Origin: Burkholderiales bacterium
GTDB taxonomy: Bacteria > Pseudomonadota > Gammaproteobacteria > Burkholderiales > WYBJ01
Length of the DNA: 64,000 nt
Direction: 5' to 3'
NCBI GenBank assembly: GCA_020848435.1
Contig: JADLAC010000009.1
Location: 89,765 to 153,764, forward strand
Shown: one piece after another, positions 1 to 64,000 of the stretch
Layout of the letters: each line of letters opens with the position of its first letter
How positions within the stretch are numbered: position 1 is the stretch's first letter
Program-made: the position numbers and the translations under genes
Notes under the pieces: model-generated
Database searches by the model: none
What the model was told of the DNA's origin: nothing
What the model saw: the letters and a program-made list of their open reading frames with translations, nothing else

Positions 1-197
1 ATGAAGGCTTCACCCAGGTTGGAGAAGTCCGGTTCAATAAGCGCTCGAGCGGCGGCCGGACCCTTCAATCGTACCGTGACCGCGGGCGCCGGTCCGAGGT
101 CGTAGGCGAGGCCATTCCAGAGTTGCAGCCGCAGCGGAACGGGCGTGCTATCGAGCAGCCGCTGCGCGAATCGTGCCAGGCGCTTCTCGACGAACAT
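1..197 (-). CDS. SAM-dependent methyltransferase of the cyclopropane-fatty-acyl-phospholipid synthase family, N-terminal part only (gene runs off the window)
   Basis: Manual reverse translation from ATG at 197-195 gives MFVEKRLARFAQRLLDSTPVPLRLQLWNGLAYDLGPAPAVTVRLKGPAAARALIEPDFSNLGEAF. This resembles the N-terminus of Cfa-family enzymes (RL.LWDG...V.L....L..L...P...LGEAYM). GGAGGTG lies 6 nt upstream. The ORF is open to position 1. Confidence 0.5.
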   Translation of the reverse strand, partial: MFVEKRLARFAQRLLDSTPVPLRLQLWNGLAYDLGPAPAVTVRLKGPAAARALIEPDFSNLGEAF

Positions 198-214
198 GGG
201 CGATCACCTCCATG

Positions 215-2281
215 CTAGTTCGTTTCACTCGGGATCTGTGCCAGCGTAGAGCGCCATGCGGCGGCCTCGCCGTCGCTCGGCGCACGCCAATCGCCGCGCG
301 GCGACAACGACCCTCCCGAGCCGACCTTGGGCGCATTGGCGATGCAACTGCGCTTGTATTGGCTCAACTGGAAAAAGCGCAACAGGAACACGTCGAGCCA
401 ATGCCTGATCTGATCGAGCGAATACTGATTGCGTTTGCCCTCGGGCACGTCGGGCCAACGGCCGCGGTCGCGGTCGCTCCACGCGCTGTAGGCGAGATAG
501 GCCACTTTCGGCGGCGCGTAGCCGAAGCGCAAGACGTAGTAGAGGATGAAATCCTGCAGCTCGTAAGGCCCGACGACCGATTCGGAGCGCTGCGCCGGCT
601 GGTTCGCCGCATCGCCCGGGACGAGCTCCGGGCTGATCTCCGTATCGACGATGTCGTTCAACACCGCCGAGGCGTCGGCGCCGAGCTCGCCGCGCGCCGC
701 CACCCAACGCACGAGGTACTGGATCAGCGTCTTGGGAATGCTGGCGTTCACGTGATAGTGCGCCATGTGATCGCCCACGCCATAGGTCGACCAGCCGAGC
801 GCAAGCTCGCTCAAGTCGCTGGTGCCCACGACTGGCGCATTATGCTGATTGGCGAGCCGGAACAGATGACTGGTGCGCTCGCCGGCCTGTACGTTTTCGA
901 ACGTGACGTCGAACACGCGCTCGCCGCGGCTGTAGGGATGATCGAGGTCCTTCAGCATTTGCAGGCACGAGGGCCGGATATCGATTTCCCGAGCCGTCGC
1001 GCCCACGGCGCGCATGAGCCGGTGCGCCTGGTCGAGCGTCCGCCGGCTGGTCGCGAAACCCGGCATCGTGTACGCCAGGATATCGCTGCGCGGCAGCTCG
1101 AGCACGTCCATGGCGCGGGCGCATACCAGCAGGGCGTGGGTGGAGTCGAGGCCGCCCGAGACGCCGATCACGAGCTTGCGTGCCTGCATGGAGCGCAGGC
1201 GCTTGACCAGCCCTTGCACCTGGATCTCGTAGATCTCTTCGCAGCGCAAATCGCGACTGCGCAGGTCGGCGGGCACGTAGGGAAAACGGTCGTAGCAGCG
1301 CTCGAGCTTCACCACCGAGCGGGCGGGTCGATCGAGGGTGAAGTCGATCGTGCGAAACGAATCGATCGCATCGCGGTGCCGCTGCGCGGCCTGGGCGAAT
1401 GTGTTCTGGCGGATGCGATCCTGGACCAGGCGGTCGAGATCGAGGTCGGCGAACGCAAGCTGCGACCGATAGCGGAAACGCTCGGTTTCGGCCAACAGCG
1501 AACCGTTTTCATAGATGAAGCCGTGGCCATCCCAGGCGAGATCGGTGGTCGACTCGCCGAAGCCTGAGGCGCAGTACAAGTACGCCGCCAAGCAGCGTGC
1601 GGATTGGCTCGCGCCGAGCAGCCTGCGGTAATCGTCCTTGCCGACCACGACGTTGGACGCCGACAGATTGAGCAACACGAACGCACCCGCCAGCGCACCG
1701 AACGTGGAGGGCGCGATCGGTGCCCACAGATCCTCGCAAATCTCGACGTGGAGCTTCAGTCGAGCGACGTCGGCCGCGGCAAAGATGAGCGTGCTGCCGA
1801 ACGGCACATCGCGCTGTTCGCACAAGTCGATACTGCTGCGGCGACAAGCATCGCCGGAGGCGAAATGACGCAGCTCGTAGAACTCGCGGTAATTGGGCAG
1901 GTAGGTTTTCGGCACGACGCCCAGGATCCGGCCGCGGCACAGGGCGACCGCGCAATTCAACAGGCTGCCTTCGATCTCGATGGGCATGCCGACCACCGCA
2001 AGCATGGCATGGTCCTGGCTGACTGCGAGCAGCGCGCGCAAAGCCTCGACTGCCTTGCCGAGCAATGCCTGCTGGTGGAACAGGTCGTCGCAGGAATAGC
2101 CGGTGAGCCCCAGCTCGGGAAACGCGACCACGCAGGCGCCCTTTTCGGACGCCGCGCCCATCAAGCGCGCCGTTTCAGCGGCGTTGAACTCGGGATCGGC
2201 CACGCGCACCTCGGGCACCGCGACCGCGGTGCGGACGAAGCCCTGGCGATACAGATCGAAAAATTTGCTGGCGTCGCTCAT
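215..2281 (-). CDS. nadE: Glutamine-dependent NAD+ synthetase (long form: N-terminal nitrilase/CN-hydrolase domain plus C-terminal NAD synthase domain)
   Basis: 688-aa ORF. The N-terminus (VRVADPEFNA...FPELGLTGYSCDDLF) is typical of the glutaminase domain. The SGGLDS P-loop of the ATP-pyrophosphatase domain is present (VIGVSGGLDSTHALL). Confidence 0.9.
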   Translation of the reverse strand: MSDASKFFDLYRQGFVRTAVAVPEVRVADPEFNAAETARLMGAASEKGACVVAFPELGLTGYSCDDLFHQQALLGKAVEALRALLAVSQDHAMLAVVGMPIEIEGSLLNCAVALCRGRILGVVPKTYLPNYREFYELRHFASGDACRRSSIDLCEQRDVPFGSTLIFAAADVARLKLHVEICEDLWAPIAPSTFGALAGAFVLLNLSASNVVVGKDDYRRLLGASQSARCLAAYLYCASGFGESTTDLAWDGHGFIYENGSLLAETERFRYRSQLAFADLDLDRLVQDRIRQNTFAQAAQRHRDAIDSFRTIDFTLDRPARSVVKLERCYDRFPYVPADLRSRDLRCEEIYEIQVQGLVKRLRSMQARKLVIGVSGGLDSTHALLVCARAMDVLELPRSDILAYTMPGFATSRRTLDQAHRLMRAVGATAREIDIRPSCLQMLKDLDHPYSRGERVFDVTFENVQAGERTSHLFRLANQHNAPVVGTSDLSELALGWSTYGVGDHMAHYHVNASIPKTLIQYLVRWVAARGELGADASAVLNDIVDTEISPELVPGDAANQPAQRSESVVGPYELQDFILYYVLRFGYAPPKVAYLAYSAWSDRDRGRWPDVPEGKRNQYSLDQIRHWLDVFLLRFFQLSQYKRSCIANAPKVGSGGSLSPRGDWRAPSDGEAAAWRSTLAQIPSETN

Positions 2282-2453
2282 GGGCCTGGGTCTTCGTGCG
2301 CTGTGCCGGCAACTATCGCACCCGTCGGGAAGATGGATGCTGAATGGATTCTAACAGGCAAGCCTGCGGTTTGAACGCAACCGGGTCGGGCGAGGGGGCA
2401 GCAACGAACTTCCTGATGGATCAGGCGCGCGAAGTGCCGCGGCGGCGATCGGC

Positions 2454-2480
2454 AAAAAAAACGCCGGCTCCGGGCCGGCG
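2454..2480 (-). terminator. Rho-independent terminator downstream of the 2503-2961 ORF
   Basis: The 7-bp GC stem CGCCGGC/GCCGGCG (2462-2480) is followed, on the minus strand, by a run of 8 T (A-run 2454-2461 on the plus strand). Confidence 0.55.
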
Positions 2481-2502
2481 CTGAGCAGTCACGAACAACG
2501 CC

Positions 2503-2961
2503 CTAGCCGAAGATCACCCGGCGCTTGAACGATTGGAATGCGCCGTCGTCACGAGCCCGCAACCACCGTTGCGAGAAGCGCTGACCTTCTTCGCTCTGCT
2601 TCCAGAGCAGTGTCTCCAGTTCCTGGCGTTTCTCGTGGATCGCGGCTGGCCAGTGGCCCTTGCCCCTGTCGGCCAGCAACGTGCGTCGCAACGCCCACCA
2701 ATCGGTCTCGAGCCACGCGCGCTTCGGGCCCCGCGTGCCGGGCGGGCGGGTGCGGCGCAGCCAGTACTCGAATCCACTCGCTTGCCAGCCGACCCAGCGG
2801 TCGCGGTCGGGCCAGTGAACCTGGTCGGGAACGAGTCCCTCGGCGCGCAACTGCGCCTGCGTGCCTATCCATTCGACGCCCTCTCTCGGCGTGATTTCGA
2901 CGATGAGATCGCTTGCGATCACGTCGGCCGCGGGCGCGGGGTATTTCATCCGAGTCGTCAT
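2503..2961 (-). CDS. Hypothetical protein (152 aa, Trp/Arg-rich, no family recognised)
   Basis: An ORF with a non-shadow-like composition, followed by a terminator. I could assign no motif. Confidence 0.45.
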   Translation of the reverse strand: MTTRMKYPAPAADVIASDLIVEITPREGVEWIGTQAQLRAEGLVPDQVHWPDRDRWVGWQASGFEYWLRRTRPPGTRGPKRAWLETDWWALRRTLLADRGKGHWPAAIHEKRQELETLLWKQSEEGQRFSQRWLRARDDGAFQSFKRRVIFG

Positions 2962-3262
2962 GCGGCCAGTCTCCTGCCGTTGCGTTTTGCCTTGCCGACG
3001 CCAATGCTATGGGGGCGCGGTGCGAGGCTCGTTGACATAGGTCAAGGCGCTACTTGGCGGCCGCCGGGCACCTCCCTCGAACACCAGTCGCCTGCTGCTA
3101 TGGGAATGATGGGCGTTGAATCGCGACAGAGCTCGCGGCATCATGCATCGGTCGATTCATTGCTCGCGCACGACCCTGCCGTCCACGGGCATGATGCCTG
3201 CTTGCGCTGTCCCATCCGCGGAGCCGGTCGCGACCCGCAACGTTCATCTCCCGGGAGCCGCC

Positions 3263-6133
3263 ATGCGACTGAACAAAGGTTATCTCCTGATCAGCGTGGC
3301 GATCGTGCTCGGAGTGCTCGCCACGGTCGCGTGGTATTTCCACAGAGTCGAGGAAGCGAAGAAGCAACACGTGCTGCAGCAAGCGGCACAGAAGTATTTC
3401 GAGCAGGAAAAGGCGGCGCAAGCGACAGCCGCCGGGGAAGCACACGCGGCAGCGCAAGCGCGCACCGAGCACTCAGGGCCGGCCGCGCTCGCCGGCGACG
3501 CTCGCCCACGCATGGCGCAAGGATCGCCCCAGGCGAGCGGCGGTCCGAGTTTCTCCCAGGTCCCCGAGTCGCCCCTGCTTTCCACGGCTCTCTTGTTGAC
3601 GGCGCTCACGGCGCTTGGATTGGGGGGCAGCACGTACCGCTTGGCGAAGCAGAAAGGGCGTGTTCTGTTGGAACGCGACCGCCTCGCGCAGGAGCTCGAC
3701 CATGCTCGCGCGGCCGACGCGTCCTCGCCCGGCCGTCCGGCGCCGCCTTGGCAGGAAACGGCGTTGATGATGGTCCGCGCCAGTGCCGCGCCCGCGATCG
3801 CCTACGATCTCGATGCCCGCGTGCTCGAAGTGAGCGAGGCCGTCACCCGGCTCACCGGCTATACCCGCATCGATATCCCCGACGTCAAGAGTTGGCTTAC
3901 CAAGGCGTTGCGAATCCCCGACAGCGAGCTCGACGCCGCGCTGGAATCGTTTCGCGGCAAGGTACACGGCGGCGACATCGAGACCCAAACGGTATGGGCT
4001 CGCGGCGGCGAGGCACGGACCTGGCTATGCCAACCCCTCGAAGTGTGGCCGCTGGAAGGTGACGCGCTGCTCCTGGTCGCGCGCGCGACCGACGTGACCG
4101 AGCAGACCGACGCCGTGCGGACCGCTCGCGAGGAAGCGGCTTGCCTGCGCCTCGCGGTCGCCGACGCCGAGCGCCGCGCTGGCGTCCAGGCGCCGGCGCC
4201 GGCTGCATCGGCGCGCGAAACAGAGCTTGCGGCACAACTGGCGCGACGCGACCAGGAATGCCAGGGACTCACGGCGCAGATGCGCGTGCTGAACGAACGC
4301 TTGAGCGCGCAGCAAGCCCAACTGGCCGAGCTGCCAGCGCGGGAGGCCGACGTCGCGCACGCTTCCGCAGCCTTAGCGCAGGATCAGCGGCAGCGCCGTG
4401 TCGTGCCGCCGACCGAGGATGCCGAGCGCTTTCTCCACTTTGCCGAACAGTTCGAAGACAGTCTTTGGCTTGCCGATCCGCGCGTGCCGCGCTTGATCTA
4501 CGCTGGCCCGCAGGCGGCCAAGCTGCGATTGCGGCCACTCGCGCGCATGCTCGAGGATTTCTCCGAATGGACGGCGGCGGTGCACGAGGACGATCGGGAA
4601 CGGGTGCGCCAGGCATTTGCCGGCGCCGCCGTCGAAGGCCGCTACGACGTGGAGTATCGCGTCGTGCGCGAAGACCGCGGCGTCGTCTGGCTGCACGATC
4701 GCGGGACCGCGGTGCATGACGCCCAGAAGCGGCTACGCTATATCGCCGGCATCACCGCCGATGTCACACTGCGGCGCAACGCCGACGACCTCATGCGCTC
4801 GAGCCTCGCCACGCTCAAGACCGTGGTCGATTGCGCTCCGGCGATGGTGTGGTTGAAGGATGCGCAAGGACGCTATCTCTTTGCCAATCGCGAGCACGAG
4901 CGCCTGACGGGTCTTTCAGGCGAGCAGCTACGCGGGATGACGGATTTCCAGGTCTTCCCGCGAGGCTTGGCCGAGCGCATGCATGAAAACGACGCACGCG
5001 CGCGCAGCGCCAAGACGGCGCAACAATTCGACGAGACGTTGCAGCTCGCCGACGGCCTGCACCATTACATCGCGCTCAAGTTCCCGGCGCGGCCCGCGGA
5101 CACGGCGTCCGGGGCGCTGTGCGGCATCGCGATCGATATCACCGAGCGGCGCCGCGGCGACGATGCGCTGCGCGCGGCCGAAAGCCGTTACCGTGCGATC
5201 TGCGCCGCCTTGCCCGAGCCACTGCTGATCGCGCGCGAAAACAAGCTCGTGTACGCGAACGCCGCCGCCGCCCGACTGCTGGGGACAACCGACGGCGAGG
5301 CGCTTGCAGGCACAGCGCTAGCGCAGCTCGGGACGGGTCTGGCGGAGCACGCCAAGACCCTTACCGCCGAGGAAGCGGGAGCTCGCCGTTTCGTGACCCG
5401 ACTCAAAGCTCGCGATGGGCGCGAGCTCGACGCCGAGGTCAGCGCCGCAAGCTATGAAACCGCCACCGAGCGTGCGGTCCAGTTCGTCGTGCAGGATGCC
5501 AGTGCAAGGAATGCGCGCTTGCGCGCCGAGCGGGCGCAGCGCGATGATCTCGCCGCGATCCTCGATCGATGCCCGGCACTCGTGTGGGTCGCGGATGCGA
5601 GCGATCGCGGCTACTTCAACCGAGCCTGCCTCGCCTGGCTCGGTGGCAAGACCGAGGAAGACGTTGCGCTCGACTTGCGCACCTGCTTGCATCCGGAAGA
5701 GCGCGAGGGGTGGTTGCAACGGCGCGCGCAGCACCAGCGGGAGGGGACGCCCTTCCACGGCGATTTTCGCTTGCGCCGATACGACGGCGAATTCCGCCGG
5801 GTCCATATCACCGCTCTGCCCCTCGCCTCCCCCGGCGGCGCCGACACACGTTTCGTCGGTGCCATCGAGGACATCACCGAGCAGCGTCAAACCGCCGAGG
5901 CGCTCGGTGTCGCGGACCAGCGCCTCGCGGCAGTCACGCGCCTGCTGAGCGCATCGCCCGGCGACGGTTTGACGCAAGTCAGGCAAACCGCCCGGATGGC
6001 GCTCGTCATGTTCCCGGGGGAAGCGGCGCTCGAACAAGCATCCGCCAAGGTGCTCAGCGAAGCCGGGCGCCTGGAGGGCAGCGTTGGCGAGTTGATCGCG
6101 AAGCTGCGCGCACAACAGGGGCTGCGCACCTGA
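3263..6133 (+). CDS. Membrane-anchored multi-PAS/PAC sensor protein with no recognisable output domain
   Basis: The start was trimmed to the ATG at 3263 (GGGAG 5 nt upstream; MRLNKGYLLISVAIVLGVLATVAWYF is a TM helix). A second TM segment follows (LLSTALLLTALTALGL), then repeated PAS/PAC-like modules (e.g. DVTEQ, ITADVTLRR, IDITERRR, IEDITEQRQ PAC ends). I saw no H-box/HATPase, GGDEF, EAL or HTH motif in the last ~70 aa. Confidence 0.7.
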   Translation: MRLNKGYLLISVAIVLGVLATVAWYFHRVEEAKKQHVLQQAAQKYFEQEKAAQATAAGEAHAAAQARTEHSGPAALAGDARPRMAQGSPQASGGPSFSQVPESPLLSTALLLTALTALGLGGSTYRLAKQKGRVLLERDRLAQELDHARAADASSPGRPAPPWQETALMMVRASAAPAIAYDLDARVLEVSEAVTRLTGYTRIDIPDVKSWLTKALRIPDSELDAALESFRGKVHGGDIETQTVWARGGEARTWLCQPLEVWPLEGDALLLVARATDVTEQTDAVRTAREEAACLRLAVADAERRAGVQAPAPAASARETELAAQLARRDQECQGLTAQMRVLNERLSAQQAQLAELPAREADVAHASAALAQDQRQRRVVPPTEDAERFLHFAEQFEDSLWLADPRVPRLIYAGPQAAKLRLRPLARMLEDFSEWTAAVHEDDRERVRQAFAGAAVEGRYDVEYRVVREDRGVVWLHDRGTAVHDAQKRLRYIAGITADVTLRRNADDLMRSSLATLKTVVDCAPAMVWLKDAQGRYLFANREHERLTGLSGEQLRGMTDFQVFPRGLAERMHENDARARSAKTAQQFDETLQLADGLHHYIALKFPARPADTASGALCGIAIDITERRRGDDALRAAESRYRAICAALPEPLLIARENKLVYANAAAARLLGTTDGEALAGTALAQLGTGLAEHAKTLTAEEAGARRFVTRLKARDGRELDAEVSAASYETATERAVQFVVQDASARNARLRAERAQRDDLAAILDRCPALVWVADASDRGYFNRACLAWLGGKTEEDVALDLRTCLHPEEREGWLQRRAQHQREGTPFHGDFRLRRYDGEFRRVHITALPLASPGGADTRFVGAIEDITEQRQTAEALGVADQRLAAVTRLLSASPGDGLTQVRQTARMALVMFPGEAALEQASAKVLSEAGRLEGSVGELIAKLRAQQGLRT

Positions 6134-6184
6134 CGCGGCTGCGCCGCGAGGCGCCCTCGGGGAACACCGGCGCGCCATCGAAGC

Positions 6185-6214
6185 GCCAATAGCCAATGGC
6201 CAATGGCCAATGGC
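6185..6214. repeat. Intergenic heptanucleotide tandem repeat (GCCAATG x3, flanked by degenerate copies)
   Basis: Direct reading: GCCAATA GCCAATG GCCAATG GCCAATG GCCGCCA. Confidence 0.6.
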
Positions 6215-6485
6215 CGCCATCGGCCCAGACTACCGCGCGCCTGTCGGCCAGGAGCGACAGCGTCGCGTGCTCGTGCCGCGGGGCGTATCAGCTTCGGTAC
6301 GGACCGGACTGGTCGGCTTTGGCGCGCACTGGACTGGGCTTCGGCACGCAGCGGGCTGGTCCGCTTCGGCGCCGTCCGCGCTCGATCAAGGCAGCCCGCA
6401 GGGCTGCGGCGAGATGCGAACAGCCCTCCAGAGGCACAACCGTTGCGTGGCTCACGCACCGGATGTCAACGGACGGAGACGACCC

Positions 6486-6812
6486 ATGGCACAGACACGT
6501 TTCAGCAAGCTACTGATGACTCTATGCGCAGCGCTCGCACTTGGCCTTTCGGCCTGCGCCACCGATCAAGCCGAGTCGCGCCGCAGTGCCGGTGAGTTCG
6601 CCAGCGACGCGGCCTTGACCGCCAAGGTAAAGACCGCGATCGCGAGCGACGTCGGCGCACCGACGGCTGCGAACATCAACGTGCAAAGCTATCGCGGCGA
6701 AGTGCAGCTGAGCGGCTTCGTCGCGAGCGCCGAACAAGCGAGCCGCGCGCTCGCCGCGGCCAACGGCGTCGACGGCGTGCGCATGATAAGGAACGATGTT
6801 CGAGTGAAATAG
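6486..6812 (+). CDS. BON-domain lipoprotein (OsmY-like)
   Basis: The start was trimmed to the ATG at 6486. The signal peptide has a lipobox, LGLSAC. The BON-like core reads DAALTAKVKTAIASD...NINVQSYRGEVQLSGFV...A...A..V.GV..I.N. Confidence 0.75.
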   Translation: MAQTRFSKLLMTLCAALALGLSACATDQAESRRSAGEFASDAALTAKVKTAIASDVGAPTAANINVQSYRGEVQLSGFVASAEQASRALAAANGVDGVRMIRNDVRVK

Positions 6813-6986
6813 GCGACGCCTCCGCTCGTGCCGCGCCGCGCGGATCGAACGCGAGTCGTGGCGGCCGCGGCGCGAGCGGACCGACCCGGAAGTTGCCGGG
6901 ATGTACGCCAGAGTGTTTCCGGCATCGCCGGCTTAAGTCTTCGTTCGCCGCAGCCGGCGATCCTTTCGCAACCCTGGAGGCCGCCC

Positions 6987-7205
6987 ATGGCGAGCGCATC
7001 CGCGCCGATCGATTACGATCCGAACGCGCACATCTATTGCCACGTCTGCAAGTCCATACAGCCGCTCGTGGTCGACGAGCCCCAACCGGGTGATGGCGGC
7101 GAATTCGAAGCCGCCACCGACCTCGTTTGCGGCGCTTGCCAATTCATCGTCGCTACCACGTACATGGCGAGAACGGGCCCGCGCGATTGTCCCCGTGCCG
7201 GTTAG
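6987..7205 (+). CDS. Small zinc-ribbon-like protein (72 aa, CxxC...CxxC)
   Basis: ATG at 6987 follows CTGGAGG. There are two CxxC pairs (CHVC, CGAC). The function is unknown. Confidence 0.4.
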   Translation: MASASAPIDYDPNAHIYCHVCKSIQPLVVDEPQPGDGGEFEAATDLVCGACQFIVATTYMARTGPRDCPRAG

Positions 7206-7275
7206 ACTCCCGCCGCGAACATTTCTTCGCCTTACGCTGCGCATGGGGCGCGAGCATTCGGGCGGTGATCGCCGT

Positions 7276-8409
7276 CTATCGATCGACGCGATAGCGAGCG
7301 AGCTTTGCCGCATCCAGCGTGAGCCCGATTCCCGGACCTTCGGGCAGGTGGAGCAAGCCGTCGCGGATGGCGATATCCTGTTCGCAGACGCGGTCCTGCG
7401 CGTCGAGGAAGGTGCTGATCTCGTGGGCGTGAAGAGCGCAATACGTGCACGCGAAATGACCGCCTGACGCCGTGCCGATGTGCATGTCGGCCTGCGTGCC
7501 GTTGTGCGCCGGCGTGTAGAAAGCTCGGGCGAGCTCCAGGATCCGGCGCGACTGCGTATACCCGGTGCGCGCGCACTTGATCACGACCGCACGAATCGCG
7601 CCGAGCTTGAGCTGGTCCAGCACGTCGTCCGGCGTCATGCAGGAGTCGTCGCCGGAGATCGGCACGCGCATGCGCTCGGCCGCGAAACGCTTGCCCGCCG
7701 CGTCACGTGCCGGCACCGGCTCCTCGACCAGCGCGATGCCGAGCTCCTCGAAGTGCGGCGCGGCCTCGATCAGATCCTGCGCGCTGTAGCCCTGGTTGCA
7801 GTCGATCGATATTTCGACCTCCGCGCCGACCAGCTTGCGCAGCGCGCGCAAGATGCGCACATCCTTGCGCCGATCGACGCCGCACTTCACCTTGAATGCG
7901 CGAAAGCCGTAGCGCGCCATCTGGCTCTCGGCTTCCGCCAGCATGCCGTGCTCGTCGGCGAGGCTGAGCCGCCAGTTCACGGGCAGCGGTCTCAAGCTCC
8001 CGCCCATGAGCTGCGCGCACGAGATGCCGAGCGCTTTCGCCTGCGCGTCGTGCAACGCCATGTCGATACCAGCTTTGACCGTCGGATTCCAGGCGATCGC
8101 ATCGAACACCTGCCACAGCGCGTCGATGTCGAAGGCGTTGAGACCTTCGACGCGGGGCGCGAAATGCTTGCCGATCGCGGCGAGGATGGATTCCTGCGTC
8201 TCGCCGTAAATGGTCGGCCGCGGCGGTGCGTCCGCTATCCCGCGGGTGCCGTCGGAAAGCGTCACGACGATGACGACGTTGTCGATCGTTCCAATCTCGC
8301 CGCGCGCCCATTTGATGGGGCGCAGGAGCGGGATCGCGACGGGAATCGGCTCCAGCCGTTGCACCGTGAGGTCACGGTAACGCAGGTATGCGCTGGTATC
8401 GACAGTCAT
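7276..8409 (-). CDS. Enolase-superfamily enzyme (mandelate racemase / muconate lactonizing enzyme family)
   Basis: Only the C-terminal 377 aa of the 754-aa track ORF look real; the start is MTVDTSAYLRY at 8409. The family pattern is recognisable: FKVKCG, ISIDCNQGY, LVEEP, SGDDS. Confidence 0.85.
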   Translation of the reverse strand: MTVDTSAYLRYRDLTVQRLEPIPVAIPLLRPIKWARGEIGTIDNVVIVVTLSDGTRGIADAPPRPTIYGETQESILAAIGKHFAPRVEGLNAFDIDALWQVFDAIAWNPTVKAGIDMALHDAQAKALGISCAQLMGGSLRPLPVNWRLSLADEHGMLAEAESQMARYGFRAFKVKCGVDRRKDVRILRALRKLVGAEVEISIDCNQGYSAQDLIEAAPHFEELGIALVEEPVPARDAAGKRFAAERMRVPISGDDSCMTPDDVLDQLKLGAIRAVVIKCARTGYTQSRRILELARAFYTPAHNGTQADMHIGTASGGHFACTYCALHAHEISTFLDAQDRVCEQDIAIRDGLLHLPEGPGIGLTLDAAKLARYRVDR

Positions 8410-8501
8410 TCGCAGTCTCTCCACATCGACGCCCGGATCGCGCGCGCGTGCCGTAGCGGGTTCTCGCAGCGGATCACGACCCCGCGCCGATTCCTCGTCG
8501 T

Positions 8502-10034
8502 TCAATAGCTCGTCGGCCAGGTGCGCATCAGGTGCTGGCCGACGCCATGGGTCAGGCGCATGCGGTGTATCTCCAGCATGCGTATGAGCCAGGCGCGAGT
8601 GTCCCGCGGGTCGATCACGTCCTGCGCGGTATACACGGCTGCCATGTCGTACGCCGTGGTCCCCTTGGACATTCGAGCGACGGCCTGGTCGTACTCGGCA
8701 CGATCCTTTTCCGGGTCCACGCCGAAGACGACGCGCGCACCGAAATCGGGGCGCATGAAACTGATCTCCGCGCTGACCCAGCAAGCGAGCTCGTCGGCAT
8801 TGCCGCCCCCACCCATATTCGATACCGCGAGGCCGTAAGTCTTGCGCGTGACGACCGAAATCTTGGGCACGGTCGCGAGCGTCATGGCATTCAACCAGTT
8901 CATCACCTTGCCGGTGACACCTTTCTGCTCGCCTTCGATGCCGATCAGAAACCCGGGCTGGTCGACCAGCAGCACCACCGGGATGTTGAATGAATCGCAC
9001 AGCACGAACAAGCTCTGTACCTTCTGGCATTCGTCGGCGCCGATCGCCCCGCCGCGGTGCAGCGGGTTGTTCGCGATGATGCCGATCGACTTTCCGTCGA
9101 GCCGCGCGAGCGCGGTGACGATCGCCCGCCCGTAGCGCGACTTCAGCTCGAACATCGAATCCCGATCGACGATGCAGCGGACGATGTTGCGCACGTCGTA
9201 GACCTGGTTGTTCGATTCCGGCAGCAGCGTGAGTATCCGATCCATGTCCGCGCCCGAGCCCTCCGCCACCGGATGCTCGGGCGGCGGCTCGTTGCAATGC
9301 GACGGCAGGTACGACAGGAACTGCTTGATCGCGTCGATCGCCTGCTCGTCGGTATCGACCACCTGGTCGGCGAGACCGCTTACTTCCGAATGCACACGCC
9401 AGCCGCCCAGTTCCTCGCCATCGACCGCGCGACCGATCGCCATCGAGATCAGCCGCGGGCTGGAAACGGCCATTACGCTGCCCTTGCGCATCACGCAGAA
9501 GTCCGACATCGAGGCGTACCACGCGGAAGACCCGTAGCAATAGCCCAGGACCGCGGCGGCCCAGGGTGATTCGCGCATGCGCTGGTACTCCACTGGATCG
9601 TCCTTCGATCCGATCGACTCCGCCCCCATCACGTCCGGCATGCGCGCGCCGGTCGATTCGCCGAGGAACACGATCGGAATGCCGCGCTTGCGAGCGACGC
9701 CCTTCATGTGCTTCAGCTTCTTGATGTTCATCGTCGCGCTGGAGGCGCCTTTCACCGTGAAGTCGTTCGCGATCACAGCCGCTTCGCGCCCCGCGATCCG
9801 GCCGAAGCCCGCGACCTTGCCGTCGGCCGGCGTGCTGTCGCGATCCTCCTGCCGGTTCGAGACGGCATAGCGTCCGGATTCGATGAAGCTACCCGGATCG
9901 AACAGCCGGTCGACGCGCTCGCGCGCGTTCAACAGCCCTTGAGCCTTGCGCTCCGCGAGCTTCCTGGGTCCGCCCATCGCCAGCGCTTTCTGCTTGCGGG
10001 CTTCCAGCTCGTTCAATAGATCGTCAAACGCCAC
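8502..10034 (-). CDS. Acyl-CoA carboxyltransferase (propionyl-CoA carboxylase beta / transcarboxylase 12S family)
   Basis: 510 aa. The N-terminus is typical (LEARKQKALAMGGPRKLAERKAQGLLNARERVDRLFDPGSFIE...GFGRIAGREAAVIANDFTVKGAS). The start overlaps the stop of the upstream gene by 11 nt. Confidence 0.85.
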   Translation of the reverse strand: MAFDDLLNELEARKQKALAMGGPRKLAERKAQGLLNARERVDRLFDPGSFIESGRYAVSNRQEDRDSTPADGKVAGFGRIAGREAAVIANDFTVKGASSATMNIKKLKHMKGVARKRGIPIVFLGESTGARMPDVMGAESIGSKDDPVEYQRMRESPWAAAVLGYCYGSSAWYASMSDFCVMRKGSVMAVSSPRLISMAIGRAVDGEELGGWRVHSEVSGLADQVVDTDEQAIDAIKQFLSYLPSHCNEPPPEHPVAEGSGADMDRILTLLPESNNQVYDVRNIVRCIVDRDSMFELKSRYGRAIVTALARLDGKSIGIIANNPLHRGGAIGADECQKVQSLFVLCDSFNIPVVLLVDQPGFLIGIEGEQKGVTGKVMNWLNAMTLATVPKISVVTRKTYGLAVSNMGGGGNADELACWVSAEISFMRPDFGARVVFGVDPEKDRAEYDQAVARMSKGTTAYDMAAVYTAQDVIDPRDTRAWLIRMLEIHRMRLTHGVGQHLMRTWPTSY

Positions 10035-11550
10035 CTTGTTCCTCCATCGAGGGCTGTTGCGCTGCGTGCCGGCTGAGGTGCAGCTTCAGCTCGCCGCGCT
10101 CGATCTGGACGTGGTGCCAGGAGCGAGCGCGCATGAGCTCGCGCAGCAGGCCCACGACCGGCTGCCCGAAATCGTACGCGGTCTGCGTCGGACCCGCGGC
10201 CAGCATGTCGTCGACCTGGCTGCCGGCGTACATGTAGCGCAGCAGGCGCTCGTCGTCGCCCGCAGCGGGATATCTTCGCCGCAGCGCCGCCACGGCGGGC
10301 TCGCGCGGCGCCGGCGTCAACCCGATCTTGGATGAGCCCACCGCCACGATGCGATCGAGCACATCGGGGTCGACCGGCGCGAGCAGCTTCCCGTAGTAGC
10401 CGAGCGCGTATTTCTTGACTTCATCCGGCACGCTGCGGTAGCGCTCGCCCTGCACTACGTTCAGCACCGCCTGGGTGCCGACGAGCTGCGAGAAAGGGGT
10501 CACCATGACCGGCCAGCCCAGCTCCGCGCGCACCCGGCCGCACTCCGCCAGCACGTCCTGGAGCTTGTGCCCCAAGCCCGCCTGGTCGAGCTGCGCGCGC
10601 ATGTTGGAGAGCATCCCGCCGGGGATCTGGTGCAGGTAATGAAACGCGTCGTACTCGGCGGGCGTGCCGCACGGCTTGCGTTCCTGCTCCGCGACGCGCG
10701 CGAAATGCATGCTCACCTCGCCGATCAGCCGCTGGTCGAGCCCGATCTCGTAGCCTTGCGCGCGCAAGTTGCGCGCGATGGTCTGCACCGCCGGTTGCGC
10801 GGCGCCGTTGGCGAGCGGCGCGATGCAGGTGTGGAGCTGGTCGGCGCCCAGCCGAGCCGCTTCGAGATAGAGCAGCGGTGCGAGGCCGGTGAGCGCGTGC
10901 GAATGAAATTCGAGCGGGATCTCGCCGCAGACCGCCTTCAGGGCCGGGACTAACGTGCGCACGCGCTCCAGCGTGAGCAGCCCGCTCGCGTCCTTGAGCA
11001 TGACGGCGTCCACGCCCGCGCGCGCGATGAGCTCGCGCGTTTTCGCCACGTACATCGCGTCGGTGTGCACGGGGCTGATGCTGAACACGACCGCGCCGAT
11101 CGCGCGTGCGCCGAGCCGCTTGGCCAGCCGCAGGCTCTCGACGATGTTGTCCATGTCGTTGAGCGCATCGAACGCGCGCACGCTGCGGATGCCGTTCGCG
11201 ATCAGCCGCTCGATCCACAACGCGTTGATGTCATCGGGCAGGACGTCGAACGATAGTACGCTCTTGCTGCGCAGGTTCGCCTGCAGCGGGGTGTTGGTGA
11301 CCCGCGCGCGCATGAGCCGGATGCGCTCCCAGGGGTCTTCCTTCAGGTGGCGGATCGCGACGTCGAACTGCACGCCGCTCATGAGGTCGATGACTTCGAA
11401 ACCGGCGCGATCGAGCTTTTCCGCGATCGGCAGCATCATCGCCGTCGTCATGCGCGTCGCCCACAACGACTGGTGGCCGTCGCGCAGCGTCGTATCCATG
11501 AAGCGCATCACACGCCGCATGGCGCGTCCCGGCGACGCGGGCACACTCAT
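10024..11550 (-). CDS. 5S-type carboxyltransferase (pyruvate carboxylase subunit B / oxaloacetate decarboxylase alpha-like, HMGL-like TIM barrel) without a biotinyl domain
   Basis: FMDTTLRDGHQSL motif near the N-terminus. I saw no AMKM biotinylation motif in the C-terminal region. The start is ambiguous (Met 1, 11, 15 or 18). Confidence 0.8.
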   Translation of the reverse strand: MSVPASPGRAMRRVMRFMDTTLRDGHQSLWATRMTTAMMLPIAEKLDRAGFEVIDLMSGVQFDVAIRHLKEDPWERIRLMRARVTNTPLQANLRSKSVLSFDVLPDDINALWIERLIANGIRSVRAFDALNDMDNIVESLRLAKRLGARAIGAVVFSISPVHTDAMYVAKTRELIARAGVDAVMLKDASGLLTLERVRTLVPALKAVCGEIPLEFHSHALTGLAPLLYLEAARLGADQLHTCIAPLANGAAQPAVQTIARNLRAQGYEIGLDQRLIGEVSMHFARVAEQERKPCGTPAEYDAFHYLHQIPGGMLSNMRAQLDQAGLGHKLQDVLAECGRVRAELGWPVMVTPFSQLVGTQAVLNVVQGERYRSVPDEVKKYALGYYGKLLAPVDPDVLDRIVAVGSSKIGLTPAPREPAVAALRRRYPAAGDDERLLRYMYAGSQVDDMLAAGPTQTAYDFGQPVVGLLRELMRARSWHHVQIERGELKLHLSRHAAQQPSMEEQGGV

Positions 11551-11623
11551 ACCTGGTTAGCTGCGCGGCGCGCCTCGCAGCCGATGCTGCTCGCGAGCCA
11601 GCGACCGAATTGCCGCCGCGCCA

Positions 11624-12592
11624 TCATTCCGGCCGCAGATTCGCCTGGCGCGCGATCCGTGCCCACTTCACGACGTCGCTCTTGAGCACCGCCGCGAGCT
11701 CTTCGGGCGTGCCCGCGACCCCCTCGGCGCCGAGCGCCGCGAGCTGCTCGCGCATCGCCACATCCTTCACGGCGGCGGAGACTTCTCGCTGCAGCCGCCG
11801 GATGATTTCGGCGGGTGTGCCCGCGGGCGCGAACATCGCCGACCACGAGCCCAGCTCGAAGCCGGGGAGCGTCTCGGCGATGGTAGCCACATCCGGCATG
11901 AGCGGCGAGCGTTTCGCCGATCCGATGCCCAGGCCGCGCAGCCGGCCGCTGCGGATATGCGGTGTCGCCGCCGCGGTGGATTCCCACGACATGGTGATGT
12001 TGCCGGCAAGGAGATCCACGGTCGCCGGCGCGAGGCCTTTGTAAGGCACGTGCACGGCCGTGATGCCGGCCATCGCGTTGAAGAGCTCGAACCCCAGGTG
12101 CGCCGAGCCGCCAGTGCCCGAAGAACCGAAGGTGAGCTGGCCCGGGCGCGCTTTCGCCAGCGCGATCAGCGCTTTCACGCTTTTCACTTGCAGCGACGGA
12201 TGCACGACCAGCACGAACGGCGCGTCGGCGACGAGCGAAATCGGCGCGAAATCCCGCACCGGGTCGTAGGGCAGCTTCTTGTACATCACCGGATTGGTCG
12301 CGTGGGTCGTGGTCGTGGCCATGAGCAGCGTGTAGCCGTCGGGCGCGGCGCGCGCGACCAGCTCGCAACCGATCATGCCGGTCGCTCCGGGGCGATTTTC
12401 GACCACGAACTGCTGGCCCATCAGCTCGGTGAGCTTGCGGCCGAACAGCCGTGTCGTGATGTCGGCGACACCGCCGGCGGGCCAGGGCACGATGAAGCGC
12501 ACGGGCCTGGTAGGATAGGACTGCGCCCACGCGCCGCCGCCCGGCAGCGCGAGCGCAAGCAATGCCAAGCCACCGAGGGTTCGAGTCCGCAT
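11624..12592 (-). CDS. Bug-family (TctC-like) tripartite tricarboxylate transporter solute-binding protein
   Basis: The start was trimmed to MRTRTLGGLALLALALP. The family signature is YPTRPVRFIVPWPAGGVADITTR...ENRPGATG. Confidence 0.85.
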   Translation of the reverse strand: MRTRTLGGLALLALALPGGGAWAQSYPTRPVRFIVPWPAGGVADITTRLFGRKLTELMGQQFVVENRPGATGMIGCELVARAAPDGYTLLMATTTTHATNPVMYKKLPYDPVRDFAPISLVADAPFVLVVHPSLQVKSVKALIALAKARPGQLTFGSSGTGGSAHLGFELFNAMAGITAVHVPYKGLAPATVDLLAGNITMSWESTAAATPHIRSGRLRGLGIGSAKRSPLMPDVATIAETLPGFELGSWSAMFAPAGTPAEIIRRLQREVSAAVKDVAMREQLAALGAEGVAGTPEELAAVLKSDVVKWARIARQANLRPE

Positions 12593-12658
12593 AGTTGGAT
12601 TCCGATCGCGTTCGACAGACGCGCTCGATGTTAACACCGCGAAGAAACCGAGGCCGTG

Positions 12659-13648
12659 TCAGTCCACGGTGATGTTCGCGTCCTTGATGATCTTCGCCCA
12701 GCGCAGCGTTTCGTCGCGGATGAACTTGGCGAACTCACTCGTCGATTCGCTGGCGCCGGGCTCGAGGCCGCCCCCGCGCATACGCTTGACCGCTTCGGCA
12801 TCCCGGATCGCCTGGTTGACTTCGGCCAGCAACTTCGCGACCACGGCAGAGGGCGTTCTTGCCGGTGCGAACAGGCCGGTCCAGTTGCTGACGTTGAAGC
12901 CGGGGACGGTTTCGGCCACGCTCGGCAGATCCGGCAGCAGCGGCTGGCGCTGCGGCGTGGTCACGGCGAGCACGCGCAAGCGGCCGGACTTGAAGTGCGG
13001 CAGCGCGACGATGTAGGTCGGAAACATCATCTGCAGATCGCCGGCGATGAGATCGATCAAGGCGGGGCCGCCGCCCTTGTACGGCACGTGCAGCATGCGC
13101 AGGCCCGTCAGGCGCGAGAACAGCTCGCCCGAGAGATGGTCCGGCTGGCCCACGCCCGAGCTGCCGAATCGAATGTCCTTGCCGTGCGCCTTCGCCCAGG
13201 CGATGAGATCGCGTACGCTGCCGGCGTTGGCCGACGGGTGCGCGACCGCGACGTTGATGATCTCCGCGAAGCGCGTGATCGCCATCAGGTCGCGCTCGAC
13301 ATCGTAGTGAAGCTTCTTGTACAGCGACGGGCTGATGGTGATCGCACCCGACACGGCGGCGAACAGCGTGTAGCCGTCCGGTTCGGCCCGCGCGAGCATT
13401 TCGGCCGCCAGCCTGCCGCCGGCGCCGGGGCGATTGTCGATCACCACCGGCTGGCCCGTCTGCGCCGTGAGTCTTTCACCCACGGTGCGCGCTGCGAGAT
13501 CGGCCGCGCCGCCGGCCGGAAACGGTACCAACAACCGGATCGGCCGATTCGGATACGGCGTTTGCGCGTACGCGCCAGGCGCGTACCAGGGCGCCAGCAG
13601 CGCGACGCAAGAGATGAAGCGCACAAGCTTGCGCACCCGCATCGACAT
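12659..13648 (-). CDS. Bug-family (TctC-like) solute-binding protein
   Basis: The start was trimmed to MSMRVRK at 13648 (GGAGGAGG upstream). Signature: YPNRPIRLLVPFPAGGAADL...DNRPGAGG. Confidence 0.85.
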   Translation of the reverse strand: MSMRVRKLVRFISCVALLAPWYAPGAYAQTPYPNRPIRLLVPFPAGGAADLAARTVGERLTAQTGQPVVIDNRPGAGGRLAAEMLARAEPDGYTLFAAVSGAITISPSLYKKLHYDVERDLMAITRFAEIINVAVAHPSANAGSVRDLIAWAKAHGKDIRFGSSGVGQPDHLSGELFSRLTGLRMLHVPYKGGGPALIDLIAGDLQMMFPTYIVALPHFKSGRLRVLAVTTPQRQPLLPDLPSVAETVPGFNVSNWTGLFAPARTPSAVVAKLLAEVNQAIRDAEAVKRMRGGGLEPGASESTSEFAKFIRDETLRWAKIIKDANITVD

Positions 13649-13707
13649 AGCCTCCTCCCAGGCGCCATCGGGCCGGGCTCGAACGCGGCCCCAGCCCGAT
13701 GAAGCTT

Positions 13708-14976
13708 TCAACAAGTACCCGCCACGAGAATCCGGTCGCGCGGGAACGAGTCGAGCATCTCGTAGCCCTTGTCCGTCACGACCACCATGTTCTCGAGCCG
13801 CACACCGCCCACGCGATGCTCGCCGTCCATGCTCTCGAGGGCGATCACCATCCCCGGCTCGAACACCTGCGGGTGGTCGAACGAGCAATGGCGGCTCACG
13901 ATCGGCGGATCGTACAGCTCGTGCAAGCCGATGCCGTGGGCGAACTCGATCGTGAACACGGTCGCCTCGTCTTCGTAACCCCAGGTCCTGGCCGGCGGGA
14001 AATACTTAGCGGCATCCGCGGTCGTGTTGCCGGGGCGGATCGCATCGGCCACGCTGTCGAGTCGATCGCGCAGGCGGTTGTACATTCCGACTTCCTTGTC
14101 GTTCGGCTGCCGGCCCACGACGAACGTTCGGTACAGACAGGCGGAGTAGCCGAGGAACTGCGTCCTGCACATGTTCACGTAGAGCAGCTCGCCGTGCTCG
14201 ATGATACGCCCGGTGGAGTAGAACGCGCGCTCGAAGGACATCGGACCACTGCGGGTCGCGACCCAGATGGCGTCGGCGCCGAGGTCGTAGAGCGCATTGA
14301 TCGCGATGCGGTTCGCGTCGATGTCGGTGATGCCGGGTCGCAGGTTCTCGTGCAGGCGCTGGTACGCGGCGCCGCACATCGACGCCACCATCCGAAAGCA
14401 GGTGATCTCGTCCTGCGTCTTGATGGTGCGCATTTCCATCATGATGGGCCAGCCTTCGACCACCGTCAGGCCTTCTTTCCTCAGCGCTTCCTGGCCCAGC
14501 CCGTCGATCGCGATGGTGGCGATCTTCTCATCCGTGAGGCCGCGCTCGGCCAGCTCCGCCCTGATCTCGGTTGCGAACTTCTTCGTCTCGTCCGCAGTCG
14601 CGCCGGGTCCCGCAATGCCGGCGAACCACGCGCGTGCACAGCGCCAGTGCTTGATCCAGGGTGCGTCTTCCGGCATTTGCTGATACCAGCCGGCGTGGGC
14701 GAACACCACCGGATCGGGGTCTTCGGCGAAGAACAGCACATACGTCGTCTGGTGCAGCGGCGCCACCCGCAGGCCGGTCAGGTAGCGCACGCTCGGCGGC
14801 TCGCTCGCGATCAATGCCGCAATGCCGTGCTTGCGCATGATCTTGCGCGCGCGCGCGGCGCGCTCCTCGCGCAGCCGTATGACGTTGATGCCTTCCTGCC
14901 AATCGCGGACGCCGGTGCCGAACGACAGCTTCGGCGTCATCGGAATGACCTTGGGTGTGCTCTCGGCGGTATCCAT
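13708..14976 (-). CDS. M24-family metallohydrolase (creatinase / Xaa-Pro peptidase fold)
   Basis: 422 aa. It has a creatinase-like N-domain and a C-terminal pita-bread region with H/E/D metal-ligand context (FAHGIGLHELYDPP, ALESMDGE). Confidence 0.7.
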   Translation of the reverse strand: MDTAESTPKVIPMTPKLSFGTGVRDWQEGINVIRLREERAARARKIMRKHGIAALIASEPPSVRYLTGLRVAPLHQTTYVLFFAEDPDPVVFAHAGWYQQMPEDAPWIKHWRCARAWFAGIAGPGATADETKKFATEIRAELAERGLTDEKIATIAIDGLGQEALRKEGLTVVEGWPIMMEMRTIKTQDEITCFRMVASMCGAAYQRLHENLRPGITDIDANRIAINALYDLGADAIWVATRSGPMSFERAFYSTGRIIEHGELLYVNMCRTQFLGYSACLYRTFVVGRQPNDKEVGMYNRLRDRLDSVADAIRPGNTTADAAKYFPPARTWGYEDEATVFTIEFAHGIGLHELYDPPIVSRHCSFDHPQVFEPGMVIALESMDGEHRVGGVRLENMVVVTDKGYEMLDSFPRDRILVAGTC

Positions 14977-15011
14977 CTCGTGCTGACTCCTTGCTGGGTT
15001 GTTGAGTCACG

Positions 15012-15974
15012 CTAATCCAGGCGAATGCCCGAGGCGCGTGCGACCTTGGACCACTTGGCGATGTCGCGCTCCACTTGAGCGGCGAACTGCTCAGGCGTGT
15101 TGCCGATGGCATCCGCGCCTTCGACCACCAACCGTTGTTGAATTTCCGCTGATTGCAGCATGCGAACGAGCTCGGCGTTCAGCTTGCCGATGACGGCGGA
15201 CGGCGTGCCCGCCGGCGCGAACACCCCGTACCACGAGCCCGCCTCCACCGCCGGCAAGCCTCCCTCGGCGAACGTCGGCACCTCCGGCAAGCCCTTCGTC
15301 CGAATCGAAGAGGCGATGGCGATCGGACGCAGCCGATGAGCTTTCACCTGCGGAATCACCGCCGGCAGGCTGTTGAACATCATCGAGACCTGCCCGCCCA
15401 TGAGATCCGCCATGGCGGGCGCGCCGCCGCGGTATGGGACGTGCACGATGTCGATCGCCGCCGCCGACTTGAACAGCTCGCCGGCGAGATGCGCGGAGCT
15501 GCCGTTGCCGAACGAGGCATACGTCGCCTGCGCCGGGTTGCGCTTCGCCAGCGCGACCACGTCTTTCACCGAAACGGCCGGCAGCGAGGGATGCACCACC
15601 AGCATGAAAGGCGTGTCGACGAAGTTCGTGAGCGGCGCGAAGTCCTTCACCGGGTCGTACGGCAGCTTAGCGAACACGACGGGATTGGTGGTGTGGGTGC
15701 CGGTCGTGCCCAGGAGCAGCGTGTAGCCGTCAGCTGCAGCCTTGGCCGAAGCTTCGGTGCCGATGATTCCGGAGGCGCCGCTGCGGTTGTCGACGATGAC
15801 GTTGTGGCCCCACGCCTGCGCGAGCTTTTGCCCGATCAGCCGTGCCCACAGGTCGGCGCCGCCACCGGCGGGAAAGGGCACGATGATGCGAATGGGCTTC
15901 GCCGGATACGTCTGCGCGAGCGCGGCACCCGCGCACAACAGCATAGCCACCGCGACGATGACACGTTGGGTCAT
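15012..15974 (-). CDS. Bug-family (TctC-like) solute-binding protein
   Basis: Signal peptide plus YPAKPIRIIVPFPAGGGADL...DNRSGASG. A strong GGGAGGAGG RBS lies upstream. Confidence 0.85.
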   Translation of the reverse strand: MTQRVIVAVAMLLCAGAALAQTYPAKPIRIIVPFPAGGGADLWARLIGQKLAQAWGHNVIVDNRSGASGIIGTEASAKAAADGYTLLLGTTGTHTTNPVVFAKLPYDPVKDFAPLTNFVDTPFMLVVHPSLPAVSVKDVVALAKRNPAQATYASFGNGSSAHLAGELFKSAAAIDIVHVPYRGGAPAMADLMGGQVSMMFNSLPAVIPQVKAHRLRPIAIASSIRTKGLPEVPTFAEGGLPAVEAGSWYGVFAPAGTPSAVIGKLNAELVRMLQSAEIQQRLVVEGADAIGNTPEQFAAQVERDIAKWSKVARASGIRLD

Positions 15975-16071
15975 GTCCCCTCCTCCCAGATCGCAACTCT
16001 CTGGTGCACGTTACGCCGCGGCCACCCATAGATCAAATGCTTTGTTCTTATTACACTGATCGACACCATCG

Positions 16072-17007
16072 ATGGATACCGCCACCATGGAACTTCGCCA
16101 TCTGCGCTATTTCCTCGCCGTCGCTGACACGCTCAGCTTCACGCGCGCGGCAAACCAACTGCACGTGAGCCAGCCGACGCTCTCGCACCAGATCGCGCAG
16201 CTCGAAGCGGAGATCGGCAGCACGCTGTTCGATCGCATCGGGCGCAGGGTGCACCTGACCCAGTCCGGCGAGACTTTGCGCGCTTACGCGCAGCGGGCGC
16301 TGAAGGAAGTGCACTCCGCGACCACCGCGATCTCCGAGCTCGAAGGATTGATGCAGGGACGCCTCACCATCGGCGTATTCGAATCGTTCAGCAGCTCGCT
16401 GCTGCCGCCGCTGCTCGCGCAGTTCGCCGAGCGCTACCCCGGCATCCACATCGCGATGCGCCAGCTTCCAACCGGCCAACTGGAGGGTGAGCTCGAAAAA
16501 GGAATCCTCGATGCCGGTGTCGCCTATGCGCCGCCGGCGAGCGAGGGCGTCATCGCGGAGAAGCTGTTCGAGGAGCGGCTCACCCTGGTGGTCGGCCCCA
16601 AGCATCCGTTCGCGCGTAGAAGTAGAATCAACCTGTCCGCGCTCGATGGCCAGCCGCTGACGCTGCTCACGACCGAGTTTCCGTCACGGCGCATGCTCGA
16701 AGCCCGCTTTGCGAGCGCCGGCGCTAAGCCACGCATCGTGCTGGAAATCAACTCGATCCAAGCTATCCTCGCGACCGTGAGCTGCACCCAGCTCGCCACC
16801 ATACTGACGGAAAGAATGGCCAAAGCCGTACCGGGTCTGCACTGCATCGAGCTCGCGCCGGCGATCACGCGCACCGTTGCGCTGTTCTGGCGCCGCGGCG
16901 GTTATCGCACCAAGGCGGCGCGGGCGCTCGCCGAGCTCATCCAGCAGTCCTATGGCGGCGCGGCGCCGGCGAAAGCCAAGACGACCCCGGGCGGGGAGCG
17001 TTCGTGA
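16072..17007 (+). CDS. LysR-family transcriptional regulator
   Basis: N-terminal HTH: MELRHLRYFLAVADTLSFTRAANQLHVSQPTLSHQIAQLE. It is divergent from the Bug/M24/carboxyltransferase genes. Confidence 0.9.
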   Translation: MDTATMELRHLRYFLAVADTLSFTRAANQLHVSQPTLSHQIAQLEAEIGSTLFDRIGRRVHLTQSGETLRAYAQRALKEVHSATTAISELEGLMQGRLTIGVFESFSSSLLPPLLAQFAERYPGIHIAMRQLPTGQLEGELEKGILDAGVAYAPPASEGVIAEKLFEERLTLVVGPKHPFARRSRINLSALDGQPLTLLTTEFPSRRMLEARFASAGAKPRIVLEINSIQAILATVSCTQLATILTERMAKAVPGLHCIELAPAITRTVALFWRRGGYRTKAARALAELIQQSYGGAAPAKAKTTPGGERS

Positions 17008-18095
17008 CCACGGTCGCCGTCCTCGGTGCCGGCCCGATCGGGCGTATGACCGCGGCCTTTCTTGCGTCCCAGGGCCACGCGGCGGCCATCTGGTCGCCTT
17101 CGGGCCAAGGCAGCGCGCCGCTTGCCGCGCGCTCCAACCTCCGCGGGCGCGGCGTCATCGAGTACACGGGCGCGCTTCGCGGCCGCGCCGAGGTTGCCGT
17201 TCTGGATGTGGCCGAGGCGGTAGCCGATTACGAGGTGATCGTCGTCGCGCTGCCCGGCCATGCCTATGCCGGCGTCCTGCCCGCCATCCTCGAGCACGTC
17301 GGCGCGGATCACGTCGTGATCGCGAGCGGCGCGCTGTCGCTGCTGGCGTTGTGGATCCACGAACGTGCGGGCGCAGGCACGGCGCGCCCTACCGTGGTGA
17401 GCTGGGGCACGACGCTCGGCACGGCGCGGCGCGTCGACGACGCGGACGTGGAGATCAACACCCTGCGGTCGAGCTTCGAGCTAGCGGCGATTCCCGCGGC
17501 CCGCGGGGAAAGCGCGCTCAGGCTGTGCGAGTCGCTCTTTGGTGCGCGCTTTCGGCTGGTGCCCAACGTCTTGACGACGGCGCTCTCGAACATCAATCCG
17601 GTGGCGCATGCGGCCGAAGCGCTGCCGAATCTCACGCGCATGGAACGCGCTGAGCATTGGTTTCTGTTCGACTGCCTGACCCCTGCCGCGGCCCGCATCG
17701 CGGAGGCGATCGATCGCGAGCGCCTCGCGATTGCACGCGCTTACGGACTCGAGGTGCGTTCGCTCGAAGAGCACTATCACTTGTCCTATCACGTGCCGCG
17801 CGGCTCGGTCGCCGAGATCGCCGCGGCGATTCATGCCCGTGACGGCGCGCCGCCGGGACCGAAAACGCTCGAGCATCGCTACCTGCTCGAGGACATGCCC
17901 TATGGGCTGGTGTTCTACGAGGCCTTGGCGCGGCTCGCCGGCGTGGCGGTGCCGGTCATGTCGGCGGCGATCACGTTCGCCGGCGCGGCCTACGCGCGCG
18001 ATTTCCGGTGCGAGAATTCGTTGCTCGCCGATCTCGCCCTGGATCGCCTGACCCCCGCCGCGTTGCTCGCTCGCTGCGGCGGAGCTCGCGATTGA
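17004..18095 (+). CDS. NAD(P)-dependent opine (octopine/nopaline) dehydrogenase-family protein
   Basis: The GTG start overlaps the LysR stop (GTGA). Rossmann motif VAVLGAGPIG. The C-terminal region resembles opine DH (NINPVAH...LPNL...RIAEAIDRERLAIARAYG). Confidence 0.7.
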   Translation: MTTVAVLGAGPIGRMTAAFLASQGHAAAIWSPSGQGSAPLAARSNLRGRGVIEYTGALRGRAEVAVLDVAEAVADYEVIVVALPGHAYAGVLPAILEHVGADHVVIASGALSLLALWIHERAGAGTARPTVVSWGTTLGTARRVDDADVEINTLRSSFELAAIPAARGESALRLCESLFGARFRLVPNVLTTALSNINPVAHAAEALPNLTRMERAEHWFLFDCLTPAAARIAEAIDRERLAIARAYGLEVRSLEEHYHLSYHVPRGSVAEIAAAIHARDGAPPGPKTLEHRYLLEDMPYGLVFYEALARLAGVAVPVMSAAITFAGAAYARDFRCENSLLADLALDRLTPAALLARCGGARD

Positions 18096-18189
18096 CCATA
18101 GTCCGGGCCGGCGATACAGTGCGGTAAGAAAAACGGGACCGGGGTCGGGACCGGGGTGGAAGAAGCTCTGAATCCTGTCGGCAAGCTCA

Positions 18190-19173
18190 ATGGGAGGGGT
18201 CGTGAAGAACTTGGCGCGATGTGTGCTGCTCGGAGTTGCGATTTCCGCCGCGCCTGCGGGACTCGCACAGTCGTTTCCGGTCAAGGGCAAAGCCATACGC
18301 ATCATCGTGCCGTATGCACCGGGCGGGGTCGCGGATCTCTTGAGCCGGATCGTGGGCCAGCGGCTGGGGCCGTTGTACGGCGCGCAGATCGTCATCGACA
18401 ACCGCCCCGGCGCGGGCGGCCACGTCGGCGGTGAGCTGACTGCGAAGTCGGCGCCCGACGGTTATACCATCATGCTCGGCACGACGACCCACAACGCGGC
18501 CTACGCGATGTACTCGAAGCTCGCCTACAGCCCGCCGAGAGACCTGCAACCGATCGTGTTGCTCGCCGAGTCGCAGGGGGTGCTGCTCGTGCACCCGTCG
18601 CTGCCGGTGAAGACGGTCAAGGAGTTTCTCGCGCTCGCCCGCGCGCGTCCTGGCGAGCTCAATTACGCGTCGGCCGGCCCCGGCTCGGCCACCCATCTCA
18701 TGGCGGAGTTGCTGAAGATGGTCGGCGATATCAAGCTGACGCACATCGCGTACAAGGGCAGCGGCCCCGCGATGATCGATCTCATGTCCGGTCACGTTGA
18801 AACGATGGTCGAGAACGTGTCCACGGCCGCGCCGCACGTCAAGGCCGGCAAGGTGCGCGCGCTCGGTGTGACCAGCCGCAAGCGCGACCACAACCTGCCG
18901 GAGGTGCCCACGATCGCGCAGTCGGGCCTGCCGGCGTACGAGGCGGTACCCTATTACACGATGTCCACCGCGGCCAAGGTGCCGCAAGAGATCGTGAGCA
19001 AGTTGAACGGCGACATCGACGCGATCGTGCGCCATCCCGATCTTGCCACGCGCTGGAGCGAGCTCGGCATCACGCCGCTCGGCGGCTCGGCCGAAGCCGC
19101 GGTGAAACGTAACGCCATCGAGACCGCGACCTGGACCAAGGTCATCAAGACCGCCGGCATCCGGGCCGACTGA
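18190..19173 (+). CDS. Bug-family (TctC-like) solute-binding protein
   Basis: Signature: FPVKGKAIRIIVPYAPGGVADL...DNRPGAGG. Confidence 0.85.
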   Translation: MGGVVKNLARCVLLGVAISAAPAGLAQSFPVKGKAIRIIVPYAPGGVADLLSRIVGQRLGPLYGAQIVIDNRPGAGGHVGGELTAKSAPDGYTIMLGTTTHNAAYAMYSKLAYSPPRDLQPIVLLAESQGVLLVHPSLPVKTVKEFLALARARPGELNYASAGPGSATHLMAELLKMVGDIKLTHIAYKGSGPAMIDLMSGHVETMVENVSTAAPHVKAGKVRALGVTSRKRDHNLPEVPTIAQSGLPAYEAVPYYTMSTAAKVPQEIVSKLNGDIDAIVRHPDLATRWSELGITPLGGSAEAAVKRNAIETATWTKVIKTAGIRAD

Positions 19174-19176
19174 TCG

Positions 19177-21270
19177 ATGGCCGGACTTTCGCTCGCAATC
19201 GATATCGGCGGCACGTTCACCGACATCGTCGTCTACGATCCGGACGCTTCTCGGCACTACATCCACAAGGAGTACACCACGCCCGACGACCCCGCCCGCG
19301 GGGTTCTCACTGGCGTGCGCGCGCTGCTCGAACGCGATCGGATCGCCGCGTCGTCGATCAAGCGGGTCGTCCATGCGACCACGCTTTTCACCAACGCGCT
19401 GATCGAGCGCAAGGGCGCGAAGTGCGGTCTCATCACGACCGAAGGCTTTCGCGACGTGCTCGAGATACAGAGCGAGCGCAAGTACGAGCTGTACGACATC
19501 TTCATCGAGATGCCGCGCCCGCTCATCCCGCGTCTGCTGTGCCGCGAGGTGCCCGAGCGCATGAGCGAGCTGGGCGAGGTGGAAACGCCGCTCGATCTCG
19601 ATGCGCTGTATCGGGAAGCCGACATGCTGGTCGCGCACGGCGTCGAGTCGATCGCGATCATGTTCCTGCATTCGTATGCGAATCCGGTGCACGAACAGGC
19701 GGTGCTGGCGGCGCTCGCGCAGCACCACCCCCGGCTCCATCTCAGCGCCTCGTTCGAAGTCGCGCCCGAGATCCGCGAATACGAACGCGTGTCGACCACG
19801 GTCGCGAATGCCTACATCAAGCCGCTCGCGCAACGCTATCTCGACCGGCTGGCCGGCCAAATCCGCGGGCTGGGAATCGATGCGCCCTTCCTGCTCATGC
19901 TCTCGAACGGCGGTCTCACCGATGTCGCCGAAGCGAAGCGCGCGCCGATCCAGCTACTGGAGTCGGGCCCCGCCGCCGGCGTGCTCGCCGCGACCTATTT
20001 CGGCGCCGCCGGCGGTATCGAGCGGCAGCTCGCGTTCGACATGGGCGGCACCACGGCCAAGGCGAGCCTCATCGACGGCGGCGAACCGCTGATCGCCTAC
20101 CGTTTCGAGGCGGCACGCGAAAAGCGCTTCACCGAGGGCAGTGGCCTGCCGATCAAGACCTCGACCATCGAGCTGATAGAGATCGGGGCCGGCGGCGGCT
20201 CGATCGCGCGCATCGACGAGCTGGGCTTGCTCAAGGTCGGTCCCGAGAGCGCGGGAGCGATGCCCGGGGCCGCGTGCTACGGCCGGGGCGGAACACGGCC
20301 GACGGTGACCGACGCCGATCTGCTGCTGGGTTATCTCGATCCAAACTTCTTCCTCGGCGGTACGATCAAGATCGACGTAGCCGCGGCCGAGGCGGCGTTC
20401 GCGCAGCTCAGGCGTGACACCGGCATGTCGACGACCGCGCTCGCGTGGGGCATCCACGACATCGTGAACGAGAACATGGCATCCGCCGCGCGCGTACACA
20501 TCGCGACCCGCGGGCGCGACCCGCGTCATTACACGCTGATGGCAACCGGTGGCGCGGGCCCGGTGCACGCCTATCACGTCGCGCGCAAAGTGAACGTACG
20601 CCAGGCGATCTGCCCCCCCGCGGCGGGCGTGGGCTCGGCGATGGGGCTACTCATGGCGCCGGCGCGGATCGATCGCGCCGCGAGCATGGTGAGCCTGCTC
20701 GAGCGGCTCGACTGGGAGCGTTGCGAGGATGTCTACCGCGAGCTCCAGTCCGCGGCCGCGGCGGTGCTCGCGCGAAGCGGCGCGGACATGGCGGGCTTCC
20801 AGGTGAAACGGCTCGCCGACATGCGCTACTTCGGACAACAAGCGGAGATCGTGGTCGCCTTGCCGCCGGGTCCGTACCGCGCGGACTCGCACGCTGTGAT
20901 CGCAGCCGCATTCGAGAAGACCTACCGCGAGCTTTTCGTCCGCACGCCGCCGCACGTCGCCATCCAGGTCGTGAACTTGCGCGTATCGGTGTGCGCACCG
21001 GTGCCCGGCGGCGGCATGGTGTTGCGCGGCAGCCGCCGCGGTTCAACGGCCGCCGCACGCAAAGGCACGCGGCAGGCCTACTTCCCGGACGCCGGCGGCT
21101 TTGTCGAGAGCGCGGTCTACGATCGCTATCGCTTGCCCGTCGGCGCGCGGCTCGACGGTCCGGCACTGGTCGAGGAAAGGGAATCCACGCTCGTGCTCGG
21201 CCCGGGTGCGGTGTGCGAAGTACATGCCAGCGGCAGCCTGGTCGTGACGCTGCCGGCGGCGGAGGCTTGA
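19177..21270 (+). CDS. hyuA: Hydantoinase/oxoprolinase family, A (beta) subunit
   Basis: 697 aa. The N-terminus LAIDIGGTFTDIVV is typical of the HyuA / N-methylhydantoinase A / acetone carboxylase beta family. Confidence 0.9.
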   Translation: MAGLSLAIDIGGTFTDIVVYDPDASRHYIHKEYTTPDDPARGVLTGVRALLERDRIAASSIKRVVHATTLFTNALIERKGAKCGLITTEGFRDVLEIQSERKYELYDIFIEMPRPLIPRLLCREVPERMSELGEVETPLDLDALYREADMLVAHGVESIAIMFLHSYANPVHEQAVLAALAQHHPRLHLSASFEVAPEIREYERVSTTVANAYIKPLAQRYLDRLAGQIRGLGIDAPFLLMLSNGGLTDVAEAKRAPIQLLESGPAAGVLAATYFGAAGGIERQLAFDMGGTTAKASLIDGGEPLIAYRFEAAREKRFTEGSGLPIKTSTIELIEIGAGGGSIARIDELGLLKVGPESAGAMPGAACYGRGGTRPTVTDADLLLGYLDPNFFLGGTIKIDVAAAEAAFAQLRRDTGMSTTALAWGIHDIVNENMASAARVHIATRGRDPRHYTLMATGGAGPVHAYHVARKVNVRQAICPPAAGVGSAMGLLMAPARIDRAASMVSLLERLDWERCEDVYRELQSAAAAVLARSGADMAGFQVKRLADMRYFGQQAEIVVALPPGPYRADSHAVIAAAFEKTYRELFVRTPPHVAIQVVNLRVSVCAPVPGGGMVLRGSRRGSTAAARKGTRQAYFPDAGGFVESAVYDRYRLPVGARLDGPALVEERESTLVLGPGAVCEVHASGSLVVTLPAAEA

Positions 21271-21271
21271 A

Positions 21272-22912
21272 ATGGCGCAAGCGGCATTCGATCCGGTCAC
21301 GCTGGAGCTGCTCTGGACGCGGCTCATTTCGGCCACCGACGAGGCGGCGGCGGCGCTCGTGCGCACGTCGTTCTCGACCCTGGTGCGCGAGTCGTATGAC
21401 TTCTCGTGCATCGTCACCGACGCGTCGGGACAATCGCTGGTGCAGGCGACGCAGAGCATTCCGTCGTTCATCGGCACACTACCGGCGACGGTCAAGCACT
21501 TCCTGCGCGCCTACCCGATCGCAAAATTACAGCCGGGCGACGTGCTCATCACCAACGACATGTACCAGGGCACCGGTCACTTGCCCGACATCAGTCTCGG
21601 CAAGCCGCTGTTCCACGACGGACGCATGATCGGCTACGCGGCGACGACCGCGCATGCGCCCGACATCGGCGGCAAGATCCGTTCGCCCGAGCCGCGCGAA
21701 GTGTTCGAGGAAGGCTTGCAGATCCCGATCATGAAGATGATCGAAGCAGGCACGGTGAACGACACGCTGGTCGCGATCATCAGGAAGAACGTTCGCACCC
21801 CCGAGCAGACGCTGGGCGACCTGTGGGCGCAGGTGGTCGCGCTCGACGTGATGGAGGCGCGCACGCTCGCGCTGCTCAAGGACGCGGGGCTGACCAGCCT
21901 GCACGAGCTTGCCGCGGAGATCCACGGCCGCTGCGAAGCGGTGATGCGCGCGGCGATTCGCAACCTCCCCGACGGCGTCTACCGCACGGCACTCGACATC
22001 GACGGCCAGTTGGACGAGCCGGTGCATCTCGAGATGGCAGTCACGGTCGCCGGCGACACGCTCGACATCGATTTTGCGGGCAGCTCGCCGCAGGTCGATC
22101 GCGCGATCAACTCCGCCATGTGCTTCACCTTCGCGCAGACGGTGTACGGGGTCAAGTGCATGCTCGCGCCGAGCCTGCCGAACAACGAAGGCTCGTTCAA
22201 GCCGATTACGGTGCGCGCGCCGGAAGGCTCGATCGTCAACCCGGTGTTTCCCGCCTCGGGCGGCTCGCGCATGCTGACCGGGCACTTTCTCGGCAGCATG
22301 GTGCTGCAAGCGCTGGGCGCTGTCGTGCGCGATCGCGTCATGGCGGCGCCTGGCTCGCCGCACTGGGGCATCAACCAGTCCGGTGTCAGGAACGGCAAGC
22401 CCTACGCCAACATGCTCTTCTTCAGCGGCGGCCTGGGCGCCAACAGCCGGCGCGACGGGGTGAGCTGCCTCGGCTGGCCCGGCAACACGGCTTATACGCC
22501 GGTCGAGCTGTCGGAGCGGATCGCTCCCTTCCGCATCAAGTACAAGCGGCTGCGTCCCGATTCAGGCGGCGCCGGCGAATTCCGCGGCGGCCTCGGCCAG
22601 GAGATCCTGCTGGAGAACCGCTCCGAGTCGCCGATCGCGGTCTCGTTTCTTACCGAGCACATCGTCTATCCGGCGCGAGGCATCGCGGGCGGCAAGCCCG
22701 GGGCGTGCGGCGTGCTGCAGATAAACGGCCAAGCTGCGCATGCGAAACGCCAGCACGTGATCCGCAAGGGCGATACGATCCTGCTCGCGGTCCCGGGCGG
22801 CGGCGGTTTGGGAGACCCAGCGCGGCGCAGCCGCACGCGCATCGAAAACGATCTCGAGCAGGGTTACATCACCGACGAGCGACCGTATCGTGTCAGTGCG
22901 AAGTGGCCTTGA
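21272..22912 (+). CDS. hyuB: Hydantoinase B / oxoprolinase family subunit
   Basis: 546 aa. DPVTLELLWTRLISATDEAAAALVRTSFS...RESYDFSCIVTD is typical of HyuB. It starts 2 nt after the hyuA stop. Confidence 0.9.
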   Translation: MAQAAFDPVTLELLWTRLISATDEAAAALVRTSFSTLVRESYDFSCIVTDASGQSLVQATQSIPSFIGTLPATVKHFLRAYPIAKLQPGDVLITNDMYQGTGHLPDISLGKPLFHDGRMIGYAATTAHAPDIGGKIRSPEPREVFEEGLQIPIMKMIEAGTVNDTLVAIIRKNVRTPEQTLGDLWAQVVALDVMEARTLALLKDAGLTSLHELAAEIHGRCEAVMRAAIRNLPDGVYRTALDIDGQLDEPVHLEMAVTVAGDTLDIDFAGSSPQVDRAINSAMCFTFAQTVYGVKCMLAPSLPNNEGSFKPITVRAPEGSIVNPVFPASGGSRMLTGHFLGSMVLQALGAVVRDRVMAAPGSPHWGINQSGVRNGKPYANMLFFSGGLGANSRRDGVSCLGWPGNTAYTPVELSERIAPFRIKYKRLRPDSGGAGEFRGGLGQEILLENRSESPIAVSFLTEHIVYPARGIAGGKPGACGVLQINGQAAHAKRQHVIRKGDTILLAVPGGGGLGDPARRSRTRIENDLEQGYITDERPYRVSAKWP

Positions 22913-23891
22913 TCGCCACGCCCACCGCCCGCATCAGTCCCTCTGGAGTGCCGGGATTGATCGAGCAGTCGGGTCCGAGTAGGTGATGGCGCCCACCGGT
23001 CGCAGCGATCGATTGGTGCGCGCGCTCGACCAGAGCCTCGGCCTTCATGCCGCCGACTTGAGGTTTCCCTGGAAGCCCGCCCAACACGGCTCGGCCGGTG
23101 CGATCGCGCACCGCGGTCAAGCTCGGGTTGCCGGGCGTGGTCGCCCAACTGAACACCGACACCGGGTAGTCGACGAATTCGTCGAACAGGGTGTTGTCGC
23201 CGCACACGTGCATGATGTTGAACGGCGCGCCGGCCGCGGCCTGCAGAATCGGCAGGTCGAACGGGCGCTGGAAGCGGCGGCACTCCTCTACCGACATGAG
23301 CTGGCGGGTGGAGAGCGTGGTCGCGTAGAAGATGCCGTCGATGCCGGCGGCGACACAGCGGCGCGCATGCTGTGCGAGCGTCTGCCCGATCGCGGCCAAT
23401 CCGTGTTCCAGCGCGGCCGGGTCTTCGCGCATGAGCTTCAGCACCGCGTCGCGCCCGCCCGCGAGCATGAACGGGGCCACCATCAGCGGTGCGAAGATGG
23501 TCGCGACGATCGGCACCTCGGGACCGACCTCGGCGCGGATGGCGAGATAGGCATCGAGCTGCTCGGCAAGCGCGCCCCGCGATGCGTCCGCGGGCTCCAG
23601 TGATCCGAGCTCGCGCGCGTGCTTCAACGCGTACTCGCGCACCGTCGACATCACGGTCGGTTCGGTGGAGGAGACGATCCTGGTGCCCCACATCTCGCCG
23701 AAACAGCTCGCACGCGACTGCGGCTTCAAGAAATCCCAGTCGTAGTTGCGGTACAAGCGCACCGTCGCATCGGTGAGCGCCCGCGCCGAATGCTCGGAGG
23801 CGAAATTGTGCAGCCAAAAGCTTACCGGCACGCGGTCTACCGGCTCGCCGCGGATCGCGGCCATGACGCGCTCGCGCTTGTTCATGCTCAT
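22893..23891 (-). CDS. Uroporphyrinogen-decarboxylase (URO-D) family protein, probably a non-haem decarboxylase or methyltransferase-like member
   Basis: 332 aa. The N-terminus (RERVMAAIRGEPVDRVPVSFW) is typical of URO-D/MtaA-like proteins. An ATGA overlap joins it to the upstream SBP gene. Confidence 0.7.
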   Translation of the reverse strand: MSMNKRERVMAAIRGEPVDRVPVSFWLHNFASEHSARALTDATVRLYRNYDWDFLKPQSRASCFGEMWGTRIVSSTEPTVMSTVREYALKHARELGSLEPADASRGALAEQLDAYLAIRAEVGPEVPIVATIFAPLMVAPFMLAGGRDAVLKLMREDPAALEHGLAAIGQTLAQHARRCVAAGIDGIFYATTLSTRQLMSVEECRRFQRPFDLPILQAAAGAPFNIMHVCGDNTLFDEFVDYPVSVFSWATTPGNPSLTAVRDRTGRAVLGGLPGKPQVGGMKAEALVERAHQSIAATGGRHHLLGPDCSINPGTPEGLMRAVGVAIKATSH

Positions 23892-25447
23892 CGCTTCTTG
23901 ATCCTCAGGTCTTCATACGGGGCGGTGTACGGGTTGGCGGGGATGGCATTGATCGCGTCGAATTCGACCTTGGGGCCGATCGATACCAGGTAGGCATACT
24001 CGATGATCGGCGCGAAAATGGTGCGCTCGTGCAGCAGGCGTTGGATGCCTTCCAGCGTCTTGGCGCGAGCATCGCGATTGGTTTCGGCGACCTGCGAAGC
24101 GAACAGCTTGTCCACTTCGGGGATCGCCATGTAGGCGTACTGGCCGGACGAGACCACGTACTGCTCGATGCGCGTCGCGGCATTGCCCGGGGCACCGCTG
24201 CCGGTGAGGATGACGTTCTTCAGCTTCTTCTCGGCGTGGGTCTTCAGGAACGCGGCGCGTTCCATCGGCCGCAACTTGACGCGAATGCCGACCGCGGCGA
24301 GGTCGTTCACCACAGGCTCGCCGATGCCACTCGCCGCGAATGCCTCGGCCGAGAGCTCGCCGGCGTCGAAGCCGTTCGGGTAGCCCGCTTCGGCCAGCAG
24401 CCTTTTCGCGCGCCCCGGATCATGCGGGTAGGCCGGCGGATCCCAGTAGAACTCGTGCGCCCGCGGAATGATGTTGGCGGAGAGCTTGCCCCGGCCGAGG
24501 TAGGAGGCATCGTTGATGGCTTTGCGATCGATCGCGAGGCTCGCCGCGAGGCGCACGCGCGGGTCGGCCCAGGGCGACTTGGGGTCGCTCTGATCGGCGA
24601 ATTGCAGCCACTGCGTCACGGGGATGGCCGAGGCCTTGAGCTGCATTCCGGGCGTGCGCTGCACTTCCTCGGCGAGCGAGCTGACCAGGCCGTAGGCGAT
24701 GTCGATTTCGCCGCGCTTCAAGGCGGCGAGCCGCGTGCCGTCGTCGGGGATCACCTTGAACACCAGCGTCTTCACGTTCGGGGCCTTGCGCCAGTAGCCG
24801 TCAAACGCTTCCATCACCAGCTCCACGCCCGGTTTGAAGGACACGAAGCGATACGGGCCCGCGCCGATCGGAGCCTTCTTGAAGCCTTCGTCGCCTACCT
24901 TCTCGACGTACTTCTTCGGTACCACCCAGCCGGCTCCGGTCGCTGGCGTGCCGTAGAAGGTCATGAAATCGGGCCAGACTTCCTTCAGGCGAAAGCGGAT
25001 GCGCTGCGCATCGATGATTTCCACCGCGGCGACTTTCGACTTCAGCAGCTTGGCAGACGCGCCCTTGTAGCGCTCGAACGAGAACTTGACGTCATCGCTC
25101 GTCACCGGATCGCCATTGTGGAATTTCACGCCCTTGCGCAGGGTGAACTCGTAGCTGAGACCGTCCTTGCTGGCGCTCCATGCCTCCGCTAGACTCGTTC
25201 CCATCGCCTGCCCCGTCACCGGCCGTACCAGCGCATCGTGCATCGCGTAGTACACCATGAGCGGCAGCGCGGTGCCGGTGGCCTCCGCCGGATCGAAGAA
25301 GGTCGGCGCAAGGGAGACGTGAACACCCCAGGTCAGGTTGCCTTCGGGAGCCGCGGCGGCCTGCGCCGGCGGCGCGAGGAGTCCTGCGAGCAAGACGAAG
25401 CCCGTGAGAACGCGGCGGGCGAAACGGGTTGGGCGCTCTGGAGTCAT
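23888..25447 (-). CDS. ABC transporter substrate-binding protein, family 5 (peptide/nickel/opine type)
   Basis: 519 aa with a signal peptide. DppA/OppA-like length and composition. Confidence 0.85.
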   Translation of the reverse strand: MTPERPTRFARRVLTGFVLLAGLLAPPAQAAAAPEGNLTWGVHVSLAPTFFDPAEATGTALPLMVYYAMHDALVRPVTGQAMGTSLAEAWSASKDGLSYEFTLRKGVKFHNGDPVTSDDVKFSFERYKGASAKLLKSKVAAVEIIDAQRIRFRLKEVWPDFMTFYGTPATGAGWVVPKKYVEKVGDEGFKKAPIGAGPYRFVSFKPGVELVMEAFDGYWRKAPNVKTLVFKVIPDDGTRLAALKRGEIDIAYGLVSSLAEEVQRTPGMQLKASAIPVTQWLQFADQSDPKSPWADPRVRLAASLAIDRKAINDASYLGRGKLSANIIPRAHEFYWDPPAYPHDPGRAKRLLAEAGYPNGFDAGELSAEAFAASGIGEPVVNDLAAVGIRVKLRPMERAAFLKTHAEKKLKNVILTGSGAPGNAATRIEQYVVSSGQYAYMAIPEVDKLFASQVAETNRDARAKTLEGIQRLLHERTIFAPIIEYAYLVSIGPKVEFDAINAIPANPYTAPYEDLRIKKR

Positions 25448-25488
25448 GATCGACCTGTCGGTATGGGAAGCACGCCGAGAGTAGCATA

Positions 25489-26406
25489 GTGAAACGCTTC
25501 CTCGTACAGCGGGTTGGGTACGCAGTCGTCTCGCTGCTGCTGCTCTCGCTGACGCTGTTCGTGCTGACCCGGCTCTCCGGCGACCCGGCGCTGCTCCTGA
25601 CCGAGCCCGGCGCGAGCGCTGCCGACATCGAGGCCGCGCGCAAGCGCTTCGGACTCGACCAGCCGCTGCCGGTACAGTTCTGGCAGTTCATCGCCTCGGC
25701 CGTGAGCGGAGACTTCGGCGTCTCGCTTTATTACCGTACCTCGGTCGCGCAGCTCTATTTCGATCGCTTGCCCAACTCTCTGCTGCTGGCCGCAGTCGCC
25801 TTCGCGTGGTCGATCCTGCTCGGCGTGGGCTGCGGGGTGCTCGCCGCGGTTTACGCCAACCGCTGGTGGGACCGCGTCGTGCAGGTGCTCGCCCTCGGCG
25901 GCCTGTCGATCCCTTCGTTCTGGCTCGGCATGCTGCTGATCCTCGTGTTCTCGGTGACGCTCGGCTGGCTGCCGTCCTCGGGCGACGGTAGCCCCGCCCA
26001 CCTCGTGATGCCCGCGCTCACGCTGGGCTGGTACTTCGCCGCCGCGCACATGCGCCTCACGCGCTCCTCGATGCTGGAAGTGCTCGGCGCCGATTACGTC
26101 AAGCTCGCGCGCATCAAGGGGCTGCCGGAATGGATGGTGATTCTGCGCCACGCGCTCAAGAACGCTTTGATCCCGGTGCTGACGCTCGCGGCCATCAACT
26201 TGGTTTCGATGGTGAACGCCGCGGTGGTGGTCGAAACCGTGTTCGCCTGGCCCGGCATCGGCCGGCTGCTCTACGAGGGCATCGCCTTTCGCGACTTCCC
26301 GGTGATCCAAACCACCGTGCTGCTCGCCGGTGTCATGATCATCGCCGTCAATCTCGCAGTCGACCTGCTGTACGCCTGGATCGACCCGCGCATTCGTCAT
26401 GCGTGA
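25489..26406 (+). CDS. ABC transporter permease (DppB/OppB-like)
   Basis: MKRFLVQRVGYAVVSLLLLSLTLFVLTRLSGDP is a typical N-terminus. Multi-TM protein. Confidence 0.85.
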   Translation: MKRFLVQRVGYAVVSLLLLSLTLFVLTRLSGDPALLLTEPGASAADIEAARKRFGLDQPLPVQFWQFIASAVSGDFGVSLYYRTSVAQLYFDRLPNSLLLAAVAFAWSILLGVGCGVLAAVYANRWWDRVVQVLALGGLSIPSFWLGMLLILVFSVTLGWLPSSGDGSPAHLVMPALTLGWYFAAAHMRLTRSSMLEVLGADYVKLARIKGLPEWMVILRHALKNALIPVLTLAAINLVSMVNAAVVVETVFAWPGIGRLLYEGIAFRDFPVIQTTVLLAGVMIIAVNLAVDLLYAWIDPRIRHA

Positions 26407-26480
26407 GACCTCGGAACTCCTGGACGATCCGCGCCTGGACACGCGCGCGCTGCGCGTCCGAGAGCTCCGCGAGCTAGGCC

Positions 26481-27317
26481 ATGCGCGCTAGCCGAGCGCC
26501 CGTAACCGCGATCGCGATCCTCGCGCTGTTCGTGCTGGTGGCGTTGTTCGCCGGGGTGCTGGCGCCGCACGATCCGGAGCTCGGCAAGCTCGGCCTGCGT
26601 TTCCGCCCGCCGGCCTGGGTCGGGGGCGGATCGATGCAGTTCCTGCTCGGCACCGATCACCTGGGGCGCGACGTCCTATCGCGGCTGATCTACGGCGCGC
26701 GCGTGTCGCTCGCGGTCGGGCTGGCGGCGGTCGTGATCGCGGGCATCTTCGGCACGGCGCTGGGCTTGATCGCGGGTTATTTCCGCGGCTGGGTCGACCA
26801 GGTGATCTCGCGCATCGTCGATGCCTGGCTCGCCCTGCCCTCGCTGGTGTTCGCGATCTTCCTGGCCGCGCTCACCGGGCCGAGCGCGCGCAATATCGTG
26901 TTCATCCTCGCCGCGGTGTATTGGACGCGCTACACCCGCGTGGTGCGCGGCGAGGTGCTGAGCTTGCGCGAGCGCGATTTCGTGCGCTTGGCCATCGTCG
27001 CCGGGGCCTCGCCCTTGCGGATCATCGTGCGTCACCTGCTGCCGAACGTGCTCAATACCGCCGTGGTGCTGGCAACGCTGATGCTCGGGGTCGTGGTCGT
27101 CACGGAAGCATCGCTGTCGTTCCTCGGTGTCGGCGTGCCGCCGCCGCAGCCGGCGTGGGGACTCATGCTGTCCGAGGGCAAGAAGGGCCTGCTCACCGGC
27201 TACTGGTGGCTCACCGTGTTCCCGGGGCTCGCCATCATGCTGGTGGTGCTGGCCGCGAGCCTCGCCGGCGATTGGCTGCGCGACCGGCTCGACCCGAAGT
27301 TGGGCGGCGTGTCGTAA
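26481..27317 (+). CDS. ABC transporter permease (DppC/OppC-like)
   Basis: LGTDHLGRDVLSRLIYGARVSL motif. Confidence 0.85.
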   Translation: MRASRAPVTAIAILALFVLVALFAGVLAPHDPELGKLGLRFRPPAWVGGGSMQFLLGTDHLGRDVLSRLIYGARVSLAVGLAAVVIAGIFGTALGLIAGYFRGWVDQVISRIVDAWLALPSLVFAIFLAALTGPSARNIVFILAAVYWTRYTRVVRGEVLSLRERDFVRLAIVAGASPLRIIVRHLLPNVLNTAVVLATLMLGVVVVTEASLSFLGVGVPPPQPAWGLMLSEGKKGLLTGYWWLTVFPGLAIMLVVLAASLAGDWLRDRLDPKLGGVS

Positions 27318-27339
27318 TGGCGCGCGCGCACGGGCGGCG

Positions 27340-28305
27340 ATGCTCGAAGTAGCGAAGCTCAGCGTGGCCTATGGCGGCTATGCACGTCCCGTGCTCGCCG
27401 TGCAGGAGGTATCGTTCACGCTCGCTCCCGGCGAATCCCTCGGCATCGTCGGCGAGTCGGGCAGCGGCAAGAGCACGCTGGCGCACGCGTTGTTGCGCCT
27501 GCCCGGCGCCGAGGCACGCATCACTGCCGGCGCCGTTCGCTTCGAAGGTCATGATGTCGCAACACTCCCCGAGCGCGACATGCGCGCGCTGCGCGGCAGG
27601 CGCATCGCCATGATCCTGCAGGACCCGCTCAATTCGCTCAATCCGCTGCTCACGCACGGAATGCAGATCGCGGAAGGGCCGCGCATGCACGAGGGGCTCG
27701 GTGCGCGCGAGGCCACCGAGCGCGCGCGGGCATTGCTCGCGGCGGTGCGCATCGCCGATCCGCAGCAGCGCCTCAAGGAGTATCCGCATCAGATCTCCGG
27801 CGGCATGCGCCAGCGGGTAGCGGGCGCGATTGCGCTGGCATCGAGCCCGAGCCTGCTGATCGCCGACGAGCCGACCACGGCACTCGACCCGACCGTGCAG
27901 GCGCAGTATCTGGGCTTGCTCAAGGATCTCCAGGCCGAGCGGTGCTTCGCCCTCATCCTGATCACACACGATCTCGGCGTGGTCGCACGCACCTGCGATC
28001 GGATCGCTGTCATGTATGCCGGACGCTTCGTCGAGACCGGGCCGGTCGAGCAGGTGTTTCATTCACCCGTGCACCCGTACACCCGGGCGTTGCTCGGATC
28101 GCGCCCGATTCCCGGACGGCGCGCCGGCGCTTTGGAAGCGATCGGCGGGCAGCCACCCGATCCACGCGCGCTGCCAGCGGGCTGTGCGTTCCATCCTCGC
28201 TGTTCGCTGGCAACCGAGGCGTGCCGCGCGCAGGTTCCCGAACTACGTGCCGCTGGGCTGAACGCGATGGCTGCGTGCATGCGTGTCGGAAGCGCACGGC
28301 AGTGA
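27340..28305 (+). CDS. ABC transporter ATP-binding protein (DppD/OppD-like)
   Basis: The start was trimmed to MLEVAKLSV. Walker A GESGSGKST, signature SGGMRQR, Walker B LLIADEPTTALD, and an oligopeptide C-terminal extension. Confidence 0.85.
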   Translation: MLEVAKLSVAYGGYARPVLAVQEVSFTLAPGESLGIVGESGSGKSTLAHALLRLPGAEARITAGAVRFEGHDVATLPERDMRALRGRRIAMILQDPLNSLNPLLTHGMQIAEGPRMHEGLGAREATERARALLAAVRIADPQQRLKEYPHQISGGMRQRVAGAIALASSPSLLIADEPTTALDPTVQAQYLGLLKDLQAERCFALILITHDLGVVARTCDRIAVMYAGRFVETGPVEQVFHSPVHPYTRALLGSRPIPGRRAGALEAIGGQPPDPRALPAGCAFHPRCSLATEACRAQVPELRAAGLNAMAACMRVGSARQ

Positions 28306-28330
28306 TCAACCCGCGGATGGCACGGGCACG

Positions 28331-29305
28331 ATGAGCTCGACCGATTCATCGCAGGCGCTGATCCGTTTCGATGCGGTAGTGAAGCATTACCGCCAGCGCC
28401 AGGGCTTGTCCGGGGTGCGGATCGCACGCGCAGTCGATGGCGTGGGTTTGGCGATCGACGCCGGCGAGACGCTCGGGCTGGTCGGGGAATCGGGCTGCGG
28501 CAAGTCGACCCTGGCGCGCCTCGCGCTCAAGCTGGAGGCGCCGAGCGCGGGACGCGTGCTGTTCGAAGGCGCGGATCTCGCGCTAGCCGATGCCGCCGCG
28601 CTCAACGCCTATCGGCGCAGCGTGCAGGCGGTGTTCCAGGATCCGTTCTCCTCGCTCAATCCGCGCATGCGCTGCGGCGAGATCGTCGCCGAGCCGCTGG
28701 TCATCCGTGGCGGGCGCAGCAGGCGCGAAATCGACTCCGAGGTCACTTCGGTGCTGGAGAAGGTCGGCCTGCCGGCGGACTCGCCCAAGCGCTTCGCCCA
28801 TCAGTTCTCCGGCGGCCAGCGACAGCGGATCGCGATCGCGCGCGCGCTGGTGCTGCGCCCGCGCCTGGTGGTGCTCGATGAACCGATCTCGGCGCTCGAT
28901 GTCTCGATTCGCGCTCAGATTCTCAACCTGCTCGCCGCGCTCAAGGCCGATTACGGCGTCGCCTATCTGTTCATCGCGCATGATCTGCACGCGGTCGCGG
29001 CGCTGTCGGACCGCATCGCCGTGATGTATCTCGGTGAGATCGTCGAGACCGGCCCGGCCGATCAGGTCGCAGCCGCTCCGCGCCATCCCTACACCCGGAT
29101 GCTGTTCGCCGCGACGACCGCCGACATGCCCTCCTCCGTCGCCGCTGTCGGCGTCGCCCCGAAAGGCGAGCCGCCGAGCGCCTTCGCACCACCTGCGGGC
29201 TGTCGCTTCCACCCGCGCTGCCCGCTGGCGCAGGACCAATGCCGGTACGAGGCGCCGCTGCCCAGGGCTCTCTACGGGCACACGATTGCGTGTCATTTCG
29301 CTTGA
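28331..29305 (+). CDS. ABC transporter ATP-binding protein (DppF/OppF-like)
   Basis: Walker A GESGCGKST, signature SGGQRQR, Walker B VVLDEPISALD. An alternative start at 28283 would overlap the previous gene by 23 nt. Confidence 0.85.
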   Translation: MSSTDSSQALIRFDAVVKHYRQRQGLSGVRIARAVDGVGLAIDAGETLGLVGESGCGKSTLARLALKLEAPSAGRVLFEGADLALADAAALNAYRRSVQAVFQDPFSSLNPRMRCGEIVAEPLVIRGGRSRREIDSEVTSVLEKVGLPADSPKRFAHQFSGGQRQRIAIARALVLRPRLVVLDEPISALDVSIRAQILNLLAALKADYGVAYLFIAHDLHAVAALSDRIAVMYLGEIVETGPADQVAAAPRHPYTRMLFAATTADMPSSVAAVGVAPKGEPPSAFAPPAGCRFHPRCPLAQDQCRYEAPLPRALYGHTIACHFA

Positions 29306-29518
29306 CCTGACTCGGCTGGGTTGAAATGCACCGCCTGGCGATGTCGCCTTCACATGACGATCGATAGAGCGAAGCTGCCCCGGCCAGCGCGCGATTGACC
29401 GCTGGCAGCGGCCGGCGATAGAGTGCTCGCAGGGAGAGCAAGCTGGCTCGAGTTTGCCTGCGCTATGCGCAACGCGCACGACCGGCAGCGGGAAGGTTCT
29501 TGCACCGAGGGGAGAGCA

Positions 29519-31075
29519 ATGTCAGAGCAGCGGCAAACGACACACGCAGGGAGGCGCGAGTTCATCATGGGCGCGGCGAGCACGGGGGCATGGACGCTGC
29601 TCGGCGGATCGCAGCCGGCCGAGGCGGCACCGCCGCCGCCGAAGTGGGACATGGAAGTCGACGTGTTGGTCGCCGGTGCCGGCGTTTCCGGCTGCTCGGC
29701 TGCCATCGCAGCGAGCGATGCAGGCGTGCCGAACGTTCTGCTGGTCGAAAAGACGACCCGCGCCGGGGGCTCGGGATGGTTTTCTTCCGGGACCATACTC
29801 GCTGCCGGCACCAGCATGCAGAAGGAGCGGAAAATCCAGGATTCCACGGCGCTGTGGCTGCGCGAAGCCATGGAGACTTCCGAGGGCGGCGTCGAACCCG
29901 AGATCGCGCGCCGGCTGATCGAAGGCTCGACCGAGGCGTTCGATTTCCTCCATGCCGCCGGAATGCGCTGGTCGTTCATCGATCCGCTGCCGGGCTACAG
30001 CGTGCCGCGCGGTTATCGCGAAGCCGGCGGCGGCGCCAAGATGATGAAGGTCCTCACGGCCGAAGTGCAGAAACGCTCGGGCATCAAGCTGGTGCTGGAG
30101 ACGCGGGTGGTTCGGCTGTACATGGATCAGTGGGGCCGCAGCGGCAGCGAGGTGGTCGGCGCGGAATGCATGGATGCAAAAGGACGAGCGACCAACGTCA
30201 AGGCCCGAAGAGCCATCGTGCTGTGCACGGGCGACTACTCGGCGAATCCGGCGTACATCGAGAGCCATTTTCCGGCGCTCAAGAGCACGAAGTTCGTGGG
30301 CAATGCCGGCAACACCGGCGACGGCATACGCATGGCGCAGAAGCTCGGCGCAGACATCACCGGCTACAACCCGCAAGGCCACCCGCACTGCGTCGAGGTG
30401 GAGCCCGGGCGGGCGTTGCTGTGGTGCCGCTACGAGTTCCTGGCGCAGTCGGGGGCGATCCTCGTCAACGGCGCGGGCAAGCGGTTCTGCGACGAGCCAG
30501 TCAAGGGGTACTACGTGCCGCTCTTTCCCGAAGTGCAGAAGCAGAATGGCCATTACTCATGTGTCTTCGATGCCGCCGCCGCGCAGCGCATCGCCGCCGA
30601 TTCCCGCTTCGAGACCACGTTTCGCGGCCACACGGAGATGTTCATCAAGGGTCTCAACGGGGACGGCTACGTGGTCAAGAAGGCGGACAGCATCGAGGAG
30701 CTGGCGCGCAAGCTCGGGATCGATGCGTCCGGGCTGGCGCAGACGCTCACGGCCTACACCGCGGCCGTCGCCGCCGGCAAGGATGCCGAATTCAACCGCA
30801 ACCCGAAGTTCCTGCTTGCGATGAACACGCCCCCGTATTACGGCTGGCGCGGCACCATAGGCGTTACCACCACGCGCGGCGGTCTCAGGATGGATCCGGA
30901 GGCGCGGATACTCGATCCCGACCGGCGGCCGATTCCGCGTCTGTACGGCGCCGGCGGCACCATCGGCGGCTATACCAACGAAGCGGGTTACCGCAGCGGC
31001 TGGCACTTGTCGAACGCGCTCGCCTACGGGCGAATCGCCGGGCGCAACGCCGCCAAGGAGAAGCCGCGCGCCTGA
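29519..31075 (+). CDS. Tat-exported FAD-dependent oxidoreductase (fumarate reductase / flavocytochrome-c flavoprotein-like, KstD-like)
   Basis: The start was trimmed to MSEQRQ at 29519. Twin-arginine motif GRREFIMGAA. FAD dinucleotide fold DVLVAGAGVSGCSAAIAAS. The C-terminal region is RLYGAGGTIGG. Confidence 0.8.
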   Translation: MSEQRQTTHAGRREFIMGAASTGAWTLLGGSQPAEAAPPPPKWDMEVDVLVAGAGVSGCSAAIAASDAGVPNVLLVEKTTRAGGSGWFSSGTILAAGTSMQKERKIQDSTALWLREAMETSEGGVEPEIARRLIEGSTEAFDFLHAAGMRWSFIDPLPGYSVPRGYREAGGGAKMMKVLTAEVQKRSGIKLVLETRVVRLYMDQWGRSGSEVVGAECMDAKGRATNVKARRAIVLCTGDYSANPAYIESHFPALKSTKFVGNAGNTGDGIRMAQKLGADITGYNPQGHPHCVEVEPGRALLWCRYEFLAQSGAILVNGAGKRFCDEPVKGYYVPLFPEVQKQNGHYSCVFDAAAAQRIAADSRFETTFRGHTEMFIKGLNGDGYVVKKADSIEELARKLGIDASGLAQTLTAYTAAVAAGKDAEFNRNPKFLLAMNTPPYYGWRGTIGVTTTRGGLRMDPEARILDPDRRPIPRLYGAGGTIGGYTNEAGYRSGWHLSNALAYGRIAGRNAAKEKPRA

Positions 31076-31288
31076 TTGGCGCTTTCGGCAGCGATGAGGG
31101 TATCGCGACGGCTTGCCGAAAGGTATCGGCTGGCTTGGTACGACGCGCTTATCGTCTCCTTAGCGCTGGCGGCTGGCTGCACGACGCTCTACTCGGAAGA
31201 CATGGACGATGGATTGCGAATCGAAGAGACGCTGCGCATCCGTAATCCTTTCGGCGGACGAGCTGCTGAAAACCCGCAAAAGCGTTGA
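31076..31288 (+). pseudogene. Remnant of a PIN-domain (VapC-like) toxin gene; only the C-terminal part is present
   Basis: The reading frame gives ...RYRLAWYDALIVSLALAAGCTTLYSEDMDDGLRIEETLRIRNPF. This matches the C-terminal PIN pattern (fwDAlivA.Al..gc..L.TeD...G......l.v.NPF). The frame opens directly after the stop of the upstream flavoprotein gene. There is no N-terminal half and no antitoxin. Confidence 0.45.
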
Positions 31289-31305
31289 GCTGGCGAAACA
31301 CCCGG

Positions 31306-32448
31306 CTAGCTCGAAGCGGCGATACGGCTCCAGAGCAAGGGCTCGATGCCGGGCGGGGTGACCACGCGCACGATCGCGTCATAGCGCGCCTGCCAAGCGG
31401 CATCGGGCGGCGCGCCGCAGAACGTCAAGCCGAGACAGCAGGTCGTCATGGCCTCGAGCGGCAGCATCGCGTTGTTCATGACCGGGACGTGCGACGCCGA
31501 GTAGAGCGCAAAGTCGCACTTCGCGGTCGCGATGGACATCGCCAGCTCCGCGGAGACCCGACCCGCGTACCACGTGCGCATGGACTTCAGCGGTTCCCTC
31601 CCGAGCGCGAGATAGACCTCGCGCGCGCTCCGGAACAGATCCTGCGTGGGCACGGTACGATGAAACGCGAAGTAGAACAGATGCACCTGGTGGATCGGCC
31701 GCGACAGTCCGAAGCGGCCGATGCATTCCTCGGCGTCAGCCCAGACGATGACCCGGTCCCCCGGCATGGTCTTGCCAGGCACGTGCGTGAACGTGCAAGT
31801 GGGCGCGAAGTCGCATCCTTGGTAGCGAACCAGCTCCTCGGCGAGGGGTGCGCCCGGAAAGAACACCGTGTCGGCGTCCACGACCACGGTGAAATCGAAA
31901 GGGCTGATCAGGTCGGCGTGCAGCTTGGCCCATAGGGGCGCAAAGCGCTCGCCGAGGAAGGCTCGGGGCGGTGGACACTCGATCAGCCGGTCGAAGGCCG
32001 CGAGCCGCTCTCGGGAAAGCTTCGCCAGGGCCGCGCCGTGATGGCAAACGGCCACCGTCGCCTCAGGATGGGAATGCTTGATGGAGCGCGCGGCGTTGTA
32101 CGCGAGCTGACCATAGCGCTGGTCGCCCAGCGCGAAGATCAGGAACCCGCGTGTGCCCGGTGATGCCTGCCCGGTCGATCCCGGGACGTGGTGGCGGCGC
32201 ACGATTCCGAACCGGATCAGTTCCTCGAGCAGCTCGCGCGCCGCCTCGATGGACGCTGCGCCTGCGAGCGCTTGTTGGACCTGGTCATCGCTCGACGGTT
32301 TGGCGAGCTGTTCGAGCACGCGCAGGACCCGTGTGTGCGTGACCAACGGGCGCTGCGGAAAGCCTTGGGCCGGGGCGTGGATTTCGATGCAGGCATCACC
32401 GCGGTAGAAGACGCGCACGCCCGGAGCGAGGACATGGAGTATGGTCAT
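31306..32448 (-). CDS. Two-domain protein: N-terminal PqqD/RRE-like domain (inferred) plus C-terminal GT-A/GT8-like nucleotide-sugar transferase-like domain (DxD)
   Basis: The start was trimmed to MTILHV at 32448. The first ~85 aa (LAPGVRVFYRGDACIEIHAP...THTRVLRVLEQL....DQVQQAL......AARELLEELIRFGIVRR) have the beta-strands-then-winged-helix layout of PqqD-like peptide-binding domains. The body has FLIFALGDQRYGQLAYNAARSIK and VVVDADTVF (DxD). Confidence 0.45.
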   Translation of the reverse strand: MTILHVLAPGVRVFYRGDACIEIHAPAQGFPQRPLVTHTRVLRVLEQLAKPSSDDQVQQALAGAASIEAARELLEELIRFGIVRRHHVPGSTGQASPGTRGFLIFALGDQRYGQLAYNAARSIKHSHPEATVAVCHHGAALAKLSRERLAAFDRLIECPPPRAFLGERFAPLWAKLHADLISPFDFTVVVDADTVFFPGAPLAEELVRYQGCDFAPTCTFTHVPGKTMPGDRVIVWADAEECIGRFGLSRPIHQVHLFYFAFHRTVPTQDLFRSAREVYLALGREPLKSMRTWYAGRVSAELAMSIATAKCDFALYSASHVPVMNNAMLPLEAMTTCCLGLTFCGAPPDAAWQARYDAIVRVVTPPGIEPLLWSRIAASS

Positions 32449-32792
32449 GGCGTCGGTGCCGTAAGCGTCCAAAGATCTCGTCTGCCGCGTGCCGCGCGCG
32501 CATCGAGGCAGCGCGGATCGAACGCCGGGCGGTGCGGACGATGGAGCTTGCACGATGCTTCCGTCGTGCTCGCATGGATCGCTCGACCTGCTCCGGACGA
32601 TGATCCCATCAGCGAATCGCGCCGCCTGCTCGTCGATGGGACTGAGTGCTTGGCCGCCAGCCGTGCGCCGGGCGAAAATGCGGCGAGCCCGGATCGCCGT
32701 GCGTCGCGAAGAATCCGGAGCCTGATCCCCTGCCTTGGGGCGGCGCCGGGCCGGCCGGCGAACGGATGCTCGATGGAGGCGCTGAATCTGGC

Positions 32793-33251
32793 ATGGCTGC
32801 GCACCGAACCGATATACATATCGAGCGCCCCGGGTCCGAGGACTGGGGACGCATCGTCGACATCCTGCGGCACGCCAATTTCCACCATATCGGCGGTCCG
32901 GAAATGCCGGCCTTCCCCTTGGCCGATTGTTTCGTCGCCGTCGTCGATGGTCGCATCGTCGGGGTCGCGGGCTATCGGATTCTCGATCCGTCCACCGCCA
33001 AGACCACGCTGCTCGCGGTGGCGCCGGAATGCCGATCGAGGGGCATTGGCGAGGCGCTTCAGCGCGAACGCATGGACCATCTGCGCGGCCTCGGCATCAA
33101 GACCCTGCACACCAACACCGATGACCCGAGGGTCGTCGATTGGTACCTGCGTCACTTCGGCTATCGCGTGACGGGCAACACCACCCCCAAGGTGGCGCCC
33201 TTCGGCCGTGCGGATCGAGATCACTGGATCGGCCTCGTTGTGGATCTATGA
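32793..33251 (+). CDS. GNAT-family N-acetyltransferase
   Basis: IVGVAGYRILD....TLLAVAPECRSRGIGEALQRERMDHLRGLG matches the acetyl-CoA binding motif A (R/Q-x-x-G-x-G/A). An alternative start lies at 32766. Confidence 0.7.
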   Translation: MAAHRTDIHIERPGSEDWGRIVDILRHANFHHIGGPEMPAFPLADCFVAVVDGRIVGVAGYRILDPSTAKTTLLAVAPECRSRGIGEALQRERMDHLRGLGIKTLHTNTDDPRVVDWYLRHFGYRVTGNTTPKVAPFGRADRDHWIGLVVDL

Positions 33252-33289
33252 CGAGCACGACCGCGCACCGGTGCAATGCGGTCTCGCCT

Positions 33290-34708
33290 CTACGCTGCGC
33301 CATGCGGGGGGAAATAGTCCGAAACGAAATCCTGAAACTTGCCACCGGGCCCGGGCGCGATTTCTGGCCAGCGTTCGATTCGAAAAGTGAACGGCAGCCC
33401 GAGCGCTGCCGAGTCGAAAGCGGCGCCGACATACTCCCGGAACCTGGCCGTCAGGCACTCCCGCGCGACGACGCGCAGCTCGATGACGCCGTTCCTCGCC
33501 TGATGGAGCTGGTATTGCCGCATGCCTCGCGCGACCTCGATCGGGGCGTGCTCCAGCGCTTCCCGAACGGCCATCACACAGCGCAGCGTACCCTCGGGCA
33601 GCGCAGAGAAATTCCTGTACCGCCCGACCAGGTCGGTGAACGATGGCAGCGTGCGGCCGCAGGGACAGGCGGCCTCGACACGCAGCGCGAGATCGCCCGT
33701 GTCGTAGCGAATCAGCGGCATGGCGAGGTTGCTCAGTGCGGTGACGAGCACCCGCCCCGATTTTCCTGGCTCGACAGCATGACCGTCTGCATCGACGATC
33801 TCGATCAGGCAATGCTCGGCGTGCACGTGAAACCGCCCGCCTTCAGGGCAGCGGGAAGCGACGATGCCGACTTCGTTCAGTCCGTAATTCTCGTCGGCAT
33901 CGACGCCGAGCACGGATCGGATGCGCCGCCTTGCATCCGGCCAGAGCTGCGAGGTGATCGACTCGACACCGCGCAAGAAACTCGGCGCCGGCCGGCTCTC
34001 CCAGGCGAGCGCGAGATGCTCCAGCGTGGCGGCCTTGGCCACCAGGTATGCCGGCCGGGCCGTAGTCAGCCAGTCGATTTGCTGCTCGATGCTGCTTAGA
34101 TAATCGAAGCCGACAAAACCGCCGGTCTCGAAATCGCTCCCGATCAGGGGCCAGACGTCTACCCGGCAACCGATACCCGGAGCCACAGGCGCGCCGGTCG
34201 GATCGGGCGGCAACTCCCGCGCACGGCGCATGGCGCCAAGCGTGAGCAAGGGGTCGTAGCGAAACCACCGCAGCTCGCGTTGCTTGAGTATGCTGAACAT
34301 GCGCAGGCTGCGTCGGCTTTGACGTACATGTACAGGCTGGCCGGTGGTTCCCGAAGTGCTCGTCTGCCCGGCCCAATGTTCCCCGGCCGGAAGAACGCGG
34401 GCGGCCAGCGCATCGCCCGCTGCTCGCAATTCGGACTTGGTCAGCACCGGCAGAGCGCTCAAGTCGCCGCTCGCTGCCATCCGTGGCCAAGAAATGCCTG
34501 AGCTGCGCCATTGTGCGCGGTAGTACGGAACGCAGGCGGCGGCGAATCCGAGCACGCGTTCGAGATTGGTCGCGAGCCGCGCGTGTTGCTCGGTGCTCGC
34601 CGCAAACTCGTTGCGGACCAAGGCGTCGTAATACTGGCCATGGCGCACGTGTGCGCGCAAGCGCCAACGCGATTGCTCCGACTGCTCTGCCGTCAAGCTG
34701 GTAGGCAC
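33290..34708 (-). CDS. PaaK/CapK/F390-synthetase-type adenylate-forming enzyme (paralogue 1 of 3)
   Basis: 472 aa with a GTG start. Motifs: VPYYRAQW, LPVLTKSELR, the AMP-binding loop TSGTTGQP, PLIRYDTGD, and the C-terminal GGKFQDF. Confidence 0.75.
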   Translation of the reverse strand: MPTSLTAEQSEQSRWRLRAHVRHGQYYDALVRNEFAASTEQHARLATNLERVLGFAAACVPYYRAQWRSSGISWPRMAASGDLSALPVLTKSELRAAGDALAARVLPAGEHWAGQTSTSGTTGQPVHVRQSRRSLRMFSILKQRELRWFRYDPLLTLGAMRRARELPPDPTGAPVAPGIGCRVDVWPLIGSDFETGGFVGFDYLSSIEQQIDWLTTARPAYLVAKAATLEHLALAWESRPAPSFLRGVESITSQLWPDARRRIRSVLGVDADENYGLNEVGIVASRCPEGGRFHVHAEHCLIEIVDADGHAVEPGKSGRVLVTALSNLAMPLIRYDTGDLALRVEAACPCGRTLPSFTDLVGRYRNFSALPEGTLRCVMAVREALEHAPIEVARGMRQYQLHQARNGVIELRVVARECLTARFREYVGAAFDSAALGLPFTFRIERWPEIAPGPGGKFQDFVSDYFPPHGAA

Positions 34709-34714
34709 GAACGA

Positions 34715-35932
34715 TCAGCCGCCGGCGTCGCCCGCTCGCGGCGCAGCGGTGGTCGATTCGACTGCGTCGACGAACGCCGCGAGCCGCGTCGCGCGGTCTT
34801 CGCGCGTGTAGCGCGCGGCGAATTGCCGCGCCTTGTCCGCGAAGCTCGGCTCCGAGAATAAGCGCAGCAGCAGCTTGCGCAGCGGCGGCGATCGGTCAAA
34901 CAAGTCGACGTAGAGGCCCGCGCCGAATGCGGCGACGCGTTGTGAGGTCAGAAGCTGCTCGCCTTGCATCGGCAGCAGCAGCACGGGGCAGCCCGAGGTG
35001 AGCGCTGTCGCCACGCTGCCGTGCCCTGCGTGGCAGACGATGCAACGGCACTCTCGCGCGACGGCCTGCAAGTCGATCGGATCCGGCGAAAAGCCGACGC
35101 CCATCGCGCGCAGCTCGGCGAGCTCGCGCTGGCCGAGGTCGGGGACGTGCGCCACCACGCTCGCACCAAGCTCGGTCAGGGTCTTCAGCGCGGGTACGGT
35201 GCGCGGGTCCTGCGGCTTGAGATAGCAAAAGACTCTCGGATCGCCCGGCGGCCAGCTCGCACCGGCCGCGTTCTCGCTCTCCAGCACCGGACCGACATAG
35301 GCTGCATTCACACGCGCCGCCGCGAACGGGTCCAACTCCGGTGTGGTGCACAGTATCGTCGCGCTGTCACGAAACAGCGCCGCGAAGGAAGCCAACGGCG
35401 CAGTGTCCAGGCGGATTAGCGCGCTATTGATGACGCGCGTGATGTGGGCTTGCGCCTGGCGCATGCGCGCCAGAGATGGCTTCGCCCAGGGCGCGAGCGT
35501 CGGCATGTCGTCGATCGCGGGAGGACATTCGTAGCCCGTGCCGAACATCGTGGAGGCGATGCCTAAGCCGCGCGCGGCGAGCAACGCCGTCGGTGCGAAA
35601 TTGAGCAACAGGCGCTCAGGGGCGAGCGCCGTGAAGATCTCGCGCCATGCCTTCAGCATAGCCGTGAGCGCAGCGGTATCCAGGTAGCCGAAGCGGAACA
35701 GCAGCTCGGCGAAGTTCGCGGCGGGCGGAAAGCCGTCCGCTGGCGGGAGCCACACCGGCGCCTGCAGCAAGCGATAACCGTGGCAGCCGAGCCGTTTCTC
35801 GGCGCGCGAAAGGTCCCGCAATGCGAACACGACCTCGTGACCGCGTTCGCGCAGGGCTCGGGCGATGGTCGCGAAGCCATCCAGATGGCCGTAGCCGCTG
35901 CCGAGTTCCCATGCGATCAGGATGCGGCTCAA
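34715..35932 (-). CDS. GT1-family glycosyltransferase (UDP-glycosyltransferase / MGT-like)
   Basis: 405 aa with a TTG start. The N-terminus ILIAWELGSGYGHL and the C-terminal donor-binding region VCHAGHGSVATALTSGCPVLLLPMQGEQ are typical of GT-B GT1 enzymes. Confidence 0.75.
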   Translation of the reverse strand: MSRILIAWELGSGYGHLDGFATIARALRERGHEVVFALRDLSRAEKRLGCHGYRLLQAPVWLPPADGFPPAANFAELLFRFGYLDTAALTAMLKAWREIFTALAPERLLLNFAPTALLAARGLGIASTMFGTGYECPPAIDDMPTLAPWAKPSLARMRQAQAHITRVINSALIRLDTAPLASFAALFRDSATILCTTPELDPFAAARVNAAYVGPVLESENAAGASWPPGDPRVFCYLKPQDPRTVPALKTLTELGASVVAHVPDLGQRELAELRAMGVGFSPDPIDLQAVARECRCIVCHAGHGSVATALTSGCPVLLLPMQGEQLLTSQRVAAFGAGLYVDLFDRSPPLRKLLLRLFSEPSFADKARQFAARYTREDRATRLAAFVDAVESTTAAPRAGDAGG

Positions 35933-36190
35933 GCCGGCTCGTCCCCCGAAGCCGCGCGGCTCCGGACCGATAACGCGAGCGCCTCGGCCGTGCGCCCGGC
36001 ACGGCTACGGCTGTTCGTGACAGGAACGCGGCAACGCTGGCCGCTGAACCACGAAGCCGCTACCATGACTCGGTCCAGGCGCGCCAAGCCGCGCGGCCGC
36101 AAAGCTCGCATAGAATGTCATCGTCCTCGCGCACGAGCATGCAGGATAGCATCGTCGCGGATTTCCCCGAACAGCGTGCCGAAACGACAG

Positions 36191-37576
36191 ATGTCCTTCG
36201 CTTCGCTTCTGCCTCGATCCGCCATCCCCGGAATCGTATGGCCGCCGATCCCCGGCGTGATGGCCGCGCGCGTGCTGGCGCTGCTGCAACAACTCGATCG
36301 CAGCCAATGGTGGCCTGCCGCCGAGTTGCGCCGATGGCAGTCGAAGCAGCTCCAAGCGTTGCTCGACCACGCCTTCGGCAGCGTCCCCTACTATCGTGAA
36401 GACCTGCACGACCAGGTGACGGCCGAGCTTCGCGCCGAGAGCATGCTCGAGCGGCTGCAAGCGGTCCCCTTGTTGACGCGCGCCGCCGTGCAGCGTGCCG
36501 GCGAGCGGCTGAACAGCATCCAGGTCCCGCTGCAGCATGGCGCGCTCGCCACGCTCTCCACCGCGGGCTCGACCGGCCGTCCAGTCACGATTAACAAGAC
36601 GCAGCTCACTTCGCTGATTTGGCATGCGCTCATTCTTCGCGAGCACGCCTGGCACGGTCGGGATCTCGCGGCCAAGATGGCAGTGATCCGCTTCGTCGAG
36701 GATCCCGCTCGCGCGCGAGCGCCGGAAGGCTTGCACCAATCCGGTTGGGACACGATCAGCCATGTGCTCTACGAAACCGGACCGTGCGCGCTGCTCGCCA
36801 TCGATACGCCGGTGCGCGAGCAAGTGCAATGGCTCCAGCGCGAGAATCCCGATTACCTGCTGACGTATCCGACCAACCTGGCCGCCTTGCTCGAGTGTCT
36901 AAGCGCGGACCAGGCTCCCCTGCCCCGCCTGAGGGCGGTGCAGACGATCAGCGAAGCGTTCGACCCCGATCTGCGGGCGCGCTGCCGCGAGGTGCTGGGC
37001 ATCGATGTGGTCGACAGCTACAGCTCCCAGGAGGTCGGCCTGATCGCCTCGCAGTGTCCGACTTGCGCTGCGTATCACGTCCATGCGGAAGCGGCCTTGG
37101 TCGAAGTGTTGCGCCCCAATGGCGCAGCTTGCCGGCCGGGCGAGGTTGGTCGCGTGGTGGTTACGGATCTGCACAACTTCGCCACCCCGCTCATCCGCTA
37201 CGAGATCGGCGACTTGGCGGAGGTGGGCGAGGCGTGCCGCTGTGGGCGGGGCCTGCCCGTGCTGACGCGCATCCTCGGCCGCGTGCGCAACATGTTGACC
37301 CTGCCGGATGGGCAGCAGCTTTGGCCACGGCTTCGCAATCAGTTCTTCGCGGAGGTCGCCCAGGCGCCGATCGAGCAGATCCAGATCGTGCAGAAATCAT
37401 TGCAGCAAATCGAGATCCGGCTGGTGTGCGCGCGGCTGACGCCGGAACAAGAGCAACGCGTCGCACGGCTCTTGTGTCAGGCACTGGGTCATCGCTTCGA
37501 CGTTGCGTTCCAATACTGCGAGACGATTCCCCGCAGTCGCGGCGGGAAGTTCGAGGAGTTTCTCTCGGAGCTATGA
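36191..37576 (+). CDS. PaaK/CapK-type adenylate-forming enzyme (paralogue 2 of 3)
   Basis: The start was trimmed to the ATG at 36191 (MSFASLL). Motifs: VPYYREDL, VPLLTRAAV, TAGSTGRP, PLIRYEIGD, GGKFEEF. Its 3' end overlaps the convergent LanB-like gene by 6 nt. Confidence 0.75.
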   Translation: MSFASLLPRSAIPGIVWPPIPGVMAARVLALLQQLDRSQWWPAAELRRWQSKQLQALLDHAFGSVPYYREDLHDQVTAELRAESMLERLQAVPLLTRAAVQRAGERLNSIQVPLQHGALATLSTAGSTGRPVTINKTQLTSLIWHALILREHAWHGRDLAAKMAVIRFVEDPARARAPEGLHQSGWDTISHVLYETGPCALLAIDTPVREQVQWLQRENPDYLLTYPTNLAALLECLSADQAPLPRLRAVQTISEAFDPDLRARCREVLGIDVVDSYSSQEVGLIASQCPTCAAYHVHAEAALVEVLRPNGAACRPGEVGRVVVTDLHNFATPLIRYEIGDLAEVGEACRCGRGLPVLTRILGRVRNMLTLPDGQQLWPRLRNQFFAEVAQAPIEQIQIVQKSLQQIEIRLVCARLTPEQEQRVARLLCQALGHRFDVAFQYCETIPRSRGGKFEEFLSEL

Positions 37577-40114
37577 GCTTGGCTGCTGGAAGCGATCGGC
37601 ATCGCCCGGCCAGAGGCGTTTATCGAGCGCGACCAGCCGCAGCTCGCTGGTGTAGCGCTCGCCGTTCGCATCCGGGAGCCAGAGCTGCTCCGGACTGGGC
37701 AGCATTTCGACCAGGCTCACCCAGCCCTCCTCGGCCGCGGTCGCCGCGCGTACCAGCTTAGCCATCAATTCCACCAGCGGCGGACTGTCGAAGTCGACGT
37801 GGACGGGCTTGTGCTCGCTGCTGGTTCTCACGAACACCCAGCGCGGAAGCGCGTGCGTGGAGCGCAATTCCCAGGCGCCGCGGAAGCGCTCGGCCGGATT
37901 CGCGCCACGCGCAAACGCCAGCTCCCGCGCCGGGAAACGCCAGCTTTCCCTGCTCACCACGAGGTCGTCGATGGCGATGCGCGGCGTATGCGGCCTTGGG
38001 CCGAGCAGCCGGAAGCGACGGGCGCAGAAACCCCTCAACTGCGGGCCGAAGAAGCTGATCGCGGGAAACGAGCGGCTGTGGTCGCGCGTGCGTATCCTCA
38101 GACCTTGCGCATCCTCGTCGACCACGAGCTGGGCTATGGGGATGACCTGCTCGCGCGCTCGCCATGACGGCACATCGTCGAACTCGACGTGTACGCCGTG
38201 GACCAGCGCCGGGTCGTACACGCCGCGCTCGCCCAGCATGGCGTGATTCACCACGGCGCTCAACTCCGCTTCGGGTTGATCGCGCTGCGCCTGCGCAAGG
38301 AATTGCGTTGCCTGCGGGTGCAGCGCGAGAAACGTCGCCTGCAACAGGGTATTGCCCGAGGCGTGCAGCTCTCCCAGGACGAGCGTGAATTGCCCGGCGC
38401 GGATCGCATCGACGCTCTGCGCCGCGATCAAGACATCCGGGGAGTGAAAACGCGCGCCCGGCCAACCGGGGCCGGGAGCATCGAACGCGGCATCCACGGC
38501 GTCCCGGAGCGCTTCGGCGCGCAGCGACACCCGACGGCAATTCTCCGGCTCAGCGCCGAGCAGCAGCGGCGCCCAGCGCTCTTCGAGCTGCTCGACGACA
38601 TCGTCGACGAGCAGCCGCAGCGTTTCCTCGTTGTCTTGTAGCGCACGCCAAAGCGTGGTCAACGCCACCGCGGTATCGCCCGCTCGGGAGCGGCACAGTT
38701 CCCAAGCGCCGCGCACCCAATCCATGTATTGCCCCGCGAGCTGCCAGGTGAACCAACGCGCGCTCGTCAGCACCAGCGACAGCGGGGCGGCCAGACGATC
38801 GATGACGGACTTACCCAGGGTCAGTGCGACGTCGCGGATGCAATCCTCGTACAGTAGGCCGCGCCCGGCGGAAACCGAGCCCGCGGCGCGCCGGGACGCT
38901 TTGCCCGTGATCGAGGTGAAGCGATGCTCCAGGTCCGCCATCGCCGCGTCGAGCGCGCGTGAGTCGCCTGCGCAGCGCGCTACCGACAAGCGCGCCTGTT
39001 CGAGCGAATCCAGCGGCGCGATCAAACGGCCCCGGACGTGCGGGTCGCCTACGCGCTCGAGCAGCTTTCGCAACCAAGCCTCGGGATGCGGGACGATCGG
39101 TATGCTCGGAGCCCAGACGACCAGGCGCGCCGCGGCGAGGGACTCGAGGAAGAATGCGATCTCCGGATACGAGCTGTCATCGGCTCCGAGCAGTGCCGGC
39201 AGCTCGCGCGCCTGCACGTCGCCGCTCAACAGCGAAAGCACGCGCGCCTGGCTCTCGCTGAGCGCGATCGTCTGATCGTCGCCGCGGTATAGCTCGAGCG
39301 CCTCGACCCGGCACGTCGGAGCGAGCCTTGGGCAAAGCCACGCCCGCAGCGCCGGGTCGCGCGCGCACCCTTCCGCGAGCGCACGGATCGCCCAGTGCTC
39401 GAAGTGAAGCATGCGCTCGGCGAGCAGGCGCGGCCCGACCTGCATCCGCAGGTTGGCGGTCGCGGGATCGAGCTGTATCCAAGCCAGGGGACCGAAGAAG
39501 CCGATGGTCTCGTTCTTCGACGCGTAACGCTGGAGATACTCCGCGACGAGCCGAGCGTGTTGGCGCGCAGCAGCGCCGGTAGCGTCGGCTGCGTGGCGCA
39601 GCAGTGGCGCCAGCGCCGTATCCAACAACGCACGGTTCTGCCAGACAAGGGCCTCGCGAAACAGCGGATCAGCGGCGGCGGCGAGCAGCACCGACCTGCT
39701 ACGCTGCGCGCCGCGGTCGTAGATCGAGGTGAATTCTTCCAGAGCGCGGGTGTACTGATCGAACGCCGCCCGCGCGGCGTCCAGCAGCGGCTGTAGCTGC
39801 GGGCGTTCCGCCAGCGCAGGCGCGAGCTGGCCGTGGCGCAGGCGATTGATCGCTTTCTTGAGCCGGCGCTCCTCCCTGCCCTCCAAGCCACGGGAGATCA
39901 CCCCGCACTGCTGCGCGAGCTGCGAGCAGCGCAGCCGGTAAGCGCCCAGCGCTGCATCCAGTCGCGATGCCGCGGCTGCCACGTCCGCGGCGACCACGCG
40001 GGCGAGGTATCCATAGGGGAAACCGGCGCTGCGCAACGCCGCTTCCCGCCACAGGCTCCAGTCCGCGCTTAGGGATAAGCGATGGCCCAAGGGCACTGCA
40101 GGATCGCTCGCCAT
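37571..40114 (-). CDS. Lantibiotic-dehydratase N-terminal (LanB glutamylation domain)-like protein with no elimination (SpaB_C) domain
   Basis: The start was trimmed to MASDPAV at 40114 (GAGGAG RBS, 11 nt after the upstream stop); 847 aa. LanB-like landmarks: WSLWREAALRSAGFPY; PLFREALVWQNRALL; YLQRYASKNETIGFFGPLAW (compare R..R.TPFG.FA); GELHASGNTLL; IAIDDLVVSRESWRF; ALPRWVFVRTSSEHKPVHVDFDSPPLVELM. Confidence 0.7.
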   Translation of the reverse strand: MASDPAVPLGHRLSLSADWSLWREAALRSAGFPYGYLARVVAADVAAAASRLDAALGAYRLRCSQLAQQCGVISRGLEGREERRLKKAINRLRHGQLAPALAERPQLQPLLDAARAAFDQYTRALEEFTSIYDRGAQRSRSVLLAAAADPLFREALVWQNRALLDTALAPLLRHAADATGAAARQHARLVAEYLQRYASKNETIGFFGPLAWIQLDPATANLRMQVGPRLLAERMLHFEHWAIRALAEGCARDPALRAWLCPRLAPTCRVEALELYRGDDQTIALSESQARVLSLLSGDVQARELPALLGADDSSYPEIAFFLESLAAARLVVWAPSIPIVPHPEAWLRKLLERVGDPHVRGRLIAPLDSLEQARLSVARCAGDSRALDAAMADLEHRFTSITGKASRRAAGSVSAGRGLLYEDCIRDVALTLGKSVIDRLAAPLSLVLTSARWFTWQLAGQYMDWVRGAWELCRSRAGDTAVALTTLWRALQDNEETLRLLVDDVVEQLEERWAPLLLGAEPENCRRVSLRAEALRDAVDAAFDAPGPGWPGARFHSPDVLIAAQSVDAIRAGQFTLVLGELHASGNTLLQATFLALHPQATQFLAQAQRDQPEAELSAVVNHAMLGERGVYDPALVHGVHVEFDDVPSWRAREQVIPIAQLVVDEDAQGLRIRTRDHSRSFPAISFFGPQLRGFCARRFRLLGPRPHTPRIAIDDLVVSRESWRFPARELAFARGANPAERFRGAWELRSTHALPRWVFVRTSSEHKPVHVDFDSPPLVELMAKLVRAATAAEEGWVSLVEMLPSPEQLWLPDANGERYTSELRLVALDKRLWPGDADRFQQPSS

Positions 40115-40125
40115 CTCCTCGACGC

Positions 40126-41520
40126 TCACGCCTGGAGCTCGCAGCGGAAATCCTCGAACTTGCCGCCGGCGGCACGCTCGATGGCATCGACCCGTCGCAG
40201 CTCCACGTCGAAGGCATAGCCGAGGTCGCGCTGCATTCCCTCGACCAGTGCGTCGCGCTGTGACGCTCCGATCGGGCTCGAGGTCACGATCAGAACCAGG
40301 ATGTCGGTCAGGCTGCGTTGAATGACCTGGCATTGCTCGACGCGTACCACTTCCGCGTCATGCAAGCAGCGGAACAACGGCCAGCGCGTTTCCCCAGAGG
40401 GCAGGCGCAACATGTTGCGCGCACGCCCCAGCACTCGCTTCAGGACCGCATGAGGACCGCCACGGGGGCAGGGTGCGTCGAGCTGCGCGTAATCACCCAA
40501 TTCGTAACGGATGAGGGGCATGGCGAAGTTGTGCAACACCGTCACTACGACGCGTCCGATCGCGCCCGGCGGACACGGCCGATCGCGCTGGTCGAGGACT
40601 TCCACCAGCACGGATTCGCTGCACACATGCAGGTGCTCATGCGCAGCACATTGCATCGCGATGGGCCCGGTTTCCACGGCGCTGTATTCGTCGATAACGG
40701 CAACGCCGAAGACCTGGCCGCACAGCGCGCGCACCGAGGGATCGAGCACTTCGGCGAAGCTGCGCAGCGCGCGCAATGACGGTATGGCGGTCGCCGTCTC
40801 GCGCAACCGGCGGGCGAGCGCCGCCAGGTTGCTCGGGTAGCTCAACAGATAAGCCGGTCGCTCGCGGGCGAGCCACTCGATCTGCTCACCGACGGTGGCC
40901 TCGATACTCAGTTGAACTGCCGGACCGCACGGATAGCCGGCTGCCCAGAGCGCCTCGCGCGCGCCCTCGGGCGGCGTGGCGTAACCCGGCGGCTGTTTCC
41001 TGATCGCGGCGACCTTGGCGGAAAGATCGATCCCGTGACGCAGATACTGGGCGAGGTAGTGCGCCTTTTGCGGGAGCGCCAAGAGCTCGGGCTGCAGCAC
41101 CTGAACGGGACGTCCGGTCGAACCCGATGAAGCCGCGACGCCCAGGCGGCCATGTTCGCGTGGAATTGCGTCGCTGCGCAGCTCGCGCGCCGCGTTCTGG
41201 AGGCTGCGACGCGTGAGTATCGGCAGGCGTTGAAACGATTCCATCGCCGGCGCCTTCTTCCAGCGGCTCGCGGCCTGGCGATAGTGGCGCCGGTACCAGG
41301 GCACGGTGCGCATCGCATGCTCGACGAGCGCTTCGACCTGTTGCAGTTGCAGCGCGAGCAGCTGCGAGGGCTGCAACCGTTCATCGCGCGCGAATTCCCG
41401 CAGCATGCTCAAGACCAGCGCGTCCGTCGTGCCGGGTATGGCGGGAAACGCGAGTCCCGGAATCGCGCAGGCCGGTACGTTGGTATCGAGGACCGGGGTG
41501 TCCAAGGCAGCGGCCGGCAC
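40126..41520 (-). CDS. PaaK/CapK-type adenylate-forming enzyme (paralogue 3 of 3)
   Basis: 464 aa with a GTG start. Motifs: VPWYRRHY, LPILTRRSL, SSGSTGRP, PLIRYELGD, GGKFEDF. It shares the N-terminal AIPG..(F/W)P.IPG motif with paralogue 2. Confidence 0.75.
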   Translation of the reverse strand: MPAAALDTPVLDTNVPACAIPGLAFPAIPGTTDALVLSMLREFARDERLQPSQLLALQLQQVEALVEHAMRTVPWYRRHYRQAASRWKKAPAMESFQRLPILTRRSLQNAARELRSDAIPREHGRLGVAASSGSTGRPVQVLQPELLALPQKAHYLAQYLRHGIDLSAKVAAIRKQPPGYATPPEGAREALWAAGYPCGPAVQLSIEATVGEQIEWLARERPAYLLSYPSNLAALARRLRETATAIPSLRALRSFAEVLDPSVRALCGQVFGVAVIDEYSAVETGPIAMQCAAHEHLHVCSESVLVEVLDQRDRPCPPGAIGRVVVTVLHNFAMPLIRYELGDYAQLDAPCPRGGPHAVLKRVLGRARNMLRLPSGETRWPLFRCLHDAEVVRVEQCQVIQRSLTDILVLIVTSSPIGASQRDALVEGMQRDLGYAFDVELRRVDAIERAAGGKFEDFRCELQA

Positions 41521-41552
41521 GGGATCGGCAGGGTTGCGTACGAGGTGCGCTA

Positions 41553-41585
41553 GAAAACGATCGGGGGCGCCACGGCGCCCCCGAT
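41553..41585 (-). terminator. Rho-independent terminator after the PEP-CTERM gene
   Basis: A perfect inverted repeat, ATCGGGGGCGCC / GGCGCCCCCGAT (41560-41585), is followed on the minus strand by CGTTTTCT. Confidence 0.5.
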
Positions 41586-41606
41586 GTTACCGCAAGCCGA
41601 TGCGCG

Positions 41607-42368
41607 TCAGCTTTCTTGCTCGTCGCGCCGTGATCGCCGCCGGCCTGCGGCGAGCAGCAGCGCACCTAGACCTCCGGCGAGCAAACCCAGGCTCCCCGGC
41701 TCCGGTACCGCTTGCAGCACTTGGAACGTGGCGGGTATGCCGCCCTGGAGCGGGAACGCCGGGTCACCTGTACGCGGCGGCTGCTCGAACCAGGAGGCCT
41801 GGTAAGGCGCCGGCGCCGGCCCGATCGGAGAATCGAACCCGAAGTTATCCTTGGAGCCGCCTTCGCCTATGCCAAAGAAGCACCCTTCGCCTTCGAAACA
41901 TCTCGTGTAGAAATGCAGGACGTACTCGTGATTCGCGTACACCGGGTTATAGAACGGATCGGTCGGATTCTGCCAAGTTATCTGGCCGTCCCAGCCTGTG
42001 AAGCCGTTGGATACGCCGCGCCGTTCGATCGCCCAGTCCCAGCCCTCCGGCGTAACGATATTCGAGATCCCCGCCGCATTGGAGGTTATGTTCTGGCCGT
42101 CCCCGACGCCGTCGAACGGGAGCTCCCAGTCCCGCAGCAGGCTGATGGGTTGGTTGTAAGAATCCGAGGTATTGCACACGAGGTACCTGTACCGAAAGCC
42201 GCTACCACTACCGGTGACGTCATCCTGGACCGCGGAGGTTCGTTCCTCTGCGGTAGTTCCAGTACAGCCGATGATGGCGGCTTCGCTCGCCCCGCTCACG
42301 AACCCCAGCGCCCCGAACAGCGCAATGGCGGAGACATCGGCCCTGAACCAGCGAAAATCCTTCTTCAT
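41607..42368 (-). CDS. PEP-CTERM sorting-domain secreted protein
   Basis: The start was trimmed to MKKDFRW at 42368 (AGGAG RBS). It has a signal peptide. The C-terminus VPEPGSLGLLAGGLGALLLAAGRRRSRR is the PEP motif plus a TM helix plus an Arg cluster. The gene is visibly less GC-rich than its neighbours. Confidence 0.8.
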   Translation of the reverse strand: MKKDFRWFRADVSAIALFGALGFVSGASEAAIIGCTGTTAEERTSAVQDDVTGSGSGFRYRYLVCNTSDSYNQPISLLRDWELPFDGVGDGQNITSNAAGISNIVTPEGWDWAIERRGVSNGFTGWDGQITWQNPTDPFYNPVYANHEYVLHFYTRCFEGEGCFFGIGEGGSKDNFGFDSPIGPAPAPYQASWFEQPPRTGDPAFPLQGGIPATFQVLQAVPEPGSLGLLAGGLGALLLAAGRRRSRRDEQES

Positions 42369-42696
42369 GAAATACGCTCCTGACGTTGCCGCCCGCCAAT
42401 GCCCGACCGCCACATTGATCCTGGTCAGCGTGAAAACGACCTGCGCTTGCAGCGCGAAGCAATATCCGCGCCTTTTTCAAGGGCGATGGATTTTCAATGT
42501 CTTAGCGGTGATGCCTCGGAGCGGTGTAAGGGATCTCGACAATCGGGGATCGATGCCTCGCGCCTGCTGCCGGAGAAAAACGAATCGTCCGTCGCGCATG
42601 GCAGCGCTGTAATCGATCGATTACGTCGCGTCAAGCGGTTTGAATGCGGCACTTCGGGACGCAACAGCCGCTCGGGCGGTATCTCTTCTTCTTCCG

Positions 42697-42784
42697 TGGT
42701 GCCCGGGGCCGGACTCGAACCGGCACGCCGTGTGAGGGCGAGGGATTTTAAGTCCCTTGTGTCTACCGATTCCACCACCCGGGC
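42697..42784 (-). tRNA. tRNA-Leu (anticodon UAA), encoded CCA end
   Basis: Manual fold of the reverse complement: acceptor GCCCGGG/CCCGGGC, anticodon stem AGGGA/UCCCU with loop CUUAAAA, a long variable arm, T-arm GCCGG-UUCGAGU-CCGGC, then discriminator A plus CCA. Confidence 0.85.
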
Positions 42785-42929
42785 GCGGCTTGCGAGCATA
42801 GCACGCGCCTGCGCTGCACTCGCCGCTGCGCGCGGCTCGAGCGAGGATTGCTATCATTGCCCCGCGCGGCGCGCCCGCCGAATGCGAACCCGCGCTTTGC
42901 GCCCCACGTCACGTTCGCAGGATCCCCCG

Positions 42930-43556
42930 ATGAGCGAAGCGCTCGACTATCTGCTCAAGGTCAGACCCGAGGCCATGGGCCATTACTTTCGCTTCATGGC
43001 CGAAGCCGGCCGCCATCTCGATCCGAAGACGCGAGCATTGATCTCGGTGATCACCAAGGTACACGCCCAGACCGAGGCAGGATTCAGGCAATACCTGAGG
43101 CGCGCGCTCAAGGACGGCGTGCGCCCGATGGAAGTGATCGATGCGCTGCTGATGGCGTTTCCCGCGCTCGGGCTGACCCGGATCGTGTGGGCGATCGATG
43201 TGTTGATCCAGATGGATCTGCCCGAGTTTCGGGCCGCCGCACTGACCGGCGTGTCCGACTGGCATCGGGTCGGCGACACGGACGCATTCGATGTCGGCGA
43301 GACGGCGCGAATCGAGCTCGCCGGGCAGCCGCTGTTCGTGCATCGCAGCGCTGAAGAGTTTCGTGTCTACGATGCACGCTGCCCGCACCAGGGCACGCCG
43401 ATCCCGGAACAAGCGTTGAAGGGCACGCGTCTCACCTGCCCCAAGCACGCCTGGAAATTCGACGTTCAAAGCGGCCGCTGTACCCAGGGGGGCGATCGCC
43501 CGCTGCGGCGATTAGAGAGCAAGGTCGTCGCCGGCGAGCTGCTCGTCTACTGCTGA
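42930..43556 (+). CDS. Fusion protein: carboxymuconolactone decarboxylase/AhpD-like domain plus Rieske [2Fe-2S] domain
   Basis: The start was trimmed to MSEALDYLL at 42930. The N-terminal half is CMD-like. The C-terminal half has Rieske ligand motifs CPHQG and CPKHAWKF. Confidence 0.7.
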   Translation: MSEALDYLLKVRPEAMGHYFRFMAEAGRHLDPKTRALISVITKVHAQTEAGFRQYLRRALKDGVRPMEVIDALLMAFPALGLTRIVWAIDVLIQMDLPEFRAAALTGVSDWHRVGDTDAFDVGETARIELAGQPLFVHRSAEEFRVYDARCPHQGTPIPEQALKGTRLTCPKHAWKFDVQSGRCTQGGDRPLRRLESKVVAGELLVYC

Positions 43557-43568
43557 CGCGCGGGCCCC

Positions 43569-43757
43569 TCAGGCGCTCGGTTTCATGAGCAAGCTCATGG
43601 TCTGGAAGGTCACCACGGCCAGCACCAGGATGATGACGAAAAAGACGATCTGACGGTGCTCGAAGCGGGCGCCGCGGGTGCGTTCGAGGTAGTTGAGGAC
43701 CGCATCGGCGATCGCGTACAGACCGACGGCAATGACGGTGAAATAGAGCATCTCCAT
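43569..43757 (-). CDS. Small two-TM membrane protein (62 aa), last gene of the oxidase/cytochrome-b array
   Basis: MEMLYFTVIAVGLYAIADAVLNYLE...IVFFVIILVLAVVTFQTMSLL. It starts 18 nt after the stop of the upstream HCO-like gene. It is the only credible part of the 459-aa track ORF. Confidence 0.45.
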   Translation of the reverse strand: MEMLYFTVIAVGLYAIADAVLNYLERTRGARFEHRQIVFFVIILVLAVVTFQTMSLLMKPSA

Positions 43758-43774
43758 GCGATGTTTTCCTCGCG

Positions 43775-45208
43775 CTATGCCGCGTCGGCGGCGGTAAGGC
43801 GCACGCTGCGGTGCCGGCGCATCATGGCGCTCACCACGACAATGAGAAACAGCACGCCGCCGATGACCGCGATCAACCCGCCCGCGCCCATCACGCCCAT
43901 CGCGACGATCTGTTCGGTCGTACGCAGCGCCTGATCCGCGCCCGCGACCTTGCGCTGCACGCCGTAGCCTCCGGACCATACCAGGCCGACGATATGCAGC
44001 AATTGCCCGCCCCCGTATACCCAGGGCTGGACATGCGCGAGCCGCGCATTGACGGATCGAAACCCCAGCCGCGGCAAGAGCGCGTACGTCAGGCCCATGA
44101 GCGCCAGTGTCACCCCGACGATGCAACCGTGGTAATGGGCCGGAATCTTGACGTTGCTGCCTTGGATCATGAAGCCGATGATGCCGCCGGCGCCGAACAA
44201 GATGAGCGAGGCCACCAGCGCCGCCCGCATGGGGCGCGTATCCCGGCCCGGTGCGGGGGCGCGCAGCAGCGCCGCGAACACGGCAAGCGTGAAAGGAACG
44301 ATCGCGAGCCCTCCGCCGAAGCGCATCAGCCAGGTGAGCAGCCGATGGTGCTCCACCGAGGCGATGTCGTAGGCCAGGTAGATCACCGGGGTCAGGAACA
44401 CCGAGACCAGGGCGATCGCGAACAGCAGGATCGCTACTCGCGGCGTGAGCGGGACGCGTGCGCCCGCCTCCTCGGCGAGCCACAGCCACGCGACCAGCAT
44501 GAGCAGCGTGTAGGTGAATTGCATGACGTGACCGCCACCCCAGAAGAGCAGCTCGTAGAGCGCGCGCCCGTCCAATCCCCGCGGCAGCACGAGCCACGAC
44601 CAGGCGAAAGCGATCAGCGCGACCGCGAGCGAAACGGCCGCGCTGTTGAGCCCGAAGCGTAGCGCCCCGGCGCCATCGGGTCGGATACCGACGGCCGGGG
44701 CCGCCGTCATGCTGCGCAGGACCAGGCACAAGGTACCGATGCCGAACACGATCAGCCCGCTCAGGAACACCGGCTCGTCGAGCACGGGTATGTAGTTGGC
44801 CATGATCGGATTGCCGCTGCCCGCGAAGGGTGCGGCGGCCATGATCGCCGCACCGCACGCGGACAACGCCAAGGCGCACCAGCCAGCGCGACGCCAGCGC
44901 GGCCCGCTGTTGAGACTCCACAGCACGCCGCCGAAAGCCACGAACCACACCAGCACCGACAAGTCGACGTGCACCACCAGCGCGACGTGGAAGAAGTCCA
45001 CCAGGGGGAAGAAATCCTTCACGTACGGCGCGCGCGAAAGCACGAGGAGCACGGAGAACAGGCCCGATACGAGCAGCGAGACGACGGCGAGCGAGAGCCA
45101 GCCGACCGCGAGCGGACGCCGCGCCGTGTCCGACACGTCGAGCCGGTAGGCATAGGCGCGCGCGCCGCGGCTCGCAGCGCGCCGCGACAGGGCCGCGATC
45201 ATATTCAT
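43775..45208 (-). CDS. Divergent haem-copper oxidase superfamily catalytic subunit (subunit-I-like, 477 aa), no adjacent subunit II
   Basis: The start was trimmed to MNMIAAL at 45208 (ATGA overlap with the upstream gene). Roughly 12 hydrophobic segments. Candidate canonical His set: FFHVAL (helix II), FWGGGHVMQF (helix VI, no Tyr), VEHHRL (helix VII HH), AHYHG (helix X HxH). Confidence 0.6.
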   Translation of the reverse strand: MNMIAALSRRAASRGARAYAYRLDVSDTARRPLAVGWLSLAVVSLLVSGLFSVLLVLSRAPYVKDFFPLVDFFHVALVVHVDLSVLVWFVAFGGVLWSLNSGPRWRRAGWCALALSACGAAIMAAAPFAGSGNPIMANYIPVLDEPVFLSGLIVFGIGTLCLVLRSMTAAPAVGIRPDGAGALRFGLNSAAVSLAVALIAFAWSWLVLPRGLDGRALYELLFWGGGHVMQFTYTLLMLVAWLWLAEEAGARVPLTPRVAILLFAIALVSVFLTPVIYLAYDIASVEHHRLLTWLMRFGGGLAIVPFTLAVFAALLRAPAPGRDTRPMRAALVASLILFGAGGIIGFMIQGSNVKIPAHYHGCIVGVTLALMGLTYALLPRLGFRSVNARLAHVQPWVYGGGQLLHIVGLVWSGGYGVQRKVAGADQALRTTEQIVAMGVMGAGGLIAVIGGVLFLIVVVSAMMRRHRSVRLTAADAA

Positions 45209-45705
45209 CGGAACAGCACTCCTTCGACCTCGCGGTCGAAATCTATGGTCAATACCTGCCCGGCGCGCAAGCTTACGGTGCGCGCCACGACCTGCGGGCT
45301 CGTGTTCCGGCGCGCATCGTCGGCGACGCTCGCCTCGATCCGATGCGTTCCGGCGGCGAGGGGCAAGCGCCGGTAGAGGGTGGCCGCACCGTCGCGCGCC
45401 AAGCCGCGCGGCGGCAGGGTTTCGTCCACCATCAATTCGCCGTCCACGATCAGCCGCACGCGCACATCGGCACGTTCCCGCGGACAGGATTCGGCATGAC
45501 GCATGTTGGCCGGCAGGCGCGCCAGCTCCTCCGCCGACAGGCGGCGGCACGGCTTGAGGCGCGCACCGTCGAGCGTCATGCTGAGGCGAAGCAACGCGGT
45601 ATCCGGAGGCAGTTGCTGGTAGCTCGGCGCGACCGAGCAATACGCGAGCGCGATCCCGCACACGCCGTAACAGAGCAAGCGCCCGAGCATGCGCCGATCA
45701 AGCAT
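45205..45705 (-). CDS. Conserved hypothetical single-TM protein, paralogue of 47334-47837
   Basis: N-terminal TM helix. Motifs shared with the paralogue: LP.D.AL.R.S, EELA.LP.NMR, CPRER, DGAAT.YRR, IDFD. An alternative Met lies at 45690. Confidence 0.5.
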   Translation of the reverse strand: MLDRRMLGRLLCYGVCGIALAYCSVAPSYQQLPPDTALLRLSMTLDGARLKPCRRLSAEELARLPANMRHAESCPRERADVRVRLIVDGELMVDETLPPRGLARDGAATLYRRLPLAAGTHRIEASVADDARRNTSPQVVARTVSLRAGQVLTIDFDREVEGVLFR

Positions 45706-47326
45706 TGCCCAGTCTCCGCAGCCGCGGCCGATCGCCGCGCGCCTCGACGGCGCTCGTCTTGGCGCGCAGACTCGCCACCGCCTGCGCCAGATCGCGCTCC
45801 TCGCCCGCGCCCGCGAAGCTCAAAGCCCAGCGCGAGGGATCGACGCTCGTTCGCAGGTGCGGCTCCCTCTCGCCCGACAAGCGCCGCTCGATCCATTGCG
45901 GCCCGAGGCGGAATTCGCACTCTCCCGGATGGCAGGCGTTGACCACGACCCCGGCTGCACCGGCGCGCAATGCATATTCGACGAACGCCGGCGGCAGCAT
46001 GGCGATGCATAGCAGCGGCAGCGCGAGCACGCCCTCGGCGCGTACGCTGTCGAGCGCTGCCGCACGCTCGCAGCCGAACACGACGATCGCCGGACCGCGC
46101 TCGCCTGCGAGCGCACGCTCCAGCTCCCGGCGCAGATCGTCGACGGTTCGCCGCGGCATGTCGATGCCGCTCAGCAGCGCGTCCGTGCTGCGAAAAGGTG
46201 TGGATGAGGGACAAGCGCCCGCGCAGATACCGCAGCCGGCGCACGCGTCCGCGATCACCACGGGAAAACGTTGGCCGGCTCTCGCACCCGGGCGCGGCTT
46301 CATCGCGATCGCCGCATATGGACAGTCATCGGCGCAGCGCGCGCAGCCGTTGCAGTTGTCGAGATCGACCCGCGCGTGCTCGCGCGGCGCCGGTCTAGCA
46401 GCCAATGCCGGCATCGCACACAACAGCAAGGTCGCGCCGGCGGCGAAACTCCACGCGATTCCAGGCGATGTTTCATACTGGAGCGGATGAATGAAGAGGT
46501 AGAACCAGTCGAGCGCCAAGCCGGTTTGCAGCAGCGTGGGATCGGCCGGCGCATGACTGGCTGCCGGCGCCGCCACGGCGAGCGCGAGCAAGGTGAGCAG
46601 CACGCCCCACGCCAGCGAGCGCGGCGGCAGCGTGTGCACGTGACTGATGCGCTGGATGTGTATCCACATGCCGGCCAGCAGCAGCAAGGGAATGCCGATG
46701 TGCAGGAAGATGAGCAGGGAGAAGAAGCGGTCGTCGATCGGCTGGATGAAATTGCGTACGATCGCATCGCCGCCCAAGGGCAGCCAGTCGAGCCACTCCG
46801 CGGTCGCGGTGATCGAGAACAGAGCGAGCTGGTCCCAGACCAGCCAGTAGCCGCCGATCCCCGAGGCATACGCGAGCCAGATGAGCGGTACCCCGCTCAG
46901 CCAGGAGAACCAGCGAAAGCTCGCGAAGTGCCCGCGCAAGAGCTCGCGCCCGATGTGCAGCAGCATGATCGCCGCGAAAGCATCGGAGGCATAGCGGTGC
47001 AGGCTGCGCATGATTCCGCCGAGATACCATTGCTCGCTGCTCAGCTGCTCGACCGAGGCATAGGCGCCGGCTGCGCTGGTATCGAAGAACGCGTAGAGAT
47101 AGATCCCGGTCGCGGTCACGATCCAGAACAGATAGAACCCGAGGGCGCCGAGCTGGTGCCAGGGGTTGTGCTCGGGCGCGAACGCACGCTCGAGGCCGCG
47201 ACCGATCGCGGCCGCGATACGAACCCACGGTCGCGCTGCCGCGTTGCTCGCCACGCCCGTTGTCCTGAACCCCGACATGGCGCCAATGCTGACACGCGCC
47301 GCCGAGATCGCATTGACGCGGGTCAA
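45698..47326 (-). CDS. Fusion protein: dihaem cytochrome b (bc1/b6 N-terminal type) + 2x[4Fe-4S] ferredoxin + MvhD/FlpD-like domain
   Basis: Four His sit in TM context (SLHRYASD, MLLHIGRE, FLHIGIP, WIHIQR). Two Cys clusters: CNGCARCADDCP and CAGCGICAGACP. The C-terminus VVFGCERAA...LPLLCIAMLPPAFVEYALRAGAAGVVVNACHPGECEF is MvhD-like. The start is TTG at 47326 (AGGAG upstream) or ATG at 47278. Confidence 0.7.
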   Translation of the reverse strand: MTRVNAISAARVSIGAMSGFRTTGVASNAAARPWVRIAAAIGRGLERAFAPEHNPWHQLGALGFYLFWIVTATGIYLYAFFDTSAAGAYASVEQLSSEQWYLGGIMRSLHRYASDAFAAIMLLHIGRELLRGHFASFRWFSWLSGVPLIWLAYASGIGGYWLVWDQLALFSITATAEWLDWLPLGGDAIVRNFIQPIDDRFFSLLIFLHIGIPLLLLAGMWIHIQRISHVHTLPPRSLAWGVLLTLLALAVAAPAASHAPADPTLLQTGLALDWFYLFIHPLQYETSPGIAWSFAAGATLLLCAMPALAARPAPREHARVDLDNCNGCARCADDCPYAAIAMKPRPGARAGQRFPVVIADACAGCGICAGACPSSTPFRSTDALLSGIDMPRRTVDDLRRELERALAGERGPAIVVFGCERAAALDSVRAEGVLALPLLCIAMLPPAFVEYALRAGAAGVVVNACHPGECEFRLGPQWIERRLSGEREPHLRTSVDPSRWALSFAGAGEERDLAQAVASLRAKTSAVEARGDRPRLRRLGNA

Positions 47327-47333
47327 TCCGCCG

Positions 47334-47837
47334 TCAGCTCCTGAAGCGGAAGCCGCCGCGGGCGTTGTCGAAGTCGATCAGCACGCTGCCCCCCGGGGGC
47401 AGGTCGAGGGTGGTCGTGGCGCGATGGTTGAAATCGCCGTGCGGGCGATCGCGCATGCGCACCGCGATCTCGTGGCGCCCCGTGGGCAGCTCGATGCGCC
47501 GGTAGACCGTGGCGGCGCCGTCGTGGTGCAATCCCGAGGGCGGCACGTCGAGGCTCAGCAAGAGCCTGCCGTCGAGCTCCACTTCGACCTTCAACGGCGA
47601 GCGCTCGCGCGGGCAATCGAGCTGCGAGCGCATATTGGGTGGGAGCTTGGCGAGCTCCTCGGGCGTGCGCTGGTGGCATTCGCGCAGGCGCTCGCCGGCA
47701 TGCGAGAACGATACGCGCATGAGCGCGCGGTCCTGCGGCAGGTGCGCAAATCGCGGTGCCGACGAGAAGTAGCCGAGGATCACCATCAAGGGCACGTAGA
47801 GCGCCAATTGCGCCAGAAAGCGCAGCACCCCGATCAT
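47334..47837 (-). CDS. Conserved hypothetical single-TM protein, paralogue of 45205-45705
   Basis: The start was trimmed to MIGVLRF at 47837 (ATGA overlap with the upstream stop). The shared motifs are the same as for 45205-45705. Confidence 0.5.
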   Translation of the reverse strand: MIGVLRFLAQLALYVPLMVILGYFSSAPRFAHLPQDRALMRVSFSHAGERLRECHQRTPEELAKLPPNMRSQLDCPRERSPLKVEVELDGRLLLSLDVPPSGLHHDGAATVYRRIELPTGRHEIAVRMRDRPHGDFNHRATTTLDLPPGGSVLIDFDNARGGFRFRS

Positions 47838-49774
47838 CGCCCGCCCCCGGGCTTCATGATTTCTGCCGCTCCCCCCGGCTTGTGCGCGGGCAGCAGGAAG
47901 GTATCGGAGAAGCAATCCTCTTGCGCGAGCCCGCGGGCAAGAAACGCGGGATGCGCCGCGGCCACCATGTCGACCGATCCGCAGGCATAGATCTGATGGC
48001 CGGCAAGATCCGGAAAGTCGGCCAGGATCGCCTCATGGACCAACCCGATGCGGCCGGTCCAATGGTCCTCCGGCGCCGGGTCCGACATCACCGGAATGAA
48101 CTTGAAATTTGCGTGCTCGCGCTCCCACTGGCGCGGCAGCTCGCCAAGGTACAGATCCTGCGGGCGGCGCACGCCCCAGTACAGCAGCATGTTGCGTTTG
48201 AGGCCGATATGCAGAGCGTGCTCGACCATGCTTTTCACGGGCGCGAAGCCAGTCGATCCGGCGACGAAGATGATCGGCTTGTCGCTGTCTTCGCGCAGGA
48301 AGAACGAGCCCAACGGCGCTTCGAATCGGATGGTATCGCCCACCTGCATATGGTCGAACACCCAGGGCGTGAACTTGCCGCCCGGCACCAGGCGAATCTG
48401 CAATTCGATCTCGCCTTGCACGTGCGGAGCGGTCGCGAAGGAAAAGCTGCGATGCTCGCCGTTCGGCAGCAGCACGTTGATGTACTGCCCGGCGTAGTAG
48501 TCGAGCTGCTCGCCGGGCCCGAGGGCGAGAAAGACCTGCATCACATCGGGGGCGAGGCGGTTCATGCGCGTGACGCGGGCGTTGTAGGTCCGTATCGGCC
48601 GCCCGCCGAGCGGCTCGGTCGGCTCGTACTCGACCTCGATGTCGCTCAACGCCGTCGCGCAGCACAGCAGCAGCTTGCCGGCGGCGCGCTCGGCCTCGCT
48701 GAGCGCGTCCTTCTGGTAGTTGCCCGGATCGATTTCGCCGTAAGTGAGGGTCGCTTTGCATTTGCCGCAGCCGCCGTTGCGGCACTCGAAGGGGAACGCG
48801 ATACCCTCGCGCAAGCCCGCGTCGAGGATGCTTTCGCCTTCGCGCACGCTGATGATGTGGTTGTCCGGGCGCACCAGCAGATGGAAGCCCTCCTTGGAGA
48901 CGCGCCGGCGCTTCGGCGGCAACCACGGCGCCAACAGGAACAGCGCGGTCGCACCGCCGACCAGCGCCCACACCTCACCCGGGCTCCAGCGATACAGCAG
49001 GGCATACACGGGCAGGTAGAACCAGTCGAAATCGATCACCGTCACGGCGGATGCGAGATCCGCCGGCGCCTGGCTCAGCGCGGGCTTGAGCAGCGACAGC
49101 ACCACCAGCGCGGCGCTCAACGTGGCGGCAATCGGCCAAGGCGGCGAGGTGCGCGCCTGCGGCACGCGCTGGGTATGCACCATCAGCAGCGCCAGCGCGG
49201 CGAGCGGGATGCCGATATGGATGAACGAGAGCAGCGAGAACAGCCGGTCGTTCACGTTCTCCGGAAAAATGAAGTTGCGCACCAGCGTACCGCCGAAGAC
49301 CGGGATCCAGTCGAACCATTCGGCCGTGGCGATCACCACGAACTGCGCCAGGCGGTCCCACGGCAGCATGTAACCGTTGATCCCCGCGGAGTAGATGAGC
49401 CAGAGCAGGACGACCCCGCTCACCCAGGAGAACCAACGGAAGGCGCGGTAACGGTCGAACACGAAATGCCGCGCCAGGTGCAAGAGCATGGTCAATACCA
49501 TGCCGTCGGAGGCATAGCGGTGCAGGCTGCGCAAGATGCCGCCGAAATACCATTGCCCGTGGGTGAGCTGCTCGACCGAGGCGTAGGCTTCTTCCACTCC
49601 GGTATCGAAGAAGATGTAAAGGTAGAGCCCGCTTCCCAGCACGATCCAGAACAGGAAGTAGCTGATCGGACCGAGGTAATAGAGCGGATTGAGGCGGTCG
49701 CCGAAAGCGAGGTTGAAGAAGCTCTCCACCCGCAGGAAAGCCCAGCGTCCGGCACGATGCACGAGTTTCAACAC
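47834..49774 (-). CDS. Fusion protein: dihaem cytochrome b (bc1/b6 N-terminal type) + plant-type [2Fe-2S] ferredoxin + FNR-like FAD/NAD(P)H reductase
   Basis: The cytochrome-b half is paralogous to 45698-47326 (SLHRYASD, MLLHLARH, FIHIGIP, MVHTQR). The ferredoxin motif is FECRNGGCGKCKA...LLCCA. The FNR module reads RSFSFA (FAD) ...IIFVAGSTGFAP (NAD(P)H) ...YACGS. GTG start. Confidence 0.75.
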   Translation of the reverse strand: MLKLVHRAGRWAFLRVESFFNLAFGDRLNPLYYLGPISYFLFWIVLGSGLYLYIFFDTGVEEAYASVEQLTHGQWYFGGILRSLHRYASDGMVLTMLLHLARHFVFDRYRAFRWFSWVSGVVLLWLIYSAGINGYMLPWDRLAQFVVIATAEWFDWIPVFGGTLVRNFIFPENVNDRLFSLLSFIHIGIPLAALALLMVHTQRVPQARTSPPWPIAATLSAALVVLSLLKPALSQAPADLASAVTVIDFDWFYLPVYALLYRWSPGEVWALVGGATALFLLAPWLPPKRRRVSKEGFHLLVRPDNHIISVREGESILDAGLREGIAFPFECRNGGCGKCKATLTYGEIDPGNYQKDALSEAERAAGKLLLCCATALSDIEVEYEPTEPLGGRPIRTYNARVTRMNRLAPDVMQVFLALGPGEQLDYYAGQYINVLLPNGEHRSFSFATAPHVQGEIELQIRLVPGGKFTPWVFDHMQVGDTIRFEAPLGSFFLREDSDKPIIFVAGSTGFAPVKSMVEHALHIGLKRNMLLYWGVRRPQDLYLGELPRQWEREHANFKFIPVMSDPAPEDHWTGRIGLVHEAILADFPDLAGHQIYACGSVDMVAAAHPAFLARGLAQEDCFSDTFLLPAHKPGGAAEIMKPGGGR

Positions 49775-49849
49775 GATAGGGAAGCGACCAGGTCGACGAC
49801 GATCAGCGGGCCGGCGACGCCCTGACGGGAGCCGCCGAGGTTCGGAAGC

Positions 49850-50692
49850 TCAGCCGCGGGAGCGGCGGCGCTGGCGCCGCCATTCGTAGATGAGACTGCC
49901 CGTTCCGGCAAGCACGATGCTCGCGCCGACCAGCAGCTCGATCACGACGGCGTAGTTCAAGCGATACCTGCCCGCGCTCGGATCATACACCGTGCAGAGC
50001 AGCCGGACACGTTCGAGCCAGTCGGCGAGCGCCGGAGACGCGCTGCGCTGCCCGGTGACGAGCTCCTTCAGCGGACCGACCAGCAAGGGCAGATCGAACG
50101 AATCACCATAGAGCTGACGATAGATGCGCCCCTCCGGATCCACGACCGTGAGCTGGAGCACGTGGTCGAAGCCCTTTGCCGTCTGCGCGTAGCTGAAGCC
50201 GAAATCACGCAACAGCGCATCGACGCGCCCGGCGTCCGGGCTCAGAAACGACCATCCCGGCAGATCCGCCCCGTGGCGCCGGGCGAAATCCTTCATTGCG
50301 ACCGGGTTATCGTGGGGAAGATTGAAGCCGATCGTGATGCTGTGGAAGCTGTCGGCGCCAAGCGTCTGCTGTGCCGAACGCAATGCCTTGACGAGGAATT
50401 GCGTAGTCGCGGGGCAGACTTCGTAGCAGCCGGTATAGACGAAGCTCACCACCAGCGGCTTGCCGCGGTATTGGCTCAGTCGAACGCGTTTGCCTTGGGC
50501 TTCGGTGAATTCGTAATCGGCCGGCGCGGTTCCGACGACACCCTGGCTCAGCGCCAGGGCTGCCTTCTGGTCGAGCGCTGCGCTGGATTGAGCGCGGGTG
50601 GTTTCGGCCAGCAGGACCAGGGTCACGACGAGCCCCACCGCGATGCCGATGCGGGTGGCGAGGCCGGCGCGCTTGCCACCGCGGAGCGTCAA
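49850..50692 (-). CDS. SCO1/SenC-family copper chaperone (thioredoxin fold) with an extra C-terminal TM segment
   Basis: CxxxC motif in FVYTGCYEVCP. N-terminal TM anchor. The TTG start overlaps the cyoE stop (TTGA). Confidence 0.8.
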   Translation of the reverse strand: MTLRGGKRAGLATRIGIAVGLVVTLVLLAETTRAQSSAALDQKAALALSQGVVGTAPADYEFTEAQGKRVRLSQYRGKPLVVSFVYTGCYEVCPATTQFLVKALRSAQQTLGADSFHSITIGFNLPHDNPVAMKDFARRHGADLPGWSFLSPDAGRVDALLRDFGFSYAQTAKGFDHVLQLTVVDPEGRIYRQLYGDSFDLPLLVGPLKELVTGQRSASPALADWLERVRLLCTVYDPSAGRYRLNYAVVIELLVGASIVLAGTGSLIYEWRRQRRRSRG

Positions 50693-51543
50693 TCGCGCAC
50701 TCCGGCGTCGATCAGCGCCGCGAACAGCAGCAGGGAAAGCTGGACCAGGGTCGCATGAAAATTCGCCATGGCGGTCGCGCGGTTCGGCGCGCGCACCAGC
50801 GCCACGCTCTTCACCAGCAGATAGGCGCCGCCGGCAACCGCGCCCACGAGATAAACCGCACCCAGACTATAGAACGCCGGCAGCAGCGAGGCCGCCACCA
50901 GCAGCACGCTATTCCAGAATATCACCCGAGCGCTGCGGCTCTCGCCCACCAACACGGGCAGCATGGGCACGCCGGCCGCCCGGTAATCGTCCTGAAAGGC
51001 GATGGCGAGGCTCCAGAAGTGCGGCGGCGTCCAGAGGAACAACACGAAGGCGAACGCGAGCGCTTCGGCCGTCAGCTCGACGCTCACGCTCGCCGCACCG
51101 GCCAACACCGCGAAGCTCCCCGCCAGGCCGCCGATGACGATATTGAGCCAGGTGCGCCGTTTCAGCCACACGGTGTAGACCACGGCGTAGAAGAATGCGC
51201 CGAGGAAAACGTACAGTGCCGCCAGCGGATTCACCGCGAGGGCGGCGCTGCCGACGGCAGCGACGATCATGAGGACAATCAGCGCGAGCCAGTGTCTGCC
51301 GTGGCGCAGGCTGCCGCTCACGAAAGGCCGCGCGCGAGTACGGCGCATGCGCGCGTCGAGGTCGCGCTCGGCGTATTGGTTGAACGCGCCCGCGGCCGCC
51401 GATGCCACCAGCACGGACAAGGCGAGGACCAGGCTTTGCCAAATCGTAGGACGCGGTCCGGGGGTGACCGCGATGCCGGTAACGGCGGTGAGCGCGATGA
51501 CGATCCCGATCCGCAGCTTGAAGAGATTCAGAAAGGTCTTCAT
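50689..51543 (-). CDS. cyoE: Protohaem IX farnesyltransferase (haem O synthase)
   Basis: 284-aa polytopic UbiA-family protein. NQYAERDLDARMRRTRARP and WTPPHFWSLA are characteristic of CyoE/CtaB. Confidence 0.9.
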   Translation of the reverse strand: MKTFLNLFKLRIGIVIALTAVTGIAVTPGPRPTIWQSLVLALSVLVASAAAGAFNQYAERDLDARMRRTRARPFVSGSLRHGRHWLALIVLMIVAAVGSAALAVNPLAALYVFLGAFFYAVVYTVWLKRRTWLNIVIGGLAGSFAVLAGAASVSVELTAEALAFAFVLFLWTPPHFWSLAIAFQDDYRAAGVPMLPVLVGESRSARVIFWNSVLLVAASLLPAFYSLGAVYLVGAVAGGAYLLVKSVALVRAPNRATAMANFHATLVQLSLLLFAALIDAGVRD

Positions 51544-51631
51544 GTCGATTGCGCCTCGGTTCGGCTTGGTGCCGCCTCTCCCCGGGTCCGCTGCTCCATT
51601 CGGCCCGGAGAGAGGTACGCACGCTCCCTGA

Positions 51632-53356
51632 TTAACTCAGCGGCCAGACCGTCGACAGGTACTTCCAGTTGACGAAGTAGTACAGGATGAAGGAGATCAG
51701 GAACACCATCGCGAGCACCAGCGTTCCCGGCGCCACGAAGCCGGCCATGCCCACGTTGGGATGATGCGCGGCGATCGCCGCCGCCACCGGCGCCGGTGCC
51801 GGTGCTATGCCTTCCGCGGCGCGCACGTGCTTGAAGTCCGGCACATCGACGCGCGGCGCGAAGAACACCGATCCCACGGTGATCAAGAGATAGATCGCTC
51901 CGCCCACTACCGCCGCCAAGCCGGCCAGCGCCGTCAACGCCATCATCAGCCAGGCCGCACCGGGGAACTCGTAGGGCATCGCGTTACCGGCGAAGCTGAT
52001 GTCCCAGTGCCGGCGCGGTACGCCCAGGGTGCCGGCGCCCATCATGAACAGGGCGAAAGCGCTCATCCCCAAGCCGAACAGATAAGGTTGCCATTGCGCG
52101 AGCTTGGGAAACAGCATCTTGCGCCGGAACAGCACCGGTATGAGGAAATACGTGAGCGACATGAAGGCAAGGGTGGTGCCGACCACCACCGTCGCGTGGA
52201 AGTGCCCCGGCACGTAGATGGTGTTGTGGATGATGAGGTTGAGCTGCTCGGTGCCCATCATCACGCCGGAAATCCCGCCGAGGAAGCCGAAGCCGATGAG
52301 GGAGATGAACATGCCGGCGAACACGGGATTGCCCCACGGCGCCTTGCGCAGCCACTCGAACAGGCCGCGGTTGTAGCCCTTTTCCCGTTGTGCGACCTCG
52401 ATGGCGCCCGGCACGGTGAGCCCGTGCACCATGCTCGCCAGCACCGCCAGGTACATCGCGTAGCTGGTGTTGAAGATCTTCCAGTTCGAGGTCAGACCCG
52501 GATCAGCGAGCAGATGGTGGGCGGAGGCGAGCTGCAAGAACAGGATGTAGAGCAGGAACGCGCCGCGGCTCACCTTCTCGCTCATGGGCTTCGCGCCGAA
52601 CACGATCGCGGCGATCGCATACCAGACCGAGACGTGGGCCGCGACGTTGATCTGTTGCGAGGAGTGACCGAAGCCCCACCACACGGTGCGATACATCAGC
52701 GAATCGATGTGTTCGACCAGGCCGACCGACCAGAGGAAGGTCGGGATCAGGATGATGGCCCCCGAGGCGATCGTGAACACCGCGATGATGCACGCCGTCA
52801 CGGCGCCGAAGGTGACCAGCGGTATGGAACCGTTGTAGGTGCGCTCGGCCTTTGCCACCACCAGGGTACCGAGGAAGACGAAGCAGCCGATGAGCGCACC
52901 GACCGCGAACAGGATGAGCCCGAGATAGAACGCCGGATGGGCGCCCATCGGCGCGTAGGAGGTGAACATCACGCTGGACGTGCCGCTGAAGATCGCGTAG
53001 TTGTTCATGATCGCGCCCAGGATCATGAGCCAGAAGCCGACCCAGGCGAGCCCCGGCGTTGCAAGCCGGCAGCGCAGCAGGGTGCTGGAGGCGAAGTACA
53101 GGATCGCGATCTCGAAGAAGATGATCCACAGCACCAGCATGTCGACGCCGTGCGCCGTGAGGAAGAGATAGAACCAATCGGGCGAGAGCAGGTGGACGGC
53201 TTGCCAGCGGGTGAGGGTCACGCCGAGGGCCAGGATGCCGCCGACGAGCAGCGACACCACGGCCGCGACCGCGTGCGCCTTCATCAGCTTCTCCGCCGGC
53301 TCGTGGAACAGCAGTCCCGTGCTGGGACAGGTCCGGAACATTCGATTGACTGCCAT
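51632..53356 (-). CDS. Haem-copper oxidase subunit I (divergent, B-/NOR-related; helix-VI Tyr absent)
   Basis: 574 aa. All six canonical His are recognisable: LTAHGV, WWGFGHSSQQ, ASAHHL, PGHFHATV. The usual GHPEVY is replaced by GHSSQQ. Confidence 0.85.
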   Translation of the reverse strand: MAVNRMFRTCPSTGLLFHEPAEKLMKAHAVAAVVSLLVGGILALGVTLTRWQAVHLLSPDWFYLFLTAHGVDMLVLWIIFFEIAILYFASSTLLRCRLATPGLAWVGFWLMILGAIMNNYAIFSGTSSVMFTSYAPMGAHPAFYLGLILFAVGALIGCFVFLGTLVVAKAERTYNGSIPLVTFGAVTACIIAVFTIASGAIILIPTFLWSVGLVEHIDSLMYRTVWWGFGHSSQQINVAAHVSVWYAIAAIVFGAKPMSEKVSRGAFLLYILFLQLASAHHLLADPGLTSNWKIFNTSYAMYLAVLASMVHGLTVPGAIEVAQREKGYNRGLFEWLRKAPWGNPVFAGMFISLIGFGFLGGISGVMMGTEQLNLIIHNTIYVPGHFHATVVVGTTLAFMSLTYFLIPVLFRRKMLFPKLAQWQPYLFGLGMSAFALFMMGAGTLGVPRRHWDISFAGNAMPYEFPGAAWLMMALTALAGLAAVVGGAIYLLITVGSVFFAPRVDVPDFKHVRAAEGIAPAPAPVAAAIAAHHPNVGMAGFVAPGTLVLAMVFLISFILYYFVNWKYLSTVWPLS

Positions 53357-53374
53357 GACTTATCCCCCCTTGTT

Positions 53375-53914
53375 CTACTTTACGTAGAGCTTGCTCGACA
53401 TCGTGTGATGATTGATGCCGCAGTACTCGTTACAGATGATCGAATAGGTCCCGGCGCGAGTGGGTTGCACGGTAAGGACGTGGTCGTAGCCCGGATGCAC
53501 CTGGATGTTGATGTTCTCGGGCTGCAGCGAGAATCCGTGCAGCCAATCCATCGACATGAGATGGATGCGGTAGCTCTTGCCGGCCTCGAGCTCGAGGATC
53601 GGCCACCACGACCACAGGCGCGCTACCAGGTACACGTCGCTGCCGGCGGGCGGCGCCACCACGGGAATCTTCTGGTCGGTCTCGGTGCGCACGGTGAACT
53701 TGTCCACCATATCCTGCGCCTTCTTCATGTAGACCTCGGGCGTGGTGCGGTACGCCTCGTTGGCCAGGTTCTGTTTTCCGAACACATGCCAGTACGGCAT
53801 CATGAAGAACATGATCAGGCACCAGATCAGCGCGATGACGACCCAGGTGCCCTCCACGCGATCCAGCGGTTGCTTCCACCAGACGCGATCCTCGGGCGGT
53901 AGTATGGCGCTCAT
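53375..53914 (-). CDS. Haem-copper oxidase subunit II with a CuA cupredoxin domain
   Basis: One N-terminal TM helix. The CuA motif is WLHGFS...CNEYCGINHHTM (H...C-x-E-x-C-G-x-x-H-x-x-M). Confidence 0.75.
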   Translation of the reverse strand: MSAILPPEDRVWWKQPLDRVEGTWVVIALIWCLIMFFMMPYWHVFGKQNLANEAYRTTPEVYMKKAQDMVDKFTVRTETDQKIPVVAPPAGSDVYLVARLWSWWPILELEAGKSYRIHLMSMDWLHGFSLQPENINIQVHPGYDHVLTVQPTRAGTYSIICNEYCGINHHTMSSKLYVK

Positions 53915-53947
53915 GCTCCCCTCTCCTTCGACGGTTTGTTCGGCGGT

Positions 53948-54127
53948 TTACTTGGCGACCGGGATGTTGACGATTTCCATCACGCCCCAGATCACATAAA
54001 GCACCGTGGGCAGGGCGACCCCGAGAAACAGCAACAGGAAGGGATTGTCGAGAAGCTGCTGCATCACAGGCACCGGCTCCTCGGGCGGCAGGTCGTTCAT
54101 CGGGTCTACACGGGTCTCAGTCGTCAT
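53948..54127 (-). CDS. Small membrane protein (59 aa), first gene of the oxidase array (not in the ORF track, below 60 aa)
   Basis: Manual translation: MTTETRVDPMNDLPPEEPVPVMQQLLDNPFLLLFLGVALPTVLYVIWGVMEIVNIPVAK. GGAGGGAG sits immediately upstream. It ends 33 nt before the subunit II start. Confidence 0.4.
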   Translation of the reverse strand: MTTETRVDPMNDLPPEEPVPVMQQLLDNPFLLLFLGVALPTVLYVIWGVMEIVNIPVAK

Positions 54128-54218
54128 GGCTCCCTCCGAGGCTGTCTGCCGGCCGCTACCGGCCGGCGGGTCTATGTGGAACTGCCGCGAAAGTTACCCT
54201 CGGACGGCGGCGCGGAAC

Positions 54219-54232
54219 TTGACTTTAATCAA
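54219..54232. promoter_or_regulatory. FNR/DNR/NnrR-type box TTGAC-TTTA-ATCAA in the divergent region between the oxidase array and ctaA
   Basis: Direct reading. It lies about 92 nt from the start at 54127 and about 94 nt from the start at 54326. Confidence 0.55.
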
Positions 54233-54325
54233 GCTTTCGCCGCGCTGGGTCGATCGCGCTTGCAGCGAGCTGTAGCGCGCCGTTCGAGGCGGTATAGTTG
54301 CGTTCCAACCAGGGAAGCAGGACCG

Positions 54326-55357
54326 ATGGATCGAAGCACACGTATACGAGTGGCGGCATGGCTGTTCGCGTGCTGCGTGCTGCTATTCACGATGATCGTG
54401 ATCGGTGGCATCACGCGTCTCACCCGCTCCGGACTTTCCATCGTCGAATGGCAGCCGATCGCCGGTGCGCTGCCGCCTTTGAACGAAGCGCAGTGGCTCG
54501 AGACCTTCGAGAAGTACCGGCAGACCCCCGAGTACAAGCAGGTCAACTTCGGCATGAGCCTCGCCGAGTTCAAAGGCATCTTCTGGTGGGAATACATCCA
54601 TCGCCTGCTCGGGCGTCTCATCGGCCTGGTCTTTTTCATTCCCTACGCCTGGTTCCTGCTGCGCAAGCGGCTCGACCGCGACAGCGCCTGGAAGCTCGGC
54701 CTGGTGTTCGTTCTCGGCGCGATCCAAGGGGCGATGGGCTGGTACATGGTCAAGAGTGGCCTGGTCGACGATCCGCGCGTGAGTCACTATCGGCTCAGCG
54801 CGCATCTCGGCCTCGCCTTCGCGATCTTCGCGGCCATGTTCTGGATCGCTCTCGACATGCTGAAGCCCAGGCTCGTACCGGTCTCCGAACCCGCACGGCG
54901 GCTCGGGCGCGTCGCCCTCACCACGGCGCTACTCGTGTTCGTCATGATCCTGAGCGGCGGCCTGGTCGCCGGCATTCGCGCGGGCTACGCGTACAACACC
55001 TTTCCGCTCATGAACGGCCATTGGATCCCGCCCGAGATCCTGCTGATCGAGCCGTGGTACCTCAACTTCTTCAACAATATGGCGACGGTCCAGTTCGATC
55101 ATCGGACGCTCGCCTGGATCCTGCTCGTGCTCATCGCGGGGATGTGGATCGCGAGCCGCTCGCCCGCGCTTCCCGCGCGCGCGCGTTTCGCAGCGCATTT
55201 CCTGCTGCTCGCCATCGCGTTGCAGTTCTCACTCGGCGTGGCGGCCCTGTTGCTGCGCGTGCCGGTGCCGCTCGGCGCTGCGCACCAGGGCGGCGCCGTG
55301 CTGGTGCTGGCGGCGCTCCTTTGGTTCGCGCACGAGCTGCGCCGTCCGGAGCATTAG
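54326..55357 (+). CDS. ctaA: Haem A synthase (COX15/CtaA family)
   Basis: The start was trimmed to MDRSTRIR at 54326. IGGITRLTRSGLSIVEWQP...W..F.KY...PEY and WEYIHRLLGR are typical of COX15. Confidence 0.85.
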   Translation: MDRSTRIRVAAWLFACCVLLFTMIVIGGITRLTRSGLSIVEWQPIAGALPPLNEAQWLETFEKYRQTPEYKQVNFGMSLAEFKGIFWWEYIHRLLGRLIGLVFFIPYAWFLLRKRLDRDSAWKLGLVFVLGAIQGAMGWYMVKSGLVDDPRVSHYRLSAHLGLAFAIFAAMFWIALDMLKPRLVPVSEPARRLGRVALTTALLVFVMILSGGLVAGIRAGYAYNTFPLMNGHWIPPEILLIEPWYLNFFNNMATVQFDHRTLAWILLVLIAGMWIASRSPALPARARFAAHFLLLAIALQFSLGVAALLLRVPVPLGAAHQGGAVLVLAALLWFAHELRRPEH

Positions 55358-55361
55358 ATCG

Positions 55362-56327
55362 ATGCACGCCACCTCGGCCCCGCGCCGGTTGCTCGCGCGC
55401 GCGGCGTTGCTCGGCTGCGTTCTCATGGCCGTCATCGTCATCTCGAGCGCATTCCTGCGCCTGACCAGCATCGGCATCGGTTGCGCGGATTGGCCGCAAT
55501 GCTATGGCCGCCTCGCGAGCGCGAGCGCGGCCGCCGACCCCCTGCCCCCGGCCGCGGTACGAGTCGCGCGCCTGTTGCATCGGTTCGCCGCGATGCTGAC
55601 AGGGGTGCTCGTGCTGTTCATGCTCATCGTCTCCATCACGCGCGCCGGGCGTACGCGTGCCAACTTCGGCGCCGCGCTCGCCTTGTGTCTGGCGACGATT
55701 CTGCTGGCGGCGATCGGACGCAGCAGCGCCGGGACGCTCGTGCCCTTGATCGGTGTCGTCAATCTCGTCGGCGGCTTCACGATGCTGCTGCTGTTCTGGC
55801 TGCTCTGGTCTACGAACGCCAGTGCGAGCGGCTCGACGCCGGCCCCTGTGCAGGTGCGGCTCGCGGCCTTCGCTCTGCTCGCGGCCTTGCTCGCGCAAGT
55901 CGCCGCGGGCGCATTGTCCAGCGTCACGTATGGCGTCACGACCTGTAGCGCTCCGTTGACGTGCGCGACCGATTCGCAGGGTAGCTTGGAGGCGTTGCGC
56001 AGCCTGACCCCGAGCGTGCCGCTCCAGGTCGAGGACGAGCGCGTGATTGCACCCAAGGGTGCAGCCGAGCTGCAACTGCTGCACCGTTATTCGGGTCTCG
56101 CGCTTGGCGCGATCCTCATCGCTCTCGGCGCGTGGCTGCTGTGGGTGAAGCGGTTGCGCGCGCTCGCCGTGGCGCTCGTTGCGGCGGCCGCCGCCGAGCT
56201 GCTGCTCGGCCTGGCGATGGTGTCGGGCCCTCTGCCGTTGTCCGCGGCGCTCGCGCACAATGCGCTCGCAGCGGTTCTGCTGCTCCTGCTTGCTTTCCTC
56301 GCGCTGCGCCGCAGCCGCGGCGATTGA
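55362..56327 (+). CDS. Second CtaA/COX15-like polytopic membrane protein (Cys-pair type)
   Basis: SSAFLRLTSIGIGCADWPQCYG and LLHRFAAML resemble the CtaA N-terminal half. HRYSGL and LAHNALA resemble the second half. Confidence 0.6.
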   Translation: MHATSAPRRLLARAALLGCVLMAVIVISSAFLRLTSIGIGCADWPQCYGRLASASAAADPLPPAAVRVARLLHRFAAMLTGVLVLFMLIVSITRAGRTRANFGAALALCLATILLAAIGRSSAGTLVPLIGVVNLVGGFTMLLLFWLLWSTNASASGSTPAPVQVRLAAFALLAALLAQVAAGALSSVTYGVTTCSAPLTCATDSQGSLEALRSLTPSVPLQVEDERVIAPKGAAELQLLHRYSGLALGAILIALGAWLLWVKRLRALAVALVAAAAAELLLGLAMVSGPLPLSAALAHNALAAVLLLLLAFLALRRSRGD

Positions 56328-56337
56328 TCGACATCAA
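56324..56337. promoter_or_regulatory. Perfect FNR-consensus box TTGAT-CGAC-ATCAA
   Basis: Direct reading. It overlaps the stop codon of the 55362-56327 gene and lies about 155 nt upstream of the DUF2249 ORF. Confidence 0.5.
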
Positions 56338-56490
56338 GGATCGGGCGCGTTCGAGGCCAGCAAAATGGCTCGCACGTCGTCGAGCCGCGTGCTCGATGCC
56401 TCGGTCAATGCGCCGCATCGGAGCTCAAACCGCCGCGGCCCCGATAACAGCCCGCGAGCCTTCGGCCCCGCGGGCGATAGGCAGGTGCCC

Positions 56491-56718
56491 GTGAACGGAA
56501 GCGAAGTTGTGGTGGTCGACGCTCGCTGGCTGCAGCATCCCGAGCCCATGGAAAAAGTGCTCGCGGCGCTATCGGCGCTCACTCCCGGCCAGCGCCTGCT
56601 ATTCAAGATCCACCGCGAGCCCTATCCGCTGTACCGCATGCTCGAAAAGAACAACTACGGTTGGAAGGTGGCCAAGCAGGACGACGGCACCTTCGAGATC
56701 ACGATCTGGGAGCAGTAG
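56491..56718 (+). CDS. DUF2249-family small protein
   Basis: VVVDARWLQHPEPMEKVLAALSALTPGQRLLFKIHREPYPLYRML matches the DUF2249 pattern (lD.R.L..P.P...il.al..L.pG..L........P.PL). The GTG start at 56491 is assumed. Confidence 0.5.
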   Translation: MNGSEVVVVDARWLQHPEPMEKVLAALSALTPGQRLLFKIHREPYPLYRMLEKNNYGWKVAKQDDGTFEITIWEQ

Positions 56719-56838
56719 CGCCGGCAACGCGAAGCCAGTCGGTGGGGCGCTGCGAGCGCCGGGGTGCAATCCCGCGAGCTCGATGGCTTCGGCCCGGGCA
56801 GGGTTCGATTCGGCGTGATCGAATCGCCCTGATGCGCA

Positions 56839-57711
56839 TCAGCCGGCGAGCAGCGAGGGGGCGGATTCATCCGCTCCCGCCAGGCATATGGTCGGGGACG
56901 CTTCGCGCAGGCGCACCACCGCGCCGACGACGACCAGCGTCGGTGAGCAAAGCCGCTGCGCCACCGCGGCCGCGGGCAACGTCGCCAGTGTTGCGGTGAC
57001 GACGCGTTGCTCGGGCGTGGTGCCGTTCTCGACCACCATCGCCGGCGTATCCGCCGCCAGGCCGTGCGCGATGAGCTCGCGGGCGAATATGGCAAGACCT
57101 TTCAGCCCCATGTACACCACGACTGTCTGCAGCGGGCGCGCAAGCGCCTCCCAGTCCAGGTTCACGCTGCCGTCGCGCAAGTGCCCGGTCACGAACACGC
57201 ATGCATGGGCGTGATCGCGATGCGTGAGCGGCACACCGGTCGCGGCCGCGATGCCGCAGGCGGCCGTGATACCCGGCACGACCTCGCAGGCGATGCCGTG
57301 GCGTCGTAACGCCTGCATCTCCTCGCCGCCGCGGCCGAAGACGAAGGGATCGCCGCCTTTCAGGCGCACCACTTCCTTGCCCGCGCGCGCGAGCGCCACC
57401 AGCAAGTCGTTGATATCGTCCTGCGGCAAGGTGTGGTTGTCGCGCTCCTTGCCGACGTAGAGCTTGGCCGTGCGCGCCGCGGCGAAGTCGAGCACCGCCG
57501 GCGTGACCAAATGGTCGTAGACGATGACATCGGCCTCGCGGATCGCACGCAGCGCACGCAGCGTCAGCAGCTCCGGGTCGCCCGGCCCGGCGCCGACCAG
57601 TAGCACTCGTCCCGGCGCATGCCGCCGGCTACGGGAGCCGAGAGCACCTTCCTCACCAAGACGTTCGGAGCGCCGGGCGGCGCCGCGCTCACCGCGATAC
57701 TCGTCTTCCAT
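56839..57711 (-). CDS. nirE: Uroporphyrinogen-III C-methyltransferase (SUMT; NirE-type, haem d1 / sirohaem branch)
   Basis: VLLVGAGPGDPELLTLRALRAIREADVIVYDHLV and LKGGDPFVFGRGGEE. A GGAGGTGG RBS lies upstream. The gene is divergent from nirS. Confidence 0.85.
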   Translation of the reverse strand: MEDEYRGERGAARRSERLGEEGALGSRSRRHAPGRVLLVGAGPGDPELLTLRALRAIREADVIVYDHLVTPAVLDFAAARTAKLYVGKERDNHTLPQDDINDLLVALARAGKEVVRLKGGDPFVFGRGGEEMQALRRHGIACEVVPGITAACGIAAATGVPLTHRDHAHACVFVTGHLRDGSVNLDWEALARPLQTVVVYMGLKGLAIFARELIAHGLAADTPAMVVENGTTPEQRVVTATLATLPAAAVAQRLCSPTLVVVGAVVRLREASPTICLAGADESAPSLLAG

Positions 57712-57776
57712 TCCACCTCCGATCGGAATCGGCTCCGAGCTCGCGCGTATTTGAACCCACGACGCGCGTACGGAAT

Positions 57777-57790
57777 TTGACGAAGGTCAA
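57777..57790. promoter_or_regulatory. FNR/DNR/NnrR-type palindromic box TTGAC-GAAG-GTCAA upstream of nirS copy 1
   Basis: Direct reading. The box centre lies about 81 nt upstream of the nirS ATG at 57865. Confidence 0.6.
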
Positions 57791-57864
57791 TGGGATACGG
57801 CATGCGCTGCAGCATCCTAAGCGCCGATGAAAGTTTCGTTGATAGCGTCACAGAGGAGATGGCC

Positions 57865-59487
57865 ATGAGAAGAGCGGGTAAGGTGCTGAGCGCTGCCGTG
57901 TTGGCGGCGTTTCCACTGGCAGTCGCGGCGCAGGCGAGCGCGCCGAGCATGACGGCAGCGGAGAAGGAAACCGGAAAACGCATTTACTTCGAGCGCTGCG
58001 CGGGCTGCCACGGCGTGCTGCGTAAAGGCGCCACCGGCAAGAACCTCGAGCCGGTGAACATGTTGAAGCTCGGCCAGAATCGGCTCGAAACCATCATTTC
58101 GCTCGGCACCGACGGCGGCATGGTGAACTTCGACGACATCATGAGCAAGGAAGAAATCACCACCATGGCGAAGTACATCCAGAACCAACCGGACGTTCCG
58201 CCGGAGTTCGGGATGAAGGACATGATGGCGAGCTGGAAGATGATCGTGCCGCCGGAGAAGCGGCCGACCAAGCAGATGAACAAAGTCAACCTGAAAAACG
58301 TCTTCTCGGTGACGCTGCGCGACACCGGCGAGGTGGCGCTGATCGACGGCGACACGAAGAAGATCGTGTCGATCGTGAAGACGGGCTACGCGGTGCACAT
58401 CTCGCGCCTGTCGTACTCGGGGCGCTACGTCTATGTCATCGGCCGCGACGGCAAGCTCGACTTAATCGATCTGTGGATGGAGCAGCCCGCGGTGGTCGCC
58501 ACCATCAAGATCGGCAGCGACGCGCGCTCGGTCGATACCTCCAAGTTCAAAGGCTTCGAGGACAAGTACGCGATCGCCGGCTCCTACTGGCCGCCGCAGT
58601 ACGTGATCATGGAAGGCAACACGCTGAAGCCGTTGAAGCTGGTCTCCACCCGCGGCATCACCGTCGACGGCGAATACCATCCCGAGCCGCGCGTCGCCTC
58701 CATCGTCTCCTCGCACATCAAGCCCGAGTGGGTCGTGAACATCAAGGAGACCGGCCAGATCCGGCTGGTCGACTACTCCGACATCAAGAACCTGAAAGAG
58801 ACGACCATCGAGTCGGCGAAGTTCTTGCACGACGGCGGCTGGGATGCTTCCAAGCGCTACTTCCTGGTGGCGGCGAACGCTTCGAACAAGATCGCCGTGG
58901 TCGACACCAAGGACGGCAAGCTCGCCGCGCTGGTCGACACCAAGAAGATCCCGCACCCCGGCCGGGGCGCGAACTTCACGCACCCGAAGTTCGGTCCGGT
59001 CTGGGCGACCGGCCATCTCGGCGCGGACGTGGTCACGCTGATCGGCACCGACCCGCAGAAGAACCCGCAGCACGCGTGGAAAGTGGTGCAGGAGCTGAAG
59101 ATGCACGGCGCGGGCAATCTGTTCGTGAAGACGCATCCGAAGTCGGCCAACCTGTGGGCCGACGCGCCGCAGAATCCGGAGCGTGACGTGGCCGAATCGG
59201 TGGCGGTGTACGACCTCAAGAATCTGGAGAAGGCGCCGGAGATCATCAACATCGCCAAGCTCGCGGGCCTGCCCGAGAGCAAGGCGATCAAGCGCGCGGT
59301 GCATCCGGAGTACAGCGAGAAGGGCGACGAGGTCTGGATCTCGCTGTGGGCGGGCAAGACCGAGCCGTCCGCGATCGTGGTGCTCGACGACAAGACCCGC
59401 AAGGTGAAGACGGTCATCAAGGATCCGAAGCTCATCACCCCGACCGGCAAGTTCAACGTCTGGAACACCCAACACGACATCTACTAG
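57865..59487 (+). CDS. nirS: Cytochrome cd1 nitrite reductase, copy 1
   Basis: Signal peptide and haem-c motif CAGCHG in [20 protein letters not shown]. The d1 beta-propeller landmarks are present ([37 protein letters not shown]). The start is at 57865 (AGAGGAG 7 nt upstream) or 57859. Confidence 0.9.
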
Positions 59488-59497
59488 CGGCACATGC

Positions 59498-59526
59498 GCG
59501 GCGCCTGCGGGCGCCGCTCTTTTTTG
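59498..59526 (+). terminator. Rho-independent terminator after nirS copy 1
   Basis: The 8-bp stem GCGGCGCC/GGCGCCGC with loop TGCG is followed by TCTTTTTTG. Confidence 0.6.
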
Positions 59527-59548
59527 CACCATCACCAGAAGCACGATC

Positions 59549-60124
59549 ATGACCGAACACAAAGCAGGGAGCGCATCGCGCCGGCGCATCCGCGGCTTCG
59601 CCACCGCGGCGTTGCTCGCGAGCGGGATCGGCGCGGGCGTCATCCTTTGGGGCGGCTTCAATACCGCCGTGGAATGGACCAATACCGAGACCTTTTGCAT
59701 CTCCTGCCACGAGATGCGCGACAACGTCTACGCCGAGTACCGCAAGACGATCCACTACAACAACCGCACGGGCGTGCGTGCCACCTGCCCGGACTGTCAC
59801 GTGCCGAGGGAGTGGGGCCCGAAGATGCTGCGCAAGATCCGCGCGACCGCCGAGCTGTGGGGCAAGATGACCGGCAGCATCGACACACGCGAGAAGTTCG
59901 TGGCCAACCGCCTGCGGCTCGCCGAGAACGAGTGGCGGCGCATGAAGGCGAACGATTCGCTCGAGTGCCGCAACTGCCACGGCTTGTCCTTCATGGATAC
60001 GGAAAAACAGCGGCAACGCGCGCGGCGCCAGCACGAGCTGGCGCAGAAGGACGGCCAGACGTGCATCGACTGCCACAAGGGCATCGCCCACAGCAAGCCC
60101 GAGGGCATGAAAGAAGACGACTGA
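59549..60124 (+). CDS. nirT: NapC/NirT-family membrane-anchored tetrahaem cytochrome c
   Basis: One TM helix and four CxxCH motifs (CISCH, CPDCH, CRNCH, CIDCH). Confidence 0.85.
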
Positions 60125-60165
60125 CCCCACCTCACCGGATACAAGACACGCGGAGACGACGAGCG

Positions 60166-61151
60166 ATGAAAACGACGATAGCAATGCTGGTGGCCGGAGT
60201 GCTCGGCACGGCGGCGGGTGCAGCCGCGGCAGCGCCTGACTGGAACAAGGTGCCGCGCAAGACCTTCACACTGTTCTATCCCGGCACCGGGTCGATGGAA
60301 TGGACCCTCATCGGCACCGAGCACGGCGGCGCGCGTGCGATGCGCAAGGGCGAGACCTGCGCGAGCTGCCACAACGACGAGGCGGCCGACATGGGCAAGA
60401 AGATCGTCTCGGGCCAGAAGATCGAGCCCGACGCCGCCTCGGTAAAGGGCAAGGCGGGGTCGATCCCTGTCACCGTGCAGGCGGCCTACGATGCGAGCAA
60501 CGTGTATCTGCGCTTCCAGTGGAAGCAGCCGGGAGGCGCCCCCGGGCCGAAGAACGATCCGAAGAACGCGGTCAAGCTCGCCGTCATGCTCGAAGACGGC
60601 GGCAAGGTCGAGCATGCGCGCATCGGCGGGTGCTGGGCGAGCTGTCACCACGACCTGCGCAGCATGCCGGATGCGGATCCGAACGCGTCCAAGCATGCGC
60701 GCGCGAAGGCGCTCGAGATCCTCCCCAACGGGCCTACCAAGTATCTCGCCGAGAGCCGCACGGCGATCGAGGGACGCAACAAGCCGCTCGGCGGCTGGGA
60801 CAAGCTCAAGTCGGAGGCGGACTTCGCCGCGCTGCTCAAGGAAGGCAAGTTCCTCGAGATGTGGCAGTTTCGCAGCGCCGAGCCGCCGCGTTCGGGTTAC
60901 GTGCTCGATGCACGCCACCTCAAGGCCGCGCCGGGGCTCGCCGAAGGCCGCAACGAGAGCGGCAACTGGACGGTGACCTTCACCCGCAAGCTCGCCGGGG
61001 GCAGCGGCGCGCACACCATCGCGGCGGGCAAGAGCTACTACGTGGGCTTCGCCATCCACGACGAGCACGTCGAGGCGCGCTACCACCATGTATCGCTCGG
61101 TTATCGGCTGGCGCTCGATGACGCGAAGGCCGATATCAACGCGGTGAAGCA

Positions 61152-61155
<4 letters not shown>
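60166..61155 (+). CDS. Periplasmic haem protein with a cytochrome c-552 / ethylbenzene-dehydrogenase-gamma-like haem-binding domain, in the NirB position
   Basis: The start was trimmed to MKTTIAML at 60166. It has a signal peptide, one CxxCH (CASCH) and a CWASCH (CX3CH-like) motif. The C-terminal FAIHDEH...HHVS pattern resembles EB_dh-type domains. Confidence 0.55.
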
Positions 61156-63477
<2,322 letters not shown>

Positions 63478-63527
63478 AGCACGCAACCGGGGGGAGCGGT
63501 CAACGCCGCGCTTCCTCGGTCGTCTCG

Positions 63528-63561
63528 GGGTGTCGGTCTCGCCGGCACCCTTTTTTTTTTT
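63528..63561 (+). terminator. Rho-independent terminator after nirS copy 2
   Basis: A 9-bp stem GGGTGTCGG/CCGGCACCC (one G-U pair) is followed by 11 T. Confidence 0.6.
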
Positions 63562-63591
63562 GCCTGCTCGCTTCCCGCGTGTGATACTCGA

Positions 63592-63605
63592 TTGAGGAAA
63601 ATCAA
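63592..63605. promoter_or_regulatory. Near-consensus FNR/DNR-type box TTGAG-GAAA-ATCAA upstream of nirC
   Basis: Direct reading, with one mismatch to TTGAT-N4-ATCAA. The box centre lies about 42 nt upstream of the nirC ATG. Confidence 0.4.
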
Positions 63606-63640
63606 CGCGAATCGAACGCAACCGCGAGAAGCTTGCTGCC

Positions 63641-63991
63641 ATGAAGCTCGTTGCACTTTGCCGTGCCGGCGTGTTGAGCGCCGGTGTGCTCGCGGCCACG
63701 CCCGCCTCGACCAATCCCGAAACTGTCGGCCCGCTGCGGGCGAAAGAGCTGGTGCGCCTGGTGCGCCAGGACTGCGGCTCGTGTCACGGGCTGACCTTGC
63801 GCGGCGGACTGGGCCCCGCGTTGCTGCCGGACAGCTTGCGCGACAAGCCGGAAGAAAGCTTGCGCTACACTATTTTGCTCGGCCGCCCCGGCACCGCCAT
63901 GCCGCCGTGGAAGTCGATCCTGTCCGAAGCCGAAGTCGACTGGATCCTGCAGCGGCTGCGCACGGGCTTTCCTCACGAGGACAAACGATGA
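63641..63991 (+). CDS. nirC: Monohaem c-type cytochrome (NirC / cytochrome c55X-like)
   Basis: Signal peptide. CGSCHG haem motif. GTAMPPW supplies the Met ligand region. The stop overlaps ATGATG of a downstream ORF that runs off the window; by synteny with known nir clusters this may be nirF, which is unverifiable here. Confidence 0.75.
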   Translation: MKLVALCRAGVLSAGVLAATPASTNPETVGPLRAKELVRLVRQDCGSCHGLTLRGGLGPALLPDSLRDKPEESLRYTILLGRPGTAMPPWKSILSEAEVDWILQRLRTGFPHEDKR

Positions 63992-64000
63992 TGCTCCGCT

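Follow-up and report, generated by a model that had tools for sequence, protein, structure and literature searches.

The six His ligands of the HCO superfamily are regarded as near-untouchable. According to Murali et al. (2024; PMC11214002), no HCO family of NORs or oxidases has fewer than two of the three active-site His residues, and gNOR is the only family in which one of them is replaced. The eNOR of Rhodothermus marinus, one of the described systems closest to the locus studied here, reduces NO in vitro with TMPD/ascorbate as electron donor (PMC11214002). In Ferrigenium straubiae, a K02274-annotated hypothetical gene was named 'eNOR scaffold protein of unknown function'. Its product was found in the proteome during denitrifying Fe(II) oxidation, and a supercomplex and a quinol:NAD+ reverse-electron-transport complex were proposed (bioRxiv 10.64898/2026.01.22.701106, 2026). 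We analyzed a window of 64,000 nucleotides from a Burkholderiales bacterium (assembly GCA_020848435.1, contig JADLAC010000009.1) and in it the gene for an HCO-superfamily protein, HCO2. This protein represents a large conserved lineage that lacks two metal-site His residues and the proton channel and that is accompanied by eNOR, by haem O/A synthases and by cytochrome b fusion proteins of an unusual kind. The operon around HCO2 and the genes divergent from it are as follows.

43569..43757, (-): 62-aa single-TM protein directly downstream of HCO2, beside HCO2 in many related loci
43775..45208, (-): HCO2, 477-aa, 12-TM protein, by Pfam, alignments, AF2 and Foldseek an apparent degenerate paralogue of eNOR subunit I
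45205..45705, (-): 166-aa protein with N-terminal TM helix and Ig-like beta-sandwich, two invariant Cys (C53, C74)
45698..47326, (-): di-haem cytochrome b fused to cytoplasmic 2x[4Fe-4S] and MvhD/FlpD domains
47334..47837, (-): paralogue of the 166-aa protein with 40% identity
47834..49774, (-): di-haem cytochrome b fused to [2Fe-2S] ferredoxin and FAD/NAD(P)H reductase (BenC/MmoC-like)
49850..50692, (-): SCO1/SenC copper chaperone
50689..51543, (-): haem O synthase (CtaB/CyoE)
51632..53356, (-): HCO1, eNOR-type subunit I, B-family-like (features from PMC8756737 and PMC11214002)
53375..53914, (-): CuA subunit II, cupredoxin with CNEYCGINHHTM motif
53948..54127, (-): TM protein of 59 aa, first gene of the operon and conserved in related loci
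54326..55357, (+): haem A synthase (COX15/CtaA), transcribed away from the operon
55362..56327, (+): second, divergent COX15/CtaA-like protein

The nirS gene adjoins the operon. The two short TM proteins of 62 and 59 aa were considered as paralogues, which was dropped as they showed no similarity. For the gene at 47334..47837, translation probably begins with M27 (47837), where an ATGA overlap is formed with the stop codon of the upstream gene for the cytochrome b-Fer2-FNR protein.

The reading frame of HCO2 extends from an ATG at 45208 to a stop at 43775, and the deduced 477-aa protein matches one deposited MAG protein at 100% identity. Within an ATGA, its ATG overlaps the stop codon with which the 166-aa gene upstream ends. 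Pfam COX1 (PF00115) matched HCO2 with E=1.5e-18 and 67.4 bits at a cut-off of 34.8, and the match covered positions 6-429 of the 436 profile positions. In hhalign, HCO2 aligned to the eNOR-type subunit I family plus ba3 with a probability of 100% (E=8e-48). The AF2 model (pLDDT 91.7, pTM 0.92) contains 12 TM helices, and a Foldseek search with it placed ba3 and aa3 subunit I on top (TM 0.71-0.75). PDB sequence searches with HCO2 alone or with a 22-sequence profile returned no HCO, and the fold was therefore established via Pfam, hhalign and AF2/Foldseek. With matches far above chance, HCO2 is a true subunit-I homologue of the HCO superfamily, as had been proposed in a sequence-only reading of this DNA. 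The database record names the protein cbb3-type oxidase subunit I (CcoN), a generic domain label. An assignment to CcoN was rejected: no NCBIfam family, CcoN included, matched HCO2, ccoO and ccoP are missing, and the structure is nearer to the B and A families than to 3MK7. CcoN and HCO2 have in common that both match PF00115.

Residue conservation was counted in 123 diverse HCO2 homologues, which are representatives at 50% clustering. The low-spin haem ligands H80 (helix II) and H360 (helix X), aligning to ba3 H72 and H386, are His in 122/123 and 120/123 sequences, respectively. The high-spin haem ligand H358, also of helix X, aligns to ba3 H384 and is kept in 121/123, and the propionate anchors R419 and K420 in 118/123 and 119/123. 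Since the haem-ligating His residues and the Arg/Lys anchors are kept, HCO2 most likely bears a low-spin and a high-spin haem, which are predicted to lie near the periplasmic face. At the metal site, H227 is the sole CuB-type His left (123/123), that is, one of the three CuB/FeB ligands of the superfamily. The helix-VII pair, ba3 H282/H283, aligns to I276/Y277; the homologues have I/L/A and Y/F at these positions and His in 7/123, and no conserved His pair was found anywhere in the helix-VII region in the 123 homologues and the profile alignments.

The sequence-only reading had proposed a complete His set on the basis of the motifs FFHVAL, FWGGGHVMQF, VEHHRL and AHYHG. All four occur in HCO2, but two of the assignments made from them failed in the profile alignment. 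The helix-II ligand is H80 and not H74 of FFHVAL, which is His in 42/123. VEHH is located in the loop after helix VII or at the start of the next helix and aligns to ba3 T293-W294-K295; H287 is His in 36/123 and H288 in 8/123, with H287 being invariant in the 22 close homologues of this clade. A shallow hhalign alignment of these 22 sequences with the single HCO1 sequence had put E286-H287 opposite the HH pair by means of two gaps. It was rejected because deeper two-sided profiles (global MAC and un-realigned Viterbi), which place HH opposite I276/Y277 without gaps, agree with the AF2 helix boundaries. As HCO2 still is an HCO-fold homologue, it does not follow from the failed assignments that it is not an HCO.

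The absence of a helix-VI Tyr, in turn, had been recognized correctly: the ba3 Y237 position is F231 in HCO2, and of the 123 sequences, 94 have Phe here and 12 have Tyr. The K-channel positions (ba3 S309, T312, T315, Y248) are hydrophobic (P/A, L/I, L/A, L), and no conserved proton pathway was recognized in the 123-homologue alignment. HCO2 has neither the cross-linked Tyr nor the proton channel of the A, B and C oxygen reductases. Compared to eNOR, it shows F231 for Gln, one of three His, no K-channel and no cupredoxin next door, and compared to cNOR, qNOR and nNOR no His pair and no NorC or quinol extension, its nearest folds being those of the B and A families. Throughout the family, neither the Glu of a cNOR/qNOR-type site nor the eNOR Gln is present. 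With the His pair and the K-channel gone, the role of a catalytic subunit, which had been assumed for HCO2, is unlikely.

A different kind of active site might be formed by the high-spin haem together with H227 and Q230 and perhaps Y277, E286/H287, M295 or a different metal, and HCO2 could then act as a reductase or a sensor of NO, O2 or some other small molecule, cytochrome b taking the place of subunit II as electron donor. This would fit the invariant distal-side residues H227, W223 and Q230, the invariant residues peculiar to the family (E219, M295, N138/Y139 and H405), the H287 of the close homologues, the Tyr at the ba3 Y237 position in 12/123 and the location of nirS beside the operon. 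We consider it improbable, since two of the three CuB/FeB His and both the Glu and the Gln are lost throughout the family, no conserved proton pathway exists, no HCO family of NORs or oxidases in Murali et al. (PMC11214002) lacks more than one of these His and a complete eNOR accompanies HCO2 nearly always.

Homologues of HCO2 formed 782 clusters at 50% identity (E<1e-30) and were present in at least 591 species-level genomes, with Noviherbaspirillum sp. ST 5-3, Ramlibacter cellulosilyticus USB13, Comamonas faecalis JCM 17561, Piscinibacter caeni MQ-18 and Pelomicrobium sp. G1 as cultured carriers; tblastn of a plasmid collection gave no homologue, and a cluster look-up for ten distant representatives gave no informative names. 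That catalytic residues and the proton channel are lost could also be explained if HCO2 were a functionless, decaying duplicate of eNOR subunit I. This is very hard to reconcile with the wide spread, with the conserved synteny and with strong purifying selection, as about 45 positions past the initiator Met are ≥90% conserved in the 123 representatives, whose mutual identity is only ~30-50%. In addition, the apparent Ferrigenium counterpart was seen as a protein. We therefore regard decay as highly improbable.

HCO2 had been described as an orphan without any subunit II. It is correct that no gene for a cupredoxin, NorC or a quinol-binding extension adjoins HCO2, and no cytochrome c subunit gene was found among the operon genes examined in the window. 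The immediate neighbours are those that had been named, i.e., the cytochrome b/FeS/MvhD fusion, a small protein and the 62-aa TM protein. The small protein of 166 aa is no recognizable cupredoxin: as a cryptic subunit II it was rejected after hhalign against the CuA subunit of the operon (probability 0.08%), and Foldseek returned generic Ig-like, CARDB and CBM matches only, with E>1e-3. However, HCO2 is no orphan: the CuA subunit II and HCO1 are encoded 6-8 kb upstream of it in the same operon. HCO1 possesses all features of an eNOR, namely the Gln (Gln235 at the ba3 Y237 position), the three His of the metal site, with all six HCO His present, a B-type K-channel (S308/Y246/S259/T314) and a CuA subunit II. 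It was assigned to eNOR and not to sNOR because of the Gln at the Tyr position and because the serine equivalent to ba3 S309, which sNOR is without, is kept; the alternative of an sNOR was dropped.

This organization is conserved. Operon counts refer to loci of species-level genomes, with those for HCO1 and CuA restricted to the 54 loci having at least 8 kb of upstream sequence. HCO1 was present upstream of HCO2 in 53/54 and the CuA subunit II in 50/54 of these loci, and a cytochrome b module in 68/69 HCO2 loci. The order is small TM protein, CuA subunit II, eNOR subunit I, CtaB, SenC, cytochrome b modules and then HCO2. HCO2 thus is a fixed late accessory gene of the eNOR operon and not a stand-alone gene. 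The loci of close homologues nearly always encode a canonical CuA subunit II as well, and this subunit is part of the upstream eNOR-type HCO. Several invariant residues of HCO2 are common to HCO1 and absent from ba3 (Q230=Q234, W241=W245, Q394=Q423, N352=N373, W88=W77). Judged from these residues, HCO2 is a degenerate paralogue of the upstream eNOR subunit I and descends from the eNOR lineage.

The two cytochrome b proteins of the operon share 46% identity over the membrane part. The protein encoded at 45698..47326 has four invariant His residues and D273-W274 where a PEWY motif is expected, and the four haem-ligand His and the D-W (PEWY-like) motif are kept across 122 homologues of the modules. 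One natural cytb::HCO2 fusion (P0121) was identified in a distant relative, as well as cytb::sm fusions in the loci L001 and L003. The earlier suggestion that these neighbours replace the usual electron-donor subunit of HCO2 holds in so far as the P0121 fusion and their presence in 68/69 loci make them plausible partners. On this basis, HCO2, the di-haem cytochrome b modules, the Ig-like partners and the 62-aa protein might form a membrane redox complex in which the haems of HCO2 serve as a wire, either from quinol or cytoplasmic NAD(P)H/FeS to eNOR or in reverse, as in the quinol:NAD+ complex proposed for Ferrigenium. The conserved His and D-W motif, the cytoplasmic location of the Fer2-FAD-NAD and 2x[4Fe-4S]-MvhD domains, the fusions, the retention of haem sites and propionate anchors in HCO2 despite the loss of the catalytic site, and the supercomplex proposal (bioRxiv 10.64898/2026.01.22.701106) are consistent with such a relay. 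It is a possible but rather doubtful explanation, as eNOR is already equipped with a CuA site through which periplasmic donors can deliver electrons and the R. marinus enzyme reduces NO in vitro with TMPD/ascorbate (PMC11214002). Moreover, no cytochrome b is encoded near HCO2 in distant clades, where it pairs with CtaA or ResB/CcsA, and the link to cytochrome b is therefore lineage-specific.

In the distant clades, HCO2 forms divergent pairs with CtaA (L085, L089, L090, L100, L102, L095, L096, L112, L121, L152), is fused to CtaB (P0234) or to TPR domains with CcmH/CycH-like repeats, or belongs to a ResB-CcsA-HCO2-thioredoxin-TPR operon (L092); the link to CtaA, CtaB and CcsBA is one of gene neighbourhood in a limited, non-random set of loci. 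The CtaA pairs, the CtaB fusion, the ResB-CcsA operon and the TPR fusions were counted in favour of a maturation function. We tentatively favour the explanation, at a probability of about 40%, that HCO2 is a degenerate paralogue of eNOR subunit I which acts as a non-catalytic, two-haem accessory protein serving eNOR maturation. HCO2 itself would then reduce neither NO nor O2. As an accessory membrane protein for the maturation of eNOR, it would most likely handle the haem O/A(s) that CtaB and CtaA produce. In the lineage studied here, its periplasmic side would be wired to the di-haem cytochrome b modules, and the cytoplasmic NAD(P)H/FeS domains of these modules could supply haem centres on that side with electrons through the membrane. 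For the link between HCO2 and cytochrome b, the P0121 fusion and the translational coupling by ATGA through the 166-aa gene were counted. The stable-looking bis-His/His haem sites and the invariant distal H227/Q230 would equally fit a permanent redox protein or an enzyme, which was counted against a chaperone, and electron transfer explains the association with cytochrome b better than assembly does, which was counted against maturation.

A more far-reaching and rather unlikely proposal is that HCO2 and the NAD(P)H/FeS-linked cytochrome b modules constitute an as yet undescribed transmembrane machine for electron delivery and haem handling that serves periplasmic-side haem enzymes. In particular, HCO2 together with these modules could fill the place of the redox partner still missing for bacterial CtaA, or of the acceptor of its product, and the HCO2 family could represent the first widespread HCO lineage without a binuclear centre. 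Mitochondrial Cox15 requires ferredoxin and ferredoxin reductase. If true, the partnership with CtaA would parallel this requirement and explain how the haem a(s)-dependent eNOR matures at very low O2.

Apart from this proposal, HCO2 is a concrete candidate for how the haem a(s) of eNOR is made and inserted under near-anoxic denitrification, and a candidate also for the electron supply of eNOR. It offers a natural example in which an HCO scaffold has found a new use with no binuclear centre. The labels 'cbb3-type' and 'cytochrome c oxidase subunit I' on such proteins inflate metagenome counts of terminal oxidases and NORs.

Among the known systems, the best structural match of HCO2 is Thermus thermophilus ba3 subunit I (PDB 3S8F, 1EHK; TM 0.71, E 8e-10, 20% identity). 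Counterparts exist for ba3 H72, H233, H384, H386, W229 and R449/R450, whereas H282/H283, Y237 and S309/T312/T315/Y248 have none. R225, T302 and D372 are replaced by E219, M295 and N352, respectively, and no residue aligns with H376. With gNOR, HCO2 shares the replacement of a 'universally conserved' active-site His; however, gNOR has one His changed to Asp, retains a subunit II with cupredoxin fold and has been proposed to act catalytically, whereas in HCO2 two His are gone and no conserved acidic replacement is present. Like eNOR subunit I of R. marinus (PMC11214002), HCO2 has a B-family-derived 12-helix fold, the two haem sites and the position of the Arg pair, and it shares its operon with the eNOR subunit I HCO1 as well as with CtaB, SenC and CtaA. 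It differs from eNOR subunit I by I276/Y277 in place of the helix-VII His pair, Phe in place of the diagnostic Gln, hydrophobic K-channel positions, a length shorter by ~100 aa and the lack of a cupredoxin partner of its own. Our literature search on HCO homologues without CuB ligands gave nothing specific, and only the Ferrigenium preprint mentions the gene. It gives the name alone; residue-level analysis, the loss of the metal site and the distribution of the family are absent there. The Ferrigenium gene (IMG 2878407321), annotated in KEGG as cytochrome c oxidase subunit I, occupies the same position as HCO2, following eNOR II/I, haem O synthase, Sco1, a cytochrome b-FeS-FAD-NAD gene and a hypothetical gene. 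By annotation and operon position, rather than by alignment, the 'eNOR scaffold protein' is the apparent counterpart of HCO2.

HCO2, a 477-aa protein of the haem-copper oxidoreductase (HCO) superfamily, is encoded at 43775-45208 on the minus strand. The ORF with its stop at 43775 encodes 628 aa if read from an upstream GTG; the real gene is the 477-aa version starting at 45208, with an ATG that shares bases with the TGA ending the 166-aa gene upstream (ATGA). Its product is 100% identical to a deposited Burkholderiales MAG protein (249-kb contig), whose database name, 'cbb3-type cytochrome c oxidase subunit I', is misleading. HCO2 is an HCO homologue. Pfam COX1 matched it over nearly the full profile (E = 1.5e-18, 67 bits, cut-off 34.8); NCBIfam models gave no match, and a PDB sequence search with the single sequence or a shallow profile found nothing. 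An AF2 model built from 68 diverse homologues (pLDDT 91.7, pTM 0.92) has 12 TM helices, and all its Foldseek matches were HCO subunit I chains, led by Thermus ba3 (TM 0.71, E 8e-10, 20% identity) and followed by actinobacterial and proteobacterial aa3. Profile-profile comparison of the HCO2 family with 67 homologues of HCO1, the other subunit I-like protein of the operon, plus ba3 gave a probability of 100% (E = 8e-48).

The operon comprises the following genes, all on the minus strand.

Genes of the HCO2 operon
53948-54127, minus, 59-aa TM protein
53375-53914, minus, CuA subunit II, motif CNEYCGINHHTM
51632-53356, minus, HCO1, 574 aa
50689-51543, minus, CtaB (haem O synthase)
49850-50692, minus, SenC
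47834-49774, minus, cytochrome b-[2Fe-2S]-FAD/NAD protein, 646 aa
47334-47837, minus, 168-aa protein (ORF 193 aa from upstream TTG)
45698-47326, minus, cytochrome b-2x[4Fe-4S]-MvhD protein, 542 aa
45205-45705, minus, 166-aa protein
43775-45208, minus, HCO2
43569-43757, minus, 62-aa TM protein

All six His are present in HCO1, which aligns with ba3 at E about 1e-50. At the Tyr position HCO1 carries Gln235, as do 67/67 homologues, and Gln at this site is diagnostic of eNOR (PMC8756737). It also retains the serine at ba3 S309, which is kept in eNOR and bNOR, unlike sNOR (Murali et al., 2024, PMC11214002). Therefore, this is an eNOR operon. Five residues are invariant in HCO2 and HCO1 and absent from ba3 (Q230/Q234, W241/W245, Q394/Q423, N352/N373 and W88/W77), so HCO2 is a paralogue derived from eNOR subunit I.

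The operon is flanked by the following features.

Surroundings of the eNOR operon
54326-55357 and 55362-56327, plus, adjacent COX15/CtaA paralogues, one canonical (Pfam E = 3e-115), the other divergent (E = 4e-23)
56839-57711, minus, tetrapyrrole methylase, NirE/CobA-like (haem-d1 type)
57790-59487 and 61513-63477, plus, two cd1-type nitrite reductase paralogues with cytochrome c domains
59494-61155, EB_dh (ethylbenzene-dehydrogenase-like) haem-domain protein, between the nitrite reductase paralogues
42933-43556, plus, carboxymuconolactone-decarboxylase(AhpD-like)-Rieske [2Fe-2S] fusion, convergent with the operon just beyond its 3' end
42697-42784, minus, tRNA-Leu(TAA), just beyond the 3' end

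Both COX15/CtaA genes point away from the start of the operon, and beyond them come the methylase and the nitrite reductase genes. These form a denitrification block (56839-63477) that adjoins the operon. CtaA is often found in eNOR operons because eNOR uses haem As (PMC11214002). Beyond the 3' end, 37571-42413 (minus) encodes a 920-aa protein with a lantibiotic-dehydratase N-domain, a 464-aa protein with a weak AMP-binding-domain match under the Pfam cut-off, and a 268-aa PEP-CTERM-anchored protein; this may be a peptide-modification locus without relation to the eNOR operon.

Conservation was assessed in 123 full-length representatives, drawn from 50%-identity clusters and sharing 30-50% identity with HCO2, and ba3 numbering was transferred by deep hhalign.

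Residues of ba3 and their counterparts in HCO2
H72, low-spin haem ligand: H80, kept in 122/123
H386, low-spin haem ligand: H360, 120/123
H384, high-spin haem ligand: H358, 121/123
R449/R450, propionate anchors: R419/K420, 118/123 and 119/123
W229, near CuB: W223, 123/123
H233, helix-VI CuB ligand: H227, 123/123
H282/H283, helix-VII CuB pair: I276/Y277, I/L/A and then Y 67, F 18, H 7 of 123
Y237, cross-linked Tyr: F231, F in 94/123, Y in 12/123
K-channel S309, T312, T315 and Y248: positions 303, 306, 309 and 242, P/A, L/I, L/A and L

By this mapping, HCO2 retains two haem sites but a single CuB/FeB ligand out of three, and no proton pathway is recognisable at the ba3 K-channel positions of the 123-sequence alignment. 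The sequence-only reading had credited HCO2 with a plausible complete His set. The four motifs it cited are all present; however, H74 (FFHVAL) is His in 42/123 homologues only and lies opposite Tyr in ba3 and Phe in HCO1, and VEHH, opposite ba3 T293-W294-K295, falls where helix VIII begins on the periplasmic side. His occupies position 287 in 36/123 homologues and position 288 in 8/123; even 22 close relatives differ at 288 (H, R, Y) and at 286 (E, Q, P). A shallow alignment pairing E286-H287 with the HH was discarded, as it needs two gaps and the deep alignment disagrees. The proposal of that reading that HCO2 is a catalytic enzyme, which would require a new active site, appears unlikely.

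At ba3 R225, T302, D372, N366 and H376, which we take to surround the haem a3 propionates, HCO2 has the invariant E219, M295, N352 and I348 and a deletion, suggesting a remodelled periplasmic-side pocket. E219, M295, N138-Y139, Q402 and H405 are invariant and specific to the HCO2 family.

The HCO2 family is large: a word-based search gave 6,691 hits, and an exhaustive search gave 1,722 50%-identity clusters at E<1e-3 and 782 at E<1e-30. Homologues occur in at least 591 species-level genomes, which among the matches listed belong chiefly to Beta- and Gammaproteobacteria; Noviherbaspirillum, Ramlibacter, Comamonas faecalis, Piscinibacter and Pelomicrobium are examples of carriers in culture. Among the best 80 genome loci, HCO1 was present in 53/54 and the CuA subunit in 50/54 of those with at least 8 kb upstream, and a cytochrome b module in 68/69. 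HCO2 is therefore not the orphan it had been taken for, and in the proteobacterial eNOR-operon clade it co-occurs with a canonical subunit II, a finding that the sequence-only reading had itself named as counting against its view. The sequence-only reading was partly right in observation, its motifs being real, and partly right in interpretation, HCO2 being an HCO homologue.

In more distant clades, divergent CtaA-HCO2 pairs occur without further respiratory genes close by, and the divergent CtaA type is the partner of HCO2 at several loci elsewhere (L095, L096, L112, L121, L152). One distant operon encodes a subunit II-like protein, an HCO, an HCO2::CtaB fusion and SenC. In GCA_054019295.1 (locus L092, 336-5016), an HCO2 member lies within a System II cytochrome c maturation operon (ResB, CcsA, HCO2, thioredoxin, TPR). 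Four proteins (P0133, P0174, P0203, P0255) are fusions of HCO2 to C-terminal TPR repeats, which in P0174 and P0203 also match the CcmH/CycH-type TPR profile. The recurring theme of these distant contexts is periplasmic-side haem modification and delivery; the cytochrome b link is confined to proteobacterial eNOR operons.

The membrane parts of the two cytochrome b proteins (about 330 residues) share 46% identity. Their cytoplasmic redox domains differ, and downstream of each lies a small protein whose gene is translationally coupled to it, the two small proteins being paralogous (40% identical). Therefore, 45205-49774 (minus) is a tandem-duplicated unit of di-haem cytochrome b-X and TM/Ig-like protein with a swapped cytoplasmic domain; its genes are coupled through ATGA or 8-nt overlaps. 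Four haem-ligand His are invariant in 122/122 homologues, and in all of these D-W (LDWFY) replaces the Qo-site PEWY motif, which hints at a quinone-reactive site. The small protein joins a TM helix to an Ig-like sandwich in which two Cys are invariant, and it is fused to cytochrome b in L001 and L003; considered as a cupredoxin, it showed no similarity to that family. One cytochrome b::HCO2 fusion was found, in the more distant part of the HCO2 family. HCO2 is physically and genetically coupled to the cytochrome b modules, and it might be purely an electron-relay subunit of a cytochrome b-based complex, a possibility we regard with some doubt.

HCO2 is an HCO scaffold with two haems that has neither a binuclear centre nor a proton channel, and it belongs to the eNOR operon as a fixed member. 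We favor, with a probability of about 0.4, that it is a non-catalytic eNOR accessory which would serve haem O/A(s) handling or maturation, and whose periplasmic-side haems could exchange electrons with the cytochrome b modules. The same operon is described in a 2026 preprint for Ferrigenium straubiae, whose 'scaffold' protein was found in the proteome during denitrifying Fe(II) oxidation (bioRxiv 10.64898/2026.01.22.701106); by position and annotation only, HCO2 would be its equivalent. A functionless relic is highly improbable, as it is contradicted by strong conservation and by this protein detection.

According to Murali et al. (2024, PMC11214002), gNOR was the first HCO family with a replaced active-site His, and the HCO families described in that study do not include HCO2. 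HCO2 is a new and widespread variant within the known HCO superfamily, probably noticed once before.

Follow-up and report, generated by a model that had tools for sequence, protein, structure and literature searches.

For anammox complexes, an exchange of electrons between Rieske/cytochrome b-type machinery and NAD(P)(H) has been proposed, and the question whether such machinery is capable of it is raised again by a gene in a 64,000-nucleotide stretch of Burkholderiales DNA (the window). Its product carries a bc-type cytochrome b and an NAD(P)-linked flavoprotein on one polypeptide.

The fusion gene is intact and conserved

The gene occupies positions 47834..49774 on the minus strand, starts with GTG at 49774, stops with TGA at 47836-47834, and specifies 646 amino acids. 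Its translation is 100% identical to the NCBI MAG protein P0001 from Burkholderiales bacterium. Pfam recognized four domains, all above their gathering scores: Cytochrome_B (PF00033, residues 26-201, E 2.5e-21, 76.8 bits against 27.2), Fer2 (PF00111, residues 303-375, E 4.8e-14, 52.5 bits against 21), FAD_binding_6 (residues 399-491, E 7.9e-15), and NAD_binding_1 (residues 503-607, E 3.8e-20). These matches bear out the preliminary description of the locus, which had divided a single 646-residue ORF into cytochrome b, [2Fe-2S], and FNR parts. An equally long plus-strand ORF (47756..49825) was rejected as a high-GC shadow (GC3 0.63); the GC3 of the fusion ORF is 0.86, the same as that of neighboring genes.

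An artefact, in which a sequencing or assembly error fused two genes, one for a cytochrome b and one for a reductase, has a negligible probability in our judgment. The preliminary description had called for excluding a missed stop or frameshift at ~48.95 kb and for a search for the same fusion in other genomes. Both matters were settled, and the artefact already refuted, by homologues that were assembled independently: more than 130 of full length have an identical junction (~48.9 kb in the window) and an identical length. More than 120 proteins of 640-650 residues share the same domains at 69-86% identity, and the junction is in frame in 14 species-representative genomes at 55-71% identity. 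The family forms one 50%-identity cluster (P0121) in which the four-domain architecture is kept at full length. The uniform coding GC3, the conservation of the linker among homologues, and the detection of an orthologous protein by proteomics (preprint 10.64898/2026.01.22.701106) likewise speak against an artefact. The gene is real and conserved, and its predicted product is a membrane flavocytochrome.

The membrane half resembles cytochrome b6 with two helices of subunit IV

Residues 26-210 (49145..49699, minus strand) align to the four-helix bundle of cytochrome b6 (6rqf_I, E 1.3e-21), and the family profile strengthened this match to E 6e-33 from ~1e-21 for the single sequence. The four-His pattern of bc1/b6 type that had been read from the letters held on alignment: H85, H99, H186, and H200 coincide with the b6 haem ligands H86, H100, H187, and H202; helices B and D carry one pair each, at a spacing of 13 residues, for the ligation of two b haems. 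These histidines and the four cluster cysteines described below are invariant in 135/135 family members. H85 (49520-49522) and H186 (49217-49219) would ligate the p-side haem, and H99 (49478-49480) and H200 (49175-49177) the n-side haem, an assignment of pairs to haems that we take from b6 numbering.

Residues 211-290 (48905..49144, minus strand) are predicted to form two further transmembrane helices, homologous to helices E and F of cytochrome b and to b6f subunit IV. In the family profile, positions 214-286 correspond to residues 43-116 of subunit IV (E 2e-4), the alignment with mitochondrial cytochrome b extends to residue ~310, and AF2 places helices at residues 213-229 and 265-284. The membrane half is made up of a b6-like bundle and the first two subunit IV helices; the membrane chain ends after helix F, and a PPKRRR linker follows.

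Between helices E and F lies FDWF (residues 249-252, 49019..49030, minus strand), a variant of the ef-loop Qo-site motif PEWY and its positional equivalent, with PAD...lDWfyl in register against EPAD...PEWYLY of subunit IV. The proline is replaced and the acidic residue is an aspartate. D250, W251, and F252 are invariant across all fusion types of this cytochrome b subfamily, and the cd-loop PWD is also invariant in the whole subfamily. The cysteine of haem cn (CxGG) is absent, with b6 Cys35 aligned to Tyr33 (YLGP). The Qi site of bc1 has His201, Ser205, and Asp228 as ligands (bovine numbering); the canonical Qi histidine is absent from the family alignment, where the corresponding position, H200+5, is Pro205 in a conserved H-x-Q-R-V-P motif.

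Together, these alignments indicate six transmembrane helices holding two bis-His b haems, one per membrane face, and a Qo-like pocket kept on the outer (p) side. The N terminus of bc-family cytochromes b is on the n-side, as in the bc1 topology, and the sixth helix is predicted to exit on the cytoplasmic side, where the linker would lead into the reductase. The AF2 model has a pTM of 0.51, at which the inter-domain arrangement is not confident, and the proximity of the [2Fe-2S] cluster to the n-side haem is assumed.

Compared with the cytochrome b of b6f and bc1 complexes (with subunit IV), the fusion shares a homologous membrane domain, equivalent His ligands, helices E/F, and an ef-loop Qo motif. 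It differs in its truncation after helix F, in having FDWF for PEWY, in lacking the haem cn cysteine (Tyr33) and the bc1 Qi-ligand histidine, in its covalently joined cytoplasmic reductase, and in an operon with neither a Rieske protein nor a cytochrome c1/f partner.

The reductase half is related to several known families and belongs to none

A plant-type [2Fe-2S] ferredoxin domain (Pfam Fer2, residues 297-383, 48626..48886, minus strand) aligns to the Fer2 domains of GcoB and BenC. The CxxxxCxxC...C motif noted at first reading is present as C331-x4-C336-x2-C339...C371, with the first three invariant ligands at 48758-48784 and the last, also invariant, at 48662-48664. Next come a FAD-binding β-barrel (Pfam FAD_binding_6, residues 395-491, 48302..48592, minus strand) with RSFSFA and GGKFT, and an NAD(P)H-binding Rossmann domain (Pfam NAD_binding_1 and AF2, residues 500-623, 47906..48277, minus strand) with VAGSTGFAP and YACGS. 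All the motifs on which a complete FNR module had been proposed (RSFSFA, GGKFT, FVAGSTGFAP, YACGS) were found; the RxYS/T-type FAD motif, a GxGxxP-type NAD motif, and the CG motif are conserved across the family, as in FNR-like proteins (PF00970 + PF00175). For the FAD-binding barrel, a Foldseek comparison with Fre gave a TMt of 0.91, and residues 625-646 are a disordered tail by AF2 secondary structure and pLDDT.

The domain order, Fer2-FAD-NAD, is that of BenC, GcoB, T4moF, MmoC, and NqrF; in phthalate dioxygenase reductase (PDR), the FNR part precedes Fer2. Among proteins of solved structure, GcoB (E 1.4e-50, 34% identity) and BenC (4.4e-36) gave the strongest matches, whereas PDR reached only 1.3e-11. 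Of the earlier suggestion of a PDR- or Fre-type reductase on a membrane dihaem b, the dihaem b stands, whereas the PDR type has to be given up on domain order and E value. The NCBIfam equivalog cut-offs were not reached for BenC (NF040810, 193/430), Fre (NF005963, 187/230), MmoC (187/500), or NqrF (TIGR01941, 109/295); by these scores the reductase half is a relative of all four and a member of none.

BenC, GcoB, T4moF, and MmoC match the fusion in domain order and motifs but are soluble and serve oxygenases; the fusion is predicted to be membrane-bound, and no oxygenase is encoded near it. NqrF of Na+-NQR is a membrane-tethered [2Fe-2S]-FAD-NADH module of the same family that feeds a membrane complex, although it has one anchoring helix and no haems.

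NOX/DUOX/FRE flavocytochromes b558 combine six transmembrane helices and a stacked pair of bis-His b haems with a cytoplasmic NAD(P)H/FAD domain at the C terminus, which is a member of the FNR superfamily. The fusion resembles them in its overall design for outward electron transfer, but its membrane domain is non-homologous and an extra [2Fe-2S] domain is inserted, making it an analogue only. The claim that it is built from parts unrelated to those of NOX/FRE is correct for the membrane domain, as the ferric-reductase transmembrane domain, FAD_binding_8, and NAD_binding_6 gave no Pfam match at E <= 0.01, and incorrect for the FAD/NAD module, which is of the same superfamily. Where NOX/FRE reduce O2 or Fe(III), the fusion probably passes its electrons to a quinone or a partner enzyme.

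The fusion gene lies in an eNOR operon

Judged by its neighbors, the fusion gene is a conserved accessory member of a proteobacterial eNOR nitric-oxide-reductase operon beside nirS, in a denitrifier context. Subunit I (51632..53356, minus strand), a B-family-derived haem-copper enzyme, aligns to Thermus thermophilus ba3 (E 3e-51). It has Gln at the position of the cross-linked Tyr (GHSSQQ against GHPIVY in ba3; the motif is conserved in 18 loci), the substitution by which eNOR is recognized (PMC8756737, Table A4), and keeps the six canonical histidines (H69, H231, H280/281, H385/387). In subunit II (Pfam COX2, 53375..53914, minus strand), a complete CuA site can be read from the sequence (H126, C161, E163, C165, H169, M172). 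The Gln, the six His, and the CuA subunit identify the neighbor at 51632-53914 as a predicted eNOR. Enzymes of this widespread, N2O-producing family have a modified form of haem a, and CtaA is frequently encoded in their operons; only the Rhodothermus marinus eNOR was shown to reduce NO and not O2 (PMC11214002). Many eNOR operons are without these cytochromes b (preprint 10.64898/2026.01.22.701106).

Between eNOR and the fusion gene, also on the minus strand, are a haem O synthase CtaB (50689..51543; NCBIfam TIGR01473, 259.8 bits, cut-off 210.3) and a SCO1/SenC copper chaperone (Pfam, 49850..50692). On the other side, an ATGA overlap translationally couples the fusion gene to a small membrane protein (47334..47837, minus strand; 167 residues from an ATG at 47837, listed as a 193-residue ORF). 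It has one transmembrane helix and a ~140-residue domain with invariant C80 and C101, matches nothing in Pfam or NCBIfam, and is conserved beside cytochrome b genes in related loci; its E. sediminis homologue (47% identity, E 5e-39) is fused to cytb-Fer4-FlpD. A 542-residue ORF (45698..47326, minus strand) follows, encoding a paralogous cytochrome b with 2x[4Fe-4S] and an MvhD/FlpD-like domain (Pfam Cytochrome_B, Fer4, FlpD) that is found in nearly all related loci. The last is a divergent haem-copper-oxidase-like protein (43775..45661, minus strand; Pfam COX1, E 6e-17; no PDB or NCBIfam match), whose probable start, M152 at 45208, would give ~477 residues (475 in the gene call of locus L022). 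Its sequence retains the two sets of haem ligands and a single CuB/FeB histidine but lacks the helix-VII HH pair. The operon context and the second cytochrome b fusion are absent from the preliminary description.

No Rieske or c-type cytochrome gene was found in this operon or its homologues. The denitrification context includes nirS, nirT, a NirE-like gene, DUF2249, and, in related loci, hemerythrin and NnrS; the window encodes heterotroph-type metabolism. Two tandem haem A synthase (CtaA) paralogues are encoded divergently (53936..56327, plus strand; Pfam COX15-CtaA, E 7e-115 and 4e-23), the first with a probable start at 54326. A pattern search located an FNR/DNR-type box, TTGACTTTAATCAA (54219..54232), in the divergent promoter region; the window holds four matches against 0.51 expected, the other three in the nir cluster.

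The two CtaA paralogues and CtaB in the same cluster suggest one role for the fusion in cofactor maturation, as a bacterial membrane-spanning counterpart of mitochondrial Arh1-Yah1-Cox15 that passes NAD(P)H electrons to the outer-face haem site of CtaA. Such a system would be needed because eNOR uses haem a; the modified haem a and frequent CtaA of eNOR operons (PMC11214002) and the dependence of yeast Cox15 on ferredoxin and ferredoxin reductase (PMC7140478, section 3.3.2) are in line with it. We consider this role very improbable, as the fusion occurs without adjacent CtaA in L007, L012/Ferrigenium straubiae, and L011, L018 has CtaA with only the Fer4-MvhD paralogue, and haem a synthesis in most bacteria dispenses with a protein of this kind. 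A seeming association of CtaA with the fusion was rejected as an effect of tblastn sensitivity.

The family is wider than Ferrigenium

The family already stands in databases under generic names, and an orthologue was flagged in a 2026 preprint (bioRxiv 10.64898/2026.01.22.701106, May 2026). There, the Ferrigenium straubiae protein (IMG 2878407319) is annotated as "cytochrome b, [Fe-S], FAD-binding, NADH-binding" in an operon of eNOR II, eNOR I, haem O synthase, sco1, the fusion, and a second cytochrome b-[Fe-S] protein; domain architecture and operon are those described here. The same work detected the orthologue in the culture KS proteome, hypothesized a quinol:NAD+ oxidoreductase (both section 6.5.2), called these genes unusual, and suggested them as Ferrigenium markers. 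The locus of Ca. Ferrigenium bremense BP06 (L012) is syntenic with ours, with 55% identity over 643 residues. The hosts of the family include Burkholderiales, Casimicrobiaceae, Alcaligenaceae, Dokdonella, Thermomonas, and other Lysobacterales, and therefore it is not a Ferrigenium marker; the idea of a marker for Ferrigenium-type Fe(II)-oxidizing denitrifiers is too narrow. By name, most carriers belong to genera or orders of heterotroph type.

Synteny with tight spacing extends over more than 20 loci. The fusion and the COX1-like protein co-occur wherever the flank is sufficient (15/15 loci), and the Fer4-MvhD cytochrome b and small membrane protein nearly always accompany them. Along with ctaB, sco1, and the second cytochrome b-FeS gene, the fusion is part of an eNOR cluster except in L011 and L001, where the four-gene module has no adjacent eNOR genes. 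On one contig, this place in the operon is taken by the same cytochrome b with a CysJ-type NADPH diflavin module attached. This form is a singleton in 5.8 billion proteins, and the relatives of the module are ordinary cysJ genes; it may not be a true fusion, because a 950-bp cytochrome b segment is duplicated and an internal Met lies at the flavodoxin start.

Direction of electron flow and the partner

We tentatively favor, at somewhat short of even confidence, a path from NAD(P)H through FAD, [2Fe-2S], haem bn, and haem bp to a haem-copper partner, in which we infer both direction and acceptor. Cytoplasmic NAD(P)H would reduce FAD, and single electrons would pass through [2Fe-2S] to the n-side haem and across the membrane to the p-side haem. 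At the Qo-like site they would be handed, directly or via a bound quinone, to an adjacent-encoded haem-copper-type partner, which could be eNOR, entered at CuA, or the dihaem COX1-like protein. The outcome would be a bc1-independent, NAD(P)H-driven electron supply for NO reduction, and such NOX-like outward export is plausible. In design it would resemble Hmp and NorVW, which detoxify NO at the expense of NAD(P)H. The paralogous pair of cytochromes b may form a heterodimer, a speculation prompted by the dimeric nature of bc-type cytochromes b.

The close characterized relatives of the reductase half (GcoB, BenC, T4moF, CarAd, Fre, NqrF, flavohaemoglobin) are all NAD(P)H-oxidizing donors, which by analogy supports the outward direction. 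Carriers are mostly of heterotroph type, and therefore an NADH-making reverse flow would not generally be needed; the diflavin module on the same cytochrome b hints weakly at NAD(P)H as donor. The constant presence of the COX1-like protein and the modules without adjacent eNOR bear on the choice of partner.

Several observations weigh against the favored path. The invariant Qo-like motif is most naturally a quinol-oxidizing site. The p-side haem of bc complexes is not known to donate directly to an external protein; the transfer would require either a quinone in the site or a partner cofactor at very short distance. An eNOR with CuA can use ordinary periplasmic donors, and outward export dissipates membrane potential.

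A quinol-oxidizing motif favors the opposite direction, in which a quinol oxidase would bifurcate electrons without a Rieske protein and produce NAD(P)H, a reading that we regard as unlikely but as a serious competitor. Quinol would be oxidized at the Qo-like site, one electron passing to an adjacent high-potential acceptor, CuA of eNOR, under the pull of NO reduction and the other through the p-side haem, n-side haem, [2Fe-2S], and FAD to NAD(P)+. The invariant FDWF with its acidic residue and cd-loop PWD, the missing canonical Qi ligand and haem cn, and the cytoplasmic redox module at the low-potential electron exit fit this scheme, as does the gene's presence in Fe(II)-oxidizing autotrophs (Ca. 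Ferrigenium, L012) that need uphill NADH synthesis. It corresponds to the "quinol:NAD+ oxidoreductase / supercomplex" idea of the preprint, which offers both the proposal and proteome detection (10.64898/2026.01.22.701106, section 6.5.2). It also parallels proposals for anammox Rieske/cytochrome b complexes, in which quinol oxidation was linked to NAD(P)H (Kartal 2011/2013 and de Almeida 2016, as covered by PMC5600118, section 9); the same section describes short cytochromes b of clade G that are found together with FeS subunits able to bind NAD(P). Like the fusion, the anammox/clade-G complexes pair a bc-type cytochrome b with a cytoplasmic NAD(P)-linked FeS flavoprotein (PMC5600118 section 9; PMC12954380), but they include a Rieske protein, and their reductase, which comes from another family, forms a large subunit of its own, whereas the fusion is one polypeptide with a BenC-type module and no Rieske.

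This last difference counts against bifurcation, as the operon encodes no evident mobile acceptor of high potential, Rieske protein or otherwise. By our own estimate (ubiquinone ~+90 mV, CuA ~+250 mV), it is thermodynamically borderline for electrons to attain -320 mV against the membrane potential. The heterotroph-type names of most carriers and the NAD(P)H-oxidizing habit of the reductase relatives also oppose it, and the commoner paralogue, the Fer4-MvhD cytochrome b, lacks any NAD(P) site. An extended version, slightly less probable again, would make the fusion the core of a Rieske-less bifurcating machine, with NO reduction by eNOR or the COX1-like protein as the high-potential branch, [2Fe-2S]-FAD as the low-potential, NAD(P)H-making branch, and the Fer4-MvhD paralogue as a second low-potential outlet.

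The fusion could also act by itself as an NAD(P)H:quinone oxidoreductase. In this membrane-anchored, NqrF-like dehydrogenase, the cytochrome b would serve simply as anchor and quinone-reducing site, electrons would enter the general quinone pool, and the linkage to eNOR would be only regulatory. The NqrF-like reductase half, the retained quinone-site motif, the known use of dihaem cytochromes b as dehydrogenase anchors (PMC5600118, section 9), and the modules apart from eNOR genes (L011, L001) are compatible with this. We nevertheless consider it improbable, given the strict co-occurrence with the COX1-like protein, the near-constant place inside eNOR operons, and the translational coupling to the small membrane protein; moreover, quinone reduction would waste membrane potential because the retained quinone site is on the p-side. 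Complex I or NDH-2 would ordinarily be expected to do this job; none was seen in the window.

Implications

The fusion is a compact, single-polypeptide test case in which the Qo motif is kept and the Qi site is swapped for a covalent NAD(P)-linked flavoprotein. The family is common in Burkholderiales and Lysobacterales from groundwater, soil, and sludge, and it brings with it uncharacterized companions, the dihaem oxidase-like protein and the Fer4-MvhD cytochrome b. In either direction of flow, the fusion would add a new electron route to eNOR, of relevance to N2O; if the bifurcating reading is true, NO respiration would be coupled directly to the generation of reducing power.

The fusion is encoded by a genuine and conserved gene

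The fusion gene lies on the minus strand (49774→47834), starts with GTG, ends with TGA and encodes 646 aa. Its GC3 of 0.86 resembles that of the neighboring genes, whereas an equally long plus-strand ORF (47756..49825) reaches only 0.63 and was rejected as a high-GC shadow. The preliminary description had placed an ORF at 47834-49774 and read it as a cytochrome b joined to a ferredoxin and an FNR module. That ORF exists, on the minus strand, and its three parts are borne out by four Pfam domains, each well over its own gathering score: Cytochrome_B (aa 26–201, E 2.5e-21), Fer2 (aa 303–375), FAD_binding_6 (aa 399–491), and NAD_binding_1 (aa 503–607). Every motif quoted in that description was found in the 646-aa translation.

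A search of 5.8 billion proteins returned more than 120 proteins of 640–650 aa with 69–86% identity and the same domain set, one of them, the database record P0001, matching at 100% identity; NCBI assigns this protein to a Burkholderiales MAG. Scanning species-representative genomes revealed 14 further full-length copies (55–71% identity), carried by Burkholderiales, Casimicrobiaceae, and Alcaligenaceae MAGs, Dokdonella, Thermomonas, other Lysobacterales, and Ca. Ferrigenium bremense. Clustering at 50% leaves a single representative of the full-length architecture, indicating a tight family. In an alignment of 135 family members, the heme ligands His-85, His-99, His-186, and His-200 and the cluster ligands Cys-331, Cys-336, Cys-339, and Cys-371 are invariant, with conserved FNR motifs as well. 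The initial concern about a missed stop or frameshift is excluded by full-length homologues that keep the domain set and the ligands.

The membrane and reductase halves have distinct relatives

The proposed heme-ligand histidines hold up on alignment: His-85, His-99, His-186, and His-200 correspond to His-86, His-100, His-187, and His-202 of cytochrome b6, and the heme cn-binding cysteine of b6 is replaced by Tyr-33. A membrane-domain profile built from 19 diverse members matched b6 (E 6e-33); its positions 214–286 correspond to residues 43–116 of b6f subunit IV (E 2e-4), and the alignment with mitochondrial cytochrome b extends to about residue 310. The sequence FDWF (aa 249–252) stands in the PEWY register, with Asp-250 on the Qo glutamate; Asp-250, Trp-251, and Phe-252 are invariant across every fusion type of this cytochrome b subfamily. 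At what we take, from bovine cytochrome b numbering, to be the bc1 Qi-ligand position, the fusion has no histidine but Pro-205. Hydropathy and AF2 secondary structure indicate six transmembrane helices followed by a PPKRRR linker. Given the n-side N terminus of the bc family, the reductase half would lie on the cytoplasmic side.

The closest solved relatives of the reductase half are GcoB (E 1.4e-50), BenC, T4moF, Fre, CarAd, and NqrF, all of them NAD(P)H-oxidizing donors. The earlier comparison with PDR-type reductases falls, because the domain order is Fer2-FAD-NAD. No NCBIfam equivalog reached its cut-off with the fusion, and sequence and Foldseek searches returned no solved structure spanning the whole chain, the Foldseek matches of the model in the PDB being confined to the reductase half. 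The AF2 model of the whole protein has a mean pLDDT of 77 and a pTM of 0.51, a value at which inter-domain geometry, packing, and cluster-to-heme distance are unreadable from the model.

The fusion belongs to an eNOR gene cluster

Eight minus-strand genes form the cluster. They encode, in order, a CuA subunit II (179 aa; 53375..53914), a heme-copper subunit I (574 aa; 51632..53356), heme O synthase, SCO1, the fusion, a 167-aa membrane protein (47334-47837), a second cytochrome b of the same subfamily (Fer4-MvhD, also called Fer4-FlpD; 45698-47326) carrying 2x[4Fe-4S] and an MvhD/FlpD-like domain, and a divergent COX1-like protein (43775-45661, probable start 45208). Two CtaA genes are divergent from the cluster. 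Subunit I resembles the B-family (ba3) enzymes (E 3e-51) and carries GHSSQQ versus GHPIVY in ba3, which puts a glutamine at the position of the cross-linked tyrosine, the diagnostic of eNOR (PMC8756737, Table A4); the CuA site of subunit II is complete. Each of the 18 related loci containing the subunit I gene has GHSSQQ. eNOR is a heme a enzyme, and CtaA is frequent in its operons (PMC11214002).

The stretch at 55362-64000, downstream of the first ctaA, is a denitrification island. It holds nirS (57790-59487), nirT/napC (59549-60124), a second cd1-type gene (61513-63477), a second CtaA paralogue, DUF2249, a NirE-like methylase, and a cytochrome c. FNR/DNR-type boxes occur at 54219, 56324, 61612, and 63592 (4 found, 0.51 expected); a promoter and terminator scan gave no signal above chance. 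The N-terminal "extensions" of ctaA (53936-54325) and of the COX1-like gene (45209-45661) are rich in Arg, Ala, and Gly and lack conservation among homologues; both are probably untranslated high-GC read-through, with true starts at 54326 and 45208. Elsewhere in the window, the 920-aa product of a minus-strand gene at 37571-40333 has a lantibiotic-dehydratase N-terminal domain. An adjoining ORF matches AMP-binding weakly (E 4.8e-06), its 26.0 bits falling short of the gathering cut-off of 29.9 bits. The pair may form a small RiPP-type cluster that has no connection with the fusion.

Conserved neighbors of the fusion

The cluster is conserved over 23 loci, the last four genes varying in order. 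As an accessory gene in eNOR clusters, the Fer4-MvhD cytochrome b is commoner than the fusion; a gammaproteobacterial clade (loci L013-L019) has the former and lacks the latter. Apparent third cytochrome b variants in loci L002 and L011 proved to be ordinary Fer4-FlpD paralogues.

In every locus with enough flank (15 of 15), the fusion is accompanied by the COX1-like gene. This family keeps the low-spin and high-spin heme ligands (His-231; His-509/His-511) and one CuB/FeB histidine (His-378), and the helix-VII HH pair is not kept. The protein had no match in the PDB or NCBIfam. From its sequence it looks like a diheme oxidase derivative lacking its own subunit II. It may correspond to the "eNOR scaffold protein" named in the Ferrigenium preprint discussed below, or represent an unrecognized diheme HCO family. 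In L022 (14611-16331), two inserted toxin-antitoxin pairs (VapB/PIN and MazE/PemK) separate the COX1-like gene from the cytochrome b genes, so the COX1-like gene can be transcribed on its own.

Loci L011 and L001 hold the fusion, the small protein, the Fer4-MvhD cytochrome b, and the COX1-like gene with no adjacent eNOR genes; in L011 this module adjoins Usp, hemerythrin, and HemN. Hemerythrin-domain genes recur beside the cytochrome b/COX1-like module (L011 13638-14225, L018 12049-12465, L023 18056-18520), and their recurrence in unrelated genomes would fit a regulon tied to NO or low O2.

The 167-aa protein has a single transmembrane segment, contains two cysteines that are invariant, and matched no family. 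Its ATG overlaps the TGA of the fusion as ATGA, and the two are translationally coupled. In cultured Elongatibacter sediminis it is joined to the C terminus of the Fer4-FlpD cytochrome b (47% identity, E 5e-39; L018 9989-12052), as it is in L014, giving proteins of 687–691 aa; this joining accounts for the ~690-aa database representatives P0132, P0164, P0169, P0175, and P0199. The E. sediminis fusion marks the small protein as a predicted physical partner of these cytochromes b.

Two Peptidase_U32 genes lie between sco1 and the fusion in L004 (7289-9275), in the place of ctaB in other loci, and L020 and L021 have two such genes there as well. This family includes the O2-independent hydroxylases UbiU/UbiV, and the genes could bear on O2-free making of heme a or a quinone.

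Direction of electron transfer

The anatomy of the fusion suggests an internal wire running NAD(P)(H)–FAD–[2Fe-2S]–n-side heme–p-side heme–Qo-like pocket; direction and external partner do not follow from it. We tentatively favor NAD(P)H as the electron donor, a reading slightly short of an even chance, because all characterized relatives of the reductase module are donors, the hosts are mostly named as members of heterotroph-type lineages, and heterotroph-type metabolism is encoded in the window itself.

In L023, a CysJ-type diflavin module appears linked to the same cytochrome b in an identical operon position (P0152, an 827-aa ORF), which initially seemed strong support for this direction. 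We downgraded it to a weak argument, since P0152 is a singleton in the protein database, its nearest relatives are ordinary cysJ genes with cysI alongside, and in L023 (3695-5506 and 9861-12484) a recent direct repeat of 950 bp (97.6% nucleotide identity) has placed a copy of the Fer4-FlpD gene's cytochrome b portion before a CysJ-like diflavin reductase. P0152 could be a genuine fusion of recent origin; otherwise it is an in-frame remnant. Its flavodoxin domain begins at an internal Met, and the diflavin part may be a gene of its own. Next in L023 come NnrS, a CRP/FNR regulator, hemerythrin, and DUF2249.

The opposite direction, in which bifurcating quinol oxidation would make NAD(P)H, is kept in play by a Qo motif that is invariant and by the lack of a Qi site, but has no Rieske-type acceptor and, by our estimate, would be thermodynamically marginal with ubiquinone; we consider it less probable, at roughly one chance in a few. 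A plain NAD(P)H:quinone reductase appears less probable than either of these. Least probable would be a donor to heme A synthase, comparable with yeast Arh1/Yah1/Cox15 (PMC7140478); we abandoned an apparent correlation between the fusion and an adjacent CtaA once Pfam identified in L018 a CtaA overlooked by tblastn.

Relation to previous work

A Ferrigenium straubiae preprint of May 2026 describes the same operon and the same protein (IMG 2878407319), with cytochrome b, [Fe-S] cluster, and FAD- and NADH-binding domains, reports its detection in the culture KS proteome, and proposes a quinol:NAD+ oxidoreductase, possibly in an eNOR supercomplex (10.64898/2026.01.22.701106, section 6.5.2). Its suggestion of the operon genes as Ferrigenium markers is too narrow, given the distribution across species-representative genomes. 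The nearest characterized designs described in reviews are FNR in association with b6f, and the anammox and clade-G complexes, whose short cytochromes b are accompanied by NAD(P)-binding FeS proteins as distinct subunits (PMC5600118, section 9). The fusion combines known modules and was already flagged in that one preprint; it is a real, conserved, and uncharacterized flavocytochrome, and it sits in a richer, unexplained eNOR accessory module.

Follow-up and report, generated by a model that had tools for sequence, protein, structure and literature searches.

A probable eNOR-type nitric oxide reductase, encoded within an extended operon of a denitrifying Burkholderiales bacterium

We analysed a window of 64,000 nt from a Burkholderiales genome, in which a run of genes on the minus strand encodes the two subunits of a heme–copper oxidoreductase, proteins for heme and copper maturation and five further downstream products (Table 1). 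The SCO/SenC gene that the earlier note had placed in the same array is present, overlapping the stop codon of ctaB by 4 bases, and both the adjacent cyoE gene and a ctaA gene across the divergent region were found as described there. Genes for a nirE-like protein, NirS, NirT and a second cytochrome d1 protein lie at most 10 kb away. A profile search of the whole window returned no heme–copper protein beyond two, and no other nitric oxide reductase (NOR) was seen.

Table 1. Features of the oxidoreductase operon and its divergent region, in positions of the window.
Feature	Position	Strand	Basis or remark
Divergent second subunit-I-fold protein, 477 aa	43775..45208	minus	COX1, E = 6e-17
Small protein, no family, 166 aa	45205..45705	minus	paralog of the 193-aa protein
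Cytochrome b fusion, 542 aa	45698..47326	minus	profile hits
Small protein, no family, up to 193 aa, start uncertain	47334..47915	minus	40% identical to the 166-aa paralog, E = 4e-38
Cytochrome b fusion, 646 aa	47834..49774	minus	profile hits
SCO1/SenC copper chaperone, presumed CuA loader	49850..50692	minus	PF02630, E = 1.8e-13
Heme o synthase (ctaB/cyoE)	50689..51543	minus	TIGR01473, 259.8 bits against a cut-off of 210.3
Predicted eNOR subunit I, 574 aa	51632..53356	minus	Pfam COX1, E = 1.3e-64
Predicted eNOR subunit II, 179 aa	53375..53914	minus	COX2 profile
Small ORF, 59 aa, one hydrophobic helix	53948..54127	minus	directly upstream of subunit II; sequence reading
FNR/Dnr/NnrR-type box TTGACTTTAATCAA	54219..54232		divergent region, between the small ORF and ctaA
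Heme A synthase (ctaA)	54326..55357	plus	NF045570, E = 1.5e-95, below the curated cut-off

Among proteins of solved structure, the ba3 oxidase of Thermus thermophilus (PDB 1EHK, 1XME and 3S8F) is the best match to both subunits. Its subunit I was the top relative among PDB sequences (E about 1e-50, against about 2e-5 for A-family chains), and mapping onto it located all six canonical histidine ligands that had been claimed for the window protein: H69, H231, H280, H281, H385 and H387 correspond to ba3 H72, H233, H282, H283, H384 and H386. [quoted passage not shown] The reported absence of the helix-VI cross-link tyrosine also held, because ba3 Tyr237 aligns with Gln235 in G230-H-S-S-Q-Q235, and in this GHSSQQ motif subunit I has no helix-VI tyrosine able to cross-link with the first metal-ligand histidine; the 17 canonical B-family sequences in the alignment all carry tyrosine at this position. 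The remaining changes from ba3 include Val236 to Gln, Trp239 to Asn and Thr312 to His, with Glu82 and Tyr270 gained. Across all 80 species-level relatives, H231, Q234, Q235, N237 and every histidine ligand are unchanged, and E82, Q234, Q235, N237, Y270 and H311 constitute the signature of the Gln-bearing clade. The GHSSQQ subunit I is neither a product of chance nor a one-off.

Subunit II comprises one N-terminal membrane helix and a cupredoxin domain, for which the ba3 CuA domain is the best match (E about 3e-13). As the earlier note had it, the CuA motif is intact and the same as in ba3: H126, C161, C165, H169 and M172 are all present, with E163 between the two cysteines, and the ligands are invariant in all 77 relatives of this subunit. 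Equally invariant (77 of 77) is E21 at the cytoplasmic end of the helix, the counterpart of ba3 E15(II) at the entrance of the K-channel. In 76 of the 80 related loci a translated match to the 59-aa ORF immediately precedes subunit II, and short hypothetical genes occupy the same place on plasmids of Defluviimonas, Thermus and Thermomicrobium. The ORF probably encodes a small subunit, in a position resembling that of ba3 subunit IIa; a small extra subunit gene lies upstream in the ba3 system, too.

The motif GHxxQQ(I/V)N is common to the window protein, three cultured Burkholderiales, a Defluviimonas plasmid, Thermomicrobium, one haloarchaeon and a T. thermophilus plasmid copy that adjoins nirS. 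Noviherbaspirillum sp. ST 5-3, Curvibacter sp. PAE-UM and Piscinibacter caeni MQ-18 are cultured relatives at 72–75% identity. The Thermus copy has His/Lys heme ligation, which has been reported for some eNORs (PMC11214002). In a neighbour-joining tree, which holds no sNOR reference because none was found when sNOR and bNOR references were sought in the plasmid collection, the Gln-bearing sequences, including the window protein, form one clade (78.5% bootstrap) that is set apart from the Tyr-containing B-family sequences and lies, with moderate support, beside the B family. Candidates from Geobacillus, Deinococcus, Brevibacillus, Methylobacterium, Variovorax and Caballeronia, considered as sNOR or bNOR, were all ordinary Tyr-containing B-family oxidases. 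The Thermus, Thermomicrobium and haloarchaeal lineages are listed as eNOR hosts in the literature, and Gln at the cross-link position is the eNOR marker (PMC8756737, section 2.7.1, Table A4). The tie to the characterized eNOR of Rhodothermus marinus consists of this diagnostic residue, the clustering with listed host lineages and the classification of the corresponding Ferrigenium operon. Taken together, these data identify a NOR-related heme–copper oxidoreductase that derives from the B family, lacks the cross-link tyrosine and retains its CuA subunit, and in this respect the earlier reading stands. We regard the operon as a typical representative of eNOR, a family described before, and databases wrongly label it a cytochrome oxidase; judging from the sequences, it is highly probable that the two subunit genes encode the core of an NO reductase of the eNOR type.

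The earlier note had left the substrate, NO or O2, ambiguous. Published eNOR biochemistry largely settles this question at the level of the family, rather than for the window protein itself: purified R. marinus eNOR reduces NO, shows no O2 reduction with any of the donors tried, carries a modified heme a (heme As) at both heme sites, and belongs to a family in which many operons include ctaA (PMC11214002). The suggestion that cyoE and ctaA would speak for an oxygen reductase was therefore not upheld. A functional oxygen reductase, that is, a ba3-like oxidase that manages without the canonical tyrosine, for example by means of Tyr270 in helix VII, would fit the closest solved structure, the flanking heme o and heme a synthase genes, an FNR-type control that also suits a low-oxygen oxidase, and the invariance of Y270 throughout the eNOR-type clade. 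However, Y270 lies 10 residues ahead of H280, a greater distance than in C-family oxidases, in which the helix-VII tyrosine precedes the histidine by about 6 residues. The helix-VII tyrosine that the earlier note had thought worth seeking is thus present but wrongly spaced, and it is equally conserved in an archaeal sister clade that retains the canonical tyrosine; Y270 is therefore not a migrated cross-link tyrosine, and has another role, probably in the proton path. The placement that the note had weighed against its own view, inside the B-family oxygen reductases and with an alternative cross-link tyrosine, did not emerge, as the Gln clade stands beside the B family and Y270 is no substitute. 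The study of the R. marinus enzyme found no migrated tyrosine in these families (PMC11214002). With a purified family member that does not reduce O2, we consider an oxygen reductase very unlikely, and return to the eNOR reading.

The putative proton path of subunit I follows the layout of the ba3 K-channel, including the glutamate of subunit II, and comprises Y246, S259, S308, H311 and T314. Four of these (Y246, S259, S308 and T314) are conserved among relatives, the position of ba3 T312 is an invariant histidine, and ba3 Y244, another K-channel residue, is lost (V242). S308, the equivalent of ba3 Ser309, is kept as Ser in 77 of the 80 relatives and replaced by Thr in the remaining 3. Conservation of polar residues resembling the B-family K-channel, the Ser309 equivalent included, is described for eNORs (PMC11214002).

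By analogy with the family, we propose that electrons from a periplasmic carrier would enter at CuA of subunit II and pass through the low-spin heme (H69/H387) to an active site made up of the high-spin heme (H385) and a metal, Fe or Cu, held by H231, H280 and H281, where 2 NO would be converted to N2O and water. Gln235 and Gln234 would sit where the redox-active His–Tyr cofactor would otherwise be, so four-electron reduction of O2 is not expected; the anticipated chemistry is NO reduction, as against O2 reduction in ba3. Protons would probably be taken up from the cytoplasm along the ba3-like route of E21 (subunit II), T314, H311, S308, Y246 and S259, so that the step would be electrogenic. 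Heme a probably occupies both heme sites and would be made by the heme o synthase of the operon and the divergently encoded heme A synthase, and the SenC/Sco protein probably supplies copper to CuA. We infer NO reduction, the lack of O2 reduction, the heme a content and the proton uptake from what is described for the eNOR family.

The maturation genes recur across related loci. Of 80 loci, 71 encode heme o synthase, which catalyses the first step towards heme a, downstream of subunit I; SCO1/SenC is present in 44 of the 46 that have at least 9 kb of downstream sequence, and a divergent ctaA in 29 of the 61 with at least 3 kb upstream. All four boxes of the FNR type with at most one mismatch in the window fall in its eNOR/nir part, and 44 of 70 related loci have a box of this quality ahead of the small ORF, compared with a background density of 0.038 per 280 bp. 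An FNR/Dnr/NnrR-type regulator probably drives expression of the operon, along with that of the neighbouring nirS cluster, under low oxygen or NO. Because high-affinity oxidases, too, are typically under FNR-type control, such regulation does not discriminate between NO and O2 as substrates. A scan of the operon for sigma-70 promoters and terminators gave nothing above shuffled expectation.

The five downstream genes comprise two cytochrome b fusions, two small proteins and a second oxidase-like protein. In the 646-aa fusion, a di-heme cytochrome b membrane domain with two histidine pairs, each H-x13-H (14 residues apart, as read from the translation), is followed by a 2Fe-2S ferredoxin domain and then by FAD- and NAD(P)-binding domains; in the 542-aa fusion, the same kind of membrane domain, 46% identical to the first, precedes two 4Fe-4S motifs and an FlpD/MvhD-like domain. 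The small proteins of 193 and 166 aa matched no Pfam or NCBIfam family above threshold. The 477-aa protein gave only noise in a search of PDB sequences, and its AlphaFold model (pLDDT 85.7) matches the fold of subunit I in oxidases of the A and B families (TM about 0.7). Among its orthologs H80, H227, H358, H360 and F231 are invariant, H287 is kept in 91% and H288 in 33%; the heme ligands are therefore retained, the three-histidine metal site is incomplete in most, and Phe occupies the tyrosine position. The residues checked show neither the His-to-Asp change of a gNOR nor the Glu and the His/Met ligation of an nNOR, and both assignments were set aside.

Of the 46 loci whose sequence reaches at least 9 kb downstream, 34 have the 646-aa fusion downstream on the same strand, 45 the 193-aa protein, 40 the 542-aa fusion, 44 the 166-aa protein and 43 the 477-aa protein; more than 85% of relatives with enough sequence co-encode the fusions, their small partners and the second oxidase-like protein. 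The extended operon recurs in more than 90% of related loci that offer enough sequence, and the gene association is close to universal in this clade. This association, the NAD(P)H-type reductase domain on one fusion and the presence of nirS within about 10 kb in just 6 of the 32 relatives whose sequence extends that far in both directions could be taken to mean that NO is used for a non-respiratory purpose, or that the system has some other activity, such as NAD(P)H-driven detoxification of NO through the cytochrome b fusions. We find this highly improbable, because the invariant CuA ligands fit a periplasmic donor and because the eNOR core operons of Thermus and Thermomicrobium are without the accessory genes, which are therefore not needed for the core reaction. 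As for the eNOR itself, it is conceivable, although we would not expect it, that the Burkholderiales-type enzyme forms part of a larger membrane module instead of being a free-standing two-subunit enzyme. Such a module would comprise the two duplicated di-heme cytochrome b proteins, each with its small partner, and the oxidase-fold protein with its incomplete metal site, and could couple NO reduction directly, in either direction, with NAD(P)H or ferredoxin-type carriers of the cytoplasm, without involving the bc1 complex and cytochrome c. The idea of a module has already been raised for Ferrigenium (bioRxiv 10.64898/2026.01.22.701106).

The operon of Ferrigenium straubiae strain KS described in that preprint is closely similar, with the same eNOR II, eNOR I, heme o synthase and sco1 genes and, likewise, a cytochrome b fusion with Fe-S, FAD and NADH domains, a hypothetical protein and a cytochrome b fusion with an Fe-S/FlpD part. 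The 646-aa fusion of the window corresponds to its 'Cytbc1CCC-like protein 1', the 542-aa fusion to 'Cytbc1CCC-like protein 2' and the 477-aa protein to the oxidase-like 'eNOR scaffold protein'. The two operons differ in the order of the cytochrome b modules relative to the scaffold gene, and in Ferrigenium alone a PerM gene lies within the cluster and ctaA does not adjoin it. Under denitrifying conditions, F. straubiae was found to contain the proteins encoded by its eNOR operon (bioRxiv 10.64898/2026.01.22.701106). To the authors of the preprint the cytochrome b fusions are unusual and may serve as markers of Ferrigenium; we find them in most related Burkholderiales-type loci.

The eNOR of R. 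marinus DSM 4252 (Murali et al. 2024, PMC11214002), compared here by description rather than by sequence, is likewise a B-family derivative of two subunits with CuA, shares the family marker of Gln for Tyr and the conserved K-channel-like residues, and has heme a biosynthesis genes with its operon and a co-occurring nirS. By contrast, the window comes from a mesophilic Burkholderiales metagenome-assembled genome, and its five extra downstream genes go unmentioned for R. marinus in the part of PMC11214002 used here. The same source identifies the 'cytochrome a1-like' hemoprotein of Magnetospirillum magnetotacticum as an eNOR; by description, and with its function putative, it resembles the window protein as a heme a-containing family member from a proteobacterial microaerobic denitrifier. 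A literature search on the Magnetospirillum 'cytochrome a1-like' genes turned up nothing useful.

The sNOR-like identity proposed earlier (norS–norY–senC, the B-family-related NO reductase of ammonia-oxidising bacteria) is scarcely credible: B-family origin, a CuA subunit, the missing helix-VI tyrosine and a senC/SCO gene in the same array are shared, but sNOR has Asn at the tyrosine position (PMC8756737, Table A4), lacks a Ser309 equivalent, conserves a Glu elsewhere in the channel and forms a separate branch of the published tree (PMC11214002), so Gln235 and the presence of S308 assign the window protein to eNOR rather than sNOR. Linkage to senC, which had pointed to sNOR, lost its value as evidence because it is not specific: Sco1 is a common component of eNOR operons (bioRxiv 10.64898/2026.01.22.701106), and on a Methylobacterium plasmid a SCO gene follows a Tyr-containing B-family oxidase.

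Both the eNOR family and essentially the same extended operon, in the 2026 Ferrigenium preprint, are already known, and the host of the window is a denitrifying Burkholderiales bacterium with eNOR genes next to its nitrite reductase genes. Genome surveys would score such soil and groundwater Burkholderiales as NOR-less, incomplete denitrifiers. Recognition of these genes as eNOR changes predictions of which organisms produce N2O, and the practical value of the finding lies in annotation. If it is true that the accessory genes form a complex with eNOR, they would define a new path for electrons to or from NO reduction.

Among solved structures, both catalytic subunits best match cytochrome ba3 of Thermus thermophilus (subunit I, E ~1e-50; subunit II, 3e-13), the model oxidase of the B family, and A-family chains matched subunit I at only ~2e-5. 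Mapping onto ba3 assigned H69 and H387 as low-spin heme ligands, H385 as the high-spin heme ligand and H231, H280 and H281 as ligands of the active-site metal, and aligned Gln235 of the G-H-S-S-Q-Q motif with Tyr237, the cross-linked cofactor of ba3. The CuA set of subunit II is complete (H126, C161, C165, H169 and M172). The earlier note had described exactly this enzyme, with six His ligands kept, the helix-VI Tyr absent and CuA intact, and its observation is right in all details. A profile search of the window revealed no heme-copper proteins other than these subunits and a 477-aa oxidase-like protein. More than 8,000 database clusters match subunit I, and scanning a single genome for each species gave at least 589 relatives. 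The best 80 of these are 72–84% identical to the window protein, and three come from cultured strains (Noviherbaspirillum sp. ST 5-3, Curvibacter sp. PAE-UM and Piscinibacter caeni MQ-18). None of the 80 departs from the six His, Q234, Q235 or N237, and the CuA ligands are likewise invariant in 77 of 77.

Several NO reductase families arose from the B family and are told apart by the residue at the Tyr position: eNOR carries Gln there, sNOR Asn (PMC8756737, section 2.7.1, Table A4). The sNOR-like arrangement suggested previously is not borne out: Gln235 is the eNOR marker, and S308, the equivalent of ba3 Ser309, is conserved in the window protein and its relatives, whereas sNOR lacks this Ser according to Murali et al. 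(PMC11214002). A senC gene does lie in the same array, as the earlier note had stressed, but it is not specific to sNOR, because SCO genes also occur in eNOR operons and, on a Methylobacterium plasmid, after a Tyr-containing B-family oxidase. Judged by its diagnostic residues, the window protein is an eNOR and not an sNOR. It shares GHxxQQ(I/V)N with copies on a Defluviimonas plasmid (62% identical), a Thermomicrobium roseum megaplasmid (45%) and a T. thermophilus plasmid (44%), and with a haloarchaeal protein from Natrarchaeobius (42%). The compact Thermus cluster, annotated as a ba3-type oxidase, lies between nirS, which it adjoins, and an Rrf2-family regulator; its helix-X motif, H-F-K, fits the His/Lys heme ligation reported for some eNORs in PMC11214002.

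In a neighbour-joining tree (200 bootstraps), the Gln-bearing sequences form a single clade (78.5% bootstrap). Because the tree was built without the Rhodothermus marinus eNOR and without an sNOR reference, support for membership of the eNOR clade comes entirely through lineages named in the literature as eNOR hosts. The closest neighbours are archaeal GHxxQY(V/I)N sequences that keep the Tyr (P0132 and P0133, Hodarchaeales; P0138, Thermoproteota; P0153), and canonical GHPxVYFW B-family sequences are more distant. These archaeal proteins, which share Glu82, Gln234, Asn237, Tyr270 and His311 with eNOR, may be oxygen reductases near the point of Tyr loss. A distinct group of relatives (P0173, from a Dehalococcoidia MAG, P0196 and P0230) has the helix-VI motif GHxxHY, with Tyr replacing both the first His of the helix-VII pair and the high-spin heme ligand His.

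The earlier note had advised looking in helix VII for a Tyr of the C-family kind. Y270, ten residues before H280, is invariant in the Gln clade, yet it is not a replacement cofactor, because the archaeal sister clade with the canonical Tyr conserves it equally; more probably, judging from this conservation, it is part of a proton path. Y246, S259, S308 and T314 of that path are retained, ba3 Tyr244 is lost (V242) and ba3 Thr312 is an invariant His311. In subunit II, Glu21 at the cytoplasmic end of the membrane helix is invariant and corresponds to Glu15 at the ba3 channel entrance. Glu82, Gln234 and Asn237 also set the Gln clade apart: all of its members have them and canonical B-family sequences do not.

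The neighbouring cyoE and ctaA had been taken to point to an oxygen reductase. According to PMC11214002, however, the eNOR purified from R. marinus reduces NO (kcat ~0.7 per second at 25 °C) and not O2 with any donor tried, and both of its heme sites hold a modified heme a. The same paper states that many eNOR operons carry ctaA, and it attributes the need for microoxic conditions during expression to the O2 requirement of heme A synthase. The heme o and heme A synthase genes of the window are thus what the eNOR family predicts, and from that family we infer that the window eNOR would reduce NO, contain heme a and take up protons.

A small ORF upstream of subunit II, missing from the ORF list with its 80-aa minimum, recurs at 76 of 80 related loci and is a probable small-subunit gene. 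Within 280 bp around its start (~260 bp upstream), 44 of 70 relatives have an FNR/Dnr/NnrR-type box with at most one mismatch, against a background of 0.038 per 280 bp, which points to control of the eNOR operon by such a regulator. All four boxes with at most one mismatch in the window fall within its eNOR/nir part, a distribution that suggests a single regulon for the nir and eNOR genes. The pairing of ctaA with a second CtaA-like gene looks particular to this genome, as only 1 of 80 related loci has a counterpart (34% identity).

Coordinates of the features (window positions unless a plasmid is named)
Feature	Positions	Strand	Remarks
Lantibiotic dehydratase N-terminal domain protein	37571-40333	minus	just past operon end; unrelated to eNOR
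Carboxymuconolactone decarboxylase-like + Rieske domain fusion	42399-43556	plus	just past operon end; unrelated to eNOR
477-aa oxidase-like protein	43775-45208	minus	divergent, subunit-I fold; last gene of operon
Tandem two-gene modules	45205-49774	minus	cytochrome b fusion + small protein, duplicated
Heme o synthase	50689-51543		3' of subunit I; TIGR01473, above cut-off
Subunit I	53356-51632	minus	574 aa; Pfam COX1, E = 1.3e-64
Subunit II	53914-53375	minus	179 aa; Pfam COX2
Small ORF	54127-53948	minus	59 codons, one hydrophobic helix; directly upstream of subunit II
FNR/Dnr/NnrR-type box	54219-54232		TTGACTTTAATCAA; ~90 bp upstream of small ORF
Heme A synthase (ctaA)	54326-55357		divergent from eNOR operon
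Second CtaA/COX15-like gene	55362-56327	plus	directly 3' of ctaA
Three FNR/Dnr-type boxes (two perfect, one with a single mismatch)	56324-56337, 61612-61625, 63592-63605		upstream of DUF2249 gene; upstream of second cytochrome d1 gene; near 63.6 kb
nir cluster	56497-63477		on the plus strand beyond ctaA, after second CtaA-like gene; DUF2249 gene, nirE-like tetrapyrrole methyltransferase (minus), nirS, NapC/NirT tetraheme cytochrome, EB_dh-type heme protein, second cytochrome c plus d1 protein (NirN-like or second NirS)
nirS	57790-59487	plus	
Thermus eNOR-type cluster	L082 (T. thermophilus TF24 plasmid) 9283-12140		small ORF + subunit II + subunit I, H-F-K for H-F-H

Downstream of senC, five further genes have overlapping or nearly abutting reading frames. 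The first and third encode di-heme cytochrome b fusions, with 2Fe-2S, FAD and NAD(P)-binding domains in the one case and two 4Fe-4S motifs plus an FlpD-like domain in the other; the second and fourth encode proteins of 193 and 166 aa, and the fifth encodes the oxidase-like protein. The first four are a tandem duplication in which the cytochrome b membrane domains are 46% and the small proteins 40% identical, and the cytoplasmic redox domains differ. The small proteins (~170–190 aa) share a conserved Cys pair and gave no family match. The oxidase-like protein, whose predicted structure is of good confidence (pLDDT 85.7) and resembles the A- and B-family subunit I fold (TM ~0.7), retains the heme-ligand His H80, H358 and H360 and the metal ligand H227, all invariant in orthologs. 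Its helix-VII pair is degenerate (H287 in 91%, H288 in 33%, with Arg commonest at 288), the Tyr position is always Phe (Phe231) and no cupredoxin subunit adjoins the protein at the locus; it could be a heme-binding protein whose active-site metal centre is incomplete.

The GHSSQQ/CuA combination is already explained; the conserved accessory genes sit outside 51632-53914 and were already flagged in a preprint on Ferrigenium (bioRxiv 10.64898/2026.01.22.701106). That work lists the same genes in Ferrigenium straubiae, names the 477-aa counterpart 'eNOR scaffold protein', and describes eNOR II, eNOR I, heme o synthase, sco1 and the scaffold protein as a very common set. It proposes the first cytochrome b fusion as a quinol:NAD+ oxidoreductase, reports the eNOR-operon proteins in the proteome of denitrifying, Fe(II)-oxidising cultures, and deems the fusions unusual and possible Ferrigenium markers. 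Of the 46 relatives whose downstream sequence spans 9 kb or more, 44 have senC and 43 the oxidase-like protein. The core eNOR operons of Thermus and Thermomicrobium, unlike that of the window, lack cytochrome b fusions; because 45 of the 46 relatives carry at least one, the fusions are the norm across the proteobacterial eNOR clade.
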